The notes below the pieces were generated by a model. It had not been told where the DNA came from, searched no databases, and was given only the letters and a program-made list of their open reading frames with translations. Below are positions 1 to 64,000 of a stretch of 64,000 nucleotides of DNA, piece after piece. A program made the translations under genes and the position numbers. This DNA is from Candidatus Iainarchaeum sp. (GTDB lineage Archaea; Iainarchaeota; Iainarchaeia; Iainarchaeales; VGJJ01). Positions within the stretch are counted from its first letter, which is position 1, and every line of letters begins with the position of its first letter. The stretch lies in the NCBI GenBank assembly GCA_043803765.1, contig JAZDJQ010000012.1, positions 96,001 to 160,000 of the forward strand, read 5' to 3'.

Positions 1-334
1 TTCCAATGATGATTCCTTTGATGCGCGCATACAACGAATGTTTCTTCGTTGCCAGGATGGCGGTTCCAAGCAAAATGAATTCAATTAATCCCGTACATCG
101 TGGGGAAATCTCAATATTTTTTCCATTCATCCAAAATGAAATGGGATTGTTTCCATCGGTTGTTTGAATTCCTACTCGATTCAATAGTTCGCGCACATGT
201 TCTGCTTCAATGATTTGCAAACGATATTCGTGTGGTGAAAAAAAAAGGAAGAAAATAGTAAATAATACTCCCCACCCTACAAGGAAAGTAATCAGTGTTT
301 TTCTCCATTCGGTTGGGGAATGCAGGTTAACCAT
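1..334 (-). CDS. Archaeosortase/exosortase family membrane protein (partial, runs off the window)
   Basis: Manual translation MVNLHSPTEWRKTLITFLVGWGVLF...NIEISPRCTGLIEFILLGTAILA...RIKGIIIG; IS-x-x-CTG catalytic Cys motif followed by a TM helix. Confidence 0.75.
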   Translation of the reverse strand, partial: MVNLHSPTEWRKTLITFLVGWGVLFTIFFLFFSPHEYRLQIIEAEHVRELLNRVGIQTTDGNNPISFWMNGKNIEISPRCTGLIEFILLGTAILATKKHSLYARIKGIIIG

Positions 335-365
335 TATAAAGTAGCCCGGGTTCGCCTAATTAAAG

Positions 366-1379
366 GTGCGTACGATGCCGGCTAAATCCATTATGAGAAA
401 AAATGTGAATCATGCTTTTTCGTTTTGGGATGTTTTTTGGGAGGGATTCGCACACGCAATCAGCCCCTCATTGTTGAGTGCACAGGCATTGGTGTTGATT
501 ATTCTCATTTTTGCTCTTCTTACATGGACGGGATTCATGGGACTAGGAGGGTTGCTTCTCAGTATTATGGCACTTTCATTTAGTTCTCTTCCATTAGTCC
601 TATTCGTCGTGTTATTTGGTTTAGTATTATGGATTCTTGGGATTATGGCAATCAATGCATTCGTGCAAGGAATAGAGTATCATCTTGCGATGCAATCCGT
701 TACACGTAAACCGATTGATTTGAATTTGGCATGGAAACTCGCATCAGCTAGATGGAAAGATGCCTTTATTGTACAGGGTTGCTTTTCAGCTATTATTATT
801 ACAGCATTCATCATCTCGTCTGCCGCGATATTCTTTTTTTCTCCTGAAAAAAATATTTTATTAGTACCTCCCCTGCAATGGATAAAAGCTCTTGCGATTG
901 CATTCGCGGTATTGACTGGAGTGCTCGTGGCATTGCAGCCATTCCTTTTGCTTTTGCTTCCAACCGTATATTTTGAGAATGTTTCTCCCGCGCAGGTTTT
1001 TGCACGCATTCATTCGTATGTTAGAAGACGATATGTTCGATTGCTCGCAGTAGCAGTAGGAATTATTGCCATTAACATGATAATTGGTTCTATTGCGGAT
1101 ATGGCATACACGATTCCTATTGAAAGAACGCTGCCATTTTCTATTATTGTGTTTGCCGTTGTTGCTACCATTATTCAGTTGCTGGTCATCCTGTTCACAT
1201 TCACTCTCACCGTGTGTATTCAAACCCTATTGTATTTGCACGTGGGAAAGCCCAAAACCGCAACGCAGTTTGTTTCCACGGGGATTGTAGGAACCGCTCT
1301 TTCCAGGATGACTCCTGAAAATCCTCATTATTCGGGAAGACTTCCTGTCAAGTGGAAAAGCCCGCGGAAGCGAAAATAA
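366..1379 (+). CDS. Multi-pass membrane protein of unknown function
   Basis: 337 aa ORF with about 6-7 hydrophobic helices; start may be at the internal ATG 376. Confidence 0.75.
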   Translation: MRTMPAKSIMRKNVNHAFSFWDVFWEGFAHAISPSLLSAQALVLIILIFALLTWTGFMGLGGLLLSIMALSFSSLPLVLFVVLFGLVLWILGIMAINAFVQGIEYHLAMQSVTRKPIDLNLAWKLASARWKDAFIVQGCFSAIIITAFIISSAAIFFFSPEKNILLVPPLQWIKALAIAFAVLTGVLVALQPFLLLLLPTVYFENVSPAQVFARIHSYVRRRYVRLLAVAVGIIAINMIIGSIADMAYTIPIERTLPFSIIVFAVVATIIQLLVILFTFTLTVCIQTLLYLHVGKPKTATQFVSTGIVGTALSRMTPENPHYSGRLPVKWKSPRKRK

Positions 1380-1531
1380 AATGACATCATCAATTTTGAA
1401 TCACTAGAATAACATCCATAATGGACTATTTTCTCCATGTTGGGCGCGCGATATTTTCTAACATTCTCACCCGCTTTTGGGTCACACCCTTTTTTCAGCA
1501 TCAAACTTCCACGCGTCTGGAAAGAAAGCCC

Positions 1532-3538
1532 TCAACGATTGGCTTTCTTAATAATTGTGACGATTCCCTTGTCCGCATCCACAATTATTTCGTCCCCGTC
1601 TTTCAGTATTTTGGTTGCAACGTTCGTTCCTATAATGCATGGTTTGTTTAATTCGCGTGCCACGATGGCAGCATGCGACGTTATTCCGCCTTCATCGGTA
1701 ATAATAGCACGCGCCATCCTCATTACTGGAACGAAATCTGGATGAGTCATTTCCGTAACTAGTATTTCACCCTCCTGGAATAGATTTAGTTTATCCTTGG
1801 ATTGGATAATTCGTACTTTGCCTGTTACCTTCCCCTTGTAAGCAGGTTGTCCTTTAATTTCCTTCAAATTTTCAGCGACTTTTTCTTCATATAAAAAAAG
1901 GCCTCTTTTTTCAAGTTCGGATGATAATTCATCCCCTAAATAGAGATTGCCATTCAAAAGTGCATAACCAGCCAGTCGCTTTCGAATACGTGCCACAACT
2001 TTCTTTTCAAGCCCCTCTTCAGCCAACTTAATTGCTTCTGCCGGAGTTAGTATAGAGCTAAGTTCCGAATATGCTCCAAATTTTTTTGGCCAAAATTCCA
2101 TCCATATGTCGCTCATACGGTCTGAGTATCGTTCAAATAACGCGCGGCGTTTCGTTGCCTCTGCAATAATTTGCTGCGACATATTTGGCAAATTAGGAGC
2201 ATAAAACATTACTTTCATTGCCGACCACCACATCATGAGACTATGATAATAAGCCTCAAAATCGTGGATTGCTTCAAGTTGTTTTTCTCCAGACAACCAT
2301 GGTTTTAGAGTACCCCATTCAGTGTCCAATCGACTAGTTAAACGGTTCAACACTGTCGGATCTGCGTTCAAAACACCCACCATTTTCTCCTTCAACACAC
2401 GCATTTCTTCTGAGTCATACCAAACCGAAGTCGAAGTGCCATCAAAAACAAAAAGATTATTAGAAAGTTGAAAATCAAAGAAGTCTTTGAAACTTACACG
2501 ATCACTCTCATTCCACAAATAAAAATAAAATAATGGTCTTTCACGAGAAAAAGTTTTAGTCAAAAATATCTTACTATTTGTATTATCCAAAACTTTCGAC
2601 AACGTCGTAATTGGTCTACTCTGCGTAATGTAAAAGACCCCTTTCTCCAATGCCCACTCTACATCAACCGGAAAACCATAATGCGCTTCAATTTTCAAAA
2701 TGAGTCTTCCCAATTCCTGAATTTGAGTATCATCAAGTTTCTGCAAGGAACCCTTTTCGGAACTTATTTCCTTCCATTCATTGCCCCCATTTTCCAAACG
2801 AAAAATACCTTTCTTCTGCTCGCTCACATTCTTATCCAAAATACCAAAAGGCTTCTTCTCCAACACATACGAATCGGGCGTAATCTGACCCGAAACAATC
2901 GCCTCACCCAATCCAAGGCCTGCTTCGATAACCATTTGATTATAGTCTTGCGTCACCGGATGCACGGAAAACGCAATACCTGATACTTCGCTCTCCACCA
3001 TCTTCTGAACCACAACTGCAACCGAAATAGTTGCATCGTGCAGTCCCTTCTCAAAACGATAAAAGATAGCCCGCGATGTGAAAAGAGAGGCCCAGCATTT
3101 TTTCATATTCTCTAATAATTTATCTTTTGTCGTATTCAGAAACGTATCCAACTGACCCGCCCAGGCCGCCGAGGAAGAATCCTCTGCCGTAGCCGAAGAA
3201 CGAACCGCAACAAATGGAGAATTTAGTTCGTTAAAATGTGAAAGAATCTCCTCCTGCAAATCAACTGGCAGTGTTTGAGTTAAAATCAGTGATTGAATTT
3301 TCTCACTCGCACGCTCAACGGATTCCATCTCCAAATGATTTACCTTATGCAAAATAGAGTCAATGTCCGCTTTGATGCCCTTTTCTGAAATATACCGGTC
3401 GAACGCGAAAGAAAGAACCACAAAACCAAGAGGAACGGGAATTTTCGCTTGGGTCATCTCCCCCAACGATGCTCCTTTTCCCCCTGCGATCGGGGTGTCA
3501 TGCCGGTCAATCCGGGTAAAGGGTTTAACGAAAGGCAT
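1532..3538 (-). CDS. PEP/pyruvate-binding ATP-grasp plus C-terminal His-swivel phosphotransferase (PEP synthase/rifampin phosphotransferase-like architecture)
   Basis: GGKGASLGE, VAVRSSATAED, DVEWA, QSRPITT N-domain; C-terminal THPDF..DEGGITSHAAIVARE swivel; no pyruvate-binding TIM barrel. Confidence 0.85.
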   Translation of the reverse strand: MPFVKPFTRIDRHDTPIAGGKGASLGEMTQAKIPVPLGFVVLSFAFDRYISEKGIKADIDSILHKVNHLEMESVERASEKIQSLILTQTLPVDLQEEILSHFNELNSPFVAVRSSATAEDSSSAAWAGQLDTFLNTTKDKLLENMKKCWASLFTSRAIFYRFEKGLHDATISVAVVVQKMVESEVSGIAFSVHPVTQDYNQMVIEAGLGLGEAIVSGQITPDSYVLEKKPFGILDKNVSEQKKGIFRLENGGNEWKEISSEKGSLQKLDDTQIQELGRLILKIEAHYGFPVDVEWALEKGVFYITQSRPITTLSKVLDNTNSKIFLTKTFSRERPLFYFYLWNESDRVSFKDFFDFQLSNNLFVFDGTSTSVWYDSEEMRVLKEKMVGVLNADPTVLNRLTSRLDTEWGTLKPWLSGEKQLEAIHDFEAYYHSLMMWWSAMKVMFYAPNLPNMSQQIIAEATKRRALFERYSDRMSDIWMEFWPKKFGAYSELSSILTPAEAIKLAEEGLEKKVVARIRKRLAGYALLNGNLYLGDELSSELEKRGLFLYEEKVAENLKEIKGQPAYKGKVTGKVRIIQSKDKLNLFQEGEILVTEMTHPDFVPVMRMARAIITDEGGITSHAAIVARELNKPCIIGTNVATKILKDGDEIIVDADKGIVTIIKKANR

Positions 3539-3628
3539 GGATAAATTCTTCAGGAATCCTCTTTTTAACGCGTGGCGGTGGCGTGCCAACGGCATATTTA
3601 TATTGTTTTTCTTACTTTTCTTACTTGT

Positions 3629-3886
3629 ATGACAGATGTGGCGATTGTAACCGTAAGCGAAAAAGGGCAGATTGCCCTCCCTAAAAAAACGCGGGAGCGA
3701 TGGGGAATTCATAAGGGGGACAAATTATTGTTGTTGGAAAACAAGGGAAAAATCGTTTTGGCACCCGTTAAAGGGTCAAAAGAAGCTGCGGATGTGGATG
3801 AGATGCAGTGGATAATGGGGGTGTCCGCTCAAGTCTTGAAGGAGGATTGGGATTACAAGGGGGATGATGTCTGGGATGAGTTATGA
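3629..3886 (+). CDS. AbrB/MazE-type antitoxin
   Basis: VTVSEKGQIALPKKTRERWGI swapped-hairpin motif; overlaps the toxin start. Confidence 0.85.
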   Translation: MTDVAIVTVSEKGQIALPKKTRERWGIHKGDKLLLLENKGKIVLAPVKGSKEAADVDEMQWIMGVSAQVLKEDWDYKGDDVWDEL

Positions 3887-4226
3887 GCAGGGGGATATTG
3901 TATTAATGTATTATCCCAATACGGATCTTTCAACGGGTAAAAAAAGACCCGCATTAGTAGTATCAAATAGTGCGTTTAATTCTCGACAGGATGATCTGAT
4001 TACGTGTCTCATTACGAGCAATATCGAACAAGACCCGTTGGGAGTCATTATTGATTTCCATGATTTATCAGAGGGGAGTTTGCCGGTAAGGAGTCGCATT
4101 AAACCGTATCGAATTTTCACGGCTAAAAAAGGGGTCATTGAAAAAAAGCTGGGGGTAATCTCGAAACGGAAATTAAATGAGACGTTTGAAAAAATACAAA
4201 AGGTAATACGGCCCGCCGTGGTGTAA
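3876..4226 (+). CDS. mazF: PemK/MazF family toxin
   Basis: QGDIVL..YPNTDLSTGKKRPALVVSN motif. Confidence 0.85.
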   Translation: MSYEQGDIVLMYYPNTDLSTGKKRPALVVSNSAFNSRQDDLITCLITSNIEQDPLGVIIDFHDLSEGSLPVRSRIKPYRIFTAKKGVIEKKLGVISKRKLNETFEKIQKVIRPAVV

Positions 4227-4423
4227 AAATAGGCAATCCTGCTGAAAAGGACGTCGGAAAGGATTTGTAATATACTCTATTTTTGGTCTCCAAACCTGCT
4301 CACCCTCCAAAACCTATTTTAACGCACGAGGCCTGTTTGCGTCATGTCGGTTGCAATTAACAGGGTAAGCCAATGGATTGTCGAGCAATCCCTTTATACA
4401 CGCGCGACTGGAGTGAGACAACG

Positions 4424-7400
4424 ATGAAGATTGGAGGTTTTGAAGTCGGCCCCTATGCGGTGCGGGAGGAAGGGGGAAAGAAGCACCTCATCTATGCGTG
4501 TAAAGACTGTGTTTTTGGTGCGAGTCTAGCCGATGATGCGCATTGTCGTTTTCACGTGTTGAATATTTTGCAAAAATCCGATGCGGATTTGATTGTGCTT
4601 GCGGATGTATATGAGCGCGTATACAATGAGGAGCAAACAAAGAATTGGAAAGAGATTGCGGATTTGATTAATGAGTTCAAGGGAAAAGAATACTGGAGTT
4701 ATTCTCATTTAGGCGACCCGGAGAAAGAAAACGAGGCAGAGTTTGGTGCGCGACACGATGAGATGATGCAGATAACGTATGAAGTTCTTTCATACGATCC
4801 AATCAAGGCATACCTTCGTTGTCTTTCTGCACTCAAAAGGGAAGCGGGAAAAGCAAAGAGTGGTGGAAACGCATCTCCAGTATATGGTAAAACTCTTCAA
4901 TCGGTGAGAGAATCATTTGAGAAAACAAAATTTATTCAGCAGACAAAAGAATATTTGTTGAGATTGGATTCCATTCCCGATTCAAATGAATTGTATCGTC
5001 ATTTCTTTGAAGCCGAAGTAAAGCCGTCCTTTATTGGTTCACGCTTAATGTTTGGAAATGAAGTGGAGAATTTTGAATTATTGGACGAGTATTCTGTTGG
5101 AAAGTCTACGGTTCAAATATTCAATCATCCAAACAAAGTGGCTAAATTATATTTTGTGAATCCGCCTGAATATTCTCTCTCTCCTGAAAAATATTTTCTC
5201 CTTAGTAAGACGAAAGAAGTAGTATCGGGATACAACCCCGGACGTTCCGGATTATCGGACATTGCTTCCTCTCGAAACTATTTTACTCGTGTCTATCAAG
5301 CCACCATTCGTGATTTGGCTCATCGGAATAACATCAAAATAGAAAACGAGGAAATTGAAGAGTTAGCGGAAGTCGTGTCCCGCTATACGGTAGGATACGG
5401 CATACTGGAATTGTTGCTGTCCGACCGAAAAATAACCGACATCTTTTTGGATTCCCCCATAGGGGGAAAACCCGTGTACTTGGTGCACGCCGAATACGGA
5501 CAGTGCATGACGAATATTTTGTACACGGAGAATGAAGCGGAAGCATTTGTTTCTAAACTTCGCGCCATGAGCGGCAGGCCGTTCGATGAAGCCCACCCGG
5601 TATTAGACTTTGATTTGCCGGGGCAGGAAACCCGTGTGGCGAGCATTGGAAAACCGCTTTCCCCGGATGGTTTAGCATTTGCTTTTCGCCTGCACAAAAC
5701 AACCCCCTGGACGCTTGAACAATACATTGACAATAAGTTTCTCACCCCTCTTGCTGCGGGAATGCTTTCTTTTTTTGTTGATTCTAAAGCAACGATGCTC
5801 GTAACCGGTTCCCGCGGGAGTGGAAAAACAAGCTTGTTGAGTGCATTGATGCTTGAAATATTGCAGAACTCGCGATTGATTGTGCAGGAGGATAGCGTTA
5901 CAGGGGATTCTGAAATATTGGTTGAAAACAACAACCAAATGGAATACACCACGGTAGGAAAACTCGTTGACAAACAAATGGAGGAATTCGGAAGCCTGCC
6001 CATACACAATAGAGAATTATTAGACTGCAACCCGAATAATATACACGTCTTTGCATTGGATAAAAATGGGAGAATCCAACTTCAGCGTGTGTCCCAATTC
6101 AGCCGGCACAAAGTGACAAAAGAGATTATTGAAGTCACTACACGCAGTGGGAGAAAAATAAAAGTGACGTGCGATCACTCATTATTCAGTCTGAATGAGA
6201 GTGGAAGAATTGTTCCGGTCAAGACATCAGCATTAACACTAGGGAGTTATGTGGCAGTTCCTAAACTGTTTTCATCCGAAAACAGTCCTATCCCCGCATT
6301 TTCAGGATTGGAAGCGCTCGCATTGGAAGAAAAAGCGCTTCTCAAGGGGGAGACCTTACGGCTTTTTGTCAGCCAGAATTGGATAGAAGTAAAAAAATGG
6401 GCAAATGAAAAAGGATATCAAAAGAGCACCCCAAGCGCGTGGAAACGGGCGGGAATACTTCCAGCAAAGCTCTTTATACTATTGAATGGACCATCCCAAA
6501 TTCCCATTAAAAACATTCAATTCAAACTAGACAGGAAATCAAAGGAAATTCCACTTGTATGGGAAGCAAACGAAGATTTGGTGACTCTCGCGGGATTGTG
6601 GCTTGCGGATGGATGTTATGACACACGGTATGGAATGATTGTTTCCGTTGGCGATGAGCCGAGCAAACAATTGCTTGAACGTTTCGCTGAACGATTGGGA
6701 TTAACCACTCGGGAACATAGCGACGGGTTTTCCACTATTATCTCAAACACGAATCTCGTGTGGTTCTGGAAAAATGTGATGAAATTGAATGGAAACGCGT
6801 ACACTAAAGAATTCCCTCAGTGGATTTTTAATGCATCGAAATCCCAACAGGGCCGTTTTTTGAGAGGATTATTCAGCGGAGACGGGTGTGTAACCCAAAA
6901 TGAAATAAATATTTCGTTAGCCTCGGAGAAGATGACCAAACAGATTCAAACGCTCCTGACCCATTTTGGAATTATTTCCCGTAAAAGAAAAATAGATGAA
7001 AAAGACAAAACATATCAAACCTATATTGGGGAATGGAATCATTTCAATTCCTTCCAGAAAAATATCGGGTTTTTACCCCAACACAAAGTAGAACGGCTGA
7101 ACAATCTGTGCTCCAAAAAAAGAGCCACGCATGACACGCTTGATATCGTACCAATATCCAAAGAAAATATCAAAAATATTGCGGCCGTGTCTGAACCGTT
7201 TAATTCGCATGATTATATTGGAAAAGGAAATAGAATGGGAAGACGTAAGCTTCAATCATTGCTTTCCACAGTGAAAACGCAAACGGTTCTTATTGATGGT
7301 CTCAAACAAACAATGAACTCGGATGTATTTTTCGATGAAGTGGTGGAATTGCAAAAAATAGAACATGAAGAAACATATGTGTATGATTTTTCAGTCCCGG

Positions 7401-8275
7401 ATGCGGAAAACTTTGTTTGTGAAAACATTATTGCACACAACACACTGGAGTTACCAGTCCCCTACCTGAAAGAAATAGGGTTTAATGTTCAGCGATTGAA
7501 AACAAGATCTCCTATTGGAGTGAGCAAGAGTGATACCGAAGTGGCTCCGGAAGAAGCATTGCGTACCGCATTACGTTTAGGTGATTCTGCTCTCATACTG
7601 GGAGAGGTTCGTTCCGAGGAAGCACGGGTGTTATACGAGGCCATGCGGGTAGGGGCTGCAGGAAACACCGTATTAGGAACAATTCACGCCGACTCGGCCT
7701 ATAGTGTGTGGGACAGAGTGGTGAATGATTTGAAAGTTCCTACGACTAGTTTTAAGGCAACCGATTTGGTCGTGGTTGCACGTCCCATTCGTTTTTCAGG
7801 AAGTTTAAAGTCGCATCGCCGAATGACCCAAATAACCGAAGTAAAAAAACACTGGAATAAGGACCCTGACCGTGAAGGCGGATTATTGGATTTGATGCTG
7901 TATGATGCCCGTACGGACGCATTAGAATTAATGGAGGATAATCTAAAAGAAAGCGAATTGTTTGAACGCATACGCCGATTGTCAGGGTTAACACTTAATC
8001 AAATATGGGATGATATCCGAACTCAAGCGAATGCTAAACTATTCATGGTTGAATTGAAAAACCAATACAAGATTCCTGAAATACTTGAAGGGGAATACAC
8101 TTCCTCTGCTCGCGCCAAACTTGCATTAATCAAAGACCAGCAAATACAAGAACACGGTTCTCCTGATTTTGCAGAATTATTAGTAGAGTGGAAAGAATGG
8201 GTGAAAAAGAACACACTACAATCCGTCCTAACGAAGAAACAACAGCGCGAAGAAGAAAAAAAAGAAAACGAATAA
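4424..8275 (+). CDS. Type II/IV secretion (FlaI/VirB11/TadA-like) pilus assembly ATPase, intein-containing
   Basis: Walker A GSRGSGKT, Asp box QED|TLEL interrupted by an intein, Walker B LILGEVR, His box GTIHA. Confidence 0.92.
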   Translation: MKIGGFEVGPYAVREEGGKKHLIYACKDCVFGASLADDAHCRFHVLNILQKSDADLIVLADVYERVYNEEQTKNWKEIADLINEFKGKEYWSYSHLGDPEKENEAEFGARHDEMMQITYEVLSYDPIKAYLRCLSALKREAGKAKSGGNASPVYGKTLQSVRESFEKTKFIQQTKEYLLRLDSIPDSNELYRHFFEAEVKPSFIGSRLMFGNEVENFELLDEYSVGKSTVQIFNHPNKVAKLYFVNPPEYSLSPEKYFLLSKTKEVVSGYNPGRSGLSDIASSRNYFTRVYQATIRDLAHRNNIKIENEEIEELAEVVSRYTVGYGILELLLSDRKITDIFLDSPIGGKPVYLVHAEYGQCMTNILYTENEAEAFVSKLRAMSGRPFDEAHPVLDFDLPGQETRVASIGKPLSPDGLAFAFRLHKTTPWTLEQYIDNKFLTPLAAGMLSFFVDSKATMLVTGSRGSGKTSLLSALMLEILQNSRLIVQEDSVTGDSEILVENNNQMEYTTVGKLVDKQMEEFGSLPIHNRELLDCNPNNIHVFALDKNGRIQLQRVSQFSRHKVTKEIIEVTTRSGRKIKVTCDHSLFSLNESGRIVPVKTSALTLGSYVAVPKLFSSENSPIPAFSGLEALALEEKALLKGETLRLFVSQNWIEVKKWANEKGYQKSTPSAWKRAGILPAKLFILLNGPSQIPIKNIQFKLDRKSKEIPLVWEANEDLVTLAGLWLADGCYDTRYGMIVSVGDEPSKQLLERFAERLGLTTREHSDGFSTIISNTNLVWFWKNVMKLNGNAYTKEFPQWIFNASKSQQGRFLRGLFSGDGCVTQNEINISLASEKMTKQIQTLLTHFGIISRKRKIDEKDKTYQTYIGEWNHFNSFQKNIGFLPQHKVERLNNLCSKKRATHDTLDIVPISKENIKNIAAVSEPFNSHDYIGKGNRMGRRKLQSLLSTVKTQTVLIDGLKQTMNSDVFFDEVVELQKIEHEETYVYDFSVPDAENFVCENIIAHNTLELPVPYLKEIGFNVQRLKTRSPIGVSKSDTEVAPEEALRTALRLGDSALILGEVRSEEARVLYEAMRVGAAGNTVLGTIHADSAYSVWDRVVNDLKVPTTSFKATDLVVVARPIRFSGSLKSHRRMTQITEVKKHWNKDPDREGGLLDLMLYDARTDALELMEDNLKESELFERIRRLSGLTLNQIWDDIRTQANAKLFMVELKNQYKIPEILEGEYTSSARAKLALIKDQQIQEHGSPDFAELLVEWKEWVKKNTLQSVLTKKQQREEEKKENE
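5894..7441 (+). mobile_element. Intein with LAGLIDADG homing endonuclease (516 aa)
   Basis: Begins SVTGDSEIL, block B TCDHSLF, LAGLWLADG and FLRGLFSGDG motifs, ends VYDFSV..ENFV..IIAHN followed by +1 Thr. Confidence 0.92.
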
Positions 8276-8338
8276 TCCACCTACTACCCTGCGAAAAAAA
8301 GAAAAAAATGAGAGGAATAATTGTTTCCTCCCATGCGA

Positions 8339-10138
8339 TTACGTTAACCAATCAAACAATGTGTCCCAGAAAGAATCGGTCGAATCTTTACCTGTTCCAT
8401 CTTCGCTCCCATTACTGGTTGTCCCGTTGGGCATGCAATACAAGAGAATAGAGTCCCACTGGGTTCCATCGGTACACCCATAATCGTCTGAAGTATCATC
8501 TTGACCCGGTTCGTCCGGCATAAGTATGTAACACAGTTTATTGAGTTCGTCCCAGCCGAATCCGTCGGGGCACACGTGATAGTACTCACCGTTATCGGTT
8601 CCGCATAGCAACAAATCGCCAAAAGAGAAGGGATACTGGCAGGTCGGGACGGGAAAATTATAATTTAAGCACGTCGGATAAAGGGGATCGAATACCGAGA
8701 TGGGCCAATTGCATTTATTGTAAGGAGTCAACATGCACAGCTTGTCGGTTTCATCCCAGTCATAAAATTGGGAGCAGGGGTCACTTCCATCCGCACAAAA
8801 CCAACTATACCCGCCATCCGGGGAAACGGGGTCGGGACAGGAAGGCCACTTCCCTTCTTTTAAGAGACAAACCAAAAACGGTTCTGCTTCAGCTGGATCA
8901 TGAGGAAGAGGACAAGGACCACTTGGCGTGCTCGTATCATCTCCGTCGTCGTCATCCGTGCACTCAGGACACTTACAGGCTACTGCACTAATATCGTATT
9001 CGCAGATAGGCGGATCATTACAAGCCCCCGGACCCGTGGTAACAGGACAATATTTTCTGTTGCAATATTCTTCAAGAAGCATTACGAGATCATTTTCGCT
9101 TAGCTGACTAATGTCGAGTCCTTTTATTCCAGCCATCAACGCGACAGCCGCACTCGTGTCAACGCTCCCTGCACATTCTCCTCCCTCTGATGCCCCGCCT
9201 CCGCCGCCGGGTGCCACTGGACTATTTGGACCGGGCGTTGTTGAACCCGGGGGAGATCCACCGCCCCCAGTGGTCGTCGGACCCGACCCAGAAGGAGCCG
9301 TGGGGGAACCAGGGCCGGGAGTAGAACATCCTTCGGCATCATATTTACACTCGCAACCGTACTTATCCTCTCCATGTTCACCCACAGCTATGTAGCCCGT
9401 ACATTTTCCTTCCATCATGCATCCAAGAGGGCCTGTTTTGTCGGGGCATTCACGTTGGTTGCATCGTGCGTTGTTCACCATGTCGTAGTCTTCCGGAGTA
9501 CTGTGTTCGTCAATAAGTTGGTCATACATTTTCGCAAGCTGTTCTTGGGTCAAACCCGGTGCATCCTTGCAAATGTTACTTCCCCCTGTAGTCGGACCAC
9601 TGGGTTTCGATTCCGGCCCAGATGGTGCTTGGGGAGTTGTGGCTCCTCCGGTGGTTGGTCCATATGGATCCCTACACTCACAAGAGTATTCATCTTCCGA
9701 CTCATAAGTAGACATGGTGCACACTTCCCCCGGTGGGCACCTTCCGCCACAATTGGTCGAACTTCCGCAGGTGTAAAAAGCTTCTATAACCTCGTTAACA
9801 ATACCGGCTGCTACTCTTTTTGGAAAGCACAAAATATTCTCAGCTGCATCGGCAGTAACAGAGATAAATCCCCCTATGTTCTCTGAAAGAACCCCACAAG
9901 CGAGTCCAGCGGAGCCAGCCGCTCCAATGATAACCCCCAACTCACTCGCAGCAGAGAAGGGAAGAGCAACAAGCGCGATGGATCCTTCCCCAAAGGTATC
10001 CACTGATTCAATAGCATTATCTTTGAACGAACTCATCCATCCTGCCGAGACGAGGGAGGCGTGTTGTCCTATCTGGAATCCTACAACCGACACCAAAAGA
10101 AGGGAGAGAATCAATACTTGAAAGAGAGGTGATTTCAT
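8339..10138 (-). CDS. Secreted Cys-rich surface protein with Pro/Gly/Thr linkers
   Basis: Signal peptide, repeated disulfide modules, GPTTGG linkers, C-terminal C-x-DG-x2-WD-x5-C repeats; RBS gaggtga upstream. Confidence 0.8.
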   Translation of the reverse strand: MKSPLFQVLILSLLLVSVVGFQIGQHASLVSAGWMSSFKDNAIESVDTFGEGSIALVALPFSAASELGVIIGAAGSAGLACGVLSENIGGFISVTADAAENILCFPKRVAAGIVNEVIEAFYTCGSSTNCGGRCPPGEVCTMSTYESEDEYSCECRDPYGPTTGGATTPQAPSGPESKPSGPTTGGSNICKDAPGLTQEQLAKMYDQLIDEHSTPEDYDMVNNARCNQRECPDKTGPLGCMMEGKCTGYIAVGEHGEDKYGCECKYDAEGCSTPGPGSPTAPSGSGPTTTGGGGSPPGSTTPGPNSPVAPGGGGGASEGGECAGSVDTSAAVALMAGIKGLDISQLSENDLVMLLEEYCNRKYCPVTTGPGACNDPPICEYDISAVACKCPECTDDDDGDDTSTPSGPCPLPHDPAEAEPFLVCLLKEGKWPSCPDPVSPDGGYSWFCADGSDPCSQFYDWDETDKLCMLTPYNKCNWPISVFDPLYPTCLNYNFPVPTCQYPFSFGDLLLCGTDNGEYYHVCPDGFGWDELNKLCYILMPDEPGQDDTSDDYGCTDGTQWDSILLYCMPNGTTSNGSEDGTGKDSTDSFWDTLFDWLT

Positions 10139-10142
10139 GCTT

Positions 10143-10547
10143 TCATCCTCCGGGGAGGCTCTCCTTGATTTCAGTAATTATGGCTTGGGGCAGTTTTTCT
10201 GCAAAAATTTCTTGCATCTCTAAGCACTTGATAGACTCATTATGATACCCGCAAGTCATGGCAACCAATTCCCCTTTCTTCGCTGCTTCTTCAACTATCT
10301 CAGTGGCTTGTTCAATAGTGTAGATATTAGTAGTTTTCGAGTACGGTATCGCTTCCGTAATACTCATACCTTCAACCTTAAACAATACGGCCGCTTGCAC
10401 ATTACTGTTCTCCGCGCCCCCTCCGAGGAATCGGCTGGCGAATCCTTGGGGGGTATCTATCAAGCCTCCTAACATGATGCTGGCGATGAAAACAATGAAG
10501 AAAATGAGTGCTACTACAATCGTTCGCGAACGGTCAGCCTTCGGCAT
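10143..10547 (-). CDS. Membrane-anchored hypothetical protein
   Basis: N-terminal TM helix; 4 nt upstream of the Cys-rich gene. Confidence 0.7.
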   Translation of the reverse strand: MPKADRSRTIVVALIFFIVFIASIMLGGLIDTPQGFASRFLGGGAENSNVQAAVLFKVEGMSITEAIPYSKTTNIYTIEQATEIVEEAAKKGELVAMTCGYHNESIKCLEMQEIFAEKLPQAIITEIKESLPGG

Positions 10548-10592
10548 GGAGAGCTAGGGATGTTTTGGCGTATAAAAACGTATGGGTTATGC

Positions 10593-10690
10593 AGACTTTG
10601 CCCATAAAGTGAATTTAAAAAAAATTAAACGTGATAGCGCCCCAACACCCTTTTTTTGGTTCTTTTTTCCAATGCGTTGCAGGCAAAACC
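10593..10690 (+). repeat. ~100 bp dispersed intergenic repeat, copy 1 (MITE-like)
   Basis: actttgcccataaagtgaatttaaaaaaaattaaacgtg...cacccttttttggttcttttttccaatgcgttgcaggcaaaacc; similar to 13693, 14988 and (inverted) 25022. Confidence 0.8.
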
Positions 10691-10803
10691 CATTATGCAG
10701 GTATCTTTAGTCTAAAAGTAATGGCTTGCGGATACGTGTAAGGGAGCAGGTTTGTCGTTGCCGAGGCCTTCTTTATAAAAACGACAAGTGTTCTTCACAA
10801 GGA

Positions 10804-13140
10804 ATGCCTCCTCAACGATTCGCTCAAAAGAAGGAAAGCGGGAACCGGCTCACTCCCCGTAATGAGAATGCATCTCCTTCTATTGGAAGCCTTTACAAGG
10901 ATATTCCGGTTTCGAGTGATGCTTTTTTTGCTAAAGAGGATTTGGCTATTCCTAAAGAGCATGGATTCATTCGTTTCTGTCGGGACATGTACAAGCGTTT
11001 TCCGGGGATGGGAAAAGGAGCAGTATTCACGGAAGAGTATCAGGAAGCGGTTACGTTTTTAGGTTGGAGTTTGCGTCCGGAAGAATTTTCATCCGCAGTA
11101 AAAGGAAGCATGGTGTCAATACTACTAATTGGTGGATTTCTTTCTGTTTTATTAGGAATTGTTTTTGGAGAAACCATTGGCGCCCTGTTGGGAGTAAGCG
11201 GACTTGTTTCCATTGTGTATCTTTTTTTTCCTGTTATTGTTATTGCCGTGGTGGTTTCCAATTACATTCAAAAATTTCCCATTGCCGAAGCGCGTAGAGA
11301 AAAAATTCGTGCGCTTACATACGTTCCGGACATGATTGGATACATGATTATGTCCATGAAGCTTGTTCCTAATTTGGAAAAAGCAGTGGAGTTTTCCGCA
11401 CAGCATGGAAAAGGAAGAATAGCGGAAGAATTTAGACGGATCATTTGGAATACGCAATTAGGAGTATATACTACGGTAGCAGAGGGTTTGGATGATTTAG
11501 CCTATAAGTGGGGAAAGTTTTCATCCGAGTTCAAGCAGGCATTGATGAATATTCGCGCGTCGGTGTTGGAAAACACGGAAGCAAAGCGTTACCAATTGCT
11601 TGACAAAACAATGGATGATGTGTTGGAAAGTGTGCAAAATAAAATGGAACAATACGCGAGGGATTTATCTCAACCTTCTACCACATTGTTTTATGTGGGG
11701 GTGTTGCTTCCGCTAATACTTATTATTATTCTCCCGGTTGGAAGCGCGTTCTCGGGTTCTCCTCTTGCCCAGACATGGGTGTTGTTCCTCGTATACGATA
11801 TTTTTCTTCCCATTTTAGTTATTTGGTTTGGGAATAACTTGTTGCAATCCCGTCCTCCCACGTATACTCCTCCTGAGATACCGGATGGTTTTCCCGGGCT
11901 TCTTCCAAAAGATACGGTGCGCGTGGGAAAAGGAACAATGAATGTATGGGTGGTAGTGGTAGGAATCATGATAGTAGGGGGTTTAACGTCCGGCTACCTG
12001 CACTTATTTGGTTTGGGGGTGGGAGAAGTGGATGCTCCCGGTTCATTGTATGTGCTTGCTCCTGACCATACTCTTCAACGGGTATTAGATGTGGATAGGA
12101 AACCGTTAGATTGGTTTGAGGAGAATGGAACACGGGAGTCTCAGCTCGTAGCACAAGGACTTTCGGTAGAGGAAGCGCGTGTTATTGTAGGAACGGAGAA
12201 AACGCGTTTTTTTGCTCAATCGGAAAATGATGTAACGCCCTATAATCTCATTTTTGGTATTCTGATAACGGTAAGCATGGCGATTGCCGCCTATGTTGGA
12301 TTAACTCTCGCTGAGAAAAGAAAGATACAGCAGAAATACATGCAGATGGAATCCGAATTCAAGGATAGTTTGTATGTGTTAGCGTCTCGTTTAGGAGAAA
12401 ACAAGCCGATTGAGGATGCATTGCGTCACGCGCAAACGTTTTTGCCTAACAACATTGTTTCGCAGGAAGTGTTTGGTAAGACAGTAGATAATATTCATGT
12501 ATTGGGAATGCCATTGGAGAGCGCGGTATTTGATCCGGCGTATGGTAGTTTGCGCAATAATCCTTCGCAAATGATTACGAGTTCAATGAAGATTGCCATT
12601 GACTCGGTTAGATTAGGGGTGGGAGTAGCCGCACGCACGCTTATTTCTCTTTCACGGCAAATTGGAAATGCGGAAAGAGTAAGTAAAATGCTTACGATTC
12701 TCATCAAGGATATTACGGGAACAATGAAGACGGTATCGGTGTATATCGCCCCAATCGTATTGGGGATAACGACTAGTTTGCAGCGTGTAGTAATTGTTAC
12801 ATTAGTGAGTGTGAGTGCATCCAGTGAAGGAAGCCAAACCATTGACCCTAATTTAGGGGCGAATATCCCTGGAGTCGAAAGCTTTGGAAGCACGGATATT
12901 GGTTCATTCATTAAAGCAGACGTGATTGCTACTCTTGCAACGCCGGGAGAATTCTTGTTGATTGTGGCGATTTATGTGATTGAGCTCGTGATTATTATGA
13001 ATTATTTTGTCACCCTCATTGAGGAAAACAATAAACTTACCGCGAAACAGAATGCGGCAACCCAGCTCCCCATTGCGATTATATTGTTTGTTATTACGGT
13101 GATTGTGTCCAATTCATTAGTAGCAGGAAACTTTGGGTGA
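10804..13140 (+). CDS. TadB/TadC (FlaJ/PilC-like) pilus membrane platform protein with two T2SSF domains
   Basis: PDMIGYMIMSMKLVPNLEKAVEFSA and EFKDSLYVLASRLGENKPIEDAL repeats, many TM helices; in pilus locus. Confidence 0.82.
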   Translation: MPPQRFAQKKESGNRLTPRNENASPSIGSLYKDIPVSSDAFFAKEDLAIPKEHGFIRFCRDMYKRFPGMGKGAVFTEEYQEAVTFLGWSLRPEEFSSAVKGSMVSILLIGGFLSVLLGIVFGETIGALLGVSGLVSIVYLFFPVIVIAVVVSNYIQKFPIAEARREKIRALTYVPDMIGYMIMSMKLVPNLEKAVEFSAQHGKGRIAEEFRRIIWNTQLGVYTTVAEGLDDLAYKWGKFSSEFKQALMNIRASVLENTEAKRYQLLDKTMDDVLESVQNKMEQYARDLSQPSTTLFYVGVLLPLILIIILPVGSAFSGSPLAQTWVLFLVYDIFLPILVIWFGNNLLQSRPPTYTPPEIPDGFPGLLPKDTVRVGKGTMNVWVVVVGIMIVGGLTSGYLHLFGLGVGEVDAPGSLYVLAPDHTLQRVLDVDRKPLDWFEENGTRESQLVAQGLSVEEARVIVGTEKTRFFAQSENDVTPYNLIFGILITVSMAIAAYVGLTLAEKRKIQQKYMQMESEFKDSLYVLASRLGENKPIEDALRHAQTFLPNNIVSQEVFGKTVDNIHVLGMPLESAVFDPAYGSLRNNPSQMITSSMKIAIDSVRLGVGVAARTLISLSRQIGNAERVSKMLTILIKDITGTMKTVSVYIAPIVLGITTSLQRVVIVTLVSVSASSEGSQTIDPNLGANIPGVESFGSTDIGSFIKADVIATLATPGEFLLIVAIYVIELVIIMNYFVTLIEENNKLTAKQNAATQLPIAIILFVITVIVSNSLVAGNFG

Positions 13141-13197
13141 ATGGAAAGAAAAAGAGGAGAATGCGCTGTGCGAAAATTTTATCCAATTAGAAAAAAA

Positions 13198-13671
13198 ATG
13201 AATAACAAAGGACAGGCGTTTGAGGCCTACCGTGTTCTCATTGCGATGGTTATTTCTCTTGCCATCCTTACCATTATTCTTTCCGCGGTAACGTATTTTG
13301 ACACGTTGCGTGAAAAAGTAAGCATTGATACATTGTATTCCTCGTGGAAGAGTGCGGTTGATTCTCCTAATGGAAAAGTCGTGTTGGCTAAGGACTTGTA
13401 TTTTACCTCTCAAACCACTTTTGGCAAACGCCAGTTTGCATTACAAGCGGGGTTGGATGAGGCCTGCATTGGTTTTGATGCGGAAAAGGCGGCCGGATTC
13501 ATTTTGAATGATGCTAATCCCGATAAGCCGGTTGTGACGTTAACGCGCGGAGTAGTAGGAAACGTGTACATGGAGTGCCAGACTGAAAACTTCCTCCTTG
13601 AGCCGGCTCCCCCTGATTGTTATGCGTACTGCCTGATTTCTTTTGGAAAGCTCATTGCCGGACCTATCTAA
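13198..13671 (+). CDS. Archaeal type IV pilin-like protein
   Basis: Class III signal peptide MNNKG|QAFEAYRVLIAMVISLAIL. Confidence 0.8.
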   Translation: MNNKGQAFEAYRVLIAMVISLAILTIILSAVTYFDTLREKVSIDTLYSSWKSAVDSPNGKVVLAKDLYFTSQTTFGKRQFALQAGLDEACIGFDAEKAAGFILNDANPDKPVVTLTRGVVGNVYMECQTENFLLEPAPPDCYAYCLISFGKLIAGPI

Positions 13672-13692
13672 TCAAGGGATGCTGGCATAAAC

Positions 13693-13788
13693 AGGCTTTG
13701 CCCATATGTGAATAAAAAAAATTAATGGGATATTTGGGCATCCCGCCATTGTTTTAGTTATTTTGTCCATACTTTACAGGCAAGCCGG
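13693..13788 (+). repeat. ~100 bp dispersed intergenic repeat, copy 2 (diverged)
   Basis: aggctttgcccatatgtgaataaaaaaaattaa...acaggcaagccgg. Confidence 0.7.
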
Positions 13789-13847
13789 GCAAACGTGAAC
13801 CTTTTTATAGACCCAGACTCTCGTTAAACGCTATAGGTGATGCATGC

Positions 13848-14369
13848 ATGAATACTCGAGGACAGGCCTTTTCCACATTCCAGTTGCTTATTGCCGCAGT
13901 AGTAGCGTTGGCAATACTAGTATTATTGTTGAATATTATTGGTAGTCTCCCTAATTTGGGTGGGCAGAAACCCAACAAGGTAGCATCGGATTTGGTTGCA
14001 AGTCAAGTGAATGCTCCTTCTGAATTGCGTACGAGCAACTCGGTTACGTTTACTCGGGAGGATTCCCTCAATGCTCAGGCGATTGCATCCGCTTCTCAAG
14101 TAGTAACACAGGGACAATTATGCTTGTCGTTGGGTGATTTTCCTGAAGATGGGGATTTTACTACGAATGATAGCGGGAATATTATCAAGTATGCCGGCTC
14201 GTCCAATTTGCGCGTGCGGTTATCCGTTATTTGCGACACGGGAACCGAATTAATAGATGATTTGACTGATAATGGAATTGTGGATGATTGGACATCCAGT
14301 AATTCGGCATGCGGTGATGTCACCAGTTTGAGTCAAACCGCGTGTATTGTTGCACTCCGCTTTGCGTAG
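13848..14369 (+). CDS. Archaeal type IV pilin-like protein
   Basis: MNTRG|QAFSTFQLLIAAVVALAILVLLL; RBS aggtga upstream. Confidence 0.82.
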   Translation: MNTRGQAFSTFQLLIAAVVALAILVLLLNIIGSLPNLGGQKPNKVASDLVASQVNAPSELRTSNSVTFTREDSLNAQAIASASQVVTQGQLCLSLGDFPEDGDFTTNDSGNIIKYAGSSNLRVRLSVICDTGTELIDDLTDNGIVDDWTSSNSACGDVTSLSQTACIVALRFA

Positions 14370-14383
14370 GATTGAGAGAGGGT

Positions 14384-14551
14384 ATGATTTCCATCTGGAA
14401 TGAAACAAGAGCGCAAGGGGAATTCAATTCCCTGTATATGATTCTAGTCCTAATTATTGCCGCATTGTTGCTCATTACGGTCGTGAAGCCCATGTTTCGC
14501 CAGTCACAGCAATTAGGAAGCAAGGTTCCTGTGGTAGGCGCAAGCAGTTAG
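14384..14551 (+). CDS. Very short pilin-like peptide (55 aa)
   Basis: ETRA|QGEFNSLYMILVLIIAALLL class III-like signal. Confidence 0.6.
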   Translation: MISIWNETRAQGEFNSLYMILVLIIAALLLITVVKPMFRQSQQLGSKVPVVGASS

Positions 14552-14585
14552 GAACAACAGACGAATTCATTATAAAAAAAATAAA

Positions 14586-14613
14586 AAGGCGGGACATTTT
14601 ATTCCTGTCCCTT
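14586..14613. terminator. Hairpin between convergent genes
   Basis: gggaca-ttttattcc-tgtccc flanked by A and T tracts. Confidence 0.4.
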
Positions 14614-14647
14614 TCCTTATACTATTATTCGATGTGTAACATCACAT

Positions 14648-14905
14648 TTAGTAGTACGTGTTGCAGCATGTCTTGTTTGACCACACCTTTCCATACCAGA
14701 TGAGGGCAATTCCCACAACATACCATAATGCGACCCACCAGTCGAATGTTCTACCAGTCACATTGAATTGGGTTACAAATCCTCCAATCAGGAACCAGAG
14801 ACCTAATGCTTTTAACACAACGGAAATAATAGCAGATGTCCAATCGATCCCCATTCCTCCCATCATGTCCATTTCCATTAATTTGCTTGTTTTTGCTCGC
14901 GCCAT
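14648..14905 (-). CDS. Small 2-TM membrane protein
   Basis: 85 aa ORF with RBS aggagga upstream. Confidence 0.65.
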   Translation of the reverse strand: MARAKTSKLMEMDMMGGMGIDWTSAIISVVLKALGLWFLIGGFVTQFNVTGRTFDWWVALWYVVGIALIWYGKVWSNKTCCNTYY

Positions 14906-14987
14906 ACTTGAGTATTCCTCCTTTTCACCAATTGGCGGTTTATGGAGTGAGGCAACCGTTTCGGGTTTATTAAGGAAACGGATTTTC

Positions 14988-15086
14988 CAGATTTTCCAAT
15001 AAAGTGAATTTAAAAAAAATAAACGTGGAATTGGGCTAACACCCTTTTTTTGGTTCTTTTTTCCAATGCATTGCAGGCAAAGCCGG
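14988..15086 (+). repeat. ~100 bp dispersed intergenic repeat, copy 3
   Basis: ataaagtgaatttaaaaaaaataaacgtg...aacacccttttttggttcttttttccaatgcattgcaggcaaagccgg, very close to copy 1. Confidence 0.8.
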
Positions 15087-15111
15087 TTTTTTCTCTGGAG
15101 AAAAAAAGTAT

Positions 15112-15567
15112 TTATTTTTCTTGGAATGCCCCAAGATAGTGCAATGTAAAAAATAATAGTAAAATGCTCCCCGCGTTCAACCAGATCGTATATTCATATA
15201 GAAAAGTGAGTGCGCTCACGGGGAGGAATAATGCTCCTAATGAAGCACAGGCAGGACACTGTGCTACAAGGAATATGCTTAATGCGCCAATACCTCCAAT
15301 ACTGCGACCCTTTGTTTTTTTAGCTGGAGTGCACACGGCAGGGGAACGCCATAAATAGGTTTGATAGGCAAAAGTAATCCCGAATAGTGCGAGAAAAATA
15401 ACCAGTAGGATTGCATTAATGAGTGGAGTGTTCGCCACCCACACGTGAATATTGTTTAGGTTTCCCAATACTTGCGTGTACAAATATAGTAAAAAAAAGA
15501 ATATTGCGGAGAAAAATGCAATAATAGGATAGGAACGATTTTCTTTGAAAACGAGAAGGAGGCGCAT
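15112..15567 (-). CDS. Membrane protein with CPAC motif (possible metal/thiol handling)
   Basis: 4 TM segments, AQCPACASLG. Confidence 0.65.
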   Translation of the reverse strand: MRLLLVFKENRSYPIIAFFSAIFFFLLYLYTQVLGNLNNIHVWVANTPLINAILLVIFLALFGITFAYQTYLWRSPAVCTPAKKTKGRSIGGIGALSIFLVAQCPACASLGALFLPVSALTFLYEYTIWLNAGSILLLFFTLHYLGAFQEK

Positions 15568-15806
15568 CCAATGAAGCGAAACACGAACATTGTTTTAAGG
15601 ATTGTCCTCATGGGACGGTAAACGCCCACATTACCCCTTCAATCTAAACTAAGTTGAGCGGGTTGATAATGGTATTATTGGGTGAGTGTTTCAACCAGTG
15701 CAATTTGATGGTATTTTTCTAGCTTCTTGGCCAAGGATGAAAAATCATTTTTAATGCGTAAGACAAATTGGCTCATTCCTGTGTTTCGTAATGTAGAGAA
15801 GGAGGG

Positions 15807-16271
15807 TCATTCTAATTTTATTTCAAATACTTTTTCCCACTCTTCGTATTCTTTCTTGTTCATCTCCCTATATGCAAGTTTGTCGATTGCCTTTCCAATG
15901 AGTTCCATTCTTTCCCGTATGACGCTTCGTTCTTCATTCACTTTTCTACATGTGATAAAATTTTTCATCAATCGTTCATATTCCTTGGAAAGGGCTTTGT
16001 AAACAGGATCGTTTAACGTGGCTTTATCTCGCATTAATTGTCCTAGACCGGAGGGACGATAATCAGTATGCGGGGGGCGTTTTTCTGGGCGCATTTCTTT
16101 CATTTTACGTTGACTTACAAACAACTCAATCTTTCGTAACATGTCTCTTGTTTCCCATAATTTGAAACGTTCTTCTTCTCTAATTACTTCAATGGTTCGT
16201 CTTCGATTCTTTGCAGAAAGAACTTTTTTAGCTAATCGCTTAAAGGGAGAGGCCTGCGGTTTTCCAACCAT
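15807..16271 (-). CDS. Basic helical hypothetical protein
   Basis: 154 aa ATG ORF, Arg/Lys-rich N-terminus. Confidence 0.6.
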   Translation of the reverse strand: MVGKPQASPFKRLAKKVLSAKNRRRTIEVIREEERFKLWETRDMLRKIELFVSQRKMKEMRPEKRPPHTDYRPSGLGQLMRDKATLNDPVYKALSKEYERLMKNFITCRKVNEERSVIRERMELIGKAIDKLAYREMNKKEYEEWEKVFEIKLE

Positions 16272-16448
16272 AAGTCTCTAAACGTTCTTGTATTTTTTAA
16301 TGTTCCGTCTTGCCGATGTAACACTCGCTGGTATTGGTGTGAAAAGTTGTATAGGGTATCTTCATCTTTTTAGTGTTGGTGCATTTCATAATTCATACGT
16401 GTTTACCTATCCTAAAAAGAAATAGGGGGCGTTGAACCCAGCACCTTA

Positions 16449-16520
16449 CGCCCACTGCGGGAATCGAACCCGCGCCTCCACCGTGACAGGGTGGAATCCT
16501 AACCGCTAGACGAAGTGGGC
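16449..16520 (-). tRNA. tRNA-Asp(GTC)
   Basis: GCCCACT..CCACCCT-GTC-ACGGTGG..GGTTCGATTCCCGCAGTGGGCG cloverleaf. Confidence 0.95.
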
Positions 16521-16573
16521 ATCCGCAAACGTATTTCGCGTGAAAAAGCATTAAAAACACGCCGTCCAGCCCG

Positions 16574-17038
16574 CTAGTTTCCAAGTGCCTGAATCACTTC
16601 TTCCGCGTGCCCTTCCGGTGAGACGCGGGGAAAGACTTTCATTATTTTTCCATCTTCATCGATGATAAATGTTGAACGGATGATTCCCATGAATTTTTTA
16701 CCATAGAGTGATTTTTCACCCCATGCCCCGTACTTTTCTAACACGATACATTGGGGGTCGGAAAGGATGGGGAAATTTAATTGGTATTTTTCAGTAAACC
16801 GTTGATGACTTTTTTCATCGTCTTTTGAAATCCCGAAAACCAATGCTCCTTTTCGTTTTACTCGTTCTAAGTTATCCCGAAACTCACATGCTTCTTTAGT
16901 ACAGCCGGGCGTGTCATCCTTGGGATAGAAATACAACACTATTTTTTTCCCCTTGAAATGGGAAAGAGTAACATTATTTCCATTCGTATCCTTCAATGTA
17001 AAATCGGGTGCTTTTGTTCCTTCTTTTGGCATCGGCAT
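16574..17038 (-). CDS. bcp: Peroxiredoxin BCP/PrxQ
   Basis: [20 protein letters not shown] motif. Confidence 0.93.
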
Positions 17039-17107
17039 TTTAGTCCACTATCCCATCGTTTTCTTTTTTGACTGCGAACTACTTTTTTCTTTTGCAAAAA
17101 AAAAAGC

Positions 17108-17515
17108 TCAGCTCCAGCTCTTCCCGCACCCGCAAACCGAATGCGTATTGGGGTTCCGCAGTTTGAATCCGGTTCCCTGTGGTGATTCCATAAAATCAAT
17201 CACGCTTCCCCGTAATAACGATTCGGATTCCTTATCAATATACAATGTAATTCCATTGGATTCTATTTTCATGTCATCTTCCTCTTTCCGATTGTTCAAC
17301 GTGATGGAGTACGTGTACCCGCAACACCCACCGGATACTACCCGCACGCGCAGTCCAATGTTTTCTTCCCCTTTCTTCAGAATGAATTCCTTTATTTTAA
17401 CAGCAGCCTTCATGGTGAGGGAAATCGTTTTCTCATTAATTTCTTTCTTCTCCATCTTTTCAGCCCAAACGGTTCCGCTCGCGTTGCATGTATCCTCCAT
17501 ATCCTTTTCCTCCAA
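17108..17515 (-). CDS. iscA: IscA/HesB A-type Fe-S carrier
   Basis: GGCCGYTY and CGCGKSW motifs; start uncertain. Confidence 0.88.
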   Translation of the reverse strand: MEEKDMEDTCNASGTVWAEKMEKKEINEKTISLTMKAAVKIKEFILKKGEENIGLRVRVVSGGCCGYTYSITLNNRKEEDDMKIESNGITLYIDKESESLLRGSVIDFMESPQGTGFKLRNPNTHSVCGCGKSWS

Positions 17516-17627
17516 TCATAATCAACAATTACTATTCCGTTCCACGTAATCCAAAAAAAAATTATGGAATTCTAAAAAAAAAAAGAAAAATGGGATTGTT
17601 GATTAAACGCCCCCATTTCATTCATTG

Positions 17628-17786
17628 TTATTTGCTTGACAAGTTGTTTTTCTTGACGTATTCCCAAATCTTTTTGGTCATCATGGAAGGTGCGATGGGC
17701 TTGCTTCCCATAATACTTTCAATCGTATCCTTTTTACCGGAAAAACTGATGCTGTAGCCACCGAAGGCGGGTTTCTTTCCTAGCAT
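17628..17786 (-). CDS. Small SWIB/MDM2-like domain protein
   Basis: IMGSKPIAPSMMTKKIWEYVKKNNL resembles the SWIB helix KLWEYIKKNNL; RBS gaggag. Confidence 0.6.
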   Translation of the reverse strand: MLGKKPAFGGYSISFSGKKDTIESIMGSKPIAPSMMTKKIWEYVKKNNLSSK

Positions 17787-17952
17787 AATCTCCTCATTAC
17801 TCCCTTGCGCGGTTCGCGCAAACTCGTTAATGCCAACCAAACCCAGAAGCCTTTTTAATGCTCGCGCCTCAAAAACGGGATTTTCCCTTAGGAAAAAATC
17901 ATTTCTCCTTTCCCGCACTCATTTTTAAGGGTGTTTTGACTTGGGAGTAGGT

Positions 17953-19275
17953 ATGGAAAAATTCCATGATGTTGGTTCTTTTCTCTCGCAGTATGGCTTA
18001 TCGAATGGTTCTCGTGTTCGTGTGAATTGGAAAGACCAAACGTTAAATGGATTAATTATTCCCCAATCTAAAGTAGGAGATGTGCTCACGTTGAAATTAG
18101 ATAGCGGGTATAATGTTGGATTGCGTCTGGTGCACATTCGTGATGTAGAGAAGATAGGAGAAGCCATTCCGTGTGAGTCGGTTCCCAATCCTCGTATTGA
18201 GGAAAAGCATCATTCTTCTACTAGGCCCGGATTTGTATTGATTGGAGTGGGCGGAACGATTGCAAGTAAAGTGAATTATGAAACGGGCGGGGTTATTGCT
18301 AGAATGACTCCTGATGAATTATCTGGAATGGTTCCGGAGATTAATGATTTTTCTCATATTGTGAGGATTCGTTCTCCTTTTACTAAGATGAGTGAGGACT
18401 TGCTTCCTGAGGATTGGATTAGTATTGCTAAGATTTGTCATGAGGAATTAAACAAGAGTGATGTGGAAGGAATTATTCTTACGCATGGGACGGACACGTT
18501 GCATTATACGGCGGCTGCTCTTTCATTCATGTTGCAGGATGTTTCGAAACCGATTGTATTGGTTGGGTCGCAGCGTTCGAGTGACCGTGGAAGCAGTGAT
18601 GCGGTAATGAATCTTGTGTGTGCGGCACGAGTTGCTATTAGTGATATCGCCGAAGTTGGGATTTGCATGCATGGAACAACGTCGGATGATTATTGTTTGT
18701 TTAACAAAGGAACCCATGTGAGAAAAATGCATACAACCCGTCGAGATGCTTTCCGTCCGATTAACCGGGTGCCTATTGCTCGTGTTTGGAGTGATGGAAA
18801 AATAGAGAAACTGAGCCCTCATGTCCACCGCACGAGTAAGCCGGTGGTGTTGGATGCCGTTTTTGAGGAAAAAGTTGCCCTTGTTAAAATGCATCCCGGA
18901 TTAACACCGGATGTTTTTCACTTTTATGCGGATAAAGGATACAAGGGAGTAGTGATTGAGGCAACAGGATTAGGGCATGTTCATACAACACGTATTATTC
19001 CTGTGGTTAAGGCATTGACCGAGAAGGGAATATTTGTTTTTATCACATCTCAAACGATTTATGGGAGGGTTGATTTGAACGTATATACTAATCTTCGTCT
19101 CCTTCAGAATGCGGGAGCAATAGGATTAGGGGACATGACGACGGAAACTGCTTTTGTTAAACTGGGTTGGGTTCTTGCGCATACGCAGGATAGGAAAAAA
19201 GTCATTGAGCGGATGACCCAGTCGATAGTGGGAGAGATAACCGAGTACAGTGACCCTTCTACTTTCCTGTATTGA
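17953..19275 (+). CDS. gatD: Glu-tRNA(Gln) amidotransferase subunit D
   Basis: KLDSGYNVG N-domain, GGTIAS, HGTDTL, GSQRSSDRGSSD, RKMHTTRRDAF. Confidence 0.95.
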   Translation: MEKFHDVGSFLSQYGLSNGSRVRVNWKDQTLNGLIIPQSKVGDVLTLKLDSGYNVGLRLVHIRDVEKIGEAIPCESVPNPRIEEKHHSSTRPGFVLIGVGGTIASKVNYETGGVIARMTPDELSGMVPEINDFSHIVRIRSPFTKMSEDLLPEDWISIAKICHEELNKSDVEGIILTHGTDTLHYTAAALSFMLQDVSKPIVLVGSQRSSDRGSSDAVMNLVCAARVAISDIAEVGICMHGTTSDDYCLFNKGTHVRKMHTTRRDAFRPINRVPIARVWSDGKIEKLSPHVHRTSKPVVLDAVFEEKVALVKMHPGLTPDVFHFYADKGYKGVVIEATGLGHVHTTRIIPVVKALTEKGIFVFITSQTIYGRVDLNVYTNLRLLQNAGAIGLGDMTTETAFVKLGWVLAHTQDRKKVIERMTQSIVGEITEYSDPSTFLY

Positions 19276-19305
19276 TTTTTATAGGGATAATACATCCCTT
19301 TGAGA

Positions 19306-19947
19306 ATGGAACCATTACTCTCGATTGACCGGATGGTTATCAATTCGCTGCATTCTTTTTCATGGCAGGATGTAGGAGTGTGGTTTTCGTATGCGATTAT
19401 TCTTGCTGTTTATGTTATTCTTATTTGGAATTTTTATCGTTCGGTTGCGCGCCGGGATATTTTTGCTCGAACGTTTACCTTTCATCATCCGGGAATCGTT
19501 GGTTTTCTTGAGGATTTCATCTTGGCGGTTCTGCGTTTGGTAAAATACGGGGTGTTCTTTCCCGTGTTTTCCTTTCTTTGGTTTGGAGGATTTGTAGTAT
19601 TATTATTGGTCGTCGCGCAAAATCAAACGGTTTCCCAAGTTGTTTTGCTTTCCATCGCCATTGTTTCAGGGGCGCGCATTCTTTCTTACTACAATCAGGA
19701 TACTGCTCAAGAGTTGGCTAAGATTATTCCAATGGTTGTTTTGGGTATCGCACTGGTTGAACCGGACTTTTTTGAATTAAATAAAGTCGTTTCCCGTTTG
19801 GAAACCATCCCAACATTGTGGAATAGTCTTCTTCCGTTCATTCTGTATCTTTCATTGCTTGAGCTCACATTGCGTATTTTGCTTTACACGAAGTGGATGA
19901 TACTGGGAAAGAGTGTGAATGAAGATAGGATTGTTAAACAAAAATAA
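19306..19947 (+). CDS. Conserved-looking membrane protein of unknown function
   Basis: About 5 TM helices; follows gatD. Confidence 0.7.
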   Translation: MEPLLSIDRMVINSLHSFSWQDVGVWFSYAIILAVYVILIWNFYRSVARRDIFARTFTFHHPGIVGFLEDFILAVLRLVKYGVFFPVFSFLWFGGFVVLLLVVAQNQTVSQVVLLSIAIVSGARILSYYNQDTAQELAKIIPMVVLGIALVEPDFFELNKVVSRLETIPTLWNSLLPFILYLSLLELTLRILLYTKWMILGKSVNEDRIVKQK

Positions 19948-20013
19948 AGGTATCATGACAGCATTCTTTCTTTTCATATGGAAATGACAGGGTAGTAGAA
20001 TAACGTGATTGAT

Positions 20014-23000
20014 TTAGAATCCAATCAATCGGAGGAAGAATTGGAATAATAGGATGAGTGGATTCAGTGCCGCAATGAAAAAAAGTGAAGTCGATTCAGG
20101 AATAGGTAGGTAACATGATTGACTGCATACGCCTCCGCAATCAATTCCAAGTTCTCCCCTATCATATTGTCCATTCTCGCATGGAGACAAACTTTGAACA
20201 ATACACCCTTCGTCTATTTCCAAATCGCAGTCATCATCTATTCCATTGCATAACTCAATAGATGGAACGCACGATAGAGAAGGATTGTCTCCACCCCCTC
20301 CGCTGTTGCCGCTTCCACTATCTCCATCTCCGCCACCGTTTCCGCCATCTCCTTCTCCTGAATCAGAGTAATCGAAATCATCCTCATCGTCATCATCCTC
20401 ATTTCCGCTATCGGGTGAAGTGACTTCGAAATTCAATAAAACGAAGTTGTCGGTGATGTCGGTTTCGACTATGTTTGAATTTCCACCAGAAAAATCATAG
20501 ATAATGGGGAAAAGAGACCCGATAAAGCGGTAGGTTCCCTTGCTTAGATTGAGTGCAGTCGGTTCTACCGTGATGGCGAGTGATGTGGTTCCTTCTGGAA
20601 TGTCTATTCCCTTTTCCACGGAGGTAACGGGAAGCAATGGTTGTGGATAAATGGAATTGTAGTTGTATGTCCGGGCGTTAAAGAAACTTCCAAGAACGAA
20701 CGGGTCGGGAGACAAGTAGAAAACTTCTGCCATTTTCCAGAAATCATCCAGTTCCTGGCAGTGGAACGCCCGTTGAGGATCCGGATGGTCGATTCGGCAG
20801 AATACCCCAAATATCATACTGCGTGAGTGCGTGTACCCTTCTCCTGCACTGTGTAGTTTTTGGATAATAAGTTGGAGAGTGGCTTTTTGTCCTAGGGATA
20901 CGCTGTCAAAGGCCGTGTTTGTTGTGAGGCTTCCTACATTAGGTTCTATGTTCGTGGATCCTCCTATAGTGATGCTGGCAACATTGGAATAGGGGGATAA
21001 TCCAATGACGGATCGGGCGGCGATGCGGTAATAATAGGTTCCTTGTTGCACCGTGCCATCTGCATACGTAATCGTTCCGGGTGGCAACCCGTTTTTGATA
21101 ATGCTCCAATTGAAGTTGTCCGTGCTCCGCTCTACAATGTATTCGATTTCATCATCCGCATTGTCATTCCAAATTAGTGTCACGATTCCTCCTTGGATGG
21201 TAGCAGTCAAATTGGATGGGGCATTAGGTAAGGGGTCGTTTATCTGCAAAAACAATGATCCTGATTTCATTCCATTGGGGTGAATCACATACACTTCATG
21301 CTGTCCGTTTCCTAGGGAATTTATTTGATTTAGGGAAAGAGTATACGTGAGTTGTCCGGATGTAACCCATAATGGAGTAATATCTCCCAGACTTCCTATG
21401 TGAACTTTGGCGCTCATCTTGAAATTGGTTCCAGTAAATGCGAGCAAGGAAGCAGTGTCGGATTCGATATTGTTGGGGGTTATCGCATTCAATGTGGGGG
21501 AAATATCTGCAAATAATACTGGAAGGGAATTGCTGTATTCTGTTCCTTGTTTTATTCTCACGTTGTGCGTTCCGAGTCCCAGTTGTTGCTGGAACGATGC
21601 GGATAATCCTGCCTTGACTTGGGTGGAGTTGACAAAGGAGCTGAGCGCGAGAACTTTTCCATCGATATCCACTTGATCGGTTGCCGTAAAATTGGACCCA
21701 TTCAACGTGAGCGTGGTGCCAATCTCATAGGCAATCGTTGTAGGAGAAAGGGAAGTGAGTGCTAATGTTTGGTCGACTCCCTGCACTGGAACAGCGTTTG
21801 AATTCTGTCCACTTTGCGTAACCTGAACAAAGTGGGTTCCTATTCCAAGCGAGTTGGTTTGGGAAATTGATAGGTTTACCGTGAGAGTAGTTGAATCCAC
21901 AAAAACGGGAGTCAGAGTCAAACTTCCAATTTTTACTGTAGCACTGGGTGTGAATCCTACTCCTTTGAGAGTAAGAGAAGCTGTTTTTCCTACTCCAAAT
22001 TCAGATGGAATGACTTGTCCAAGATAAAAAGTAGCGCTTGAGGAATATTGGCATCCTTGATAGAAGCTAGTGAAAGCAGGAACACACGTGTAAGGGGGAA
22101 TAGGATTGATAGCGGTTCCATAGGATTGTAATGGAACCACATCGCATGTTTCCCCTGAGTCCAAAACGGAATTTCCGCAATAGGGTTTTCCCGAACAGGA
22201 AGCGGAATCAATCACCCAAGAAGATGTAGCCCAGTGATAAGTACCGCATCCGATATCTTGGCAATCGGTTAAGAGATTGCAATTGTCATCCGTTCCATTA
22301 TTGCATGACTCTGCCACGTTGGGATTGATGTTGGGATTCCCATCATGGCAATCCCCTGCACAAGTAGTAACGCCATCTCCATCTGCATCCGTACAGGATG
22401 GAGTATAATTGGTTGAAAAATAACCATTAAGAAAACCCTGATTGGCGGCATTGGGAACCCCCATGAAATAAGTGATTCCGCACACTTCATCATCATTCAG
22501 CGATTGGATTTGAATTCCTTTTTCGCTCGTCCGGGTGCGTTGATTGTGAATAGCTTGAAAGCTTTCGGCAAAATCTTGGAAATATTGGTCATACTCTGGA
22601 ATGAAAGACGGGTCTGTTTTGCGGATGGATTCCGCTAACGCCAATGTGGGGCATAGCCCTATTTGCTCCTGCGAGTCGGAGCCTTTCTCTCCATCAAAAA
22701 GGGTGTATTTTTCTCCTTGCGTGGAAGTAGCCGCCTTGTAAACGAACATGTAATAATCGGAGTCGAATCCCTTCCCTTCATTCAACGGATAATCATTGTA
22801 GAGAATTCCATTCCGCACAGCAGTAGGATTCTTGTAGAGATAATGATACACAAAATAGAGTCCATCCTGCACATACTGCCGAATAGTGGCATATTGGGCA
22901 TCCGTAGTACGGAACACGTCTTCCCCTGCCGCGGCAATACCCATCATGACAAGATAGTGATGAAACGGGTGAAGGGTGTTATACTCATATGTTCCAACTA

Positions 23001-24975
23001 GGGATGGAAAGTATTTCACAGGAAAGTTTTCTCCCGTGTACGGATTCACTCCTTGGGATCCTTCTTCTCCTTTGTTCCGGGCTAAATCAATCCAATCGAG
23101 TACTGCACTTGCAATCTGCTTGTATTCCGGATTCAGTGTAAGGGAATACGCCATGCTTGCCTGCTTGAGTGAACGGCCATCACTTCTTCCTTGGGAAGAC
23201 CCTCCAGTAACCCCTCCTCCATTTTTCCAAAACCAGTAAAAGGAAAGAGAGCCCGTCTGGGCTTTGGCATCCCCTATGTACCACGCCATTTGGTCATCGG
23301 TTAGCATGTACCGATACCATAATACCCCATTAGAAAAGTGGGCAGTCTCCCATGCGTTCCAACCATGATGATACGGATTCTGACCGCTGGCCTGAGCATA
23401 ATCCCAAATGTTTTGTCCATAAGCATCAATGCGATGCGAAAGAGGAGTTCCCTTCGTTGGATGACAAAAACCAAGAATATCAGGAGCATTATAGGTTTGG
23501 CCGCACTTCGTTGGACTGGTGGGACCTGTTCCTACTCCTTCGATAAGGGGAGCGGCATACGCATTGGGAAGAGCTTTAGGATTCTTGATCGTGGAATACC
23601 CTACTACGTAATTGGAACCATATGTTTCACTATACATTTGGAACCGCATGGCATCCACTGCTCTTTTTTGGCAATGGTCCTGGCAACTGTAAAGGTAAGC
23701 CACCAATTGGGGTGGTTCAGCTTGGTAGTAGTCATAGTATCCTCCCGAGCGGAGGTCCTTATTCAATAAATTGGGGGAAAAACGATAACCTTTGTTCCCG
23801 TTGATCGTGTCCGTGTAGATAGTAGTATATTGTGATGTAGCCAGTCCTTTCACATCAAGGGATGGATTCACTTTCAAAGGGTTGGGGACTTCCGAAAAGA
23901 AATAACCGCTTATTTTGTTCCAGCGGGAAAGAGTTTGACCCGAATTAATCACATATTCTTCTATTGGATGCTGGACGAATGGCACGCCAAACGTTATCAC
24001 AAATCGGGTTAGGAAACCCTGTCCGGATCCAATGAAGTTGCTTTGCTGGGCTAGACTCGGCCCCTCATTATGAGTGTCTTTCAATAATTGTTGTCCATTT
24101 GCAGGCATGATTACTAATTCGGTGTGCGTAGAAGTGGTCTCCACCTCATTGATGGCCGTAGGAAAAATGAATGATTCATCCATCAAATAGGTAGTGTGCG
24201 CGTCGCCAGGAGTATCCACTACTATTTTTGCATCCGTGTAAAAAATAGCCCCATAATTTGGATTCTCATACAAGTAGCCATTATTGAATCCTCCTGTTGG
24301 CTGCGGCTCGGGGTCTTCATCCAAGTTATTTGAATTGACTAGGAAATGGTCCACCGTAACATAGGGTTTTCCCGAGTAGGCGGTGATGAGGAAAACGGAA
24401 GAAAAAAGATGAGTCAACTCTTCGCTACCAGTTGCCGGGTCATGCCGTTTAACGATACGCCATGTTTTTTCCACGGGACCATTACGCACCAGCGTAACAT
24501 TCCCAGAATAGGATGGACTGTCCACATCCACAAAAGTAGTATATAACCCTCCTTTGATATCATGCACTTCTACTTTCATTTTGCCATTTGTAAGAAAGGA
24601 ATTAACCCTCGAATCCATCACAAAAGAAGGAGGGCTTCCTGAGTAAGTACCAATAGTGAAAATCTTTTCTTGATTTGGATTTAGTGTGACTAAAACTTTG
24701 GCAACGGCCGTTTTGACATAGCCGCTCTTATAGAAACTCGTGGCATCTGCTTGCGTGATAAGATTCCCCGTTCCGCTCTGCAATTGGATTCCTGAAATTT
24801 GATCGGGTGTTTTTTCCCCATCCGAAAAGGATAGAGGAACGTGCACGGGATGATCGGTTACTAATCCCCCGGCGTTTTGAATAAACACCTCGGAGTCGGT
24901 TAAGGCCGAAACAGAAATGCTCCAACAGAACCAAAAAAATAAGACGATCCAAAAAAAATGGGGAAACGTTTTCAT
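20014..24975 (-). CDS. Giant secreted multidomain surface protein (putative polysaccharide lyase-like N-part, MopE-type Cys/Asp motifs, IPT/TIG repeats, Fn3, C-terminal anchor)
   Basis: Signal peptide; CTDADGDG..DCHDGNPNINP..ESCNNGTDDNCN; three LTLxGxxF IPT-like repeats; PNAPSNLTA..W.DNA..YYYRIAA Fn3; acidic/Gly linker; hydrophobic C-terminus. Confidence 0.85.
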   Translation of the reverse strand: MKTFPHFFWIVLFFWFCWSISVSALTDSEVFIQNAGGLVTDHPVHVPLSFSDGEKTPDQISGIQLQSGTGNLITQADATSFYKSGYVKTAVAKVLVTLNPNQEKIFTIGTYSGSPPSFVMDSRVNSFLTNGKMKVEVHDIKGGLYTTFVDVDSPSYSGNVTLVRNGPVEKTWRIVKRHDPATGSEELTHLFSSVFLITAYSGKPYVTVDHFLVNSNNLDEDPEPQPTGGFNNGYLYENPNYGAIFYTDAKIVVDTPGDAHTTYLMDESFIFPTAINEVETTSTHTELVIMPANGQQLLKDTHNEGPSLAQQSNFIGSGQGFLTRFVITFGVPFVQHPIEEYVINSGQTLSRWNKISGYFFSEVPNPLKVNPSLDVKGLATSQYTTIYTDTINGNKGYRFSPNLLNKDLRSGGYYDYYQAEPPQLVAYLYSCQDHCQKRAVDAMRFQMYSETYGSNYVVGYSTIKNPKALPNAYAAPLIEGVGTGPTSPTKCGQTYNAPDILGFCHPTKGTPLSHRIDAYGQNIWDYAQASGQNPYHHGWNAWETAHFSNGVLWYRYMLTDDQMAWYIGDAKAQTGSLSFYWFWKNGGGVTGGSSQGRSDGRSLKQASMAYSLTLNPEYKQIASAVLDWIDLARNKGEEGSQGVNPYTGENFPVKYFPSLVGTYEYNTLHPFHHYLVMMGIAAAGEDVFRTTDAQYATIRQYVQDGLYFVYHYLYKNPTAVRNGILYNDYPLNEGKGFDSDYYMFVYKAATSTQGEKYTLFDGEKGSDSQEQIGLCPTLALAESIRKTDPSFIPEYDQYFQDFAESFQAIHNQRTRTSEKGIQIQSLNDDEVCGITYFMGVPNAANQGFLNGYFSTNYTPSCTDADGDGVTTCAGDCHDGNPNINPNVAESCNNGTDDNCNLLTDCQDIGCGTYHWATSSWVIDSASCSGKPYCGNSVLDSGETCDVVPLQSYGTAINPIPPYTCVPAFTSFYQGCQYSSSATFYLGQVIPSEFGVGKTASLTLKGVGFTPSATVKIGSLTLTPVFVDSTTLTVNLSISQTNSLGIGTHFVQVTQSGQNSNAVPVQGVDQTLALTSLSPTTIAYEIGTTLTLNGSNFTATDQVDIDGKVLALSSFVNSTQVKAGLSASFQQQLGLGTHNVRIKQGTEYSNSLPVLFADISPTLNAITPNNIESDTASLLAFTGTNFKMSAKVHIGSLGDITPLWVTSGQLTYTLSLNQINSLGNGQHEVYVIHPNGMKSGSLFLQINDPLPNAPSNLTATIQGGIVTLIWNDNADDEIEYIVERSTDNFNWSIIKNGLPPGTITYADGTVQQGTYYYRIAARSVIGLSPYSNVASITIGGSTNIEPNVGSLTTNTAFDSVSLGQKATLQLIIQKLHSAGEGYTHSRSMIFGVFCRIDHPDPQRAFHCQELDDFWKMAEVFYLSPDPFVLGSFFNARTYNYNSIYPQPLLPVTSVEKGIDIPEGTTSLAITVEPTALNLSKGTYRFIGSLFPIIYDFSGGNSNIVETDITDNFVLLNFEVTSPDSGNEDDDDEDDFDYSDSGEGDGGNGGGDGDSGSGNSGGGGDNPSLSCVPSIELCNGIDDDCDLEIDEGCIVQSLSPCENGQYDRGELGIDCGGVCSQSCYLPIPESTSLFFIAALNPLILLFQFFLRLIGF

Positions 24976-25021
24976 GGGCAGGAAAACGATCTTCTTTTAG
25001 AATATAAACAAATGCAGTATT

Positions 25022-25124
25022 CCGGCTTTCCCCGCAACATATTAAAAAAAAGAACTTAAAAAAAAGGCATTAGCCCAATACTGCATTTAATTTTTTTTAA
25101 TTCACTTTTATGGACAAATCGCGG
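25022..25124 (-). repeat. ~100 bp dispersed intergenic repeat, copy 4 (inverted)
   Basis: Reverse complement gatttgtccataaaagtgaattaaaaaaaattaaatgcagtattgggctaatgccttttttttaagttcttttttttaatatgttgcggggaaagccgg. Confidence 0.72.
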
Positions 25125-25225
25125 TATTCCAGAGGCTTCCAATACCCAGTATAATCCAACGATACGTTAAGAATTAACACATGAAAAACACCCCTTCTTA
25201 AAAAGAAAGAAAATTCCCCTTGCCT

Positions 25226-25741
25226 ATGCAGAAAAAAAATGGGCAGGGAAGTATCGAATACTTACTCTTGATTGGAGGCGTAATATTAGTAGGAGTCATT
25301 ATCCTCGTGATGGTGTTCGACGTTGCAGGGAAGGGAAAAGACATTTTACAATACAACTTGTACGCCAGCACTAAAATCACCGACACAACATTTGATAATA
25401 CTTTTATTCCTCTCACGGATTTGTTTTTTGACGCGATGGGTGCCCCGGCATCCGTGATTTTCACATATTCCGCTCCGGGGGCGAATGAGTTTTTACTTGT
25501 AGTGGAAAAAGGAGAACATGGAAAAATTGATGTATATGATACTTCCATCGCGTTCACAGAAAATGCAGATGAACTCATCATGTATTCGCTCCCATTTTTT
25601 GAAACAAGCGCCACGTTGGGAGGATTAGAAGACTGCACTCAATATTATTTCCGTCTACGCGCTTGCAGCAGCAGTGGCATTTGCAAAGTATCCGAAGTGG
25701 TATCGGCGACCCCTGCGTCAATAGGATATCCCTGCTCATGA
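25226..25741 (+). CDS. Class III signal peptide pilin-like protein with Fn3-like C-terminus
   Basis: KKNG|QGSIEYLLLIGGVILVG; LEDCTQYYFRLRAC. Confidence 0.78.
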   Translation: MQKKNGQGSIEYLLLIGGVILVGVIILVMVFDVAGKGKDILQYNLYASTKITDTTFDNTFIPLTDLFFDAMGAPASVIFTYSAPGANEFLLVVEKGEHGKIDVYDTSIAFTENADELIMYSLPFFETSATLGGLEDCTQYYFRLRACSSSGICKVSEVVSATPASIGYPCS

Positions 25742-25744
25742 TAA

Positions 25745-26476
25745 TCAATCAATCATGCGAAAAAATAATACGAATCCTACTAAAATGGGTTGGTGAATGA
25801 GATAGATGAGAAGTGATTTTCTTCCCAACCATGCAATAATGGAAGCGCTCTGTCGAGTAAGAAAAAAACATTCTCCCACCCTACCATATCGTTTATACCA
25901 ATAATGACCAAACCCCATTCCAAGCAACATCAATCCAAACCATGGCAGTAAGGGAAAATAATCAAACGTGGTAAAAATGAAAGGAAAAATTCCAATCCAG
26001 TGGGGAAAAGAAAAAAGAGAAGGAGTAAGTGATAATCCTATTCCAATAAGTAAGACTATTGTTCCTATTCCTATTGCAACGCGAGGATGTTGCGCAAAAG
26101 GAATGGATAATATCATTCCTGCTCCTAAAAAGTGAAGAATGCCAAACCAGATAGTATACGCAGGGAATAGAAAGTATGTTACAAGGGTGATAATTCCTCC
26201 TAATCCAATCAAAAATAGTCCTCTTCTCAAAAGATAGGTTGTTACATTTTTTCCTTTTCGATTAAAAGCAAGCGGAATCGTTATTCCTGCAAGAAAAACA
26301 AACATTCCTGCAATGATGCGTGCAAACCAAAACCATGCACCCGTATGGATGCTTATTTCCAACACGTTAAAATAATTCAAATCAAAAAAAAAATGAAATA
26401 GTATCATCCCTAGCACCGCAAGACCGCGAAGAAAATCAAAAAAAACGATTCGTCCCAGAAAAATACCTACCGGCAT
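25745..26476 (-). CDS. DUF1624 / heparan-alpha-glucosaminide N-acetyltransferase-like membrane protein
   Basis: DFLRGLAVLGMILFH, FGILHFLG, DYFPLLPWFG, LGRKSLLIYLIHQP. Confidence 0.88.
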   Translation of the reverse strand: MPVGIFLGRIVFFDFLRGLAVLGMILFHFFFDLNYFNVLEISIHTGAWFWFARIIAGMFVFLAGITIPLAFNRKGKNVTTYLLRRGLFLIGLGGIITLVTYFLFPAYTIWFGILHFLGAGMILSIPFAQHPRVAIGIGTIVLLIGIGLSLTPSLFSFPHWIGIFPFIFTTFDYFPLLPWFGLMLLGMGFGHYWYKRYGRVGECFFLTRQSASIIAWLGRKSLLIYLIHQPILVGFVLFFRMID

Positions 26477-26483
26477 AACTTTC

Positions 26484-26786
26484 TCACACAACACCCATGA
26501 ATATCCACACAAACCGTTGTCGTGCTACTTTATACACGCGCTTCTCCTCATCTGTGAGAGAATACACAACTTTTTTTCCCTCTTTTTCCTCGTGAATAAG
26601 ACCTATTTCTTTGAGTGACTTTAATGCAGGGTAAATGGTTCCCGGGCTGGGTCGTTCTCCTTTTCTTTTTTCCAGTTCAATGGCAATTTCCTGTCCGTGC
26701 ATCGACTTTTTAGAAAGGAGAAAAAGAATAAGGAAAGAGAGCAATCCCCGCATGTCGCAGCAAGTCTTTTCTTTTGTTTTCACCAT
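26484..26786 (-). CDS. PadR family transcriptional regulator
   Basis: MHGQEI..PSPGTIYPALKSL..KVVYSLT. Confidence 0.88.
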   Translation of the reverse strand: MVKTKEKTCCDMRGLLSFLILFLLSKKSMHGQEIAIELEKRKGERPSPGTIYPALKSLKEIGLIHEEKEGKKVVYSLTDEEKRVYKVARQRFVWIFMGVV

Positions 26787-26847
26787 GCTGTCTATCGGGC
26801 ACCCGACTTATATAAAGGGGATTGTTGCAAACAATCAGTTGCTCAGA

Positions 26848-28002
26848 CTAATTTATTTTCTTCCCATTTTCATAAACAGTCATTTTGCGTTTGCGTAATT
26901 CTTTGAAAAAGTACACTGGAGGAACCACTGCTTCTGGAGCAAAACTTCCTCTTTCAGAAATTACTTTTTCCTTTATCATTTGAGCGATAATACTTGCTGG
27001 CATGCCCGTGTCAATGTTACACCCGGCATCCATCCAACCAGGAAGCGTATTTACAATACACTCAATCAGCAACATTTTTCGTTCGTGGTTTTTCTTTCCG
27101 TAGATACGAAGCCACAAGTTTTCCTTTTCTTTATAACCTTTTGGAAATTCAATATCTTTGAATGTTTGAGTTACAACATCGATTGGACGAACGTATTTCC
27201 CATCAACTAAAACTTTATCTTGGCGGCCTAATCCAACGTCAATTATTTTCTTGATGACGTCAAATGAATGTGGTGGAAATTCAGCAAAAAAACGGACATT
27301 TTTCAATCCCTTATGCTTAAAATAGTGATAAAACGTATACGTTTCCGGATGTCGAACATAAAAACAATACTCTTTTCCTACGAATGGTTCTTTTGTTCGT
27401 TTCAATGAATCCATTGGGCGGGATTTAACGAATTTTCCACCCTCAACATTAGTAGAGGGTTCGGTAAACTCCTCGATTATACTTTCCATCGAAAATGGAA
27501 CAACAAATTTCTTTATGTTCGAATTCCATGCAAAACCGACTTCAATCTAATAAAGTGAGTCAAATTTTTGTGCAGCATGATTGAGCATAACGTTACCGAT
27601 GCCCGGAACCGAACCGCACCCCGTAATATGGGTGAGGCCTTTACGTTTCAACGTGCCGTGAAGTGCAAATTGTTTTCGTGTCATGGGTATTTCAGAACCC
27701 AAATCAATGGAATGAATTCCTGCTTTGACGCTTGCCTTCAGGATGTTTAAATTCCAATCTCCTTCAACACAGTTTACAACCACACTCGCTCCAGATTGAC
27801 GAAATGTTTTAACCATTTTTGGAATGTTACGAGCATCAAGATACTCAAATTTTGTTTTTTTATAACGACCTAATAAATGCTTGACTCTTTCCTTATCGCG
27901 TCCGCATAATAAAACTGCACACCCATTTTCTAAAAGGTCACGTGCAACAATACGTCCTTGTATCCCGGTCGCTCCAATCACAACGAAATCAAACATTACC
28001 AC
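26848..28002 (-). pseudogene. Saccharopine/lysine dehydrogenase-like oxidoreductase interrupted by one in-frame TAG (27547-27549)
   Basis: VVIGATGIQG Rossmann fold, GCGSVPG; frame continues KFDSLY*IEVGFAWNSN..PFSMESIIEEF into the 26848..27489 ORF; HPET, TGMPASI, PEAVVP motifs. Confidence 0.8.
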
Positions 28003-28156
28003 CAGGCGATAGTTTACTAGAATATAAAAATATGTTTAGAAAATGAAGACGGATACCTATAAACGGGTTGTTGGCATACTCATCCTGCCTATTAGAATCA
28101 AAAATAATGACCGGAAAGACAAACCTTTTTACAACTGCCTATTATGGAAATACATT

Positions 28157-29050
28157 ATGCCTTTGATTGAGGGTTTCGATATTGGTGGAACTTCTATTCG
28201 TGCAGCACTTATTAGAAATGAAAAAATGATTGCAAAAAAAACCATTCCAAGCACAAAAGAGGGACATGAAAAACTTTTTTCGACCATCCAAATCCTTTCA
28301 AAGGAAATTAGAAGCAGCCTTGTTGATGAGAAAGTAGACTATACCGTGATTGGCCTTCCGGGCCCAACGCAAGATAGGGTGTTGCTTAATTCTGCAACAC
28401 TTGGAATTGCCTCTCCTGTCTCGCTCGAACCGCTCTTTCATTTTTTTCCTAATCCCCTGCGTTTTGAAAATGATATGAAACTAGCAGTAAAAGCCGAGTA
28501 TTTTCATGAACAAGGAAAGAAACAGGACTCATTTTATGTCCTAACATTTAGCACAGGGATTGGTGCTGGACTCGTATGGAATAAGAAAGTATTGGAAGGA
28601 ACCATGGGAGAATTTGGCCATATCATATTGAACACTCACACAAAGTCTCCTGCATGTTCATTAGGGCACACGGGTTGCTGGTTTGCATATTCTTCTGGGT
28701 TTGGAATCCAGAAACGTGCTGAAAAAGAAATGAATCAGTCACTTTCCACGATCGATGTTTTTTCGTTAGCCAAAGAAGGAAATGCGATCGCTTCATCAAT
28801 CATTTCAGATGCACGAAGAGCAAACGCTCAAGGGATTGGCACCATGTTGAATGTATTTGCAGTTGAACGGATAGTCGTGATGGGAAGTATTGGATTGTCC
28901 CAATTTACTGAAATTATTCCAACGGTAAAAGAAATCCAGCCCTACACGATTCACCCTATTCCCTCCATCATTCCTACGAGTCTAGGAGATGACATTGGAT
29001 TGTGGGGGGCATACTATTCGGGTGTTTCTTCTCTTTTAAAAAAAAGTTAA
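28157..29050 (+). CDS. ROK family sugar kinase
   Basis: FDIGGT, END, STGIGAG, GEFGH, CSLGHTGC, LGDDIGLWGA. Confidence 0.88.
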   Translation: MPLIEGFDIGGTSIRAALIRNEKMIAKKTIPSTKEGHEKLFSTIQILSKEIRSSLVDEKVDYTVIGLPGPTQDRVLLNSATLGIASPVSLEPLFHFFPNPLRFENDMKLAVKAEYFHEQGKKQDSFYVLTFSTGIGAGLVWNKKVLEGTMGEFGHIILNTHTKSPACSLGHTGCWFAYSSGFGIQKRAEKEMNQSLSTIDVFSLAKEGNAIASSIISDARRANAQGIGTMLNVFAVERIVVMGSIGLSQFTEIIPTVKEIQPYTIHPIPSIIPTSLGDDIGLWGAYYSGVSSLLKKS

Positions 29051-29075
29051 AGGTAATGAAAAAAGCATAGAAATG

Positions 29076-29660
29076 TTATTTTAGGCATTGAAAACGATAA
29101 TACCCATATCCTTTCATTCCTAGGTATTTTACGTTGTCAAGTTTGAACCCTGCTTTTTGAAAAATAGATTTAATGTCTTTATCAAAAAACATTCGTGGAT
29201 GCTCATCATATTGAACATTGTGAGTAGTCATAAAAAGTAATGAGAGATAGTTTCGCCAATTATTCAATAATGGAATTCCAATCACAATTACCGCACCCTT
29301 TTTACTTACACGGGTTAATTCTTTCAAAAATCCGTTTACTTGCCCCAAGTGTTCAAAAACATCAATAGCAATAATTTGCTCAAAAGAATTGTCGGGAAAA
29401 GGCCATTCATTGCGGGCATCAAAGCACACCGCTTCAATTCCTTCGGACTGAAGCAGCTTGACGGACGCACTCGAAATATCTCCACAAACTAACTTGTGTA
29501 TATGGGGTGTCTGTAATCGAGTCGTGATGCCCGAACCGATATTTAAAGTCGGAACATCGGCCAATCCGCTAAGAAATTTTTCATCGATTTTAGCTTTTCG
29601 CAACGCATGTTCCCGCTTTTCAGGACGATCAAAGTACTTCTCATAATCATAGTCCAGCAT
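29076..29660 (-). CDS. Class I SAM-dependent methyltransferase
   Basis: LNIGSG, GDIS, WPFPDNSFE, DVFEHL. Confidence 0.82.
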   Translation of the reverse strand: MLDYDYEKYFDRPEKREHALRKAKIDEKFLSGLADVPTLNIGSGITTRLQTPHIHKLVCGDISSASVKLLQSEGIEAVCFDARNEWPFPDNSFEQIIAIDVFEHLGQVNGFLKELTRVSKKGAVIVIGIPLLNNWRNYLSLLFMTTHNVQYDEHPRMFFDKDIKSIFQKAGFKLDNVKYLGMKGYGYYRFQCLK

Positions 29661-29762
29661 ACTCTACGTAGACGCACTATCTTTTTTACACTATCGATAA
29701 CCCCAAAAAAATCGAATAACGATCGTATTCTCTAGCGATTCCCATGCAATAGAAAAATAAGG

Positions 29763-29783
29763 AGTCCCGCCTCCGGGACTTCA
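29763..29783 (-). repeat. tRNA-Tyr 3'-end fragment A (att-like site)
   Basis: agtcccgcctccgggacttca vs tRNA agtcccgcctcccggacttgca. Confidence 0.75.
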
Positions 29784-29803
29784 TCTCTAAAAATACTCAT
29801 TTT

Positions 29804-29962
29804 TCAAAATAAGGCATACACAAATGAGGAAACAGCTGCTGATTGTCCAATAAAAATAAGCAGTGCCACCAGCATAAGCAATACCACAATAGGCACTAAC
29901 CACCATACTTTTCGCTTCCACAAAAACTGAAGTAGCCCATTTAAAACAGTTAGTCTGCCCAT
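29804..29962 (-). CDS. DUF5989 family small membrane protein
   Basis: FLWKRKVWWLVPIV...FVYALF signature. Confidence 0.8.
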   Translation of the reverse strand: MGRLTVLNGLLQFLWKRKVWWLVPIVVLLMLVALLIFIGQSAAVSSFVYALF

Positions 29963-29974
29963 AATGAAGATAGT

Positions 29975-30358
29975 ATGTCCTCCCATTTTAAAAATCTAGG
30001 GATTTTGCTTGGATTTCTCCCCATTGGGATAATCATTTATGGATTTGTTTTTTCTTCCCCCTCTTTGGTTTTGCCATTCCTTTTGAGTGCCGTGGCAGTA
30101 AATATCCTGCTATTAGTTATTGCGCCGCGAATTTGGAAAAATCCTGCTTTATCCAAAATTAAAATGGGTGCGATGAGTGTTTTTAGTCTATTGAATAACA
30201 TTATTGTTTCAGCGGTACTAGCAGTGGCATACGTTTTCAGCGTAGGCATCGTTTTTATTTTCTCCCGCATTATCGGAAAAAAATTCATGAATCTTTATCC
30301 AAAAAAAACGAGCTGGGTGAAAATTGAAAAAGCAAAAGAAGACTATTTGGAGATGTAG
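29975..30358 (+). CDS. SxtJ-like membrane protein
   Basis: TM protein next to DUF5989 and a carbamoyltransferase; C-terminus RIIGKK..SW. Confidence 0.6.
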   Translation: MSSHFKNLGILLGFLPIGIIIYGFVFSSPSLVLPFLLSAVAVNILLLVIAPRIWKNPALSKIKMGAMSVFSLLNNIIVSAVLAVAYVFSVGIVFIFSRIIGKKFMNLYPKKTSWVKIEKAKEDYLEM

Positions 30359-30366
30359 GTGGCGCA

Positions 30367-32109
30367 ATGTACATACTTGGAGTTTCTGCATTTTATCATG
30401 ATTCGGCTGCCTGCCTGATTAAAGACGGTGAGATTGTCGCCGCCGCTCAAGAAGAACGTTTCACGAGAAAAAAACACGATAACTCATTCCCAAAAAACGC
30501 AATTGCATATTGCCTCCGGCAGGCAGGCATTTCTCCCAAGGAGGTGAATAAAATTAGTTTTTATGAAAAACCTTATGTCAAATTTGAACGCCTTCTCTAT
30601 CAATTTATTGAAACCTATCCAAAATCTTTCTCCACATTCATTGAAACCATCCCTATTTGGCTGAATGAACGGTTAAATGTACCCCAGCATTTTGAAAAAG
30701 AAGGTTTTCGTGCACCCATTCAATATGTGAGTCATCATCTTTCGCATGCAGCAGCCAGTTATTACACTTCCAAATTTGATAATGCGGCCATTCTCACTAT
30801 GGATGGTGTAGGAGAATGGGCTACCACCACGATGGGTTTTGCAGAAGGAAATAATATCACACTCACCCATGAAATCCATTTTCCCCATTCGCTGGGATTG
30901 TTATATAGTGCCATTACTGCATATCTTGGTTTTTCAGTGAATAATTCCGAATACAAAGTCATGGGCTTAGCCCCTTATGGAAAACCCAAATATAAGAGTG
31001 AATTTGACAAGCTCGTTCATGTGTATCCGGATGGCAGTTTCTCCCTCGATATGGATTATTTTGCCTTTACGTATGAAAAAAAAATGAATTCAAAAAAAAT
31101 GGAGGAATTATTCAACCATCCCGCTCGAAAAAAAGAATCCGAAGTCACCCAATTCCACAAAGATGTGGCAGCCTCTCTCCAAACCAAAACTGAAGAAATC
31201 GTCATCAAGTTATGCAATGAATTATTTCATCAGACTAAAAAAGAAAATATTTGTTTGGGCGGGGGCGTGGCGCTAAATTCGGTTATTAATGGAAAAATTT
31301 TGACGCAAACGCCTTTCAAAAAAATATGCATCCAGCCCGCAGCAGGAGATGCCGGCAGCGCTATGGGCGCCGCGCTGCATGTATGGCACCATTATTCTCC
31401 TCAGTCCCTGCGCCTTCCTTTCTCACACGCTTTCTGGGGACCGGGTTTCTCACAGGAAGAAGTAAAAAAATTTCTGGACCAGAAAAAAATAAATTATTCC
31501 ATGCTCAAAAATACACGGGAAATTGCTTCGCATACCGCTAAATTGATTCACGAAGGAAATATTGTGGGTTTTTTCCAAGGGAGAATGGAATGGGGCCCCC
31601 GCGCATTAGGGGCGCGAAGTATTTTGGCCAATCCTACAGACCCAAATATTAAAGATATATTGAACCAGAAAGTCAAGCACCGTGAACATTTTCGGCCGTT
31701 TGCACCGGTGATTCCTGTAGAGGATGCAAAAAATTGGTTTGATTGTGATTTGCCTCTCCCTGAGCCCGCTGATTACATGCTTATGGTGTACCCTGTCAAA
31801 AAATCCAAGCGCGAAAAAATTTTGGGAGTAGTCCACGTGGACGGCTCTGGAAGGTTACAAACCATTCGCAAAAACCAACACGCATTGTATTATCAGACCA
31901 TCCGCGAATTCGAAAAATTATCGGGGGTGCCGATTCTCATTAATACTTCTTTCAATATCCGTGGTGAACCCATTGTGTGCACTCCTGAGGATGCCTATCG
32001 CTGCATGATGGGAACAGGCATTGATTATTTGATGATTGAAAACTTCCTCGTGGCACGAAAAGACAACCTTCAAGATGCTTGGGATAGTGAAAAACTAGCA
32101 AATGATTAA
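30367..32109 (+). CDS. Carbamoyltransferase (NodU/CmcH/TobZ family)
   Basis: FYHDSAA, EERFTRKKH, HHLSHAA, DGVGE, EYKVMGLAPYG, GPRALGARS, FRPFAP, NTSFN. Confidence 0.95.
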   Translation: MYILGVSAFYHDSAACLIKDGEIVAAAQEERFTRKKHDNSFPKNAIAYCLRQAGISPKEVNKISFYEKPYVKFERLLYQFIETYPKSFSTFIETIPIWLNERLNVPQHFEKEGFRAPIQYVSHHLSHAAASYYTSKFDNAAILTMDGVGEWATTTMGFAEGNNITLTHEIHFPHSLGLLYSAITAYLGFSVNNSEYKVMGLAPYGKPKYKSEFDKLVHVYPDGSFSLDMDYFAFTYEKKMNSKKMEELFNHPARKKESEVTQFHKDVAASLQTKTEEIVIKLCNELFHQTKKENICLGGGVALNSVINGKILTQTPFKKICIQPAAGDAGSAMGAALHVWHHYSPQSLRLPFSHAFWGPGFSQEEVKKFLDQKKINYSMLKNTREIASHTAKLIHEGNIVGFFQGRMEWGPRALGARSILANPTDPNIKDILNQKVKHREHFRPFAPVIPVEDAKNWFDCDLPLPEPADYMLMVYPVKKSKREKILGVVHVDGSGRLQTIRKNQHALYYQTIREFEKLSGVPILINTSFNIRGEPIVCTPEDAYRCMMGTGIDYLMIENFLVARKDNLQDAWDSEKLAND

Positions 32110-32205
32110 CTATCAAATACGGAGATTCCTTCTCTTGGAAAAAAAGTTGACAGATTAAAAATCCAAAAGCCACCCATTATAAAATTATAGATTTTTATAG
32201 GGTTT

Positions 32206-33306
32206 ATGCGCTCATCTGAGTATCCTACTCTTGTCATGGTAGTGCTTTTTTCATTTATTATTGGATTGTTTCTCGCCGAAGGACTGTTGATCGTTCTCAA
32301 CATAGAACCTGCTCCCAATTTACTTTGCACATATATATCGGATGAAACACGCGGTCACGCATTATACCCAAATCTTTCCGGTCATTTTGTTTATGAACCT
32401 GAAATCGACATGAACTTCACTATCAATAAATTAGGTATGCGCGGAAGTGAACCAGACGAAAAACTAAAAAAAATATTTTTGGCAGGAGATTCCGTTTCTT
32501 TCGGATACAGTGTGGATCAAAATGAATCGTTTGCCGCAAAAACAAATCAAGAAATAAAGAAATTCGGATATGAACTGCTCAACTTGGGAACCCCCGGTTA
32601 TGGTTTGACACAATCACTTATTACCATTAAAAAAAATCTTGTGTTTAATAATCCCGAAATTGTAGTATTGGAAATAACTACTCCGAATGATTGGTCGGAT
32701 GATTATACCTTCACCACTGTTGGACCTACTAACTGGGTGGATGAACAGCACTGTATGGTCAGCAAGCGCCCTGCTGGAGTCATTACCACAATCAAATCAA
32801 TCGCTTACCGGAATTCAAGGCTGGCGCGGCTTATTAACAAAAACTTTCGCCAGGAAAATCTGATAGAATCCAACAATGTGATATCTGACAGCCTGTTGAA
32901 AGACCCAACCCAAATTGTGGTTCAGGCAAGACAGATACAACGCCAGCGTCTGAACGAATTTCGCGAGTTACAATCGCAATATCATTTCAAATCACTCATC
33001 TTGCTTATTCCAAGTCGTATTGAAACCGATGAGGTTTTTTTTAATCAGACCATCCAGAATACTCGCCCGGCCAATGAATACAATCGTCGAGAACAGATTG
33101 AATTTTATCTTGGGATTTGCAAGGAGATGGGTTTTGAATGCATTGACATGGGAAAGGCATTTGAGGAAGAATACCAATCCGAATCCGCATCAACCGAATA
33201 TTATAACCATAAAATTGACCATCATCCCAACAAAAAAGGAAACCTGTTCATTGCCGAAACACTGATACCGGAAATTGTCCAAAAAATTCAAGAAGATACA
33301 AATTAG
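32206..33306 (+). CDS. Membrane-anchored SGNH/GDSL hydrolase-like protein
   Basis: N-terminal TM, INKLGMR, GDSVSFG, NLGTPGYG, DHHPNKKGN. Confidence 0.82.
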   Translation: MRSSEYPTLVMVVLFSFIIGLFLAEGLLIVLNIEPAPNLLCTYISDETRGHALYPNLSGHFVYEPEIDMNFTINKLGMRGSEPDEKLKKIFLAGDSVSFGYSVDQNESFAAKTNQEIKKFGYELLNLGTPGYGLTQSLITIKKNLVFNNPEIVVLEITTPNDWSDDYTFTTVGPTNWVDEQHCMVSKRPAGVITTIKSIAYRNSRLARLINKNFRQENLIESNNVISDSLLKDPTQIVVQARQIQRQRLNEFRELQSQYHFKSLILLIPSRIETDEVFFNQTIQNTRPANEYNRREQIEFYLGICKEMGFECIDMGKAFEEEYQSESASTEYYNHKIDHHPNKKGNLFIAETLIPEIVQKIQEDTN

Positions 33307-33360
33307 AATGGTTCATTTCTCAATAGCGTCATGCGTCATTCGTCAATAGCATAAAAGAGA

Positions 33361-33400
33361 TAGTCCCGCCTCCCGGACTCGCACACGGGTATCTTCCGGC
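33361..33400 (-). repeat. tRNA-Tyr 3'-half fragment B (att-like site)
   Basis: tagtcccgcctcccggactcgcacacgggtatcttccggc aligns with the tRNA up to the anticodon stem. Confidence 0.88.
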
Positions 33401-33503
33401 TTTATTCAAAGGTTCGGCTGTGGCCTCACAATTAGTGAAGTTAGTGCACATAGTGAATAATGGGATAGGCAAGCTCTTTATATGAAAATAATGCAATAGG
33501 GCT

Positions 33504-34130
33504 ATGTTTGAAAAATATCGCCCATTTTTACTGGGAGTTTCTCATTCTAAGGAAATGCTGTGGGATGTTTTTCAAGAGATTGACAAGGTAAAGCCAAAAT
33601 CAATTGGAATAGAAGAATCAAAATGGTCTGTTGAGAACTGGAGACAAATTGGGTTGAACCCCCACCACGCTGGATTTTGGCGAGTATTGATTAGAGAGTG
33701 TAGAGCGCGAGGTATTGAAATAACGTACCTTACTCCTGATAGAGTTGCCCAACAAAATATCCGAGAACAACTTCGGTTGAAAAAACTGGGAATTACCGCA
33801 CAAAAGGTTCTTGAAAATCCACAAGGGCACACAGAAGGAAAGGAACTGTTACGACATATGCGCGATAAAACTACGGATGTCGTTGAAATGACTGCTCGGA
33901 AAAGACGTCCACAGATGCTTGTTTTGGGCTTATTTCATTCTGCTATTTTACGAAAAAACTTGGGCATTCCAAAAGCTCGATTTAGTGTCCATGTAGTCCC
34001 TTCGCCACGTGCGATAAGAGAGATGGGTGTTCGCGTTCCAAGAAGAAAATTAGAAGCGAGAAAAAAACAATTAATTGAAGGAATGCTTTTTCATGTCAAA
34101 GGATACCGAAGAGCCGCTCGAAAAAGATAG
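33504..34130 (+). CDS. Hypothetical basic protein (single-gene cassette)
   Basis: 208 aa ORF with TATA-like tttatat about 25 nt upstream; fills the space between fragments B and C. Confidence 0.7.
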   Translation: MFEKYRPFLLGVSHSKEMLWDVFQEIDKVKPKSIGIEESKWSVENWRQIGLNPHHAGFWRVLIRECRARGIEITYLTPDRVAQQNIREQLRLKKLGITAQKVLENPQGHTEGKELLRHMRDKTTDVVEMTARKRRPQMLVLGLFHSAILRKNLGIPKARFSVHVVPSPRAIREMGVRVPRRKLEARKKQLIEGMLFHVKGYRRAARKR

Positions 34131-34142
34131 AATTATTCTCAA

Positions 34143-34215
34143 TCCGGTCGTCGGGACGAAAGCGAAGCTTGAGTGTGTGAATGGATTAGTCCCGCCTCCC
34201 GGACTCGCAACCGGG
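34143..34215 (-). repeat. tRNA-Tyr 3'-end fragment C plus conserved trailer with inverted repeat
   Basis: tccggtcgtcgggacgaaagcgaagcttgagtgtgtgaatggattagtcccgcctcccggact, near-identical to 39755-39817. Confidence 0.92.
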
Positions 34216-34222
34216 CTTTTAC

Positions 34223-34546
34223 TCACTTTCTCACCGGCGGGTTCGATTCGGCAATGAGGTCTATGCTGGCGAGTACTATCATCTTTTCCAAAAACTTCTC
34301 ATGCTCTTTCAGAATGACGTCTCCATTTGGAAGTTTTGTGATTTCGGCCATCGCACGGTCTCGACATGGCTTACTTTCCCAATCTGCAATAGCATACAAA
34401 ATGGATGGATTCTCCAAACTGCGGAACAGTTTTGTTCCCCTTGCACCCGGGTAAGTTTGAATAATGTCACTCCCCCACTGCCACTGCCGGATAAAGTCGG
34501 TTTCCTTGCCAGGAATGGGATGGTGCTCAAAAATAACGCGATACAT
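34223..34546 (-). CDS. Antibiotic biosynthesis monooxygenase (ABM)-fold protein
   Basis: PGKETDF..W...YPGARGTKLFR..YAIADWES pattern. Confidence 0.72.
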   Translation of the reverse strand: MYRVIFEHHPIPGKETDFIRQWQWGSDIIQTYPGARGTKLFRSLENPSILYAIADWESKPCRDRAMAEITKLPNGDVILKEHEKFLEKMIVLASIDLIAESNPPVRK

Positions 34547-34562
34547 AGGTTCCTTCGCTTAA

Positions 34563-34787
34563 CTAAGCCATTTTCATAAACTCGTCTCGCTCCATCTTGA
34601 GTTCGAACTTAATGATTTTGTTTAACAATCCAGGCGGAATGGGCTTGTTCGAATGAAAGGCAACTGTTAGAATTCGCCCATCCAAATGTTCAAATGTTTT
34701 GTGTGACCCTTTTTGTCGCACTTCCAAAAAACCAAGTTTGTGCAGAATTTTGATTAAGTCTTGGGGATACAGAACGGATAATTTCAT
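34563..34787 (-). CDS. hicA: HicA mRNA interferase toxin
   Basis: LGFLEVRQKGSHKTF..H...PPGLLNKI. Confidence 0.9.
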   Translation of the reverse strand: MKLSVLYPQDLIKILHKLGFLEVRQKGSHKTFEHLDGRILTVAFHSNKPIPPGLLNKIIKFELKMERDEFMKMA

Positions 34788-34801
34788 TTGAAATCACCTA
34801 T

Positions 34802-35035
34802 TTACACAACCACTTTAACCATTCCAATAACCGATTCAACATCCACTTTGACTTTCTTTTTGACAAGCGTTTCTAAGTGCAAGGAAATTGCTTCCTTCAT
34901 ATTTTCTAACAATTCTTCAACAGTATCCGCATAGGAATAGCAACCGGGCAAAGCAGGGACTGAACCATAGTATTGTCCAGTTTCTGCATCTTTTTCGATA
35001 ACCACATCGTAAGGTCTTGTCATAATACTACCCAT
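34802..35035 (-). CDS. hicB: HicB antitoxin
   Basis: YYGSVPALPGCYSYADTVEELLENMKEAI. Confidence 0.9.
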   Translation of the reverse strand: MGSIMTRPYDVVIEKDAETGQYYGSVPALPGCYSYADTVEELLENMKEAISLHLETLVKKKVKVDVESVIGMVKVVV

Positions 35036-35088
35036 ACTACTATGAGAATAAAACCTTGCTTCCAGTAAACCGCCAAAAAGTGCTATTC

Positions 35089-35155
35089 ATCCATTCGGCG
35101 GGACGATTCATAAGCCTCAGGTGGTGATGGATTAGTCCCGCCTCCCGGGACTTCA
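35089..35155 (-). repeat. tRNA-Tyr 3'-end fragment D plus inverted-repeat trailer
   Basis: ggcgggac-N30-gtcccgcc tcccgggacttca. Confidence 0.88.
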
Positions 35156-35278
35156 ATGGAAAATATTCAGTATTATTCTTTTCCTCGCCTAAAATATGTG
35201 CAGTGTACATCGTCCGCCGAATTTGACTGATGATCCCATCCATATATCTCTTTTATACCCAGAAACAATTGATTGGCC

Positions 35279-36028
35279 ATGGATTGGGTATTATTGTTCA
35301 TTGTTTTTCTAGTGGGACTCGGAACAACTTTCATCGGCGCGATTAGTGGGGGAGGGGGGCTTCTCATGCGACCCATTCTAATTTTTTTAGGTGTGCCCAC
35401 CATCACTCTGATCGGCACTCCACGCGTGGCAGGAATATTGGGCGATTGGCCTGGATTGTTTTTGTTTCACAAGCATAAAAAAATCGATTGGAATCTGGCC
35501 ATATTCCTGACCATCCCTAACTTGATTGGAACCATCATCGCGGGGATGGTAGTCATAAGCTTGCCGACAGAGGCATTGGAATTATTTTTAGGAATACTGC
35601 TCATCGTCTCGGGAGTGGTATTTTCGTTCAATAAAAATTTCGGATTGCTTGAACAAAAATCTCCCTTTTCCAAAATTGGACAAAACATCCTCGGATTTAT
35701 CGGGACGAATGTCATATCCTTCGTTGGAACCATTACCGGTGGACTTGGCACACTCTACATCTCGTTCTACACGTTGATTTATGGTAAAAATTACATCAAC
35801 GCGGCTGGGTTGTGGCGCATCTCTTCCTATTTCGGAGGATTGGGCAGTTCGGTGGTATTTATCTGGAGTGGAATTGTCGACTGGCAACTCTGTCTGGTGC
35901 TGAGTGCAGGATTTTTGATCGGCTCCTATTTTGGGACGATTTACGGATTAAAAAAAGGGGTCGCGCGGGTCCGCTACCTTGTGATAGCACTCGCATTTGG
36001 CGCTGGAATAAAACTAATCCTATTTTAG
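35279..36028 (+). CDS. Sulfite exporter TauE/SafE family protein
   Basis: ISGGGGLLMRPILIFLGVP motif, multiple TM helices. Confidence 0.85.
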   Translation: MDWVLLFIVFLVGLGTTFIGAISGGGGLLMRPILIFLGVPTITLIGTPRVAGILGDWPGLFLFHKHKKIDWNLAIFLTIPNLIGTIIAGMVVISLPTEALELFLGILLIVSGVVFSFNKNFGLLEQKSPFSKIGQNILGFIGTNVISFVGTITGGLGTLYISFYTLIYGKNYINAAGLWRISSYFGGLGSSVVFIWSGIVDWQLCLVLSAGFLIGSYFGTIYGLKKGVARVRYLVIALAFGAGIKLILF

Positions 36029-36057
36029 GGAAAACGCCCAACCATAGATCAACGTAT

Positions 36058-36138
36058 ATTCATCTCCCAAACCAGCACGCGAGGATTCTTTGTTCGAGGC
36101 CTCGCCTGAGGGCTCGCTGACGTTAGTGTAGTTAGTGC
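36058..36138 (-). repeat. Degenerate tRNA-Tyr fragment G plus cassette-end motif
   Basis: Reverse complement aagaatcctcgcgtgctggtttgggag resembles tRNA aagatccccggtgcaagtccgggag; adjacent cgaggcctcgcctgagggctcg matches 39271, ttagtgtagttagtgc matches 33432. Confidence 0.55.
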
Positions 36139-36159
36139 TGTTCAACGAATGCATCTGTC

Positions 36160-36513
36160 TTACCTTTTCTTTATCTTGAACCGTTTATCATAATCGGGGT
36201 GCGACTCAATAACTAACACGAAGCAAATGACTTCGATTTCTTGGCGGCGAATGGTAAAAAGCATTCGCCAGTATTGAGCGAGTCGAATTTTGAATAGATT
36301 ATCTACATCCAATTCTTTTGGAATATCTTTTTTGGAGACTACTTCTCCGCGCAGAGGGTCTTCTTTCAACCATTCAATCTTTTCATTAATCGAACGCCAG
36401 AGGGTTTGATTTTCTGAACTCTTGATTCCTTTAGATTCTTCTTCAGTTACAAGTTTCTTCAGGCGTTCGTACTCTTCGAGAGCCTGACCAGTAAGGCGGA
36501 CGCGTGCTTTCAT
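36160..36513 (-). CDS. RelE/ParE-like toxin
   Basis: NLFKIRLAQYWRMLFTI..HPDYDKRF; overlaps the antitoxin stop (ATGA). Confidence 0.7.
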   Translation of the reverse strand: MKARVRLTGQALEEYERLKKLVTEEESKGIKSSENQTLWRSINEKIEWLKEDPLRGEVVSKKDIPKELDVDNLFKIRLAQYWRMLFTIRRQEIEVICFVLVIESHPDYDKRFKIKKR

Positions 36514-36764
36514 ACTTCCACGCTCGCATCCATCAATCGCTTCATTTTGTCTTTCGGAACATACACCCAAATAATGCCTTTGGGAGTGTCTAAAATCATA
36601 AAGCGCTTCTCCAAGTAATCTAAAATAACATCAAGAGTTGGGCGCATAATACGATTACCCGCTCGCTTTAGCAATTCATAACGGGAAAGAGGCTCTTTCG
36701 CCTCTTTGAGAATCTCTTCGACTAAAAGAACGGTTTTGAGAGTAGGGTAGTGTAGGACCTGCAT
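36510..36764 (-). CDS. Winged-HTH antitoxin-like protein
   Basis: HYPTLKTVLLVEEIL..TLDVILDYLE..IIW; coupled to the toxin. Confidence 0.7.
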   Translation of the reverse strand: MQVLHYPTLKTVLLVEEILKEAKEPLSRYELLKRAGNRIMRPTLDVILDYLEKRFMILDTPKGIIWVYVPKDKMKRLMDASVEV

Positions 36765-36837
36765 AAACGTCACCAACTACACTACGATAGACATATAACG
36801 CATATAAAGATATACCCTTAAACTCGCATTTCCAGTA

Positions 36838-37509
36838 TTACTTTATTGCCTTTAGCATTTCCACTGCACGTTTAGGGTCTCCCCTTCCTACTGGGAAATA
36901 ACACGGGACCACATTGGTTTGATGATTGCCCACTTTTAATGGATAAGTTGCTAGTTTGCGTGATTGAACGAATTTATCATAATAGTCCTGTAACCTGATT
37001 GTTTCTTGTGTGAGAAATGTAAATGGAATCAGCCCAAATGTGACAATGGTTTTGGGTTGAACTATCTCAATCTCCCTTCTCAAAATAGGTAGAAATAACT
37101 TAACTTTCTGTGCATCTGGCAATGTGGCGTCAGCTCCTGTCCATTTTACAATGTTAGTAAAGTAAAACGATTTTGAATCCAAGAAAGACCTAACTTTTTC
37201 AGTAAATTCCAATGACCAATTAGGTTCTTTCTCAATTTGTTTCATCAGTTCGTCGTCAAATAATTCTGCACGATTAAAAATTCGCCAGACGGGCTTGGTT
37301 CCAATAAAAGGAAAACGAGGACCTTTCCATAAAGGACTTGAGCTAATATTATGGTGCGTTGGATTAATGAAAACAAACATGTAATTCGGACTCTCAACAT
37401 GGCCGTTTCCTACAATGGGCATCAACCGATTTTCTGGAAAAAACGGTGTATGTGTGTCATTCACTATTTTCCATAAATCGTCTAACGAATGGCAATCTTC
37501 AGGACTCAT
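36838..37509 (-). CDS. Uracil-DNA glycosylase superfamily protein (atypical)
   Basis: FYFTNIVKW, LRREIEIVQPKTIVTFG, PCYFPVGRG. Confidence 0.75.
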   Translation of the reverse strand: MSPEDCHSLDDLWKIVNDTHTPFFPENRLMPIVGNGHVESPNYMFVFINPTHHNISSSPLWKGPRFPFIGTKPVWRIFNRAELFDDELMKQIEKEPNWSLEFTEKVRSFLDSKSFYFTNIVKWTGADATLPDAQKVKLFLPILRREIEIVQPKTIVTFGLIPFTFLTQETIRLQDYYDKFVQSRKLATYPLKVGNHQTNVVPCYFPVGRGDPKRAVEMLKAIK

Positions 37510-37537
37510 AGGATACAAACCGTTCTTTGATATTTAA

Positions 37538-37603
37538 TCCGTCCGGCGGGACAAGTCTGAAGTGTGAAAGTTTGAGGTAATAGTCCCGCCTCCCGGTCCT
37601 GCA
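37538..37603 (-). repeat. tRNA-Tyr 3'-end fragment E plus inverted-repeat trailer
   Basis: ggcgggac-N30-gtcccgcc tcccggtcctgca. Confidence 0.88.
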
Positions 37604-37612
37604 GTTATTTCT

Positions 37613-38587
37613 CTATTCAATGGATTCACCCAGCTTTTTGACAATAATCTCTTTATTTTCCTCAATAATTTGATGAATTTCTTTTCCACGATTCTCAAGG
37701 CACAAGTAAATGAATTTGGAGAACTTTGCATACTCTTTGGAAAGCTGAACCCGTTCAAGCAATGTAATGTAGCTCGCGCGATTGGAAAGGTTCACAATCG
37801 CACGTGGAAAACCTTTTTTTTGGAGCATTCGATTGAGGATTTCCCTTCCTGTGCGTCCATTTCCATCCTCAAACGGGTGAATAAACTCAAAGCGGGCGTG
37901 AAATTCGGATGCTAATTCAAGCGGGTGCACTCTTTCGCTATTTTTCTCCATCCAATCTAACAATTTTTTTATTCCGCTTTCGACTTTATCAGCTGGAACT
38001 GGCCTTACTTTTGATGCAGTAATGAACATCGGCCCTGTTCGATACTTTCCAGGATGTTTCTCCGGAAATCCATCTAAAATAGCCGCATTGATTTTTTTGA
38101 TGTTACGTTCATTGATTTCATTAATTTTCTTGGAAACCATTGCCGCTTTTTTCATATTTTCAATTTCTCTTATCTCATCTACTTTCTTTCCGGCAACGGA
38201 AGCCCCTTTCGTCAAAACTAACAGTGCTTCCTGCAAACTGAGCGAGTTTCCTTCCACAGAAGCACTTCCCTGTGCGTAACGCACGAATTCGTCTTCTTTA
38301 AATGATTCAAATCCGCTGGGAAAAAAATCCTCTAGGATAGAATAGTCTACTTTCAGTCGTTCCAAAGATAGAATTTCAGGAAAAGAGAGGATGTGCGACC
38401 GAAACTGTTCATGTGTTTGCTTAGCCCGTTCCAGTGCCTTCTTTTGAATGAACGTTTCAAGTCCTTCTTTCATTCTTCCGAAAGCCAGCCCCTTGTTTCC
38501 AAGAAGGACACTTATCCTCTTCTTTTCTACTCGGTCTTCTAAATAGAAGTAAGCCGTCCCCTTGATTGTGCGCTTTGAAATGAACAT
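37613..38587 (-). CDS. Fic domain protein
   Basis: HPFEDGNGRTGR catalytic motif; SASVEGN inhibitory helix. Confidence 0.92.
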   Translation of the reverse strand: MFISKRTIKGTAYFYLEDRVEKKRISVLLGNKGLAFGRMKEGLETFIQKKALERAKQTHEQFRSHILSFPEILSLERLKVDYSILEDFFPSGFESFKEDEFVRYAQGSASVEGNSLSLQEALLVLTKGASVAGKKVDEIREIENMKKAAMVSKKINEINERNIKKINAAILDGFPEKHPGKYRTGPMFITASKVRPVPADKVESGIKKLLDWMEKNSERVHPLELASEFHARFEFIHPFEDGNGRTGREILNRMLQKKGFPRAIVNLSNRASYITLLERVQLSKEYAKFSKFIYLCLENRGKEIHQIIEENKEIIVKKLGESIE

Positions 38588-38652
38588 AGAACAAGTTAAC
38601 ACCAAAAAGGTTAAAAAATGGTATTTTTAGTAAATATGGTGTTAACCCACAA

Positions 38653-38802
38653 TTAGTTTTCCAAACCTAATTTGACGCCCTCTCTGATAATACCATAAAC
38701 GTGCCAAATATCACAGACTCCACAGGACGGAAAATAATCCGGGCAACGTTTTCCCCAGTATTTTCGAATATGTTTATTCAATTCAAGCAGAACTTTCTTC
38801 AT
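38653..38802 (-). CDS. Small Cys-containing hypothetical protein
   Basis: MKKVLLELNKHIRKYWGKRCPDYFPSCGVC; overlaps the upstream ORF. Confidence 0.5.
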   Translation of the reverse strand: MKKVLLELNKHIRKYWGKRCPDYFPSCGVCDIWHVYGIIREGVKLGLEN

Positions 38803-39097
38803 CTTCCTTAACTCCCTCGTCGAAGCACTTGTTGCATTCCCAATACTCAACCTTTCTCACCTTCCCAGTCCACCTGACTACATTGTGGCTTTTTCCACCC
38901 ATTCGAAAAGTTCCAACTTTCACATGCTCACCCGTTCCCTCAATGGGAAATTTTAGTTTACTAAAGAAATGTCCTTTATCATAATGACCTGATTTTGTTA
39001 GTCGAACCCACATCCACTTTCCACAAATCAAACATTTACGACGAATTTTTCGGACAAATTTAGCATTCTCGCGCGCATGAAAATGTTTTTCAGACAC
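38783..39097 (-). CDS. Zn-ribbon-like hypothetical protein
   Basis: CLICGK ... YWECNKC. Confidence 0.55.
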   Translation of the reverse strand: MSEKHFHARENAKFVRKIRRKCLICGKWMWVRLTKSGHYDKGHFFSKLKFPIEGTGEHVKVGTFRMGGKSHNVVRWTGKVRKVEYWECNKCFDEGVKEDEESSA

Positions 39098-39181
39098 CTT
39101 TTAAAAAGACCCCATTCAAAATAAAATCATATGCAAATTAATACACTATAGACGAATACCAGTTCGACAGTTAGACGGTTA

Positions 39182-39238
39182 TTATACTTCCACGCTTCCA
39201 TGGATCAGCTTCTTCATCTTATCGTTCGGAGCATACAA
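39182..39238 (-). pseudogene. Remnant 3' end of an antitoxin paralogous to 36510..36764
   Basis: Translates LYAPNDKMKKLIHGSVEV* vs VYVPKDKMKRLMDASVEV*; cut off at fragment F. Confidence 0.65.
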
Positions 39239-39294
39239 CCTCCTGATACTCGCAACCGGGAAATTATATCCGAAGCCTCGTCTGCGGACTCGGA
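39238..39294 (-). repeat. Degenerate tRNA-Tyr fragment F plus cassette-end motif
   Basis: cctcctgatactcgcaaccggg vs fragment C cctcccggactcgcaaccggg; then cgaagcctcgtctgcggactcg. Confidence 0.6.
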
Positions 39295-39300
39295 GGGCAT

Positions 39301-39723
39301 TTAATTATCCATCTTAAGCGCTTTAAGTTCAGTTTCAAGTTTTTTTACAAGGTCATTTAAGTCAGTATATTGGATGATTTTGTGTAAATTAGGAATACCC
39401 AAAACCATAGTTGATTTTGATAAATCAACAGTGTCTTTGGCAATGAGAATGAGTGGAATATCATTTTCGTATCCCATTTGAAGTTCCATTCCAACACCAT
39501 GAGAAGGACTACTTACTTCGGCGATAAATAAGTCGCATTTTGTAATGGTGTCAATTGTTCGCGTGTAAAACTGTTTTGGAGTTTCTTTTGAATCCCAAAA
39601 ATCGGGATAAGTACCTATAACTTTGTCATAGTATTTGCTACAAAGTTTAGCTATTCTTTTGTAAATAGGGAGATAATCCTGCCCAAAAAGAAAGATTGGT
39701 CCGAACACGTAAACGCTCGTCAT
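39301..39723 (-). CDS. Nucleoside 2-deoxyribosyltransferase / DNPH1(RCL)-like N-glycosidase
   Basis: VYVFGPI, CDLFIAEVSSPSHGVGMEL, STMVLG. Confidence 0.82.
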   Translation of the reverse strand: MTSVYVFGPIFLFGQDYLPIYKRIAKLCSKYYDKVIGTYPDFWDSKETPKQFYTRTIDTITKCDLFIAEVSSPSHGVGMELQMGYENDIPLILIAKDTVDLSKSTMVLGIPNLHKIIQYTDLNDLVKKLETELKALKMDN

Positions 39724-39801
39724 AGTACTGCCACCTCAACCATGTATTTAACTGTCCGGTCGTCGGGACGAAAGCGAAGCTTGAGTCGGTGAATGGATTA
39801 G

Positions 39802-39874
39802 TCCCGCCTCCCGGACTTGCACCGGGGATCTTCCGGTCTACAGCCGGACGCATTAGCTACTATGCTAAGGCGGG
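39802..39874 (-). tRNA. tRNA-Tyr(GTA), intronless; anchor of the cassette array
   Basis: CCCGCCT..TCCGG-CT-GTA-GA-CCGGA..CCCGG-TGCAAGT-CCGGG-AGGCGGG-A. Confidence 0.92.
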
Positions 39875-40043
39875 GACGATTTTATGTGGTTCGCCTCCCC
39901 GTTTGGTTATTTTTTCCCAAAAAGGGGGGGTATAGTCCGGCAGACTATTTGTTTCGGGATAGGCTTTTTAAGCCTCCGAATGGGGGGCGTTTTGAGTCAT
40001 TCCCCACGCGTCTTTAAAATGATTTTTCCCAGTAGGAGTCCAC

Positions 40044-40658
40044 ATGCCTGTTGAAAAAATCACCATTTGGTATGCCCCATCTAAGTGTATTGGTGCAGGG
40101 GAGTGTGTGAAGAACAATCCTGCCGTATTCGGGTTTGATGACCGTACAAAAAAGGCGATGCTGATTGGTGGAAAAATAAATGATAAAAAGGAATTCACTC
40201 GTGAAATTACGGGCGATTCTACACATATTGGGTATGCGATTACGGCTGCTGCTTCTTGTCCGGTAAATGCGTTCATCGTAAAAGATTCTGCCGGAATAGT
40301 TCGTGTGGGAAATAAAATAGAAATTGCTGAAGCAAAAGAATTGCATCCGGTTTATGATGATGCAAAGGATTTTGTGTTAGACCCGAAAGGTTATTTTCTC
40401 ATTCGCGTGAATGCACAAAAAAAAGAAATCGAAGTTGGTTTTTGTAATACTAAAAACATTGTTGTGTTGAAAGTAATAGGAAAAAAGCCTATTGATATTT
40501 ACACAGCAGTTGCTCGTAAAGAACCGTGTTTGCGTCCTGAGCATTATGCGTATCTTGGAAGAGAGTTGGAGAAAGCATATCATTGTATTCAAACAGGATT
40601 AGTGTATGTTCAGGATGGTGAATTGCACGAAATGAAGTTAGTAGGAAAAAAAGAATAA
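40044..40658 (+). CDS. Ferredoxin-DUF4346 fusion protein
   Basis: CIGAGEC..AASCPVNA ferredoxin; LDPKGYFLI..HYAYLGRELEKA..YVQD. Confidence 0.8.
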   Translation: MPVEKITIWYAPSKCIGAGECVKNNPAVFGFDDRTKKAMLIGGKINDKKEFTREITGDSTHIGYAITAAASCPVNAFIVKDSAGIVRVGNKIEIAEAKELHPVYDDAKDFVLDPKGYFLIRVNAQKKEIEVGFCNTKNIVVLKVIGKKPIDIYTAVARKEPCLRPEHYAYLGRELEKAYHCIQTGLVYVQDGELHEMKLVGKKE

Positions 40659-40820
40659 TTCGGCTTTTTCCTAGTGGCTTGTTAATGGTTCAAATGCTTA
40701 GGCTTTTTGCTATAAATCGCTTGGGAAATGGTTTTTCGATTGTCATACTTTTCTTATTTTATTATTCCTTTTTTTTAAGATAGGTTGAAACAAATCCCTT
40801 TTTTGTATTGAAAAACACGC

Positions 40821-40948
40821 AATCTAAACTACGGCGGGCTTCAGCCCGCCGGGTTCACTTCCCGCGAACGACTTGTCGAGAACCCAACACAAAGCCGATT
40901 CATCCACCCGCTAAAAGCAGGCGGGGTTCTCGGCAAGGGGTTCCTAAA
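40821..40948. mobile_element. ORF-less IS200/IS605-family end remnant (PATE-like)
   Basis: Hairpin cggcgggcttcagcccgccg and gccgattcatccacccgctaaaagcaggcggggttctcggc, typical of IS605/IS1341 ends. Confidence 0.65.
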
Positions 40949-40974
40949 TTAAGTGGTTCATTCTAAAGAGTAGA

Positions 40975-42003
40975 ATGGATTCTTTTCAAGTAAGTAAGTT
41001 GTTGGAATGGTTTTCTCATGCTCAACGAAAATTGCCTTGGAGGGAGAATTATTCCCCGTATGAAGTGTGGTTGTCCGAAGTCATGGCTCAACAAACCCGT
41101 ATTGAGCAGATGCTTCCCTATTATGCTCGTTTTCTTAAAAAATTTCCGACCGTGAAAGTGCTGGCGGATGCAGATGAGGAAAAAGTATTGAAGGAATGGG
41201 AAGGATTAGGGTATTATTCTAGGGCACGGAATGTGCAGGCGGCGGCTAAACAAATAGTGAATGAAAAAAGTGGAAAGATTCCTACAACAAAGGAAGAATT
41301 GGGAACATTGCGTGGTTTTGGTCCTTATATTTCAAGCGCGGTAGCAAGTATTGCCTTTAATCAGGATGAAGTAGTGGTGGATGGAAATGTTTTCCGTGTG
41401 ATGAGTCGTTTTTGGGGGAATAAGGAAGATGTTTCTCTTCCTAAAACACGCCGATTGTTTGAAAAAAAACTACTAAAAATTCTTCCGAGAGGAAAAGCAA
41501 GGGATTTTAATCAGGCATTGATGGAGTTAGGTGCATTAGTATGCGTTCCGGAAAAGCCGTTGTGTGAAAAGTGTCCTCTTTCTAAAGCGTGTTTTGCAAA
41601 TATAGAGAGTAAACAATCCTTTTTTCCAGTGAAAAAGAAGAAAGGAAAAATTCCCTTGCGTCACTTTGCTGCGATTCATGTAGAAAATGATGCGCGTATT
41701 CTTCTCTTTCCGAGGAAAGAGAAATTGTTGAATGGAATGTATGAGTTTCCGATGGTGGAATACAATCCATTATCGGATAGCGTGAAGGATATTGAAAAGA
41801 AAATAGGAGAAAAATTTGGTTGGCGTGTGCATTTGTCTAAAAAAATAGGGGATGCGACACAGCAGTACTCTCATTTCAAACAGCACGTATGCTTGTTTGA
41901 TGCGGTGATTGAAAAAAAGGATAGTATTCCTTGGGTGAGAAAGGAAAGCGTTTCTTCCCTTCCATTATCGCGTATTCAGCAGAAATTGTTGCGTGATTTT
42001 TAG
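40975..42003 (+). CDS. mutY: A/G-specific adenine glycosylase
   Basis: SEVMAQQT, WEGLGYYSRARN, VDGNV, NQALMELGALVC..CEKCP..C, NUDIX-like tail. Confidence 0.95.
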   Translation: MDSFQVSKLLEWFSHAQRKLPWRENYSPYEVWLSEVMAQQTRIEQMLPYYARFLKKFPTVKVLADADEEKVLKEWEGLGYYSRARNVQAAAKQIVNEKSGKIPTTKEELGTLRGFGPYISSAVASIAFNQDEVVVDGNVFRVMSRFWGNKEDVSLPKTRRLFEKKLLKILPRGKARDFNQALMELGALVCVPEKPLCEKCPLSKACFANIESKQSFFPVKKKKGKIPLRHFAAIHVENDARILLFPRKEKLLNGMYEFPMVEYNPLSDSVKDIEKKIGEKFGWRVHLSKKIGDATQQYSHFKQHVCLFDAVIEKKDSIPWVRKESVSSLPLSRIQQKLLRDF

Positions 42004-42305
42004 CGTTTCTGTGATGCGTCTTCTTTCATGATGAGTTTCACGATCCAGAAAACCACTAATGCGATAATGAGAAAGTCGATTACCGCTCCAGCAAAGTCCC
42101 CGATTAGAAACTTGACGGGCCCCACATCGAGTGTAGCAAGGCGCCATTCTCCTCCCGGGGTGAGTGCTCCCACAATGGGCATGACTAAATCATTCACAAT
42201 GGCCGTTACCAGTTTGGTGGATGCTGCTCCAATGATGAATGCAACCGCTAATCCTAATACTTGGTATTTTTTCAAAAACGCTGAGAACTCTTGGATAATC
42301 GACAT
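42000..42305 (-). CDS. mscL: Large-conductance mechanosensitive channel
   Basis: LAVAFIIGAA..LV..IVNDLVMP; GDFAGAVIDFLIIA. Confidence 0.9.
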   Translation of the reverse strand: MSIIQEFSAFLKKYQVLGLAVAFIIGAASTKLVTAIVNDLVMPIVGALTPGGEWRLATLDVGPVKFLIGDFAGAVIDFLIIALVVFWIVKLIMKEDASQKR

Positions 42306-42420
42306 GCTGTTTTCTCTCCTAGGATGCTATACTATCATCCCTATCATCCATTGTTTTTTAATCCTCTTCATTAAAACATGGTAGAAAGGAAAAAAAAGAA
42401 AAAAATAGGCCAGTGATTAC

Positions 42421-42657
42421 TCACTGACCGTATCTCTCAAAAAAATCGCTTACTGAAATAGGTTGTTCATGAGGAAACTTGTTCAATTCCCGTCCACCCA
42501 CAACAGTCCGAAAATCTTGGTTAAGTATTTGTCCTCGCCCAGCAGGATCAACTACTTTACCTATTACTTGCCCGGTATTGGATGGTTCAGAGGTTGTTCC
42601 AATGCAGCCAAGCAATAAGAGTAGACCCAATATGCCAATGATGGTTAGCATTTTCAT
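42421..42657 (-). CDS. Small lipoprotein-like protein
   Basis: LLLLGC lipobox-like signal. Confidence 0.55.
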   Translation of the reverse strand: MKMLTIIGILGLLLLLGCIGTTSEPSNTGQVIGKVVDPAGRGQILNQDFRTVVGGRELNKFPHEQPISVSDFFERYGQ

Positions 42658-42669
42658 TTTTTATACCTC

Positions 42670-43098
42670 CTAACCACACTTGGCAGCAATCGGATTACAA
42701 TACGACTGTGCGTTTATGTCGTTGCAGTTGTATTTTGCTGCAATTATATAATTGTAGTACTGTTTTCCATTTATTTTGAAATCTCTTGTGCAGCCCAATT
42801 CAATCAAAGTAGTATTGGTATCACAAAAGTCGGAATACACATACGTGTTCTGGTCGGTTGGGTCGGTCCACGTCATGGTTCCTTTTGCAAATGGATTAAA
42901 CCCATTATCCGTGTCAAAACATCCACCGTTTTCATCTCCATATGCTAATAATGATGCGTTTCCATCTCCTCCAATATAATTATTTTTCCACATGAATGGA
43001 AAATCATTTCCTAGATAAAAATTACTGAATACGAATGGCAGAGTCATCAAGAATGTGATTCCCAATACCAGCAACCATCGTGTTATTTTTGGTTTCAT
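42670..43098 (-). CDS. Secreted Cys-rich protein (C-x-D-x-D-x-G module), paralogue of 54802..55224
   Basis: CFDTDNGFNPFAKG..DFCDTNTTLIELGC. Confidence 0.7.
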   Translation of the reverse strand: MKPKITRWLLVLGITFLMTLPFVFSNFYLGNDFPFMWKNNYIGGDGNASLLAYGDENGGCFDTDNGFNPFAKGTMTWTDPTDQNTYVYSDFCDTNTTLIELGCTRDFKINGKQYYNYIIAAKYNCNDINAQSYCNPIAAKCG

Positions 43099-43144
43099 AT
43101 ACAACCCTCCTGCCGTACTACGTCCTGTGGAGGTATATAATGCT

Positions 43145-44404
43145 TTATTCGTTTTGTTTCCACACATAATAGCCCAGCATTCCAACAAACACGAAGGCGA
43201 TACCGAATAATAGCGCGTTCACTTCCACGAAGAATAGCATTCCTGCATTGAGGATACTTCCAACAACAGCGGGGATGGGTATTTTTCCCCAGCGTAATGG
43301 TATTTTGAATCCAGTGAATGTTTTCTTGTCATCTAAACTAATTTTGATGATAGCCGCATTCATGATGGCAAACACGGCAAATAGTAGTCCATCCGTTACA
43401 TGGGCCACAAACATAATGTCTTGGTATAGTACGAGCAATCCTACTCCTATCGTAGAAATAATAAGAGCATTCCTCGGTTGCGAGTGATGCGTTTCTCCTA
43501 GAATGCGGGGGAGTGTTTTTTCAGAGGATAATCCATACACTAAACGGGAGGTTGCAAGCAAGAGCAATAATACCGTGTTTCCTGTGGAGAACAATGCCAC
43601 GATGGCCAGCACCCAAAATGCGTCTCCTCCAAATCCGCGTGCCGCTACTTCAGCGAGAGGAGCATGGCTTTGTCCTAGGGCTTCTCCTCCTAGTATGGAA
43701 ACCGCAGAGGCCGCGACTAGAATATACAAAATAGTTGAAATAACAATGGCCAGCAGTAATGCGATGGGCATTATTTTTTGGCTGTTTTTGGTATCTTCAC
43801 TCAACCTGACTAAATCCTCGAACCCCAAAAAGGCAAAAAAGATGAGTGCTGCAGCGGATAATATTCCGGGAACGATAACAAAGTTAGGAATAGGAAAACC
43901 GTTTGAGATAGTGGGAATTCCAATGAAAATAATAGCAAGAAGTCCTCCAATTTCAACAATGGAAAGCAATCCTGCAATGGATGTGCTTATTTTTGCCCCA
44001 AACCAGATGACGGCAAAAGAGAGAAGCAGAATAAGCATCGTTCCTATAATAGAAGGAAGATGAAAAATAGCAGAAAAGTATCCTCCGAATCCTAATGCAA
44101 CGGTAGCACTCGAAGCAATTCCAACTAAAAGCAAAGCAAATCCTATTCCAAATGCCCATTTTTTTCCAAAAGCAGATTTACCATACACATACTCGGCTCC
44201 TGCCTTTGGAAAGCGCGCACTCAACTCGGCATAGCTTAATCCAGTAAGAATGGCAATGAGTCCTGCTGCTGCAAAGGAAACCCAAATGTAGTCTCCTGCG
44301 ATTCCTGCCGCCTTTCCTACTAATACGTATATTCCTGCTCCCAAGATAACGCCGATTCCCGCAAGGGTTAACTCAAGCAATCCTACTTCTTTTTTCAGCC
44401 CCAA
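43145..44404 (-). CDS. APC family amino acid permease
   Basis: IGVILGAGIY, SYAELSARFPKAG, FFAFLGFE. Confidence 0.92.
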   Translation of the reverse strand: MGLKKEVGLLELTLAGIGVILGAGIYVLVGKAAGIAGDYIWVSFAAAGLIAILTGLSYAELSARFPKAGAEYVYGKSAFGKKWAFGIGFALLLVGIASSATVALGFGGYFSAIFHLPSIIGTMLILLLSFAVIWFGAKISTSIAGLLSIVEIGGLLAIIFIGIPTISNGFPIPNFVIVPGILSAAALIFFAFLGFEDLVRLSEDTKNSQKIMPIALLLAIVISTILYILVAASAVSILGGEALGQSHAPLAEVAARGFGGDAFWVLAIVALFSTGNTVLLLLLATSRLVYGLSSEKTLPRILGETHHSQPRNALIISTIGVGLLVLYQDIMFVAHVTDGLLFAVFAIMNAAIIKISLDDKKTFTGFKIPLRWGKIPIPAVVGSILNAGMLFFVEVNALLFGIAFVFVGMLGYYVWKQNE

Positions 44405-44410
44405 TCTGCA

Positions 44411-44806
44411 TCACATCCTTTTCCATGAAAAATAGGCGATGAGGGCATACATGACAAGCCCGTAGATGCATGTTGGAACAATCAGAGAATAGGTGCAGGG
44501 CGGCAATAAACAAGAGGGATTCATCAATTCATTTAGGGTATATCCTCCTGAGAACAATACTCCAAAAATGGAAACGTAGCGGATGATTTTCACATTTTGT
44601 TTTGTATGAGTAAATTGTTCCATGAGGCTCACAATAAACAAAATACCAAACATGAGCAATCCATACGCGCAGATGGGCCAACCTAGCAAATAGGAACACC
44701 CCTCTGTTAGTGGACATGCTCCCTCAATCAGCTTTCCATAGGTCAACCAACCCGAAAAGAGGACGCCGGCGAGGGATAATAGTAGAATGATTTTTTTGGA
44801 TTCCAT
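44411..44806 (-). CDS. VKOR-like membrane protein
   Basis: ACPLTEGC..LLGWPICAYGL..PTCIYG, 4 TM. Confidence 0.6.
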   Translation of the reverse strand: MESKKIILLLSLAGVLFSGWLTYGKLIEGACPLTEGCSYLLGWPICAYGLLMFGILFIVSLMEQFTHTKQNVKIIRYVSIFGVLFSGGYTLNELMNPSCLLPPCTYSLIVPTCIYGLVMYALIAYFSWKRM

Positions 44807-44896
44807 ATTCGATATAATCCAAATAGGAGAATATAAAACAGGGGGCGCATCCCACGACATTTCCATACGAATGGAATACATGGAAACGGTTGCGAG

Positions 44897-44969
44897 TGGG
44901 CTCGCTCGGATTTGAACCGAGGTCGACAGCTCCCAAAGCTGCCATCCTACCAGGCTAGACGACGAGCCC
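44897..44969 (-). tRNA. tRNA-Pro(TGG)
   Basis: GGGCTCG..GCAGC-TT-TGG-GA-GCTGT..GGTTCAAATCCGAGCGAGCCCA. Confidence 0.95.
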
Positions 44970-45001
44970 CGTCGCATATATTCATGGGTTAGGAGACTTT
45001 C

Positions 45002-45520
45002 TTAAACCAAAGCCGTTCTTTCGCCTAGTTGGGCGTGGTGGGACTGGATTTTTTCAACAATAAGGGCGGGGTTTTCTACTCCCACAATGGATATTTTCTT
45101 CGTGTTGTTTTCTTTCATATAGGTGATTTCTATTTCATCCACGTGTAACCATTTCTGCATCCAGTCCTCTTTTACTTTAACGTTCGAAATGGAAAGATAG
45201 GAGACAAAAATTTCTCCGCTGGGAGATTGAATCCATATTCCTAAATTGGTTAACCATGTATTTCGTTGGGATACATCCACGCGCCACAACCACCTTGTTA
45301 TCACTCCTATTAGCATGGCAAACCCTGCAAGCGCAAGTGCTTGCAGAATAAGCATGGCGGGTTTTCCATTGTTTTGTTTGAATGAATATATGAGAAAAAC
45401 GAGTAATCCAACAAACCATACTCCAAACAATGGGGCGGCTTTCAGTGCGTAATAGGATAGGGTGTTTTGAGAAGGCGGAACTTCCAACTCGATCCGCTCG
45501 TCCAGTGCAAGGGAAAGCAT
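45002..45520 (-). CDS. Membrane protein with bacterial-PH-like domain
   Basis: 2 TM followed by LTN..I..ISNVKVKEDWMQKWL. Confidence 0.6.
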   Translation of the reverse strand: MLSLALDERIELEVPPSQNTLSYYALKAAPLFGVWFVGLLVFLIYSFKQNNGKPAMLILQALALAGFAMLIGVITRWLWRVDVSQRNTWLTNLGIWIQSPSGEIFVSYLSISNVKVKEDWMQKWLHVDEIEITYMKENNTKKISIVGVENPALIVEKIQSHHAQLGERTALV

Positions 45521-45575
45521 GGGGGAGGAAGGGAGTCCACCCTATAAATGACGGGTGGATGGAAAGGAAATGGTA

Positions 45576-46082
45576 TTACCATCCTTTCGCACGGCTAATA
45601 CACCCGTTGACGTAGTCCTCGAACAATGCGGGATTGTGCAATAGGCGGTCTACCATCGCTTCCCGTTCTTCATAGCTTTTCAGGATTTTTGCTATTTTCC
45701 CCCAAACACGCTCTTCTTCATTAGGGGATGGAAAAGTAGTGTAAACGGTATGATAGACTTGTAGGATGGCCCACTTCCTGAAAATGGGGTAGCGTCTTTT
45801 ATCGGCAATTAATAATCTGCGCATGAGACGGGCAGCCTGTCTCTTCATTTCGGGTGAACGCATGGAATGGGATTGTACATAGAAAGCGAATTCTGTTTCG
45901 CATTGCTTCTCCATGTCCAGCCACTTTGTCAGGTTTTTTTGTACGTGATGGAACTGATGATTGATTTCATCGACTCGCTCGAGAGGATTCGTTTTACGCG
46001 GGCGAACCTCATCAATAAGTCGGGAACGCCGGACAAATCCTTTTCGTCTCCGTCGAATTTCATTCGGGGCCATGGTAACCAA
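45576..46082 (-). CDS. Hypothetical protein, Arg-rich N-terminus
   Basis: ORF of about 165 aa. Confidence 0.55.
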   Translation of the reverse strand: MVTMAPNEIRRRRKGFVRRSRLIDEVRPRKTNPLERVDEINHQFHHVQKNLTKWLDMEKQCETEFAFYVQSHSMRSPEMKRQAARLMRRLLIADKRRYPIFRKWAILQVYHTVYTTFPSPNEEERVWGKIAKILKSYEEREAMVDRLLHNPALFEDYVNGCISRAKGW

Positions 46083-46112
46083 TTCGGAAGGAAACAGGAC
46101 TATAAAATGGGT

Positions 46113-46412
46113 CTACTTCTTTCCCCTTCTTTTAGCGAGCGCATCTCGAAATAATTTTTGTTGCTCGGGAGGAAGGCTTGAGAGGCGCACCCATTTTCCC
46201 CTGCCGAGACCATGTCCGCTCACGCGAACCCAAGGGTCGGTGATATCATCAACGGTTTTAGGGATAGTGACTTTGGGCAAGCGTTTGCGGATGCGGATTC
46301 CTTTTCCCTTAGAGAGAACGCCATCATCGTGAAAAGCACGGTACAACCGCAAGAAAGGTCGAGAAAACATGCGGTAAAGAAAACGAGGAATGCGCCGTCG
46401 TGGTTTCATCAC
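46113..46412 (-). CDS. Hypothetical very basic protein
   Basis: MKPRRRIPRFLYR... Confidence 0.5.
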   Translation of the reverse strand: MMKPRRRIPRFLYRMFSRPFLRLYRAFHDDGVLSKGKGIRIRKRLPKVTIPKTVDDITDPWVRVSGHGLGRGKWVRLSSLPPEQQKLFRDALAKRRGKK

Positions 46413-46452
46413 AAAAAGGAAACCGTTTCCCTCTATATATTCTTTGGCTATC

Positions 46453-47319
46453 CTACTTCTTTTTCAATAATCGTTTCAGCCCGGGTATTTCCACTTGAGA
46501 GTATAGACAAAATAGTTTGCATGGTTCCAGGAGTTTTCGTGCCGTGTACACGTAGAGGGTGCTTTCAATCTTTCCTTTTTCTTTTGCAGTGGAAGCAAGG
46601 GCTATTTCCCTAATCGTGTTTTTCGTTTCATCAGAGGCATAGAATTGGGATAGTTTTTCTAAATCATTTGCTGTTTTTCCTTTTGGCGCGTTTGCAATAA
46701 AAGAATCCAGTTTTTTTATGTCAGCGGTTTCACGCAAATAGGACTCTAGTTTTTTTTCCATGCTTACCGAGAACGATCCCAAAAATTCCATGAATGTGCG
46801 GGGTTGCGTTTGACTCGTTACCACATATTTTTTTACGCATTGCCACCCAGAATAGTTGGCGATTAATTGTATTTTTCCTTCTTCGAATTTTTTTATTTCA
46901 GAAAAATGAGCAGCATAATTGAGATGCACGTGATAGTTGGAAAGTATTTTGCGTGTGGCGTATAATCGAATAAATTGTCCTAGTTCTCCCTGCTCTTTTT
47001 TTTGCAATCCTTCTATTGAGGAAACCGTATTCACGAGTTGGGAAAACTTTCGAGTGTTGAGGAATGCAAGCGTTTGACCAAAATTCCTTGTTTCACTTGA
47101 GTGGGGGGCTTCTTTCAATGCTTCGTTGATAGGAGTAATATCAATCCATGCGGCGAGGGAACTTTCGATGAGCCCGTCTATTTCTTTTGTTGTTTGGGAT
47201 AACCATTCGATGAATTCCCAAGGAGAAGTGGCAGAGGTTACCTCTCGTGTGAGGGTAGATTTCCATCCCGGAAAGTCGGCTTGAAAGAAAAAGGTGTTTT
47301 CATTAGGCATATTCTCCAT
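46453..47319 (-). CDS. Tandem DUF2666-like protein
   Basis: Two repeats FxAxxxGW..TxP..F.E.L (FQADFPGWK / IANYSGWQCVKK). Confidence 0.6.
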   Translation of the reverse strand: MENMPNENTFFFQADFPGWKSTLTREVTSATSPWEFIEWLSQTTKEIDGLIESSLAAWIDITPINEALKEAPHSSETRNFGQTLAFLNTRKFSQLVNTVSSIEGLQKKEQGELGQFIRLYATRKILSNYHVHLNYAAHFSEIKKFEEGKIQLIANYSGWQCVKKYVVTSQTQPRTFMEFLGSFSVSMEKKLESYLRETADIKKLDSFIANAPKGKTANDLEKLSQFYASDETKNTIREIALASTAKEKGKIESTLYVYTARKLLEPCKLFCLYSQVEIPGLKRLLKKK

Positions 47320-47402
47320 TCCTTCATTCGTGTATGTTATAAACCTTCGGAGGGTGGGACACCTATTCATTTATAGGGGAGTTCGGGGTTCAACCATTTA
47401 GT

Positions 47403-47681
47403 ATGAGTGCGCGGATGAATCCTTTGGAAAAGTTCAAGCATTATGAGCACCAAGTGTTAACGTTTGAGAATAAGAGAGGGTGGTCGCTTGGCAGGCATAC
47501 GCTCTCTGAATATGTGTTTCTTGTGATAGTAGGATTTTGGTTTGCTTTTATTGGACCCCAATTTATTGGGGCGAATATTCTACTGGCGATTGCTATAGTA
47601 CTTACTATTCTATACGTGTTGTATATGCTCGTCCTCTTTTTTTTATCCGGTGGGTTAGGAAGACCCGTGGATGTAATGTAA
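47403..47681 (+). CDS. Small 2-TM membrane protein
   Basis: 92 aa ATG ORF. Confidence 0.6.
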   Translation: MSARMNPLEKFKHYEHQVLTFENKRGWSLGRHTLSEYVFLVIVGFWFAFIGPQFIGANILLAIAIVLTILYVLYMLVLFFLSGGLGRPVDVM

Positions 47682-47938
47682 AAAAAAGCATTATTTCGTG
47701 TTTAGTCGTATTCTTGTTAAGTGCAAGGAGAGGGTTTTTATTAGAGAGACGCAGTTGTAGAGGTGTATGTATCAAAGTGTTTCCCTCATTTGCTCTTCTT
47801 CTTTCACTTTGATTAATAATACGAATATGCACTAATTTTCCCCTATCCCAAGCCAATTGGCATGGTAGTGGTGATGGGCCTATTTTTGAATTTTAAAAAA
47901 AAAGCGCGCAATGCGCTAAAACAAGGAGGTAGAACAGT

Positions 47939-48118
47939 ATGCGATTAAGCAAAGAAAAAAGAACCCAATTACGAAGCAGGATTCGCACCAAATCGGATAG
48001 ATTGGTTCGCAATATTAGTGTAGATGATATTGCCCCTGAATATTTTTATCGAATGCGCAAGAAAGAAATGAATAACGATCCTTATTGGCAGGAATATTCT
48101 ACTCCCATCAATGGGTAG
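47939..48118 (+). CDS. Small hypothetical protein (59 aa; below the ORF-track cutoff)
   Basis: RBS aaggaggt; MRLSKEKRTQLRSRIRTKSDRLV...; followed by hairpin agggagg..cctccct. Confidence 0.55.
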   Translation: MRLSKEKRTQLRSRIRTKSDRLVRNISVDDIAPEYFYRMRKKEMNNDPYWQEYSTPING

Positions 48119-48165
48119 GGAGGAATTGCCTCCCTGTTCGTTTTGGTATATGGAATAATTATCCC

Positions 48166-48867
48166 TTATGCGGTGCCTAGAAGGTATTTTTCTCTCTTGT
48201 TTTTTGGAAATCGTTCAATGGAGTATCGCAGCATGGTGCGGGGCATTTTCAAGTGGTGTTTTTTCAAAAATGTTTCCAGCGCCTTTTCATCCCGCTTTCC
48301 TATTTCTCGCAGCATCCAACCGCACGCTTTGTGCATCAAATCCTCTTTATCGGAAAGGAATTTTTCACACAATAGGAACGTATCATTAAACTGGTCTTCT
48401 TGAATGGATGCATACGTGGATAGGATGGCAATTCGTCTGTCCCAAAGAGAAGGGGATTTTGCTAACGTGTGTAGTATTTTTTTGTCTTGGTGCAACAAAT
48501 AGTTTCCAAGTATTTTATATGCGGATAAATCCACTAAATCCCAATTATTCACTTTTTCTTTGTTTTTCAAATAGAAGTCCACTATTTTTTTCTTTTCTTT
48601 TTCAGTAATCGCTTTTCTGTATTTTTCCACGAGAATGAATAATCCCACTAATCGTTCCTCGTGCAGAGGAGAGTGTAGTGTTTTTTTTAGTTGGATAATA
48701 GGAGTGTCCAAGAATGTGCTCGCTACTTTTCGGCATTCCGGCACGGTGACCCCGATGAATTGGTCTCCTTCTCCATACTCTCCTTTTCCTGTTTTGAAGA
48801 AGCGGATGTTGACTTTTCGTCTTTCCTCGGAAGCATACTTTTTCAATTCTTCTCGTAGTGCGTTCAT
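48166..48867 (-). CDS. alkD: DNA alkylation repair glycosylase AlkD-like
   Basis: FFKTGKGEYGEGD, NNWDLVD, HKACGWMLREIGK, MPRTMLRYSIE. Confidence 0.9.
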   Translation of the reverse strand: MNALREELKKYASEERRKVNIRFFKTGKGEYGEGDQFIGVTVPECRKVASTFLDTPIIQLKKTLHSPLHEERLVGLFILVEKYRKAITEKEKKKIVDFYLKNKEKVNNWDLVDLSAYKILGNYLLHQDKKILHTLAKSPSLWDRRIAILSTYASIQEDQFNDTFLLCEKFLSDKEDLMHKACGWMLREIGKRDEKALETFLKKHHLKMPRTMLRYSIERFPKNKREKYLLGTA

Positions 48868-48980
48868 TATTCCTATTAATTCCTCTTTCTGGAATTAAAA
48901 ATGCCCCTACCTTTCATTTTTAGGGGAATGATTTATTAGGAGAAGGGGAACTCTTGATAGCAATAAGGGGAGGTTATTCC

Positions 48981-49553
48981 ATGGATCGAATTATTCCAGT
49001 TATTGCGATTGGTGTCGTCGTGATACTCGTCGCCGGCTTATTGGTGATGGGCATTTACAATGGGGAGGTTTCCCGTGATCAAGGCGTTCAATCGCAATGG
49101 TCCAACGTAGAAACCGAATACCAGAAACGGTTTGATTTGGTTCCTCAGCTCGTAAGTGTGGTAAAAGGTGCAGCGTCATTCGAGCAGGAGACGCTCAACC
49201 AATTAACAGCTCTGCGTTCCCAATGGCAGACCCAAACAAGCGTGAGTGACCGGATGGATACGGCAAACCAGTTTGAGTCCACGTTATCAAAACTCTTGCT
49301 GATTACGGAGAATTATCCCGAGTTGAAGTCGAATGAACAATTCCAAACATTGCAAATCCAATTAGAGGGAATTGAAAACCGTGTCTCCGTTGAGCGCAAA
49401 AAATACAATGATTCTGCACGAGAATACAATACCTATATTCGTGTATTTCCTAATACGTTTTTCTTAGGAGGAAAAGAATTGAAGATATTCTTTGAATCAA
49501 CTGCGGGATCGGAAGTTGCCCCTATTGTGCCGGACGACTTTACGAATAATTAA
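48981..49553 (+). CDS. lemA: LemA family protein
   Basis: WSNVETEYQKRFDLVPQLV, ENYPELKSN, ENRVSVERKKYN. Confidence 0.92.
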   Translation: MDRIIPVIAIGVVVILVAGLLVMGIYNGEVSRDQGVQSQWSNVETEYQKRFDLVPQLVSVVKGAASFEQETLNQLTALRSQWQTQTSVSDRMDTANQFESTLSKLLLITENYPELKSNEQFQTLQIQLEGIENRVSVERKKYNDSAREYNTYIRVFPNTFFLGGKELKIFFESTAGSEVAPIVPDDFTNN

Positions 49554-49565
49554 AGGAGACGCATC

Positions 49566-50501
49566 ATGCGTGCGTTTCCTTTCCTTCTTTTTTTTCTTCT
49601 TCTTTCTTCGATTACATGGGCACAGGCAGTTCCTCCTTCTCCAATTGGATATGTACTTGATACGGCAGGTGTTCTAACTTCTGCACAAATAGGAGACATC
49701 GAATCACGATTAAATGCATTGGAACAATCCGCTACGGTAGAGATTGCCGTCTACATTTTTCCTTCTCTTGAGGGAGGAGACATGTTTGAGTATACGCAGC
49801 GTGTTTTCGATACATGGAAAATTGGTCAGAGTGGAAAAAACAACGGCCTCCTCATTACGATAGCAACGCAGGATAGAGCGTGGCGCATTCATACAGGGTA
49901 TGGGGTTGAAGGAGCCGTTCCAGATGCATTGGCATACAAAATAGGGCAAAAGAAAATGGTCCCCTTTCTTGCAGAAGGAAAATACTACGATGGCATAATG
50001 GCAGCATTGGATGATATCGAAGGAATCGTGAAAGAAAACCCTGAAGTGGTAGCGGAATACACGGATGCGCCTGTTGAATTCGAGTTGTTCGATTTGGGTT
50101 TCCGTATGGCCATACTCGCAGTTCTCCTGCTGGTAGGTATTGTATGGAAAATAAGGAAGCAGATACCAAGTAAGAATTGGGTCACAGTAGGAACCCCCAA
50201 TTTCATTTTGCTCCTCCTCATAGGCTTCGTCATTTCCTTTTTTCTCACAGCTTGGGGATTTTTCCTTTTCAATGGATTATACCCATTCACATTCCTATCT
50301 GGAATTTACGCATACTGGTTGCTCTTCTCTTCATTCCCATGGAAGATGATTAGTGGTAAAAATACGGGAATGGGCAGTGGAATGTTCATTGGTGGAATGG
50401 GTGGTCGGCGTGGAAGCGGAGGATTTGGTGGAGGAAGTTTTGGCGGGGGAGGATTTGGCGGCGGAATGAGTGGCGGCGGTGGCGCGGGTGGACGTTTTTA
50501 G
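49566..50501 (+). CDS. TPM domain (YgcG-like) membrane protein
   Basis: YVLDTAGVL, WKIGQSGKNNGLLI, GYGVEG, Gly-rich tail GGGAGGRF; typical partner of LemA. Confidence 0.9.
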   Translation: MRAFPFLLFFLLLSSITWAQAVPPSPIGYVLDTAGVLTSAQIGDIESRLNALEQSATVEIAVYIFPSLEGGDMFEYTQRVFDTWKIGQSGKNNGLLITIATQDRAWRIHTGYGVEGAVPDALAYKIGQKKMVPFLAEGKYYDGIMAALDDIEGIVKENPEVVAEYTDAPVEFELFDLGFRMAILAVLLLVGIVWKIRKQIPSKNWVTVGTPNFILLLLIGFVISFFLTAWGFFLFNGLYPFTFLSGIYAYWLLFSSFPWKMISGKNTGMGSGMFIGGMGGRRGSGGFGGGSFGGGGFGGGMSGGGGAGGRF

Positions 50502-50678
50502 ATTTTAGAGTAAAAACTTTTTTTTTTATTCGCTCAAATTCCCAATATGAAAAGCAGATAGGGTTTCACGTGCACAAAATAAATGCAGTACTCCTTCTCC
50601 CATGAGTCAGAGATAATTCTTTGCTATACTCGTTTTGGAAACCGATGAAAAAAGAAAGTAATTTCCACCTAAAAAATA

Positions 50679-50750
50679 AGCCCTCGGTGGGATTCGAACC
50701 CACGGCCTGCGGTTTACAAAACCGCTGCTCTACCACTGAGCCACGAGGGC
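50679..50750 (-). tRNA. tRNA-Thr(TGT)
   Basis: GCCCTCG..GCGGT-TT-TGT-AA-ACCGC..GGTTCGAATCCCACCGAGGGCT. Confidence 0.95.
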
Positions 50751-50900
50751 GGTATTTATTTTTTCAACGACCTTTCTGTAAAAGGTCGAGGTGGCTACAT
50801 TGCGGGGTTTCCTTTCGTCAACCCGGCGGTAGGCCTACTCATGACAAGATTGAGAAATCAATATTAAAGCAAGTGGTTGTGTTGTTCAAAAAATAGGGAA

Positions 50901-50923
50901 AAGCGGTCTCCGGAAGACCGCTT
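50901..50923 (-). terminator. Hairpin terminator after the basic protein gene
   Basis: aagcggtct-ccgga-agaccgctt followed by a T-tract on the minus strand. Confidence 0.55.
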
Positions 50924-50935
50924 AGGTTCAGTTAC

Positions 50936-51118
50936 TTATTTTCGGCGGATTTTACGCTTGGTTGAGCGTCTTTTCACCGAACGCACTTTTCGCGCGACTT
51001 TTCGAACAGCTTTCACTGTTTTTGTAGTGCGCGTAGCGCGGATGGTTTTACGGCTTGTCTTTCGACGAGTCGTTTTACGAGTGCTTTTATGCACGCGTAC
51101 TTTTGTTTTTGTTTTCAC
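50936..51118 (-). CDS. Extremely basic 60 aa protein (histone H1/protamine-like)
   Basis: 30 of 60 residues are K/R, none acidic; RBS ggaggt, GTG start, downstream hairpin. Confidence 0.65.
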   Translation of the reverse strand: MKTKTKVRVHKSTRKTTRRKTSRKTIRATRTTKTVKAVRKVARKVRSVKRRSTKRKIRRK

Positions 51119-51257
51119 GTTGTTTTACCTCCAACGTATGTTATGTATATACATTATGTTGACATTTCGTATTTAAACGTTACGAATCCCTAAATGTTCG
51201 CAAAATAACGTATTTTAGCACAAAATAAAAGAAAAAAACAGGTAATGGAAAAATAAT

Positions 51258-51929
51258 ATGCCACTCGCATCTGCTGAAAAAATTACGGCATGTCAAAAGT
51301 GTGGAGAGTGTTGTAGGCGCTATGCCATTTCTGTTCTTCCCAATGAAGTGCGTAAGCAAGCAAAGGCATTGAACATTTCGAAAGAACAATTCCTGCGCAT
51401 TTACACCCAGCTTTTGTTGCAAATCACATCGGCTCACTCGGGAGAGCATCCGTTATCCATTCATACCAGTATGCTTCCTAAAGATTTTGTAGAAATATTA
51501 CAAAAAAGAGGCATTGATACAGAATATGTAATGCTGCTTCCCATGATTGGATTCAAGAAAAAAGAATACTGCGTTTTTTTTGACCATGATTCTTTTGGTT
51601 GTGCGATTCATCCGGTGAAACCATTGCAGTGTTCTCTCTTTCCTTTTGTCGGGATTAATGTGGATGATTATGCTAAAGAGTATACTTTCTGCGAGATGGC
51701 GCGCATCACCAGTCCAACTAAATATACGTATGCCCAAGTTGGATTGCATGGAAAGAATATGAAAGAGTATTTTGATACAGTTGCGAGTGAAGGAATGGAA
51801 AAAGTATGGCCTTTTATTCCAGCAAAAGGAGTATTATTAGTGAAGGGAAATCCCATTGGGACTATTTATTGGGCTGCTCTCAAAGAATGGTTGGATGCGG
51901 CGCGCACCAAAAAAAAGAATGATGCCTAA
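51258..51929 (+). CDS. YkgJ/CxxCxxCC cysteine-cluster protein
   Basis: CQKCGECC, CVFF..CAIHPVKPLQCSLFPF. Confidence 0.85.
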   Translation: MPLASAEKITACQKCGECCRRYAISVLPNEVRKQAKALNISKEQFLRIYTQLLLQITSAHSGEHPLSIHTSMLPKDFVEILQKRGIDTEYVMLLPMIGFKKKEYCVFFDHDSFGCAIHPVKPLQCSLFPFVGINVDDYAKEYTFCEMARITSPTKYTYAQVGLHGKNMKEYFDTVASEGMEKVWPFIPAKGVLLVKGNPIGTIYWAALKEWLDAARTKKKNDA

Positions 51930-52063
51930 ATGGCGCATCTGCTATCATGATCTTGCTCCCATCGTAGTGTGAAGAAGACTCGTATTTGGGTATATTTCAA
52001 CCAAACCATTCCTAAAGGAATATAACTTCTTCATCTTGATTATTCTGGAGGGAGGATAATACT

Positions 52064-52681
52064 ATGAAAAAAAATTTGGTTCTAATAAAAGTCTTTATGC
52101 TCGCGCTGGTAGTCATGGGAGTGGCTCCTTCGGCGGCTGCGGCGCCCGAGGCGATTTTCGGATGGAATGCACACGTTGATGACATCGTGTTTGCGGCGGC
52201 ACCCGGCGGAGCCCCTTCGACGGTCGGCTTCGAAATAGGATACAATAAGGGGAACACAATCGATAAGTTCACCATCACCGAAACAGGGGAGTACACCCAT
52301 AGTATCACCGAGGGTGATGGGGATACCCTCAAAGTGGTGATAAAGGAAACGAATGATAAACTGAAGAATGCGAATGGCATTCTTATCAAGAAAAACGAGT
52401 TCACGGTTCGCCGTCTAATTTACAACGGTGAAAGAGTTGATATCGACAAGAAAATCCTCAAAGTGAGGATACGGATGGGCATAGATGGTAAAAAAGATGA
52501 AATCGTCCAAAGACTTGTCAGGAAAGCGAATGGAAGGGAATTAGTGAGAATGGAATATAATGTCAAAAAAGACCAGACTAAGGTCTTTGAAGACGATGAA
52601 CTGGTTGCCACAATCAATCATTATTATCCATTGTATGTAACCACCAGTAATGGGAAAATAAAATGGGCCGGAATCATCTAA
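52064..52681 (+). CDS. Secreted hypothetical protein
   Basis: Signal peptide; RBS ggagga. Confidence 0.7.
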   Translation: MKKNLVLIKVFMLALVVMGVAPSAAAAPEAIFGWNAHVDDIVFAAAPGGAPSTVGFEIGYNKGNTIDKFTITETGEYTHSITEGDGDTLKVVIKETNDKLKNANGILIKKNEFTVRRLIYNGERVDIDKKILKVRIRMGIDGKKDEIVQRLVRKANGRELVRMEYNVKKDQTKVFEDDELVATINHYYPLYVTTSNGKIKWAGII

Positions 52682-52837
52682 CGGCCTTATTCTTCCTTTC
52701 CTGGAATGGTTTCCATTGGAAGTAGTAATCGATTCAGACGGTCTTATGAATTTTTCTTTTTCCGGATGACGAATCGATTCGTTTTTTCATTTTTTTTATC
52801 TACCTATTCAAACAGGCAGAATTCTAAGCGAGCGAAT

Positions 52838-53263
52838 CTAATACTGGACGCTGCCGAGTCCTTGGTCCGTTCCAGGAGATATCGGCTGGTTAAACTTTAG
52901 CGTGAGTTGGAATCCATTTTTGGCAATGGCTTTAACAAGCGTCCCGTCCCACATCTGCATTCCTAACAAAAATCCAACGTGCAAGTCACCATAAATTCCT
53001 TCCTTGAGATTCATGAACCGTCCTGAGCAGGAAACGATGCGCCCATTCTTTAGTTCGGTTGAATTAAATCGGTTTCTTGTGAAGTAATTAATCGTGGCTT
53101 CCTTTAATTGTCCATCCGCTCTCACGGCCGAGGCTTCGCGTAATCCATGTTGTCGCATGGCATCTTTCAAACCTGATAATACGTTATCTCCTTCATCAAA
53201 AACAAGTGTTAACTCTCTTTCGACACTTTTTCCCGTAAAAACCGTTGTGTCAACCTGACTCAT
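52838..53263 (-). CDS. PPC/DUF296 domain protein
   Basis: FDEGDNVLSGL..GQLKEATI..DLHV..GTL. Confidence 0.72.
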   Translation of the reverse strand: MSQVDTTVFTGKSVERELTLVFDEGDNVLSGLKDAMRQHGLREASAVRADGQLKEATINYFTRNRFNSTELKNGRIVSCSGRFMNLKEGIYGDLHVGFLLGMQMWDGTLVKAIAKNGFQLTLKFNQPISPGTDQGLGSVQY

Positions 53264-53382
53264 GATGGTATTCCCCCTGCGCCAAACTCATTAGTTTACC
53301 CATACACGCTTGAACTTTATAGACTCTCCGCGCATAATGTAGAAACAATTGTTTTTAGAGGAGAAACTCCCTTCCTGCTAGT

Positions 53383-53934
53383 ATGTCCATTATTGCCCTT
53401 CACGAAAAGTGCTCCACGTGTCAATTATGTCCGCTTGGAAAAACGCGTAGTCATGCCGTTCCGGGAGAGGGCCCCTCTACTCCTTCTGTTATGCTTATTG
53501 GTGAAGCACCCGGTCGTAATGAGGATGAGCAGGGAAGACCATTTTGCGGTGCTGCTGGAAAAAAATTGGATATGTTGCTTGAAAACGCGGGTCTTCAACG
53601 GAGCAATGTGTTTATTACTTCGGTTGTAAAATGTCGTCCTCCCAATAATCGTGTTCCAACAGAAAACGAGGCGTTTACATGCAAATCAACTTTTTTACTT
53701 CCCCAAATCCAATTACTTAAGCCAGTGGTTATTGGTCTTATGGGTAGAACCGCTATTCAACATGTGTTAGGTGAGGATGTTTCCCTCACGCAGATGCATG
53801 GAAAAATAATAACCCACAACGGGCAACAGTATGTAATATTATACCACCCTGCCGCGATGATTTATAATGCATCGTTACAGTCCGTACTAGAGAAGGACTT
53901 CAAGGAACTTGGGGTGTTCTTGCGCACGATGTAA
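53383..53934 (+). CDS. udg: Family 4 uracil-DNA glycosylase (Fe-S)
   Basis: CQLC, GEAPG..ED..GRPF, KCRPPNNR, YHPAA. Confidence 0.93.
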   Translation: MSIIALHEKCSTCQLCPLGKTRSHAVPGEGPSTPSVMLIGEAPGRNEDEQGRPFCGAAGKKLDMLLENAGLQRSNVFITSVVKCRPPNNRVPTENEAFTCKSTFLLPQIQLLKPVVIGLMGRTAIQHVLGEDVSLTQMHGKIITHNGQQYVILYHPAAMIYNASLQSVLEKDFKELGVFLRTM

Positions 53935-54044
53935 AAAAAATAAAGCAAATAAAATATTGTATAAAATAACAAGGAACGTGCCCTTTTTTCTCTTCTTTTC
54001 CTAACGAATAATGGGAACGTTTTTAGGCAGAGGAAATACTCCTT

Positions 54045-54682
54045 ATGCCTATGACTTCAAGACGACGAATCTTCAATCAGGGTGTAGGAAGGTGGTTGCG
54101 TCTCTTGCAAGCGCGGCCGAAAAGCCGAATTCCTGAAAAGGGCCGGTATTCCCTCCAATACCCTTTCATGCTCATCCAGTAAGTCCGGCAGAAAAGGTTT
54201 ACGCGGCGCAGGTGCATCAAAACACGCTGGCATTTTTGCGCAAGGAAAAAGAAAGAAATCCATATAACTTAAACGAACTCCGTTGGGATGTTTCATCGGC
54301 GGATCGAACGAATTTTAATTTACAGAAAGGAAACGTAATTAAATTCATGGCAAGGGAAATAGCCAAAAGGAGGTTTCATTCTATTCTACAAAGAAATCTG
54401 ATAAAAACAATTGAGTATGCAATCAGTATCGGCGCTTTCAGTGGGAATGTTGATACGATGTGGAAGACAATCGAACAAAATAGGGAAAGAATTCAACAAA
54501 ACACGATTAGTATTCCGACGGAACAATGGCAGGCAATACGCCGTCAGCTTGCATCTATTTTTCATCCACTTGAAGCAGATTCAAGGCTTCGTAAAGACCA
54601 GACTGCGTGGCACACGTATGTTTGGTCAGTCGTTCTCTTTGGTGGATTTATAGAAGTATTTGCATCCCAAGAAAAAAAGTGA
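54045..54682 (+). pseudogene. Hypothetical protein, probably frameshifted near 54135
   Basis: ATG ORF MPMTSRRRIF..IPEK continues in another frame as GPVFPPIPF..AQVHQNTL (ORF 54212..54682). Confidence 0.45.
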
Positions 54683-54801
54683 TAAGTGATTCGTCGAGTA
54701 TTTTATTGTATTGAAACGCGGGCAGGAATCTTCCAAAAAAAATCTTCACTAGAAGAAAAAAAAATGGGGAGTTCATTCCCCCCATGAAAAATAAAAGATA
54801 A

Positions 54802-55224
54802 TTATACGCATTTCCCGAATGAACATACTTTATTCTGGTCACCACAATTGTAAGTGAACGCGTATACGTTCAAATCGGAGATGAACGGACCGGAAATATC
54901 CGCACCGCACGCAAACTCAACGAGGGTATTGGCATCCGCACAGTAGTCGAATTTGTTTGCCTTCGTCATGTTGGCATCCGTAAAGGTCACATTTAAATCT
55001 CCCATCAATAGTGGATTAAATCCATCATCGGAATCCACGCATAAGGAAGCATTGGTATCGCCTACCGCTACAATAACAGCAGAATACGACTGATTATTGT
55101 CCGTCACGGTCGTAGGAATCCCTGGAACGACTCGATTAAAGCCGGCCAATACCATTGGAACCATCACCAGGGCTATTAGTGTAAGACTACCTAAAAGGTA
55201 GAAAAAATTATTTCTTTTCAACAT
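54802..55224 (-). CDS. Secreted Cys-rich protein (C-x-D-S-D-x-G module)
   Basis: CVDSDDGFNP..DYCADANTLVEFAC; paralogue of 42670..43098. Confidence 0.72.
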   Translation of the reverse strand: MLKRNNFFYLLGSLTLIALVMVPMVLAGFNRVVPGIPTTVTDNNQSYSAVIVAVGDTNASLCVDSDDGFNPLLMGDLNVTFTDANMTKANKFDYCADANTLVEFACGADISGPFISDLNVYAFTYNCGDQNKVCSFGKCV

Positions 55225-55310
55225 ATTTAATCATCACTCCTCACTCCCAAAAGGGTAGTACATTCATCTAATCCAAATTGATATAATAATGTTCCTATAA
55301 AAAAACAATC

Positions 55311-56000
55311 TTATGCACGTGACACAAGTTGAATAACGTTCAAATCGCTTCCGTTTTTAACAGAATATTTTCCTTTTGCTGCGTTCACGATTATGTTTCC
55401 TACTTTGCTTGGTTTCATTCCCTTGTAGTGTGTCATTCGTGTAGCCGTATAATCCGGATTTACTGCATACCACCTAATTTGCGGATAATCAATCGCCATT
55501 CCTTTTGTGAAACCCCGTACGCCGAATTTTGTAGCACAATACACGGACATTTTGGGATATGCATTCCTTCCCGCTTCGCTTGCAACATTCACAATACATT
55601 CTTTTACAAATGGAAGAAATATTTTTGTTACACGTATGGGGCCAAGCAGATTTACGAAAACTTCTTCTTCTATGCTTTCCATGGGATGTTCCAATAATGG
55701 TTTGTGCACAAATATTCCGGCATTATTCACTAACACGTCGATTTTTTTCCTTTTTTTCAACACATTTCGTTTTAATTGTTGAATGCTTCCTTCTTTTTTC
55801 ACGTCTAATGAAAAAATATGCGCGCTTTTTGCTCCTTTTTTTAGGCATTCTTCTTTTGCTTGCCGTGCCTCCTCTTCATCTTGGTAATAAGTTAACAGCA
55901 CGTGACATTTCTGTCGTGCAAACGCAAGAGCGGTAGCCCTTCCTATTCCTAACGAAGAACCGGTAATGAGAACGGTCTTTCCTTCGAGTGCAGATGCCAT
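55311..56000 (-). CDS. Short-chain dehydrogenase/reductase
   Basis: TGSSLGIG, NNAG, YCATK. Confidence 0.9.
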   Translation of the reverse strand: MASALEGKTVLITGSSLGIGRATALAFARQKCHVLLTYYQDEEEARQAKEECLKKGAKSAHIFSLDVKKEGSIQQLKRNVLKKRKKIDVLVNNAGIFVHKPLLEHPMESIEEEVFVNLLGPIRVTKIFLPFVKECIVNVASEAGRNAYPKMSVYCATKFGVRGFTKGMAIDYPQIRWYAVNPDYTATRMTHYKGMKPSKVGNIIVNAAKGKYSVKNGSDLNVIQLVSRA

Positions 56001-56078
56001 AAAAAAAGCAGTGTTCCCTCCTTTATTACTATTTCCCTGCCCCCTCCTTTTTCTACTTGAAACACGTTCAAAAGATGC

Positions 56079-56396
56079 ATGCACGAACAACGTATTATCA
56101 ACAAAGTCATCCAGCTAGGAAAACTAGCCGGTGCCAAACGAAAAGTTCGGATAGAAGTAGGCGAATTATGTGATATTTCCCCTGAACATCTAAAGGAACA
56201 CCTCAAAGGGCAAATTGTTGAATGGGAAATAGAAACCATTTACAGAAAAGCCAAAGTAAAATGTTCGTGCGGTTATAGTGGAACGCCTCGCATTATTGAA
56301 CGCGGGCATGATTTTGTGTTGTTCAATTGTCCTTCTTGTGGGGAAAAACCTATTGTAGTAGAAGGTGGAGAAATTAAGATTGTTGGAGTGGAGTGA
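56079..56396 (+). CDS. hypA: Hydrogenase nickel metallochaperone HypA
   Basis: MHE N-terminus, IEVGEL, CSCG..CPSCG, GGEIKI. Confidence 0.88.
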   Translation: MHEQRIINKVIQLGKLAGAKRKVRIEVGELCDISPEHLKEHLKGQIVEWEIETIYRKAKVKCSCGYSGTPRIIERGHDFVLFNCPSCGEKPIVVEGGEIKIVGVE

Positions 56397-56403
56397 GCGT
56401 AAT

Positions 56404-56613
56404 ATGTGTCTTGCCGTTCCGGGAAAAATCATTTCGATTGAGAATAGCATTGCCACGGTAGACTATGGAAGTGAAAAACGCCGGGCTAAAATCGTGGTGG
56501 GCGATTACCATATTGGGGATTTTGTCCTCGTACAAGCCAAATTAGTTGTAGAAAAGATTCCTCGCGAGCAGGTGCAGGCGTGGTTGGATGTAGTGAGACA
56601 AAATGAAACCTGA
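56404..56613 (+). CDS. hypC: HypC/HupF hydrogenase chaperone
   Basis: MCLAVPGKI..GDFVLV. Confidence 0.9.
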   Translation: MCLAVPGKIISIENSIATVDYGSEKRRAKIVVGDYHIGDFVLVQAKLVVEKIPREQVQAWLDVVRQNET

Positions 56614-57076
56614 AATTCTTTTTGTAAAGTATGCTTTCCCTTGTGCATTCATTCTTCGTGAGCGGAATGAAATAACAGAAGAAGAATTATCCATGATTGA
56701 ACAGGCGGCGTTGCACGAAAAAATACTCCCGCGTGATTTTCTTGAACGTGTTTTTTTTCGTGCGTTTAATAGAATCGATAGACTTGCAAACGAAATGAAG
56801 AAAAGAAGATGGGACTATGAAGTGATTCATTCCTATTTTGTTTCTCGTCATAATGAGATTATTTCGAATGGTAGCGAAGCGTATGAACATGCCCCTGACT
56901 CCTTGCGTGAACTATGTAAGGTATATTCTGCCAAAATTCAATCTATTCAGGATACCACTCTTGTGGTAAAATATGGGGATAAAATCCGTCCTGTGTGCGG
57001 AGAGATGATTCCTTTCCCAAAAATTGGGGAAAACGTCACGATTCATTACGGGTATGCAATTGAGCGGGTGAAATAA
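56603..57076 (+). CDS. Hydrogenase-associated protein (DUF6390-like, HypC-like C-terminus)
   Basis: KYAFPC ... LCKV ... GENVTIHYGYAIE. Confidence 0.6.
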   Translation: MKPEILFVKYAFPCAFILRERNEITEEELSMIEQAALHEKILPRDFLERVFFRAFNRIDRLANEMKKRRWDYEVIHSYFVSRHNEIISNGSEAYEHAPDSLRELCKVYSAKIQSIQDTTLVVKYGDKIRPVCGEMIPFPKIGENVTIHYGYAIERVK

Positions 57077-57956
57077 CAGGGAAGGAATGGGCATGCGCCT
57101 GTAAGGCGAGCACTATTCCTATTCCCACTAATAAAATGCCAATCACCTGCGAAAGAGAAATAGTAGTTCCTCCGACAAGAGTAGACAAAAGCAGGGTGAT
57201 AGGTGATCCTAATAACAAGATACTGGTGGCGACGGAAACCGGAACGAGTTTGAGTCCATTATAGTACGTGTACACGTACAGGAAAAGCATTCCGGATGTG
57301 AATGCGACCCACATCCATGCATCCGCCGTTAAAGAAAAAATACCGGATATTCCGCCAGTGTACAGCAAATACAACAAAATGAATCCCCCTCCTAATGTCA
57401 TACGTGCTGCCCCAACGATGTTCCCCGAAAGAGTCTGCAATGCGTGTTTTGAAATTATGTTTTCCAATGCCCAAAATAATGTAGCTAGGAGAATCAACCA
57501 TTCTCCTTCCCCAAAAGTAAAAGAAGATATATTCAATAACAAAAAGTTTCCTGCTAATAATGCTGAAGCGGCTCCGACCATTTTCAAATTCATCTTTTCA
57601 CGCAGTAATACAACGGCAAGTATGGATGAAAAAAGAAAGAGTGTTTTTTGAATAAATGCACCGGATGCTGCTGTTGCAATAGCTAATCCCTGAAAAAAAA
57701 GAACAAAGGGAATCGCCCCTCCTACTAATCCAATCAATACTAATTGCCCCCATTTTCTTGGAGAAAGAGTCCGGACTTCTTTCCATTCTTTTAGAAAAAG
57801 TATCAAACCGATGAGTAATATCCCCACTATTGCATTCTTGAGAAATGTGAAAAGGGTCGGGTTGATAGTAGCGAGGGCAAATTTGTTTAGAAACACAGCA
57901 AACCCGCTCAGTAATGCAGTAGTAAAAACGAGGAGAATTCCTTTTTGTTCCGACAT
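57036..57956 (-). CDS. DMT/EamA family transporter
   Basis: Two EamA repeats, LLREK motif, about 10 TM. Confidence 0.85.
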   Translation of the reverse strand: MSEQKGILLVFTTALLSGFAVFLNKFALATINPTLFTFLKNAIVGILLIGLILFLKEWKEVRTLSPRKWGQLVLIGLVGGAIPFVLFFQGLAIATAASGAFIQKTLFLFSSILAVVLLREKMNLKMVGAASALLAGNFLLLNISSFTFGEGEWLILLATLFWALENIISKHALQTLSGNIVGAARMTLGGGFILLYLLYTGGISGIFSLTADAWMWVAFTSGMLFLYVYTYYNGLKLVPVSVATSILLLGSPITLLLSTLVGGTTISLSQVIGILLVGIGIVLALQAHAHSFPVISPAQLHTRNES

Positions 57957-58005
57957 ACCCTGAACAACAGAATAGTCATATATATGCGTTCACATTCCAT
58001 TCCGC

Positions 58006-58485
58006 ATGCCCCATAAGCTTGCGATAGGGTGGTTTTCCTTTTCCTGCTGCGAGGATTCAACCATTGTTTTTACGGAGTTGCTAAACGACCATTTTGACGA
58101 ATGGTCCAAGGTCGTGGACTTCCAGCATGTCCGCATTCTAAAGAAGAACAACAAAATCCACAACTTGGACGTGGCCTTCGTTGAAGGGGCCATTGCCTCG
58201 GATGAGGATGCTCTTAAGCTTAAGGAAATTAGGAAAAACTGCAAGAAGCTTATTGCCATTGGTTCCTGTGCTATTAATGGAATGCCTTCTGCTCAACGGA
58301 ATACGTTTGATGAGGGGAAATTGAAAGAGATTGAGTTTCTCATTGAAAAATTTCATCAAGCAAAAAAAGTGCGTACGATTGGGGAAATTGTTAAAGTGGA
58401 TGACCATGTTCCCGGATGCCCGATGAGTGAGACCGCTTTTTTGGATGTGTTGAATAAAACGTTGAAGGAGTTCAAAATAGTATGA
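58006..58485 (+). CDS. [NiFe]-hydrogenase small subunit (group 3-like, short; proximal cluster only)
   Basis: FSCCED, DVAFVEGAI, IAIGSCA, VPGCP. Confidence 0.88.
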   Translation: MPHKLAIGWFSFSCCEDSTIVFTELLNDHFDEWSKVVDFQHVRILKKNNKIHNLDVAFVEGAIASDEDALKLKEIRKNCKKLIAIGSCAINGMPSAQRNTFDEGKLKEIEFLIEKFHQAKKVRTIGEIVKVDDHVPGCPMSETAFLDVLNKTLKEFKIV

Positions 58486-59759
58486 AGGACGTTGATATTG
58501 GGATTCAGAATATTTCCAAGATTGAAGGACATGCCTCGCTTGATATTAAAGTGAGAAACCGAGAAGTGAAGCATGTCAAATTAATGTTTACGGAGAACAA
58601 GCGTTTTTTTACACAGGCGATTAAGGGAAGAAGTATTGATGTGTTGTCTCAGTCCGTTGCGCGTATTTGCGGTACGTGCAGTATTGCCCACACCATGTGT
58701 TGCATTGAGGCAATTGAGAAAGCCATGAATATTGAAGTGAGCGAGCAGACTCAATTGCTGAAAAAACTCACCATGTATGGTTTGATGATTCGCGACCATG
58801 CACTGCATATCTATCTTTTTTCCCTTCCTGATGTTTTTAGTGTTGATTCCGTCCTTGATTTTACTCCTGAACATGCTCATTTTTTGCACGATTCTTTTGA
58901 TATTAAGCGGGCGGGAAACAAATTGGATACGGTAGTTGCTGGTCGTGCCGTTCATGCTCCTTTTCCCCAAGTGGGGGGATTTGCTCAAGTTCCAACAAAT
59001 CAGGCATTGAAAGCCATTATCCCTGATTTGAAGAAAGCGCGTGAAAAACTCTTTCCTGTTTTAGAGGAATATTATAATTGTCCGGTGGATTATTCTCGTT
59101 CAACTGATTTTGTTTCCCTTGTTGCGCGTGATTTTGATTTTTTGGAAGGAGACATTCGAAGCAGTGATGGGGACGTGATTAAGGAAAAGGAGTATTATTC
59201 TCACCTTCAGCGGAATGTTATTCCTTATTCCCAATCAGTAGGATACAAGTTTGGCGGGAACACGTATATGGTGGGGGCATTGGCTCGGTTGAATTTGAAC
59301 AAAAATGGGTTGCATAAAGATACGCGGAGGGATGCGAAAAAATTTCTAGGGTTGTTTCCCTCTCATAATATTTTTCATAACAATTTAGCCCAAGGGATTG
59401 AAATTCTTCATTCGATTGACCATGCATTGGAAATTATCGAGTCGCACGATTTCAAGCCGGAGGAAAGACATATCATCGATAAGAAAGCCTGTGATGGAGT
59501 AGGCGTGATTGAGGCTCCTCGCGGAACGTTATACTATCATTTGGATATTGATGATGAAGGGATGATTAAGGAGGGAAATATTATTGTTCCCACGCAGCAA
59601 AACCAAATCAACATGGAACAGGATATCAAGGCGCTCGTGGAAAAAATAATCGAAACGCATTCAAAAGAACAGATTAAGTATGAGATTGAGAAGCTCATTC
59701 GAGCGTATGACCCTTGTATTAGTTGTGCGACTCATTTTTTGGAAGTGAATTGGAAATAG
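58482..59759 (+). CDS. [NiFe]-hydrogenase large subunit (group 3b-like)
   Basis: KIEGH, L1 RICGTCSIAH, EAPRGTLYY, L2 RAYDPCISCATH. Confidence 0.93.
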   Translation: MKDVDIGIQNISKIEGHASLDIKVRNREVKHVKLMFTENKRFFTQAIKGRSIDVLSQSVARICGTCSIAHTMCCIEAIEKAMNIEVSEQTQLLKKLTMYGLMIRDHALHIYLFSLPDVFSVDSVLDFTPEHAHFLHDSFDIKRAGNKLDTVVAGRAVHAPFPQVGGFAQVPTNQALKAIIPDLKKAREKLFPVLEEYYNCPVDYSRSTDFVSLVARDFDFLEGDIRSSDGDVIKEKEYYSHLQRNVIPYSQSVGYKFGGNTYMVGALARLNLNKNGLHKDTRRDAKKFLGLFPSHNIFHNNLAQGIEILHSIDHALEIIESHDFKPEERHIIDKKACDGVGVIEAPRGTLYYHLDIDDEGMIKEGNIIVPTQQNQINMEQDIKALVEKIIETHSKEQIKYEIEKLIRAYDPCISCATHFLEVNWK

Positions 59760-60135
59760 CATTCCTTAATTCACTCAAAATTTCTTCTTCATCCCCATTG
59801 GAAGGGGTTCCAAAAATAGTTACTCGTTCTATTTTTCCTAATTTTTTCATTAGTTTGAGTGCCATTCCTAAATCAAAATCGTGCAAGGAATAATTCGGGG
59901 ATGTTTGAATGGATTCGATGTCCTCCCATACGACAACGTTAGTAGCGTTCCGAATCGTGTCGATGATAAAGAGGTGTTTTTCTTCTGGAAAATTCTCTGC
60001 AGGGTCAATCTCAATAAATTGGATAAATGGAAATGCTGATTCTAATTTTGGAATCAGCCGAATGGGGATGGAATCCTCTTCGATGAATGGATTTCCGAGC
60101 ACGTAAATGTTATACGATGGGTTTCCCTTTTTCAT
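59719..60135 (-). CDS. Hydrogenase maturation protease-like protein
   Basis: VLGNPFIEEDS, IIDT, SLHDFDL. Confidence 0.7.
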   Translation of the reverse strand: MKKGNPSYNIYVLGNPFIEEDSIPIRLIPKLESAFPFIQFIEIDPAENFPEEKHLFIIDTIRNATNVVVWEDIESIQTSPNYSLHDFDLGMALKLMKKLGKIERVTIFGTPSNGDEEEILSELRNAISNSLPKNESHN

Positions 60136-60331
60136 CTTTAATCACAATCGCATGAGTAGGACATCCTGTTGCGGCGTCCACGTTCTTTTGTAAGTCTTTT
60201 TCGTCGAATGTTTTGATTCTACAATCCGCCAGCCCGTCTGCCGCAATCACCCATGTTTCGGGGGCAATTGCCGCACAGTTAGCTGCTCCGATGCATTTGC
60301 TCCGATCATACTCAATCGTGTATTTTCCCAT
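60110..60331 (-). CDS. Monocluster ferredoxin (3Fe-4S type)
   Basis: CIGAANCAAIAP..AATGCPTHAI. Confidence 0.88.
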   Translation of the reverse strand: MGKYTIEYDRSKCIGAANCAAIAPETWVIAADGLADCRIKTFDEKDLQKNVDAATGCPTHAIVIKDEKGKPIV

Positions 60332-60394
60332 CGTTCGATACCCCCCCTTCCATCCTCGTTCACACAGAAATCTTTTATGATTAAAAATATGCCC

Positions 60395-60643
60395 CTATTT
60401 GGTTGGTTTTTCACTATCGCTGTCACTCATGTCTTCTTCATCGAACACCACTCCTTCCTTGATGATAAAGTCCCCTAACACGTTTTCGCAAACGCTGCAA
60501 TACATTATTTTCGGGAAGTCTGATTCTTCGGCAGGTGTAAGAAAAATGTCTTCTTTTTTGTGCGAAATGTTCATCTCATTCAGTTCTTTTATTATTTCTT
60601 CTTTTGTTCGATGGCAAATCCAGCATTTTTCCATAACGAGCAA
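60395..60643 (-). CDS. Small Zn-binding hypothetical protein
   Basis: CWIC ... CSVC, acidic tail. Confidence 0.55.
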   Translation of the reverse strand: MLVMEKCWICHRTKEEIIKELNEMNISHKKEDIFLTPAEESDFPKIMYCSVCENVLGDFIIKEGVVFDEEDMSDSDSEKPTK

Positions 60644-60656
60644 CTCCTTTCATTTT

Positions 60657-61865
60657 TTACAAGAGTACCGATGCCAGTCCCAAAAAAGTGAAGAAGCCGA
60701 AAACATCCGTCGCAGTGGTGATGAAAACGGCAGCGGAGGAAGCAGGGTCTTTTCCAAGCCCTTTCATAATAAGCGGGATAATGGTCCCAAAAAACCCAGC
60801 CATGACCAGGTTCACGACCATGGCAACCCCTACAATTAGTCCCAGCAAGATGTTTTGGTTCCACATGATTGAGATTAATGTTACCACGATCCCTACAATA
60901 ATTCCATTAACTGCCCCGGCCGTCACTTCGTTCACCAATACGGATCTTCCCCTTTTCCAATCTAGTTCACCCAATGCAATCCCCCGAACGGCCACTGCTA
61001 ATGTTTGGGTTCCCGCATTCCCTGCCATTCCGGCAATAACCGGCATGTAGATTGCCAGGAGGGTGAACGCGGCAATCGTGTCCTCAAACAATCCAACTAC
61101 GGCGGCCACTATAAACGCCGTTCCCAGATTGAGAATCAGCCACTTGTACCGGTTGCGCACCTTGTCCAAAAATGAATCTAATATATCCTCCTCATGGGAG
61201 ACGCCTGCAAAATTATACAGCCGGCGATTTGTTTGTTCGTGCAGCATATGTAAGACGTCTGCGGAATAAATTACTCCTAAAATGCTTTCATCGTTATCTA
61301 ATACGATTACTTTGTTGTGTCTTCGATTCCTTAATATTTCAACCAGTTTGTGTGTTGAATCGGTATATTGTATGGTAGACACTTTCCGAGTGAAATTTCC
61401 TACTTTTTCCCTTGCTCGGCGATGCACGATATCGGTTCCTTCTATTTCTCCTATGGGAAACCCTTTTTCGATAACAATGATGGTGGGAAATCTTCCCAAT
61501 GCTTTCTCGTGCTTTGCAATCATTTCTTCTAATTCTCCAAATGGAGTGTCATATTCCACTTCAATGAAATCAAAGCTCATCATGGATGAAATGGATTTGT
61601 GGTGAATCCTTAGAATCGTTTCTACTTTTTCTTTTACATCATCTTCGAGTCTCCGTGTTACTCTCCTTCGTTGTGTTTCGGGAAGGAAAAGAAGTAGTTT
61701 GGCAATCGTATCCGTGTCTAGGAAGTGAAAAAGGTGCACGATATCCGAAATGGACATCTTCCGCAGGAGGATGCCTTGTTTCCTCCTAGACATATGAAGT
61801 AATGCGAATGCTTGTTCTTGCAGGGGGAGCAATTCAAAGTCTACTTCTTTTTTTGGAATAGGCAT
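60657..61865 (-). CDS. mgtE: Magnesium transporter MgtE
   Basis: CBS-like region, RYKWLILNL, AGNAGTQ, DPASSAAVFITTATDV. Confidence 0.92.
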   Translation of the reverse strand: MPIPKKEVDFELLPLQEQAFALLHMSRRKQGILLRKMSISDIVHLFHFLDTDTIAKLLLFLPETQRRRVTRRLEDDVKEKVETILRIHHKSISSMMSFDFIEVEYDTPFGELEEMIAKHEKALGRFPTIIVIEKGFPIGEIEGTDIVHRRAREKVGNFTRKVSTIQYTDSTHKLVEILRNRRHNKVIVLDNDESILGVIYSADVLHMLHEQTNRRLYNFAGVSHEEDILDSFLDKVRNRYKWLILNLGTAFIVAAVVGLFEDTIAAFTLLAIYMPVIAGMAGNAGTQTLAVAVRGIALGELDWKRGRSVLVNEVTAGAVNGIIVGIVVTLISIMWNQNILLGLIVGVAMVVNLVMAGFFGTIIPLIMKGLGKDPASSAAVFITTATDVFGFFTFLGLASVLL

Positions 61866-61980
61866 CCTTCGAATAAACAGGGGTTGTTTTTATTCTTCCC
61901 TGCGCGCCGCAGGATATTTTCCCTCTTTGAAAGAAAAAATACTGTTTTGGGCGAAAACCGCATCGTGAGTATTAATGCCT

Positions 61981-62946
61981 TTATTCAAATAATTGGCTCA
62001 AACTGCTTCCTTCATTTGTCCGATAAATGGCTTCGGCGAATAGGTTTTCTAATGGAATTACTTCCACGTTTCCACTAGGCTGTTGAGGAATAGAATTGGT
62101 TACAAACATTCCATCTACGACTCGTGCAATGTTTTCACGTCCACTGCTGAACAACCCGTGCGTACAATACACATACACGCGTTTTGCCCCCATTGCTCGC
62201 ACTCCTTTCACGGCTTCAATAATCGTTCCCCCTGAATCAACCATATCATCAATAATTAACACGTTTTCTCCTTTCACTTCTCCTACTACTTTGAATTCGT
62301 GAATTTCTCCTTCTTTTTTCCTATACTTGTACCCAATCACGATATTTTCAATACCCAGTTTGGTGGCAAATCCTTTTGCACGAGATGTTCCTCCTGCGTC
62401 GGGTGACATGATAATGGCATTCTCCAAAAGAGTGGGGTGGTTTTTCTTTAGGTATTCGTACAGCATTCTTGAACTATACAAATTGTCAAATGGAATACGG
62501 TAAAAGCTGGGCAATAATGATGAGTGCGTGTCAATCGTAAGAATGCGGTTAGTATAGAGTGATAATATGTCCGATACGGCACGTGCGTTTACCGCAACTC
62601 TGGATTCGTCTTTCCTGTCTTGTCTGGAAAATTTCATGTACGGCAAAACGTCAATGAGTTCGTTAGCCGAAGATGAGTGCACGGCCTCGTTCACCAATGC
62701 AAGCTGTAAAAACCAGTCGGCTGGTTTGAGTGATGAATCATGAATGAAGAAGCAGTTTTTTCTCCTGATGTTTTCCTTAATTTTGACTTTAATTTCGTGG
62801 TCTCGGAACTCTTTGATGCTTATTTCATTCAGCTCGAATGTCCCATTCCGCTTGCATAGGTTTTCATAAATCTTTTTTGCGAATTCCCATGCCCCTCCGT
62901 TTGGATCAGCCAGAATAGAACATGGATTGTCAATGTGATTTGGCAT
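61981..62946 (-). CDS. prs: Ribose-phosphate pyrophosphokinase
   Basis: PYMKFSRQDRK, SPDAGG, IIDDMVDSGGT, CTHGLFS. Confidence 0.93.
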   Translation of the reverse strand: MPNHIDNPCSILADPNGGAWEFAKKIYENLCKRNGTFELNEISIKEFRDHEIKVKIKENIRRKNCFFIHDSSLKPADWFLQLALVNEAVHSSSANELIDVLPYMKFSRQDRKDESRVAVNARAVSDILSLYTNRILTIDTHSSLLPSFYRIPFDNLYSSRMLYEYLKKNHPTLLENAIIMSPDAGGTSRAKGFATKLGIENIVIGYKYRKKEGEIHEFKVVGEVKGENVLIIDDMVDSGGTIIEAVKGVRAMGAKRVYVYCTHGLFSSGRENIARVVDGMFVTNSIPQQPSGNVEVIPLENLFAEAIYRTNEGSSLSQLFE

Positions 62947-63060
62947 GAATTACCCTCTCCAAACTAACCATGTGTAAAGAGGAATATAATGCAGGTGGTA
63001 GCAATCCAATTAGCCAGAAAAATGATACCCCATTATAAACAAGGAGGGAATCCTTCACCC

Positions 63061-64000
63061 ATGCTCCCTTCCTATATAAGGCTGCTTTGGATTGGTTTTT
63101 TTCTCCTTATTTTTTTCTCGCAGGCGTGGGCGGCCACCTCTTCTCTCACAGTAACTACCTGTTCTCAAGAGTTAGGAACAGTCATCATTGCCAACTGTAG
63201 TGGATTGAATACAAGTAACGATACTTCCGACGTCACAATAGCCAAAAACGCAAGTCTGGGATTGGCTTGGAGTGATACCACTTTTTCTGGAACTATTAGC
63301 AGTGTTACCATAACGATTCGGCACAGTGGGGCATCGGGCATTTCAGGAAGGGTGGGGCTTATTCTGTATGATGGTCAAAATAGTAGTGTGAGCAGCCCAT
63401 TTTGTACCGAAAACACGAGCATATCAAACACGACTTCGTATACAACGCATACGATAACCGCATGCACTCCCACAGGAGGGTGGGACACAACAAAACTCAA
63501 TAATTTGAAAATAAATGTGAATAATAATGATATAGGCATGCCGCAGAATATGTTTGTTTCCTATGTTTCCGTAGGCGTGACGTACACTCCTATTGTCTGT
63601 GGAAATAGTATAGTTGAGAGTGGTGAAACATGTGATGATGGGGGTACGACCAGCAATGACGGTTGTTCTTCCACATGTCAAACGGAAACAGGATGGACCT
63701 GTTCGGGAACCCCTAGTTCATGCACTCCTATTTGTGGGGATACCCTCATCAAAGGAAGCGAGGCATGCGATGGTGCCAATTTGAATTCCGCAACATGCGT
63801 CACTCAGGGTTTTTCAGGAGGCACGCTCACGTGTAATGGAACATGCACTGGGTTTGTTACGAGTTCCTGTTATACGTGTGGAAATGTTACCATTGAACTA
63901 GGGGAAACGTGTGATGGAACCTCATTAAATGGACAAACATGCAGTTCCCAAGGATACACGGGGGGAACACTCACATGCGCGGCTAATTGTTTGTCGTTTA
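63061..64000 (+). CDS. Secreted protein with myxobacterial-type Cys-rich repeats (DUF4215-like); partial
   Basis: Manual translation MLPSYIRLLWIGFFLLIFFSQAWA...CGNSIVESGETCDDGGTTSNDGCSSTCQTETGWTC...EACDGANLNSATCVTQGFSGGTLTC. Confidence 0.82.
   Translation, partial: MLPSYIRLLWIGFFLLIFFSQAWAATSSLTVTTCSQELGTVIIANCSGLNTSNDTSDVTIAKNASLGLAWSDTTFSGTISSVTITIRHSGASGISGRVGLILYDGQNSSVSSPFCTENTSISNTTSYTTHTITACTPTGGWDTTKLNNLKINVNNNDIGMPQNMFVSYVSVGVTYTPIVCGNSIVESGETCDDGGTTSNDGCSSTCQTETGWTCSGTPSSCTPICGDTLIKGSEACDGANLNSATCVTQGFSGGTLTCNGTCTGFVTSSCYTCGNVTIELGETCDGTSLNGQTCSSQGYTGGTLTCAANCLSF

Follow-up and report, generated by a model that had tools for sequence, protein, structure and literature searches.

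Tandem integrase-free gene cassettes bounded by tRNA-Tyr 3′-end copies in Candidatus Iainarchaeum

In the small genome of a Candidatus Iainarchaeum sp. (G000; 1.02 Mb in 19 contigs, 93.5% complete), the tRNA-Tyr gene stands at one end of an array of seven gene cassettes, each 0.5–3.6 kb long, that are bounded by copies of the 3′ end of the tRNA. The array was probably built by accretion: non-autonomous, att-bounded cassettes would have been integrated one after another at a specific site, with a helper integrase moving them in trans. The process, tandem integration at a tRNA gene, is known; its form here is unusually miniature and integron-like. Coordinates are those of the window, the whole 64,000-nt stretch that was analysed (GCA_043803765.1 JAZDJQ010000012.1:96001-160000), and the comparison set comprises 17 genomes of the genus.

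The intact tRNA-Tyr(GTA) lies on the minus strand at 39801–39874 according to ARAGORN and at 39802–39874 according to Rfam (RF00005, 63.2 bits), the latter coordinates being those given in an earlier reading of the sequence alone. Its 3′ end forms the putative attB/attL core (39800–39817, minus strand). A 15-nt version of this core (CCGGGAGGCGGGACT) is present in five exact minus-strand copies, at the tRNA itself (39800–39814) and at 37582–37596, 35134–35148 (repeat family D4), 34188–34202 and 33362–33376, and in a sixth with one mismatch at 29763–29777, the outermost core and distal end of the array. The second and third copies are followed by a P′ arm, the fourth has a full boundary module and gives the best module match (nhmmer E 1.9e-25), and the fifth has a left arm and a right arm that differs from the others. 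All six share one orientation (repeat family D1), so the same-orientation copies that the sequence-only reading had placed near 37581, 35133, 34187, 33361 and 29763 are confirmed by the core searches. No further copy at ≤1 mismatch exists in the whole 1.02-Mb genome. A 16-mer search at ≤3 mismatches returned seven matches versus 0.23 expected, six being the array copies and the seventh lying on the plus strand at 7393 with 3 mismatches; a 26-mer search returned three versus 0 expected. The locus thus has the layout of an accretion array, with an intact tRNA at one end and, at the unit boundaries, direct repeats of the tRNA 3′ end that all point the same way.

Both sides of the array are flanked by recognizable genes. 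The proximal flank (40044–42003, plus strand) encodes a Fer4/DUF4346 protein and a MutY-like glycosylase (Pfam; families F1 and F0), a pair that precedes tRNA-Tyr in almost every locus of the genus extending to that side. The distal flank (28043–29660, mixed strands) holds a methyltransferase (29076–29660, minus; Pfam) and a ROK-family protein (28043–29050, plus; Pfam, family F28), the first distal gene in common with a relative (G016, 71% nucleotide identity).

The cargo of the cassettes comprises genes for toxin-antitoxin systems, DNA repair, transport and small metabolism. Cassette 1 encodes a 140-aa protein weakly resembling NDT (nucleoside 2-deoxyribosyltransferase; 39301–39723, minus; PF05014, E 2.9e-5, 24.6 bits against a cut-off of 28.8). 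Cassette 2 (genes at 37613–39097, minus) contains two small ORFs that are matchless in Pfam and NCBIfam (38783–39097 and 38653–38850) and a Fic-domain protein (37613–38605; Pfam E 5e-20). Cassette 3, also on the minus strand, encodes a UDG-family protein (36838–37518; Pfam E 7.9e-8), the 88-aa winged helix-turn-helix (wHTH) protein F3 (36510–36776; predicted fold, pLDDT 75.8) and a 136-aa ORF (36160–36570). Cassette 4 holds a TauE/SafE-family membrane protein (35273–36028, plus; Pfam E 7.2e-29), and cassette 5, on the minus strand, HicB (34802–35035; Pfam E 8.6e-14), HicA (34563–34787; Pfam E 1.4e-17) and an ABM-domain protein (34223–34546; Pfam E 1.8e-6). A 208-aa orphan without a family in Pfam or NCBIfam makes up cassette 6 (33504–34130, plus). 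Cassette 7 (genes at 29804–33306, mixed strands) comprises an SGNH-like protein (32206–33306, plus; Pfam E 0.005, NCBIfam 2.5e-8, far below its cut-off), a carbamoyltransferase (30367–32109, plus; Pfam domains E 4.8e-91 and 1.3e-70), a 127-aa ORF (29975–30358, plus) and DUF5989 (29804–29986, minus; Pfam E 1.2e-15). Most gene labels proposed from the sequence therefore hold by Pfam (Fic, UDG, TauE, HicB, HicA, ABM, carbamoyltransferase, DUF5989); NDT and SGNH stay below family cut-offs, wHTH comes from the predicted fold only, and no profile library supports RelE or SxtJ.

No cassette encodes an integrase, as had been claimed: a six-frame PF00589 profile search gave no match on the contig of the window, and matches in the whole genome are confined to contigs C1, C14 and C17. 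Since they encode no recombinase, the cassettes are non-autonomous. Decayed integrase remnants were likewise absent from the array intervals by six-frame HMM and by tblastn with the cognate integrase of relatives, whose sole match in the array at E ≤10 is the tRNA-derived core, so the remnants that the earlier reading had named as a sign of ordinary collapsed islands did not turn up. An SSV-type (class I) split integrase gene, in which attP lies within the gene and integration leaves its N- and C-terminal parts at opposite ends, is not supported, none of the G000 boundaries carrying an integrase fragment. A transposon or MITE origin was rejected: the boundaries are direct repeats rather than terminal inverted repeats with short target duplications, the ORFs have no transposase domain, and the genome has no match to resolvase, serine recombinase, Cas1 or TnpB.

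Two further boundaries are decaying in place. Between cassettes 3 and 4, a degenerate boundary module (36064–36118, minus; local alignment, nhmmer E 0.077–0.4) aligns to a relative's module with a score of 33, a value that none of 300 random windows attains and that exceeds the best shuffle (16), and lies exactly where the homologous G016 cassette ends, there with an intact core. The other (39239–39292, minus; local alignment) has kept its left arm and lost its core; it scores 20 (shuffle maximum 16; 6 of 300 random windows reach 20) and is not among the nhmmer matches at E ≤1. Judged by these scores, the degenerate copies noticed near 36060 and 39240 are both real boundary remnants. A 57-nt 3′-end fragment of a second F3 gene at 39184–39240 (minus; 77% identical to 36512–36568, repeat family D5) marks an internal deletion, and both degenerate cores fall in the half of the array nearer the tRNA, whereas the earlier reading had put the newest cassette beside the tRNA. 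The two cores and the truncated gene would suit an origin as fossil islands, in which integrase and backbone were deleted from full-size elements, nothing moves, and sharing between genomes reflects vertical descent plus loss; the accessible part of a review of archaeal recombinases likewise treats integrase-less integrated elements as presumably arising from loss of the integrase gene (PMC8371274). We consider such an origin unlikely, given the lack of any integrase remnant in the intervals, the conserved arms on both sides of the cassettes and the size of the units: the median core-to-core interval across the genus (n = 29) is 1641 nt, and all but one are ≤4 kb, mostly with a clean core, the single large interval (8129 nt) being the integrase element.

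The boundary module extends over about 130 nt: a degenerate version of the 3′ half of tRNA-Tyr comes first, then the exact core, then about 45 nt of trailer-like arm. After the tRNA core this right arm (P′; 39755–39799, minus, 45 nt) contains an inverted copy of the right half of the core (GTCCCGAC..CCGGA), and a 78-nt repeat there is 91% identical to 34143–34220 (repeat family D2). Of 33 non-tRNA copies, 21 keep an exact core, an apparent conservation inflated by their having been gathered by core match at ≤2 mismatches, whereas neighboring arm positions have majority frequencies of only about 0.3–0.6. An exact core between moderately conserved arms points to a short specific site, and the integrase-bearing element of relatives uses the same core. 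Homologous recombination, with the modules acting as portable homology for swaps after DNA uptake, between cells or within an array, and no site-specific enzyme, is for these reasons improbable. It would be helped by module homology over about 110–130 nt, including a right arm that can be aligned with the trailer native to empty sites, by the passage of F3 from cassette to cassette in a block of about 316 nt with no cores at its ends, and by the swapping of modules through homologous recombination between tandem integrated elements noted in the accessible part of the same review (PMC8371274).

An inverted copy of the right half of the core (GTCCCGNC..CGGA) recurs about 30 nt downstream in four of the six window copies and in most copies of relatives, and in three of those four the minimum-energy fold contains the long-range pairing. 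A true integron-type system would use such a module folded as single-stranded DNA, with the core paired to its inverted copy, as a structured attC-like site for a dedicated recombinase. This is very unlikely here: the folds have no clear advantage over those of shuffles (z −1.2 to −2.4; 7 to 27 of 200 shuffles fold equally well), A replaces C in about half of the copies and breaks one pair of the stem, and covariation in the core is impossible, its sequence being fixed by the tRNA. The attC sites at integron cassette ends follow the consensus RYYYAAC ... GTTRRRY, which occurs in 0 of 45 modules versus 1 of 500 random windows, and IntI is absent (no PF00589 match on the contig). Several cassettes are multi-gene (2–4 genes), and of 86 ORFs 60 run in the direction of the tRNA and 26 against it, unlike the mostly single-gene, co-oriented cassettes of integrons. 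An integron was thus rejected, and the label 'integron-like' survives as an analogy only; the earlier interpretation is partly supported.

The content of the site varies among the 17 genomes from zero cassettes to 9 or more, and the order of cassettes differs as well, contrary to the identical gene order that would have spoken against the earlier reading. A genome has between 1 and about 10 cores; at least two cores occur in 9 of 17 genomes, with 9 in G002 and 10 in G004 across two contigs. Three genomes (G013, G012, G010) have an empty site with the same flanks, and the same distal flank (B′ plus family F9) comes after the last core in G001 and G016. In the 17 genomes, core count rises with how many integrase-family genes are present (Spearman rho 0.80, uncorrected for kinship or genome size, and with two off-array copies set aside by hand). 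The genomes appear to be metagenome assemblies, and modules of about 130 nt, being near assembler k-mer sizes, could mislead an assembler on cassette order. That an assembler made the arrays outright, by chaining fragments of different strains through the repeated modules, is hardly credible: they occur in 9 of 17 genomes, including a 446-kb contig (G002) and a single-contig genome (G015), between syntenic flanks.

Similarity between cassettes exceeds that between their host genomes, and members of one cassette pool recur in other species of the genus and in other orders. Cassette 3 (UDG, wHTH and the 117/136-aa ORF; 36090–37596) is 88% identical to G016 over 1511 nt in a block that begins exactly at the core, while the flanking genes are 68–71% identical, a pattern that runs against fossil islands inherited by descent. 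Identity at third codon positions is 0.80 for UDG, 0.84 for F42 and 0.76 for F41 (G004–G001), and 0.68–0.71 for HicBA (G002–G007), compared with averages of 0.48–0.49 and a maximum of 0.59 for the flank genes F0 and F1. Several shared blocks terminate at or near cores. Many shared families, more in keeping with fossil islands, are no closer at synonymous sites than the flank genes, at 0.40–0.50 for HicBA of G000 against the others and 0.42–0.53 for F37, F38, F34, F33 and F44, and much of the cassette pool is therefore old.

A cognate integrase exists in relatives. In two of the 17 genomes (G016 and G001), a 350-aa tyrosine integrase (PF00589, E 1.8e-18) directly follows tRNA-Tyr, on an element that in G016, where both ends are assembled, spans 8.1 kb. 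The arms of this element are unlike those of the cassettes, and the core alone is common to both. Its reading frame is open through the tRNA in both genomes, and in G016 an in-frame stop stands two codons ahead of the distal core; in G001 and in the metagenome loci L106 and L111, the tRNA is followed by ordinary start codons. Relatives of the integrase in metagenomes adjoin tRNA-Tyr (L105, L111), tRNA-Arg or tRNA-Leu, and that of L106 has a core copy just upstream with no called tRNA. The tRNA-Tyr-adjacent integrase is absent from the two largest arrays (G002 and G004), and no cognate was found in G000 (93.5% complete), where the nearest integrases are 39% (C14, beside tRNA-Met) and 36% (C17) identical. 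The proposal of a recombinase acting in trans is thus plausible from the enzyme at the same site in relatives, but G000 itself offers no cognate, as would also be expected of fossil islands.

Under serial integration, a tyrosine integrase would recognize an 18–22-bp site at the tRNA-Tyr 3′ end (AAGTCCGGGAGGCGGGACT, internal arms AGTCC-N8-GGACT) and repeatedly insert small circular units there, each insertion regenerating the tRNA and leaving one additional core copy. Supplied in trans, it would be able to cut out or integrate whatever lies between a pair of cores, and neighboring cassettes could travel together with the integrase element. The candidate helper is the 350-aa enzyme. Such movement may continue at present in the genus; with no cognate integrase found in G000, the array there may be static and idle, and it is partly decaying.

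The closest counterparts of the array are the ssrA island arrays of Dehalococcoides, CIMEs and tycheposon islands. Examples of CIMEs and of accretion with ICEs/IMEs are known from streptococci. Like CIMEs, the cassettes are att-bounded units lacking recombination genes, in tandem with an integrase-bearing element and presumably excisable along with it; CIMEs, however, are described in bacteria with conjugative helpers, whereas G000 has no known transfer machinery and its trans-mobilisation is conjectural. The term and the accretion idea are used here as cited in the accessible part of the Dehalococcoides report (PMC3146451). As described there, many tandem units lie downstream of one small-RNA gene with 20-bp direct repeats of its 3′ end, about 85 bp of extra conservation around each repeat and strain-variable copy number, and 15 units without an integration module are proposed to be cis-mobilisable and moved by accretion (PMC3146451). 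Small genome, tandem units, short 3′-end repeats and variable copy number are thus common to both. The Dehalococcoides arrays, by that account, are bacterial, with a tmRNA target and a serine (CcrB-like) recombinase, whereas the present one is archaeal, with a tRNA target, a candidate tyrosine integrase and a median unit of 1.6 kb; as the ssrA repeats spread over up to 100 kb (PMC3146451), the bacterial units would be much larger. Tycheposon islands of Prochlorococcus, in the available text, are tRNA-anchored, with successive integrations pushing older elements outward, scattered partial tRNAs and integrase-bearing elements far rarer than islands (bioRxiv 10.1101/2020.12.28.424599). They share with our array a streamlined genome, the anchoring, the partial tRNAs and the scarcity of integrase-bearing elements, but that text reports fragmented integrases among the remnants, of which our array yielded none, and does not describe a boundary module common to the partial tRNAs. 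Integrons and CALINs, those of archaea among them, have small TA-rich cassettes, many arrays without a nearby integrase, and sharing across taxa, all resembling the present case so far as the available text goes (bioRxiv 10.1101/2022.02.06.479319). The boundaries in G000 differ in being tRNA 3′ ends, with neither IntI nor the attC motif. SSV-type 'gene capture' in archaea was reportedly described by She et al. in 2001–2004. Archaeal tandem and SSV-type integrations also involve tRNA-targeting tyrosine integrases and elements left without a working integrase; unlike the SSV type, the G000 array gives no support for a split integrase gene. The accessible part of the review of archaeal recombinases refers to tandem integration and has She et al. 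among its references, and makes no mention of cassette-sized units with shared arms (PMC8371274).

A further reading, which we hold only tentatively, is that tRNA-Tyr serves in DPANN-type archaea of this genus as a dedicated gene-capture locus, integron-like in its working and independently arisen. There would then be non-autonomous cassettes of about 1.6 kb drawn from a common pool, an 18–22-bp core that selection for mobility keeps exact inside a structured module about 130 nt long, and a rare helper integrase on an 8-kb element that moves the cassettes. The wHTH protein F3, strongly conserved and array-resident, may assist cassette movement. It is present in one copy per array at 88% amino-acid identity, versus 60% for flank proteins, mainly because of purifying selection; its identity at third codon positions is 0.61.

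The window spans C12:96001-160000 of a 1.02-Mb genome (G000; 19 contigs, 93.5% complete), in which the tRNA-Tyr(GTA) gene occupies 39801/39802-39874 on the minus strand according to ARAGORN and Rfam. Inspection of this tRNA shows that C1 pairs with G72 and that the variable arm is short, both archaeal traits, and an archaeal SSU rRNA model gives a full-length match in the genome at 1339 bits, the same model also scoring in bacterial controls. The 3′ end of the gene contains a 15-nt core, CCGGGAGGCGGGACT, made up of the T stem 3′ strand, the 3′ acceptor strand and two extra bases. The sequence-only reading had proposed that this end recurs in the same orientation, and a genome-wide core search bears it out with five non-tRNA copies on the minus strand, exact at 37582, 35134, 34188 and 33362 and with one mismatch at 29763. 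At up to one mismatch, the 15-nt core has no copy elsewhere in the whole genome. Chance does not explain the repeats, since a 16-mer at up to three mismatches gave 7 matches against 0.23 expected, and a 26-mer gave 3 against 0 expected. Two degenerate copies suspected near 39240 and 36060 were likewise recovered as decayed boundaries by comparison with boundary modules of relatives: 36064-36118 scores 33, a value reached by 0 of 300 random windows, and 39239-39292, which nhmmer missed, reaches 20 where shuffled sequences peak at 16. Beside the latter is a 57-nt piece from the 3′ end of another winged helix-turn-helix (wHTH) gene, so a deletion took place there. On another contig, a lone near-copy with T-loop context (G000:C9:5752-5786, minus) differs from the core at 1 of 18 nt and is matched by nhmmer at E 0.009; it falls between housekeeping-looking genes, in an intergenic gap, and was set aside from the array.

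These boundaries delimit seven cassettes, which, numbered outward from tRNA-Tyr, hold a weak NDT-like gene (cassette 1); two small ORFs and Fic (2); UDG, an 88-aa wHTH protein (family F3) and a 136-aa ORF (3); TauE (4); HicB, HicA and ABM (5); a 208-aa orphan (6); and an SGNH-like gene, a carbamoyltransferase, a 127-aa ORF and DUF5989 (7). As had been claimed from the sequence, a domain search of the ORFs detects no integrase or transposase in any cassette, and resolvase, Cas1 and TnpB domains were not found in the genome. The labels ‘RelE’ and ‘SxtJ’ could not be confirmed, because NCBIfam has no family for the small, 127-aa or 136-aa ORFs, nor for the 208-aa orphan. Elsewhere in the window, 9001-10000 has a G+C content of 52.8% against approximately 42% in the rest, and no Rfam family matches there.

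The repeated unit extends beyond the core. Approximately 45 further bases downstream are common to four of the six copies in this genome (39800, 37582, 35134 and 34188), and two of these four long copies agree at 91% of positions along 78 nt. In the genus as a whole, most non-tRNA copies consist of a left arm (a degenerate tRNA-Tyr 3′ half in which traces of the T arm and anticodon arm can be seen by eye), the exact core, and a right arm. Right arms fall into two or three sequence types, all of which include an inverted copy of the right half of the core (GTCCCGNC..CGGA), and they align with the native trailer at empty sites, the nhmmer alignments in three genomes (G010, G013 and G012) extending 30-68 nt beyond the core. 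Non-tRNA cores are exact in 21 of 33 cases, with one mismatch in seven and two in five; conservation is 67-88% at the bases bordering the core (AGT before, AAT after) and arm majority frequencies are approximately 0.3-0.6, a contrast between core and arms that is inflated by gathering cores at up to two mismatches. A profile of the whole module added just a few degenerate sites to the core-matched copies. Within the core lies a small palindrome, AGTCC-N8-GGACT, a layout that would be expected for a simple tyrosine-recombinase site. The core cannot covary, single-strand folds of the modules have weak z-scores, and Rfam detects the tRNAs alone, matching no family in the modules. A motif search found no attC at the boundaries. 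The description of the locus as ‘integron-like’ is kept as an analogy only.

Comparison with 16 other genomes of the genus allowed us to follow the locus across relatives. The core is present in all 16, and two or more copies cluster downstream of tRNA-Tyr in 9 of the 17 genomes at up to two mismatches. At the same threshold, copy numbers are 10 in G004 (on two contigs), 9 in G002, 6 here, 5 in G001, 3 in G016, and 2 each in G015, G011, G007 and G005. In G013, G012 and G010 the site is empty: tRNA-Tyr precedes a conserved trailer and a member of gene family F9, and in G001 and G016 this trailer and F9 recur beyond the last core. On the proximal side, MutY-like F0 and ferredoxin-like F1 are common to almost every locus that extends so far; on the distal side the present genome is without the F9-F2 stretch, its first shared gene being ROK (F28). 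The median of the 29 core-to-core intervals is 1641 nt and their range 690-8129 nt, with 28 at or below 4 kb, and 60 ORFs read in the direction of tRNA-Tyr and 26 in the opposite one. The expectation that cassette content and order vary was thus borne out among the 17 genomes, three empty sites included, yet the cassettes are drawn from a common pool, which includes HicBA (four genomes), a wHTH-AAA ATPase (two), SurE, F41-F42, F32-F33, F36, F37-F38 and others. In other families of the order just one or two extra core copies were seen, and multi-copy archaeal records carry the titles uncultured archaeon, Ca. Iainarchaeum and Ca. Woesearchaeota. At the first core of several loci extracted from relatives or metagenomes (L046, from G015; L052, from G008; L055-L058; L106), ARAGORN calls no tRNA-Tyr, the T arm and acceptor end being present, and L087 has extra bases after the anticodon; the tRNA-Tyr genes of all these loci probably carry introns.

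Some cassettes are more alike between species than their surroundings. The cassette holding UDG, F3 and the 136-aa ORF (36090-37596) and one in G016 share 88.0% identity across 1511 nt, in an alignment that starts in each genome with the initial base of the core, against 67.9-71.2% in the flanking genes. Further blocks of 77-91% identity terminate at or near cores. Measured at codons of conserved residues, third-position identity is 0.80 for UDG, 0.66 for the 136-aa ORF, 0.84 and 0.76 for F42 and F41 (G004-G001), 0.68 and 0.71 for HicB and HicA (G002-G007), and 0.62 and 0.60 for F36 and F35, compared with a mean of 0.48-0.49 and a maximum of 0.59 in the proximal flank genes F0 and F1. Values no higher than the flanks were obtained for HicBA of this genome against others (0.40-0.50) and for F37, F38, F34, F33 and F44 (0.42-0.53). 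The 0.94 of F32, at 57% amino-acid identity, looks unreliable, and the distal flank families F9 and F2 also have high values in some pairs. Some cassettes have thus crossed between species after the species split, and much of the pool is old.

The wHTH protein F3 (36510-36776, minus) has close homologues in 7 of the 17 genomes, one in each, with 86-99% amino-acid identity; every one is enclosed by a pair of cores of the tRNA-Tyr array, next to differing genes. Mean amino-acid identity is 88%, against approximately 60% in flanking housekeeping proteins. Since third-position identity is only 0.61, strong purifying selection rather than recency accounts for most of this conservation. An AlphaFold model (pLDDT 75.8, from a 7-sequence alignment) predicts a winged helix-turn-helix; a fold search of the PDB returned generic winged-helix regulators only (best E 2.2e-3), a PDB sequence search gave nothing under E 0.3, and Atlas matches are unnamed archaeal clusters. 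At a guess, F3 might be a DNA-binding recombination helper (excisionase-like) or an antitoxin-type regulator.

A candidate recombinase is found beside tRNA-Tyr in two relatives, G016 and G001, where a 350-aa PF00589 ORF (E 1.8e-18) has its beginning at the tRNA and is directed away from it; the G016 ORF stands at the head of an 8.1-kb unit closing at the next core. The two proteins are 61% identical, this type occurs in only these 2 of the 17 genomes, and the other genomes hold paralogues of 30-43% identity located elsewhere. The sequence-only reading had suggested searching for a stand-alone recombinase. A six-frame search of the present genome did find PF00589 matches, confined to contigs C1 (294 aa, Xer-sized), C14 and C17, and no cognate of the tRNA-Tyr type; the nearest paralogues, on C14 and C17, are 39% and 36% identical. 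The C14 gene (G000:C14:32170-33591, a 444-aa frame) begins 17 nt after a tRNA-Met, for which no second 3′ end was found at up to two mismatches in 18 nt. A tblastn search of the array with the G016 integrase (E ≤ 10) matched the tRNA-derived core only. Integrase relatives occur in 36 metagenome loci, and those with sufficient flank adjoin differing tRNAs: tRNA-Tyr just upstream in L105 and L111, tRNA-Arg in L116 and L117, tRNA-Leu in L128 and L129, and in L106 a core copy 62 nt upstream with no tRNA called, in a unit of 8.7 kb between two cores. In many others no tRNA was called.

In several loci the integrase reading frame is open through the tRNA. It runs from an ATG in the tRNA-Tyr anticodon arm through the att core in L045:5274-6326 (G016) and in L043 (G001), and in the G016 gene no ATG, GTG or TTG separates the end of the tRNA from a conserved ‘DIY’ region of the protein. 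A split gene of the SSV type is disfavored by a stop two codons ahead of the distal core in G016, ordinary start codons after the tRNA in G001, L106 and L111, and no integrase fragment in the array. Integrase-element arms are unlike cassette arms and have the core alone in common with them. PHROGs named only the integrase among the 10 proteins of the 8-kb element, Pfam named little else, and neither an 18-nt core nor the integrase protein matched viral contigs. Genomes richer in integrase-family genes have more cores (rho 0.80, n = 17), a raw correlation that ignores kinship, genome size and completeness and was computed with two off-array core copies set aside by hand.

The simplest account would be serial site-specific integration at the tRNA-Tyr core, producing a stack of att-bounded units. 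Consistent with it are a core that stays exact amid diverged arms, similarity between species that is precise to the cassette, empty sites, and an integrase rarer than the arrays; the rise of core count with integrase-family genes also fits. Most units would be non-autonomous and movable only while a cognate integrase is present, moving singly or jointly with an integrase-bearing element (accretion). In the genome studied here the cognate integrase is missing and two boundaries have decayed. The proposed gene-capture platform served by a recombinase in trans is partly supported, as a tRNA-anchored, integrase-free, polymorphic cassette array; mobilization in trans is plausible.

In logic, the array is very close to the ssrA islands of Dehalococcoides, which are tandem units bounded by a 20-bp repeat of the gene 3′ end and extra conservation around the repeats, fifteen units being without integration genes and proposed to be cis-mobilizable (PMC3146451). 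Tycheposon islands of Prochlorococcus share with it push-outward stacking at tRNAs and scattered partial tRNAs (bioRxiv 10.1101/2020.12.28.424599), and a review of archaeal recombinases notes both integration in tandem and integrated elements that lack an integrase (PMC8371274). The integrons of archaea are attC/IntI systems, tRNAs being unmentioned in the sections at hand, whereas the boundaries here are tRNA-Tyr 3′ ends. The array is unusual in its archaeal DPANN-type host, very small units, shared two-sided module and single strongly conserved wHTH gene per array, and a limited literature search found no prior description of such arrays in DPANN archaea. Few routes of gene gain are known for symbiotic or streamlined archaeal genomes of approximately 1 Mb. 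One tRNA-linked site with a changing stack of tiny units (toxin-antitoxin, repair, transport), some shared between species, would be a compact route of accessory-gene flux in such lineages, and a second, independent case of integron-like cassette stockpiling, one that rests on ordinary integration at a tRNA site. With a core that is short and exact and an integrase as candidate, the idea lends itself directly to testing in vitro.

Second copies of tRNA ends were also observed at other tRNAs. At least eight other tRNA genes of this genome, all outside the window, are followed 60-210 nt downstream, on the same strand, by a repeat of their own final 18-25 nt, spanning T loop to 3′ end (C1:48830-48975, C1:49979-50270, C2:10421-10560, C3:55-210, C4:39074-39265, C18:91702-91860, C18:92891-93090 and C18:114300-114486). 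In five cases a shared hairpin-like module ending ...AAAAGGCCGGTTCTGAAT precedes the copy, and this pattern occurs five times in the genome, each time after a tRNA. An equivalent second-copy layout is present at the tRNA-Tyr of a record titled Ca. Woesearchaeota (L087). These second copies might represent mini insertions without cargo, or else a tRNA-trailer element.

Follow-up and report, generated by a model that had tools for sequence, protein, structure and literature searches.

The 3' end of a tRNA gene recurs along this stretch of archaeal chromosome, and several of its copies are followed, at a nearly constant distance, by an inverted copy of the same sequence. What are these sites, and what does the inverted copy do? 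In the window (the whole 64,000-nucleotide stretch of DNA that was analysed), GGCGGGAC is present in nine copies compared with 0.97 expected, a number that none of 100 shuffles reached. The 1.02-Mb genome contains six copies of the tRNA-Tyr 3' end GGAGGCGGGACT, all of them within this window and on the reverse strand (at 29764, 33363, 34189, 35135, 37583 and 39801). At four of these six copies (the live tRNA and sites E, D and C) GGCGGGAC is followed, in the tRNA direction, by a spacer and then by an inverted arm, GTCCCG(C/A)C. The initial annotation described these four sites, and the spacer lengths are confirmed as 31 nt at the live tRNA, 30 nt at E, 30 nt at D and 31 nt at C.

A single 7-of-8 inverted match is within the range of shuffles of one trailer (shuffle maximum 9), so the significance comes from recurrence across sites and not from any one site. 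A search for the core followed by 26–34 nt and GTCCCG gives four matches in this genome and none for the reversed control, and among 196 genomes of the order it matches 6, every one of them from the host's genus; the arm motif in this genome is confined to the array joints. The four sites with a fold-back mark joints in a series of small mobile cassettes stacked behind the sole tRNA-Tyr gene.

Organization of the array behind tRNA-Tyr

The live tRNA-Tyr (GTA; 39802..39874) is the only tRNA-Tyr of the genome; it is 73–74 nt long with a short variable arm of the archaeal type (ARAGORN; Rfam RF00005, 63.2 bits). It is on the reverse strand, as are all features below unless stated otherwise. Its core, GTCC-GGGAGGCG-GGAC (39801..39816), consists of the final tRNA bases plus one and is the proposed crossover region. 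Next come a 31-nt C-type spacer (39770..39800), which is a copy of the native tRNA-Tyr trailer with a small hairpin inside it (AAGC-TTC-GCTT), a class 1 inverted arm, GTCCCGACGACCGGAC (39754..39769), and 3 nt past the arm a TTAAATA TATA-like box (39745..39751) preceding a 140-aa gene. This is the first gene of cassette 1 (cargo 37613..39723), which encodes a nucleoside-deoxyribosyltransferase-like protein (140 aa), ORFs of 104 and 65 aa, and a Fic/DOC protein (330 aa).

Joint E (37537..37598) has the core at 37583-37598, a 30-nt E-type spacer at 37553-37582 and a class 2 arm, GTCCCGCCGGACGGAT, at 37537-37552, abutted by TTAAATA (37531-37537). The first T of this box is 28 nt before the cargo ATG both here and at the live tRNA. 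Cassette 2 (cargo 36160..37518), which is also present in the related genome G185, encodes a family-4 UDG-like protein, an 88-aa protein of no known family and a 136-aa weakly ParE-like protein. It is followed by a decayed joint (36075..36140) with CACTAAC-TA-CACTAAC repeats, a tRNA-like remnant and a truncated core (GGGAG), recognised by comparison with a G185 site (L029 11970); this seventh copy has no arm. Cassette 3 (35273..36028, forward strand) is reversed in orientation and carries a TauE/SafE-type membrane protein gene.

Joint D (35089..35150) has its core at 35135-35150, a 30-nt D-type spacer at 35105-35134 and the arm GTCCCGCCGAATGGAT at 35089-35104, and is followed by cassette 4 (cargo 34223..35035) with HicB, HicA and an ABM-domain protein. 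Joint C (34142..34204) comprises the core at 34189-34204, a 31-nt C-type spacer at 34158-34188 and a class 1 arm at 34142-34157; the reversed cassette 5 next to it (33504..34130, forward strand) encodes a 208-aa protein of no known family. Joint B (33363..33455) contains a tRNA-like 3' half, the core at 33363-33378 and CACTAA repeats at 33432-33455, but lacks an arm. Cassette 6 (cargo 29975..33306, forward strand) has a 127-aa ORF, a carbamoyltransferase (580 aa) and a GDSL-like esterase (366 aa), all reversed, and ends at joint A (29764..29779), the last core copy, also without an arm, past which conserved chromosomal genes start again. Joints A and B and the decayed joint are additional to the four sites described initially.

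Together the joints bound ~7 integrase-less cassettes across ~10 kb (Fic, HicAB, ParE-like, UDG-like, TauE and others), each 0.65–3.6 kb long with 1–4 genes. As in accretion arrays, the units are delimited by direct repeats of the tRNA-Tyr 3' part, and the intact gene sits at one end. The trailers at C and at the live tRNA match at 91% over 78 nt and diverge on either side, the two sites having only core, spacer and arm in common, which bears out the earlier suggestion that the trailer is a portable module.

The slot in related genomes and its integrase

Joints of this kind with an arm are present at 25 sites in eight genomes of the same genus, so the arm is not absent from homologous sites in relatives, an outcome that would have told against the initial proposal. 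G190, G195 and G193 have nothing inserted at the corresponding chromosomal position, and the contents differ in G183 (at least 12 sites), G188, G185, G187 and G181, again as in accretion arrays; together with the six core copies this agrees with the proposal that the sites are recombination joints of a cassette array. Terminal array sites lead into the native trailer and the conserved gene F19. Both at these terminal sites and behind tRNA-Tyr in the three empty genomes there is a trailer only, with no arm, so the arm is cassette-borne, and it is conserved across the order. A native tRNA terminator or trailer, the alternative raised at the outset, is thereby ruled out. A comparable fold-back is present at 1 of 45 tRNAs tested and hence is no general rule among tRNAs.

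In G185 and G187 a 350-aa ORF for a Xer-like tyrosine integrase lies directly 3' of tRNA-Tyr, and an integrase is similarly placed in five more distant archaeal contigs, establishing its link to tRNA-Tyr; among families and solved structures it is closest to XerA, XerD and XerH. Two metagenome contigs (L071 and L072) have the same locus without and with an 8.1-kb integrase element, joined exactly at the core, at which the element has thus been precisely gained or lost. At the attP of the integrase element the identity block is limited to the GTCC-GGGAGGCG-GGAC core stretch.

No integrase was found within or beside the array described here, and a search for a cognate integrase in this genome (93% complete) gave as its best tblastn match a sequence 38% identical, at tRNA-Met; the XerA-like gene of the host is on contig C1. 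The array here may be a fossil. There is no arm adjoining the core in the integrase-bearing elements of G185 and G187, nor in the small cassettes of a distant array (L052), indicating that the arm is not required for integration as such.

Composition of the joints and the role of the arm

Pairwise identity among the 25 sites is 96% in the core, 54% in the spacer, 80% in the arm and 38% past the arm. The spacers align to one another and to the native tRNA-Tyr trailer, so their constant length is inherited by descent, and the initial view of a structure defined by fixed spacing does not hold: elsewhere in the order the arm is 8–10, 13–20 or 45–47 nt from the core, depending on the family. A search for the core followed by 6–36 nt and CGMCGRMCGG gives 12 matches in 9 of 196 genomes, from three families, with no control matches. 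Such variation in spacing suits a separate site better than one split site.

Spacer type and arm class assort independently. Pairs of joints with a common left flank diverge immediately past the core, and pairs with a common right flank (G000_E and G185_10445; G183_12815 and G184_104) are homologous from the arm onward with unrelated spacers; a 94-aa cassette found in three families keeps its promoter and gene with different arms. Homology therefore breaks both at the core and at the arm, which fits the second option of the initial annotation, a symmetric two-arm recombinase site.

We give roughly even chances to a model in which integrase-less cassettes are stacked by site-specific recombination through a Xer-like tyrosine integrase, with the arm acting as a second, inverted recombinase-type site. 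A tandem array of ~10 kb and ~7 cassettes would have been built behind the single tRNA-Tyr by a recombinase encoded after tRNA-Tyr in relatives and not in this genome, and each joint would consist of three independently assorting parts. The first, the core AAGTCC-GGGAGGCG-GGACTA (the tRNA end plus 3–4 nt), would be where elements enter and exit. The second, a 28–33-nt copy of the native tRNA-Tyr trailer with a terminator-like mini-hairpin, would give the displaced tRNA end a normal-looking 3' flank. The third, the arm GTCC-CGMCGRMC-GGAY, has the half-site layout of the core (GTCC-N8-GGAC) with a different centre, and sits at the leading end of the following cassette, in most cases immediately 5' of that cassette's own TATA box; it would serve as a second inverted site in double-stranded DNA, making the whole joint a composite att site. 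A cargo block would then lie between inverted sites, with the arm to its left and the core to its right, and could be exchanged at either. On this model the integrase or a partner protein would bind the arm, strand exchange would occur there, and the cassettes would be moved in trans. Several observations stand against this two-site model. The GTCC/GGAC half-sites (4–5 bp) are shorter than expected of a tyrosine recombinase, rare short-homology recombination between conserved 16–20-nt blocks could account for the breakpoints, and the position of the arm just 5' of TATA boxes also suits a regulatory role. The armless integrase elements of G185 and G187, the armless L052 cassettes and the absence of a cognate integrase from this genome likewise count against it.

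The first option of the initial annotation was a single-stranded hairpin. On ssDNA the tRNA-derived strand could pair with the arm through 8 bp, a 3-nt GGA/GRM bubble and 5 bp, and a recombinase might act on this hairpin regardless of loop length, as with integron attC or the CTX phage attP(+). In the 8-bp helix, 89% of the cells are complementary between arm and core (slid controls, over the whole structure, 23–44%), and the non-complementary triplet stays mismatched in either arm class as well as in further families, the perfect complement CGCCTCCC never being found. Across the order the arm is also retained at loop lengths between 8 and 47 nt, 6 of 8 minimum-energy ssDNA folds contain the 8-bp fold-back, and the integrase is Xer/IntI-like. 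As to compensatory changes, proposed earlier as a check on structure, one site (G183_13518) has two double changes, G9T/C66A and G13T/C62A, and this observation favours pairing over the two-site model. However, only three pairs of the outer helices have any double change, leaving almost no covariation there, and the fold-back is missing from the RNAalifold prediction. The folds are only modestly stable (-9.2 to -14.4 kcal/mol; z -0.4 to -2.5) and there is no strand asymmetry (G.T 23 and C.A 19); the arm is unaltered in two lineages (G171 and G135) with a different tRNA acceptor strand. Moreover, a 13-bp stem amounts to one binding arm of an ordinary site and not two, and the integrase elements use a core-only site. 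With these observations, the inherited spacing and the armless integrase elements and L052 cassettes, an attC-like hairpin is not the best-supported reading, and we regard it as unlikely. The arm is a real, conserved part of the cassette docking site, but the observations do not establish a DNA-hairpin function.

Its location relative to promoters raises the prospect that the arm is an operator or insulator, a GC-rich, palindrome-like protein site 5' of the BRE/TATA of the first cassette gene that regulates the cassette genes or stops transcription running in from the tRNA or upstream cassette, its resemblance to the tRNA end being historical. At most joints, in seven families, the arm is 0–35 nt upstream of a TATA-like box, as with the TTAAATA boxes at E and the live tRNA; the arm is itself a quasi-palindrome (TCCnGnC|GnCnGGA), and its distance from the core differs among families. 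This role is distinctly unlikely, as the arm also precedes convergent, promoterless ends (G000 C, G183_15020, G188b_7894 and G188_16315), its distance to the TATA box is variable, and the homology break at the arm is left unexplained.

Pairing could instead take place in read-through transcripts, between the orphan tRNA 3' fragment and the arm, forming a 3'-end or processing structure of the upstream cassette mRNA or sequestering the acceptor strand of the pre-tRNA. The inner hairpin of the C-type spacer is paired in four variants (AAGC/GCTT, AAAC/GTTT, AACC/GGTT and AAGT/ACTT) and matches the native trailer hairpin AGTC-TTCG-GACT, but this 4-bp hairpin is present at only 10 of 26 sites. When tRNA and trailer are folded as RNA the fold-back appears in the centroid (-38.8 kcal/mol), yet the minimum-energy fold retains the tRNA acceptor stem (-41.6 kcal/mol). 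G.U is not in excess over C.A in the outer stem, the arm is upstream of the cassette's own promoter, several sites have no T-run after the arm, and sequestering the sole tRNA-Tyr would be harmful, yet G186 retains an arm-bearing trailer behind its tRNA. We consider such an RNA role very doubtful.

Relationship to known mobile arrays

To our knowledge, the routes by which DPANN archaea, with their tiny genomes, gain genes are poorly known. Here, behind a single essential tRNA, lies a hypervariable slot that holds up to a dozen small cassettes (toxin-antitoxin, Fic and DNA repair genes, and transporters), bounded in several families of the order by a conserved, elaborate joint. Should the arm function as a second recombination site, double-stranded or folded, single genes could be shuffled in integron fashion by a mechanism so far undescribed in archaea; if it is merely regulatory or a relic, the locus would be an accretion island of the usual kind, albeit unusually tidy.

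Among elements that exploit Xer, the CTX phage has a folded attP(+) and Acinetobacter plasmids carry pdif modules. Both resemble the joints here in having two inverted copies of a Xer-type site a short distance apart, and pdif modules, like the cassettes, lack a recombinase, often encode toxin-antitoxin systems and shuffle independently between inverted sites. In contrast, the site here derives from a tRNA end rather than from dif, and relatives encode a dedicated integrase.

Integron arrays, including those of archaea, are often integrase-less, as in CALINs (Ghaly et al. 2022; PMC9668308). As described in the available text of that source, they share with the present array small, mostly co-oriented, toxin-antitoxin-rich cassettes, joints built as an imperfect inverted repeat whose mismatch is conserved and whose loop varies, and a recombinase of the Xer/IntI clan whose gene is often missing from the array. 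The integron boxes RYYYAAC/GTTRRRY are absent from all 25 aligned sites, which have GGCGGGAC and GTCCCGMC as their arms. A tRNA gene serves as the anchor rather than an attI beside intI ('tRNA' has no occurrence in the available text of PMC9668308), the cassettes have their own TATA boxes, and the hairpin-capable site occurs at the tRNA-proximal joint but not at the final one, opposite to the integron order. The relatives' integrase scores 41.7 bits against the integron-integrase profile, for which the cut-off is 265, and an IntI and attI pair is lacking. Conservation of structure with free sequence, as in attC, is seen in the variable loop and the retained mismatch, but the arm sequence is conserved, compensation is almost nil and there is no strand bias. 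That DPANN archaea possess an independent analogue of bacterial integrons, with a tRNA-Tyr capture site, a folded attC-like hairpin, a Xer-like integrase in cis or trans and cassettes with their own promoters, is improbable.

The closest likeness is to tandem accretion at tRNA and tmRNA genes, known from Prochlorococcus tycheposons, Dehalococcoides ssrA islands, streptococcal cis-mobilisable elements and archaeal tandem integration (bioRxiv 10.1101/2020.12.28.424599; PMC8371274; PMC3146451; PMC7563491; PMC5704250). In the portions of these papers available, such islands have an intact tRNA at one end and partial tRNA 3' repeats between units, older units pushed outward by newer ones, many integrase-less units, and a tyrosine integrase specific for the tRNA. 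The present units are very small by comparison, and their long joint module of trailer copy and inverted second site recurs across families of the order; no inverted arm of this kind is described in the available text of bioRxiv 10.1101/2020.12.28.424599 and PMC8371274, and the terms 'DPANN' and 'hairpin' do not occur in that of the latter, a review of archaeal recombinases. The system is best read as a variation on the known tRNA-targeted accretion arrays.

Cassettes and joints at tRNA-Tyr

The tRNA-Tyr(GTA) gene predicted at 39802–39874 on the minus strand is the only tRNA-Tyr in the 1.02-Mb, 19-contig genome (G000), and its length of about 74 nt and short variable arm mark it as archaeal in type. 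Its 3′ end, GGAGGCGGGACT, is present six times in the window, in all cases on the tRNA-Tyr (minus) strand, at 29764 (A), 33363 (B), 34189 (C), 35135 (D), 37583 (E) and 39801 (the live gene), and is absent elsewhere in the genome. Reading in the tRNA direction, this core is followed by an inverted arm, GTCCCG(A/C)C, after 31 nt at the live gene and at C and after 30 nt at D and E, so that the core, 30–31-nt spacer and inverted arm described in the initial annotation are indeed seen at four sites; joints A and B are without this arm. A decayed seventh joint, missing from that annotation, lies near 36075–36140 between a ParE-like gene and a reversed TauE gene, where CACTAAC-TA-CACTAAC repeats are accompanied by a remnant resembling a tRNA and by a core reduced to GGGAG. 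CACTAA repeats were rejected as universal arm-type sites, being present at just two of the seven joints in the window; genome-wide, the pattern has 5 matches and its control also 5, and is thus not in excess.

The cargo sets in the window are a nucleoside-deoxyribosyltransferase-like protein with two small ORFs and Fic; a UDG-like protein with an 88-aa protein and a ParE-like protein; TauE; HicB and HicA with an ABM-domain protein; a 208-aa ORF; and a GDSL-like esterase with a carbamoyltransferase and a 127-aa ORF. Neither Pfam nor NCBIfam contains a family match for the 208-aa, 104-aa, 65-aa and 88-aa ORFs, and the protein atlas matches of the 88-aa protein are to unnamed archaeal clusters and nothing else. 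The gene for this protein (36510–36776, minus strand) recurs in cassettes of seven same-genus genomes with varying partners (a ParE-like protein, a 425–433-aa protein, or small ORFs), and its product may be an antitoxin or regulator. A TTTGGCGG(T)TT motif is also found 15–25 nt past the arm in many cassettes, at 35040–35090 of the window and in relatives, and the native trailer that precedes a conserved 161-aa gene (F19) has it in the form TTTTGGCGAAAC.

For 16 genomes of the same genus we compared the surroundings of tRNA-Tyr, the slot being the interval from tRNA-Tyr to F19. Three genomes (G190, G195 and G193) have an empty slot; G181, G185, G186 and G187 have between one and a few units in it; and the joints number at least 12 in G183, within 17.6 kb, and at least 10 in G188, where they are spread over two contigs. 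A native trailer without the inverted arm, TAAyTTTCATCTATG.TTCAGTCTTCGGACTTCTATTTTGGCG..., is found at empty sites and at the final joint of every array, and the arm is therefore brought in by the cassettes; with G190, G195 and G193 armless, it does not correspond to a simple tRNA terminator present in all relatives. The array is an accretion of integrase-less cassettes anchored at the tRNA.

Matches to core + N26–34 + GTCCCG are present in 6 of the 196 genomes of the order, every one of the same genus as the window, and the reversed control has a single match in the same 196. At homologous sites of relatives the inverted arm is found, and 25 joints from eight genomes align well (27 candidates, from which L040:8774 was dropped as a chance match within a glycine-rich coding region and L039:9561 for its weak arm). 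The joints are most alike in the core (96% pairwise identity), then in the arm (80%) and the spacer (54%), and least so immediately past the arm (38%). As a part of the joint, the arm is conserved and carried by the cassettes. A pattern scan of viral contigs gave four matches, all attributed to chance, in contigs of 62–69% GC without tRNA-Tyr context.

Anatomy of the joint and its breakpoints

The core can be written as A-GTCC-GGGAGGCG-GGAC-T, with an asymmetric 8-nt centre between short inverted half-sites. Its T-loop and trailer sides co-vary between the genus (AAGTCC/GGACT) and other families (AAATCC/GGATT), and a joint change of both sides is as expected of an ordinary tyrosine-recombinase core. 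This layout is repeated in the arm as GTCC-N8-GGA(C/T), with two classes of centre, CGACGACC at 12 sites and CGCCGGAC at 9; CGCCTCCC, which is fully complementary to the core centre, was never found in the arms of the 25 joints. An origin of the arm by inversion, through a cassette inserted backwards, was rejected because the centre never equals CGCCTCCC, and reversed genes lying between joints of normal orientation speak further against it. Hairpin ends of the IS200/IS605 type were also rejected, as the hairpin is absent at the last joint of each array.

Spacers of types C, D and E, named after the window joints, can be aligned to each other and to native trailers, including the start TAATCC and a small hairpin (AGTC-TTCG-GACT in the native trailer versus AAGC-TTC-GCTT in cassettes, with variants AAAC/GTTT, AACC/GGTT and AAGT/ACTT) that has its full 4 bp at just 10 of 26 sites. 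Spacer length within the genus is 28–33 nt, mostly 30–31, and since the spacers align with native trailers this constancy is inherited; nor is the spacer sequence free.

Joints with an upstream cassette in common diverge right past GGGACTAAT (G187_C35 versus G187_C3; G183_19952 versus G180 and G184), and those sharing a downstream cassette have unrelated spacers and become alike at the arm (G000_E versus G185_10445; G183_12815 versus G184_104; labels give genome and joint). The live and C joints of the window have core, spacer and arm in common and nothing else, in agreement with the proposal that the trailer is a portable module. Across families, the BRE/TATA and gene of a 94-aa cassette are near-identical with three different arms ahead of them, and spacer types assort freely with arm classes. 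These breakpoints indicate that core and arm both behave as exchange points, with the spacer as a third small module.

Spacing, pairing and the role of the arm

A covariance model, the check proposed in the initial annotation, was built from the 25 sites and run on 151 genomes of the order; it found matches in 25, and real arrays exist beyond the genus. Three joints are present on contig 70 of G078, and contig 147 of G069 (L110, 746–5450 in the tRNA direction) has seven joints around six co-oriented cassettes of 0.65–0.97 kb, the most integron-like array seen. Each G069 cassette contains one or two small ORFs with its own TATA box and a Shine-Dalgarno-like GGTGA, and at two joints of this contig a common 40-nt insert separates core from arm. 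Single or double joints occur in G019, G014, G016, G056, G063, G066, G166, G171 and G135.

Arrays outside the genus retain the arm motif (T/G)C(C/A)CG(A/C)CG(A/G)(A/C)CGG, and the strict pattern core + N6–36 + CGMCGRMCGG has 12 matches, spread over 9 of the 196 genomes and three families, against none in the control. The core-to-arm distance is 8–10 nt in family f12, 13–20 nt in f4, f25, f29 and f15, and 45–47 nt at two G069 joints. Spacing thus differs among families and is not fixed, and a structure set by constant spacing, as the initial annotation had it, is not supported.

Compensatory change between core and arm is scarce. In the proposed structure 74.1% of cells pair, compared with 71.5% in shuffles and 23–44% when slid, and the two outer helices have three pairs in all with any double change. 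G.T and C.A deviations are equal (23 versus 19). The usual arm is retained in G171 (acceptor GGAGGGA) and G135 (GGGGGGA), the only two lineages seen whose tRNA-Tyr acceptor stem differs. Folds of the single-stranded DNA are modest (−9.2 to −14.4 kcal/mol, z −0.4 to −2.5), with the 8-bp pairing in six of eight minimum-energy folds. RNAalifold did not recover the fold-back from the 25-site alignment, returning a 3-pair local helix. Among 45 tRNAs of the genome, the tRNA-Tyr fold-back taken singly is inside the shuffle range, and a general rule of a tRNA end followed by its inverted copy was rejected, with one of the 45 flagged (tRNA-Asp).

We favour, at about an even chance, a role for the arm in double-stranded DNA as a second recombinase-type site in inverted orientation, because it copies the half-site layout of the core, is a breakpoint, tolerates any distance from the core, and shows no sign of pairing selection other than what it owes to having arisen as an inverted copy. 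A site folded from a single strand is favoured by the mismatch being conserved, by the unconstrained loop length and by one site with two compensatory double changes (L025:18420–18491), and we regard it as unlikely. The position of arms 0–35 nt ahead of TATA boxes would suit a promoter-proximal operator, but some arms face convergent genes and this role is distinctly improbable. A hairpin acting in RNA is very doubtful and finds little support.

Integrases and known systems

There is no integrase in the array of the window, and the three PF00589 matches of the genome are all on other contigs. In G185, a 350-aa ORF (P0001) directly after the live tRNA-Tyr opens an 8.1-kb element between core repeats, and the integrase of G187 is arranged in the same way. 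P0001 has a PF00589 catalytic domain, its top NCBIfam model is archaeal XerA (under cut-off), and its closest solved structures are XerA, XerD and XerH. Relatives at 42–61% identity adjoin the tRNA-Tyr 3′ end at six further loci (L050, L051, L052, L053, L054 and L056). The tRNA-Tyr genes of L052 (about 9330–9446) and L056 (about 9920–10040) bear an intron after the anticodon that ARAGORN missed; L052 also has three small cassettes between tRNA-Tyr 3′ repeats, without any inverted arm.

The attP of the integrase element shares about 20 nt with the tRNA (AAGTCCGGGAGGCGGGACTA) and lacks the arm. Metagenome contigs L072 and L071 represent one locus with and without the integrase element, and in L071 the live tRNA leads uninterrupted through a C-type spacer and arm into the UDG cassette. 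This pair is direct evidence of precise recombination at the core.

The G185 integrase frame (L029 2254–3327) runs without a stop through the final 53 nt of tRNA-Tyr and has no ATG from the tRNA to residue 84; TTG and GTG codons near L029 2392–2409 may be the true start. An SSV-type split integrase gene, considered because the ORF is open through the tRNA end, was rejected, as at the distal joint a TAG just ahead of the core closes that frame.

No P0001 orthologue is present in the window's genome, the best matches being 38% identical (contig 14, beside tRNA-Met) and 31% (contig 17). The former is a tyrosine integrase (G000:C14:32452–33591, a 444-aa frame) directly after tRNA-Met, whose trailer (GGCrGTAAAGTGCCCC) is resembled by that of tRNA-Ile(GAT) at G000:C18:126562–126700, where an integrase is absent. 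At 13 of 46 G000 tRNA genes a second near-copy of the gene's own T-loop/acceptor 3′ end lies downstream, in 10 of them 43–193 nt away; the loci concerned are at 48830 and 49979 of contig 1, 10421 of contig 2, 55 of contig 3, 39074 of contig 4, 2987 of contig 7, 42459 of contig 14, and 91702, 92891 and 114412 of contig 18. The short inserts at these tRNAs contain a hairpin of similar appearance (ccgggcttttctgaaaaggccgg type) together with a T-run, and may represent either mini inserts flanked by att or solo att scars.

Such joints can be compared with CTX phage attP(+) and pdif modules. Archaeal integrons, as presented in the main text of their published account, have canonical attC sites and intI, and tRNA is never mentioned there (PMC9668308). 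The main text of a review of archaeal recombinases reports tandem and integrase-less integrated elements, with no occurrence of 'DPANN' or 'hairpin' (PMC8371274). A description of a joint of this kind was not found in the main texts of the literature searched. Accretion of integrase-less cassettes anchored at a tRNA is known from bacteria, and in archaea as tandem integration.
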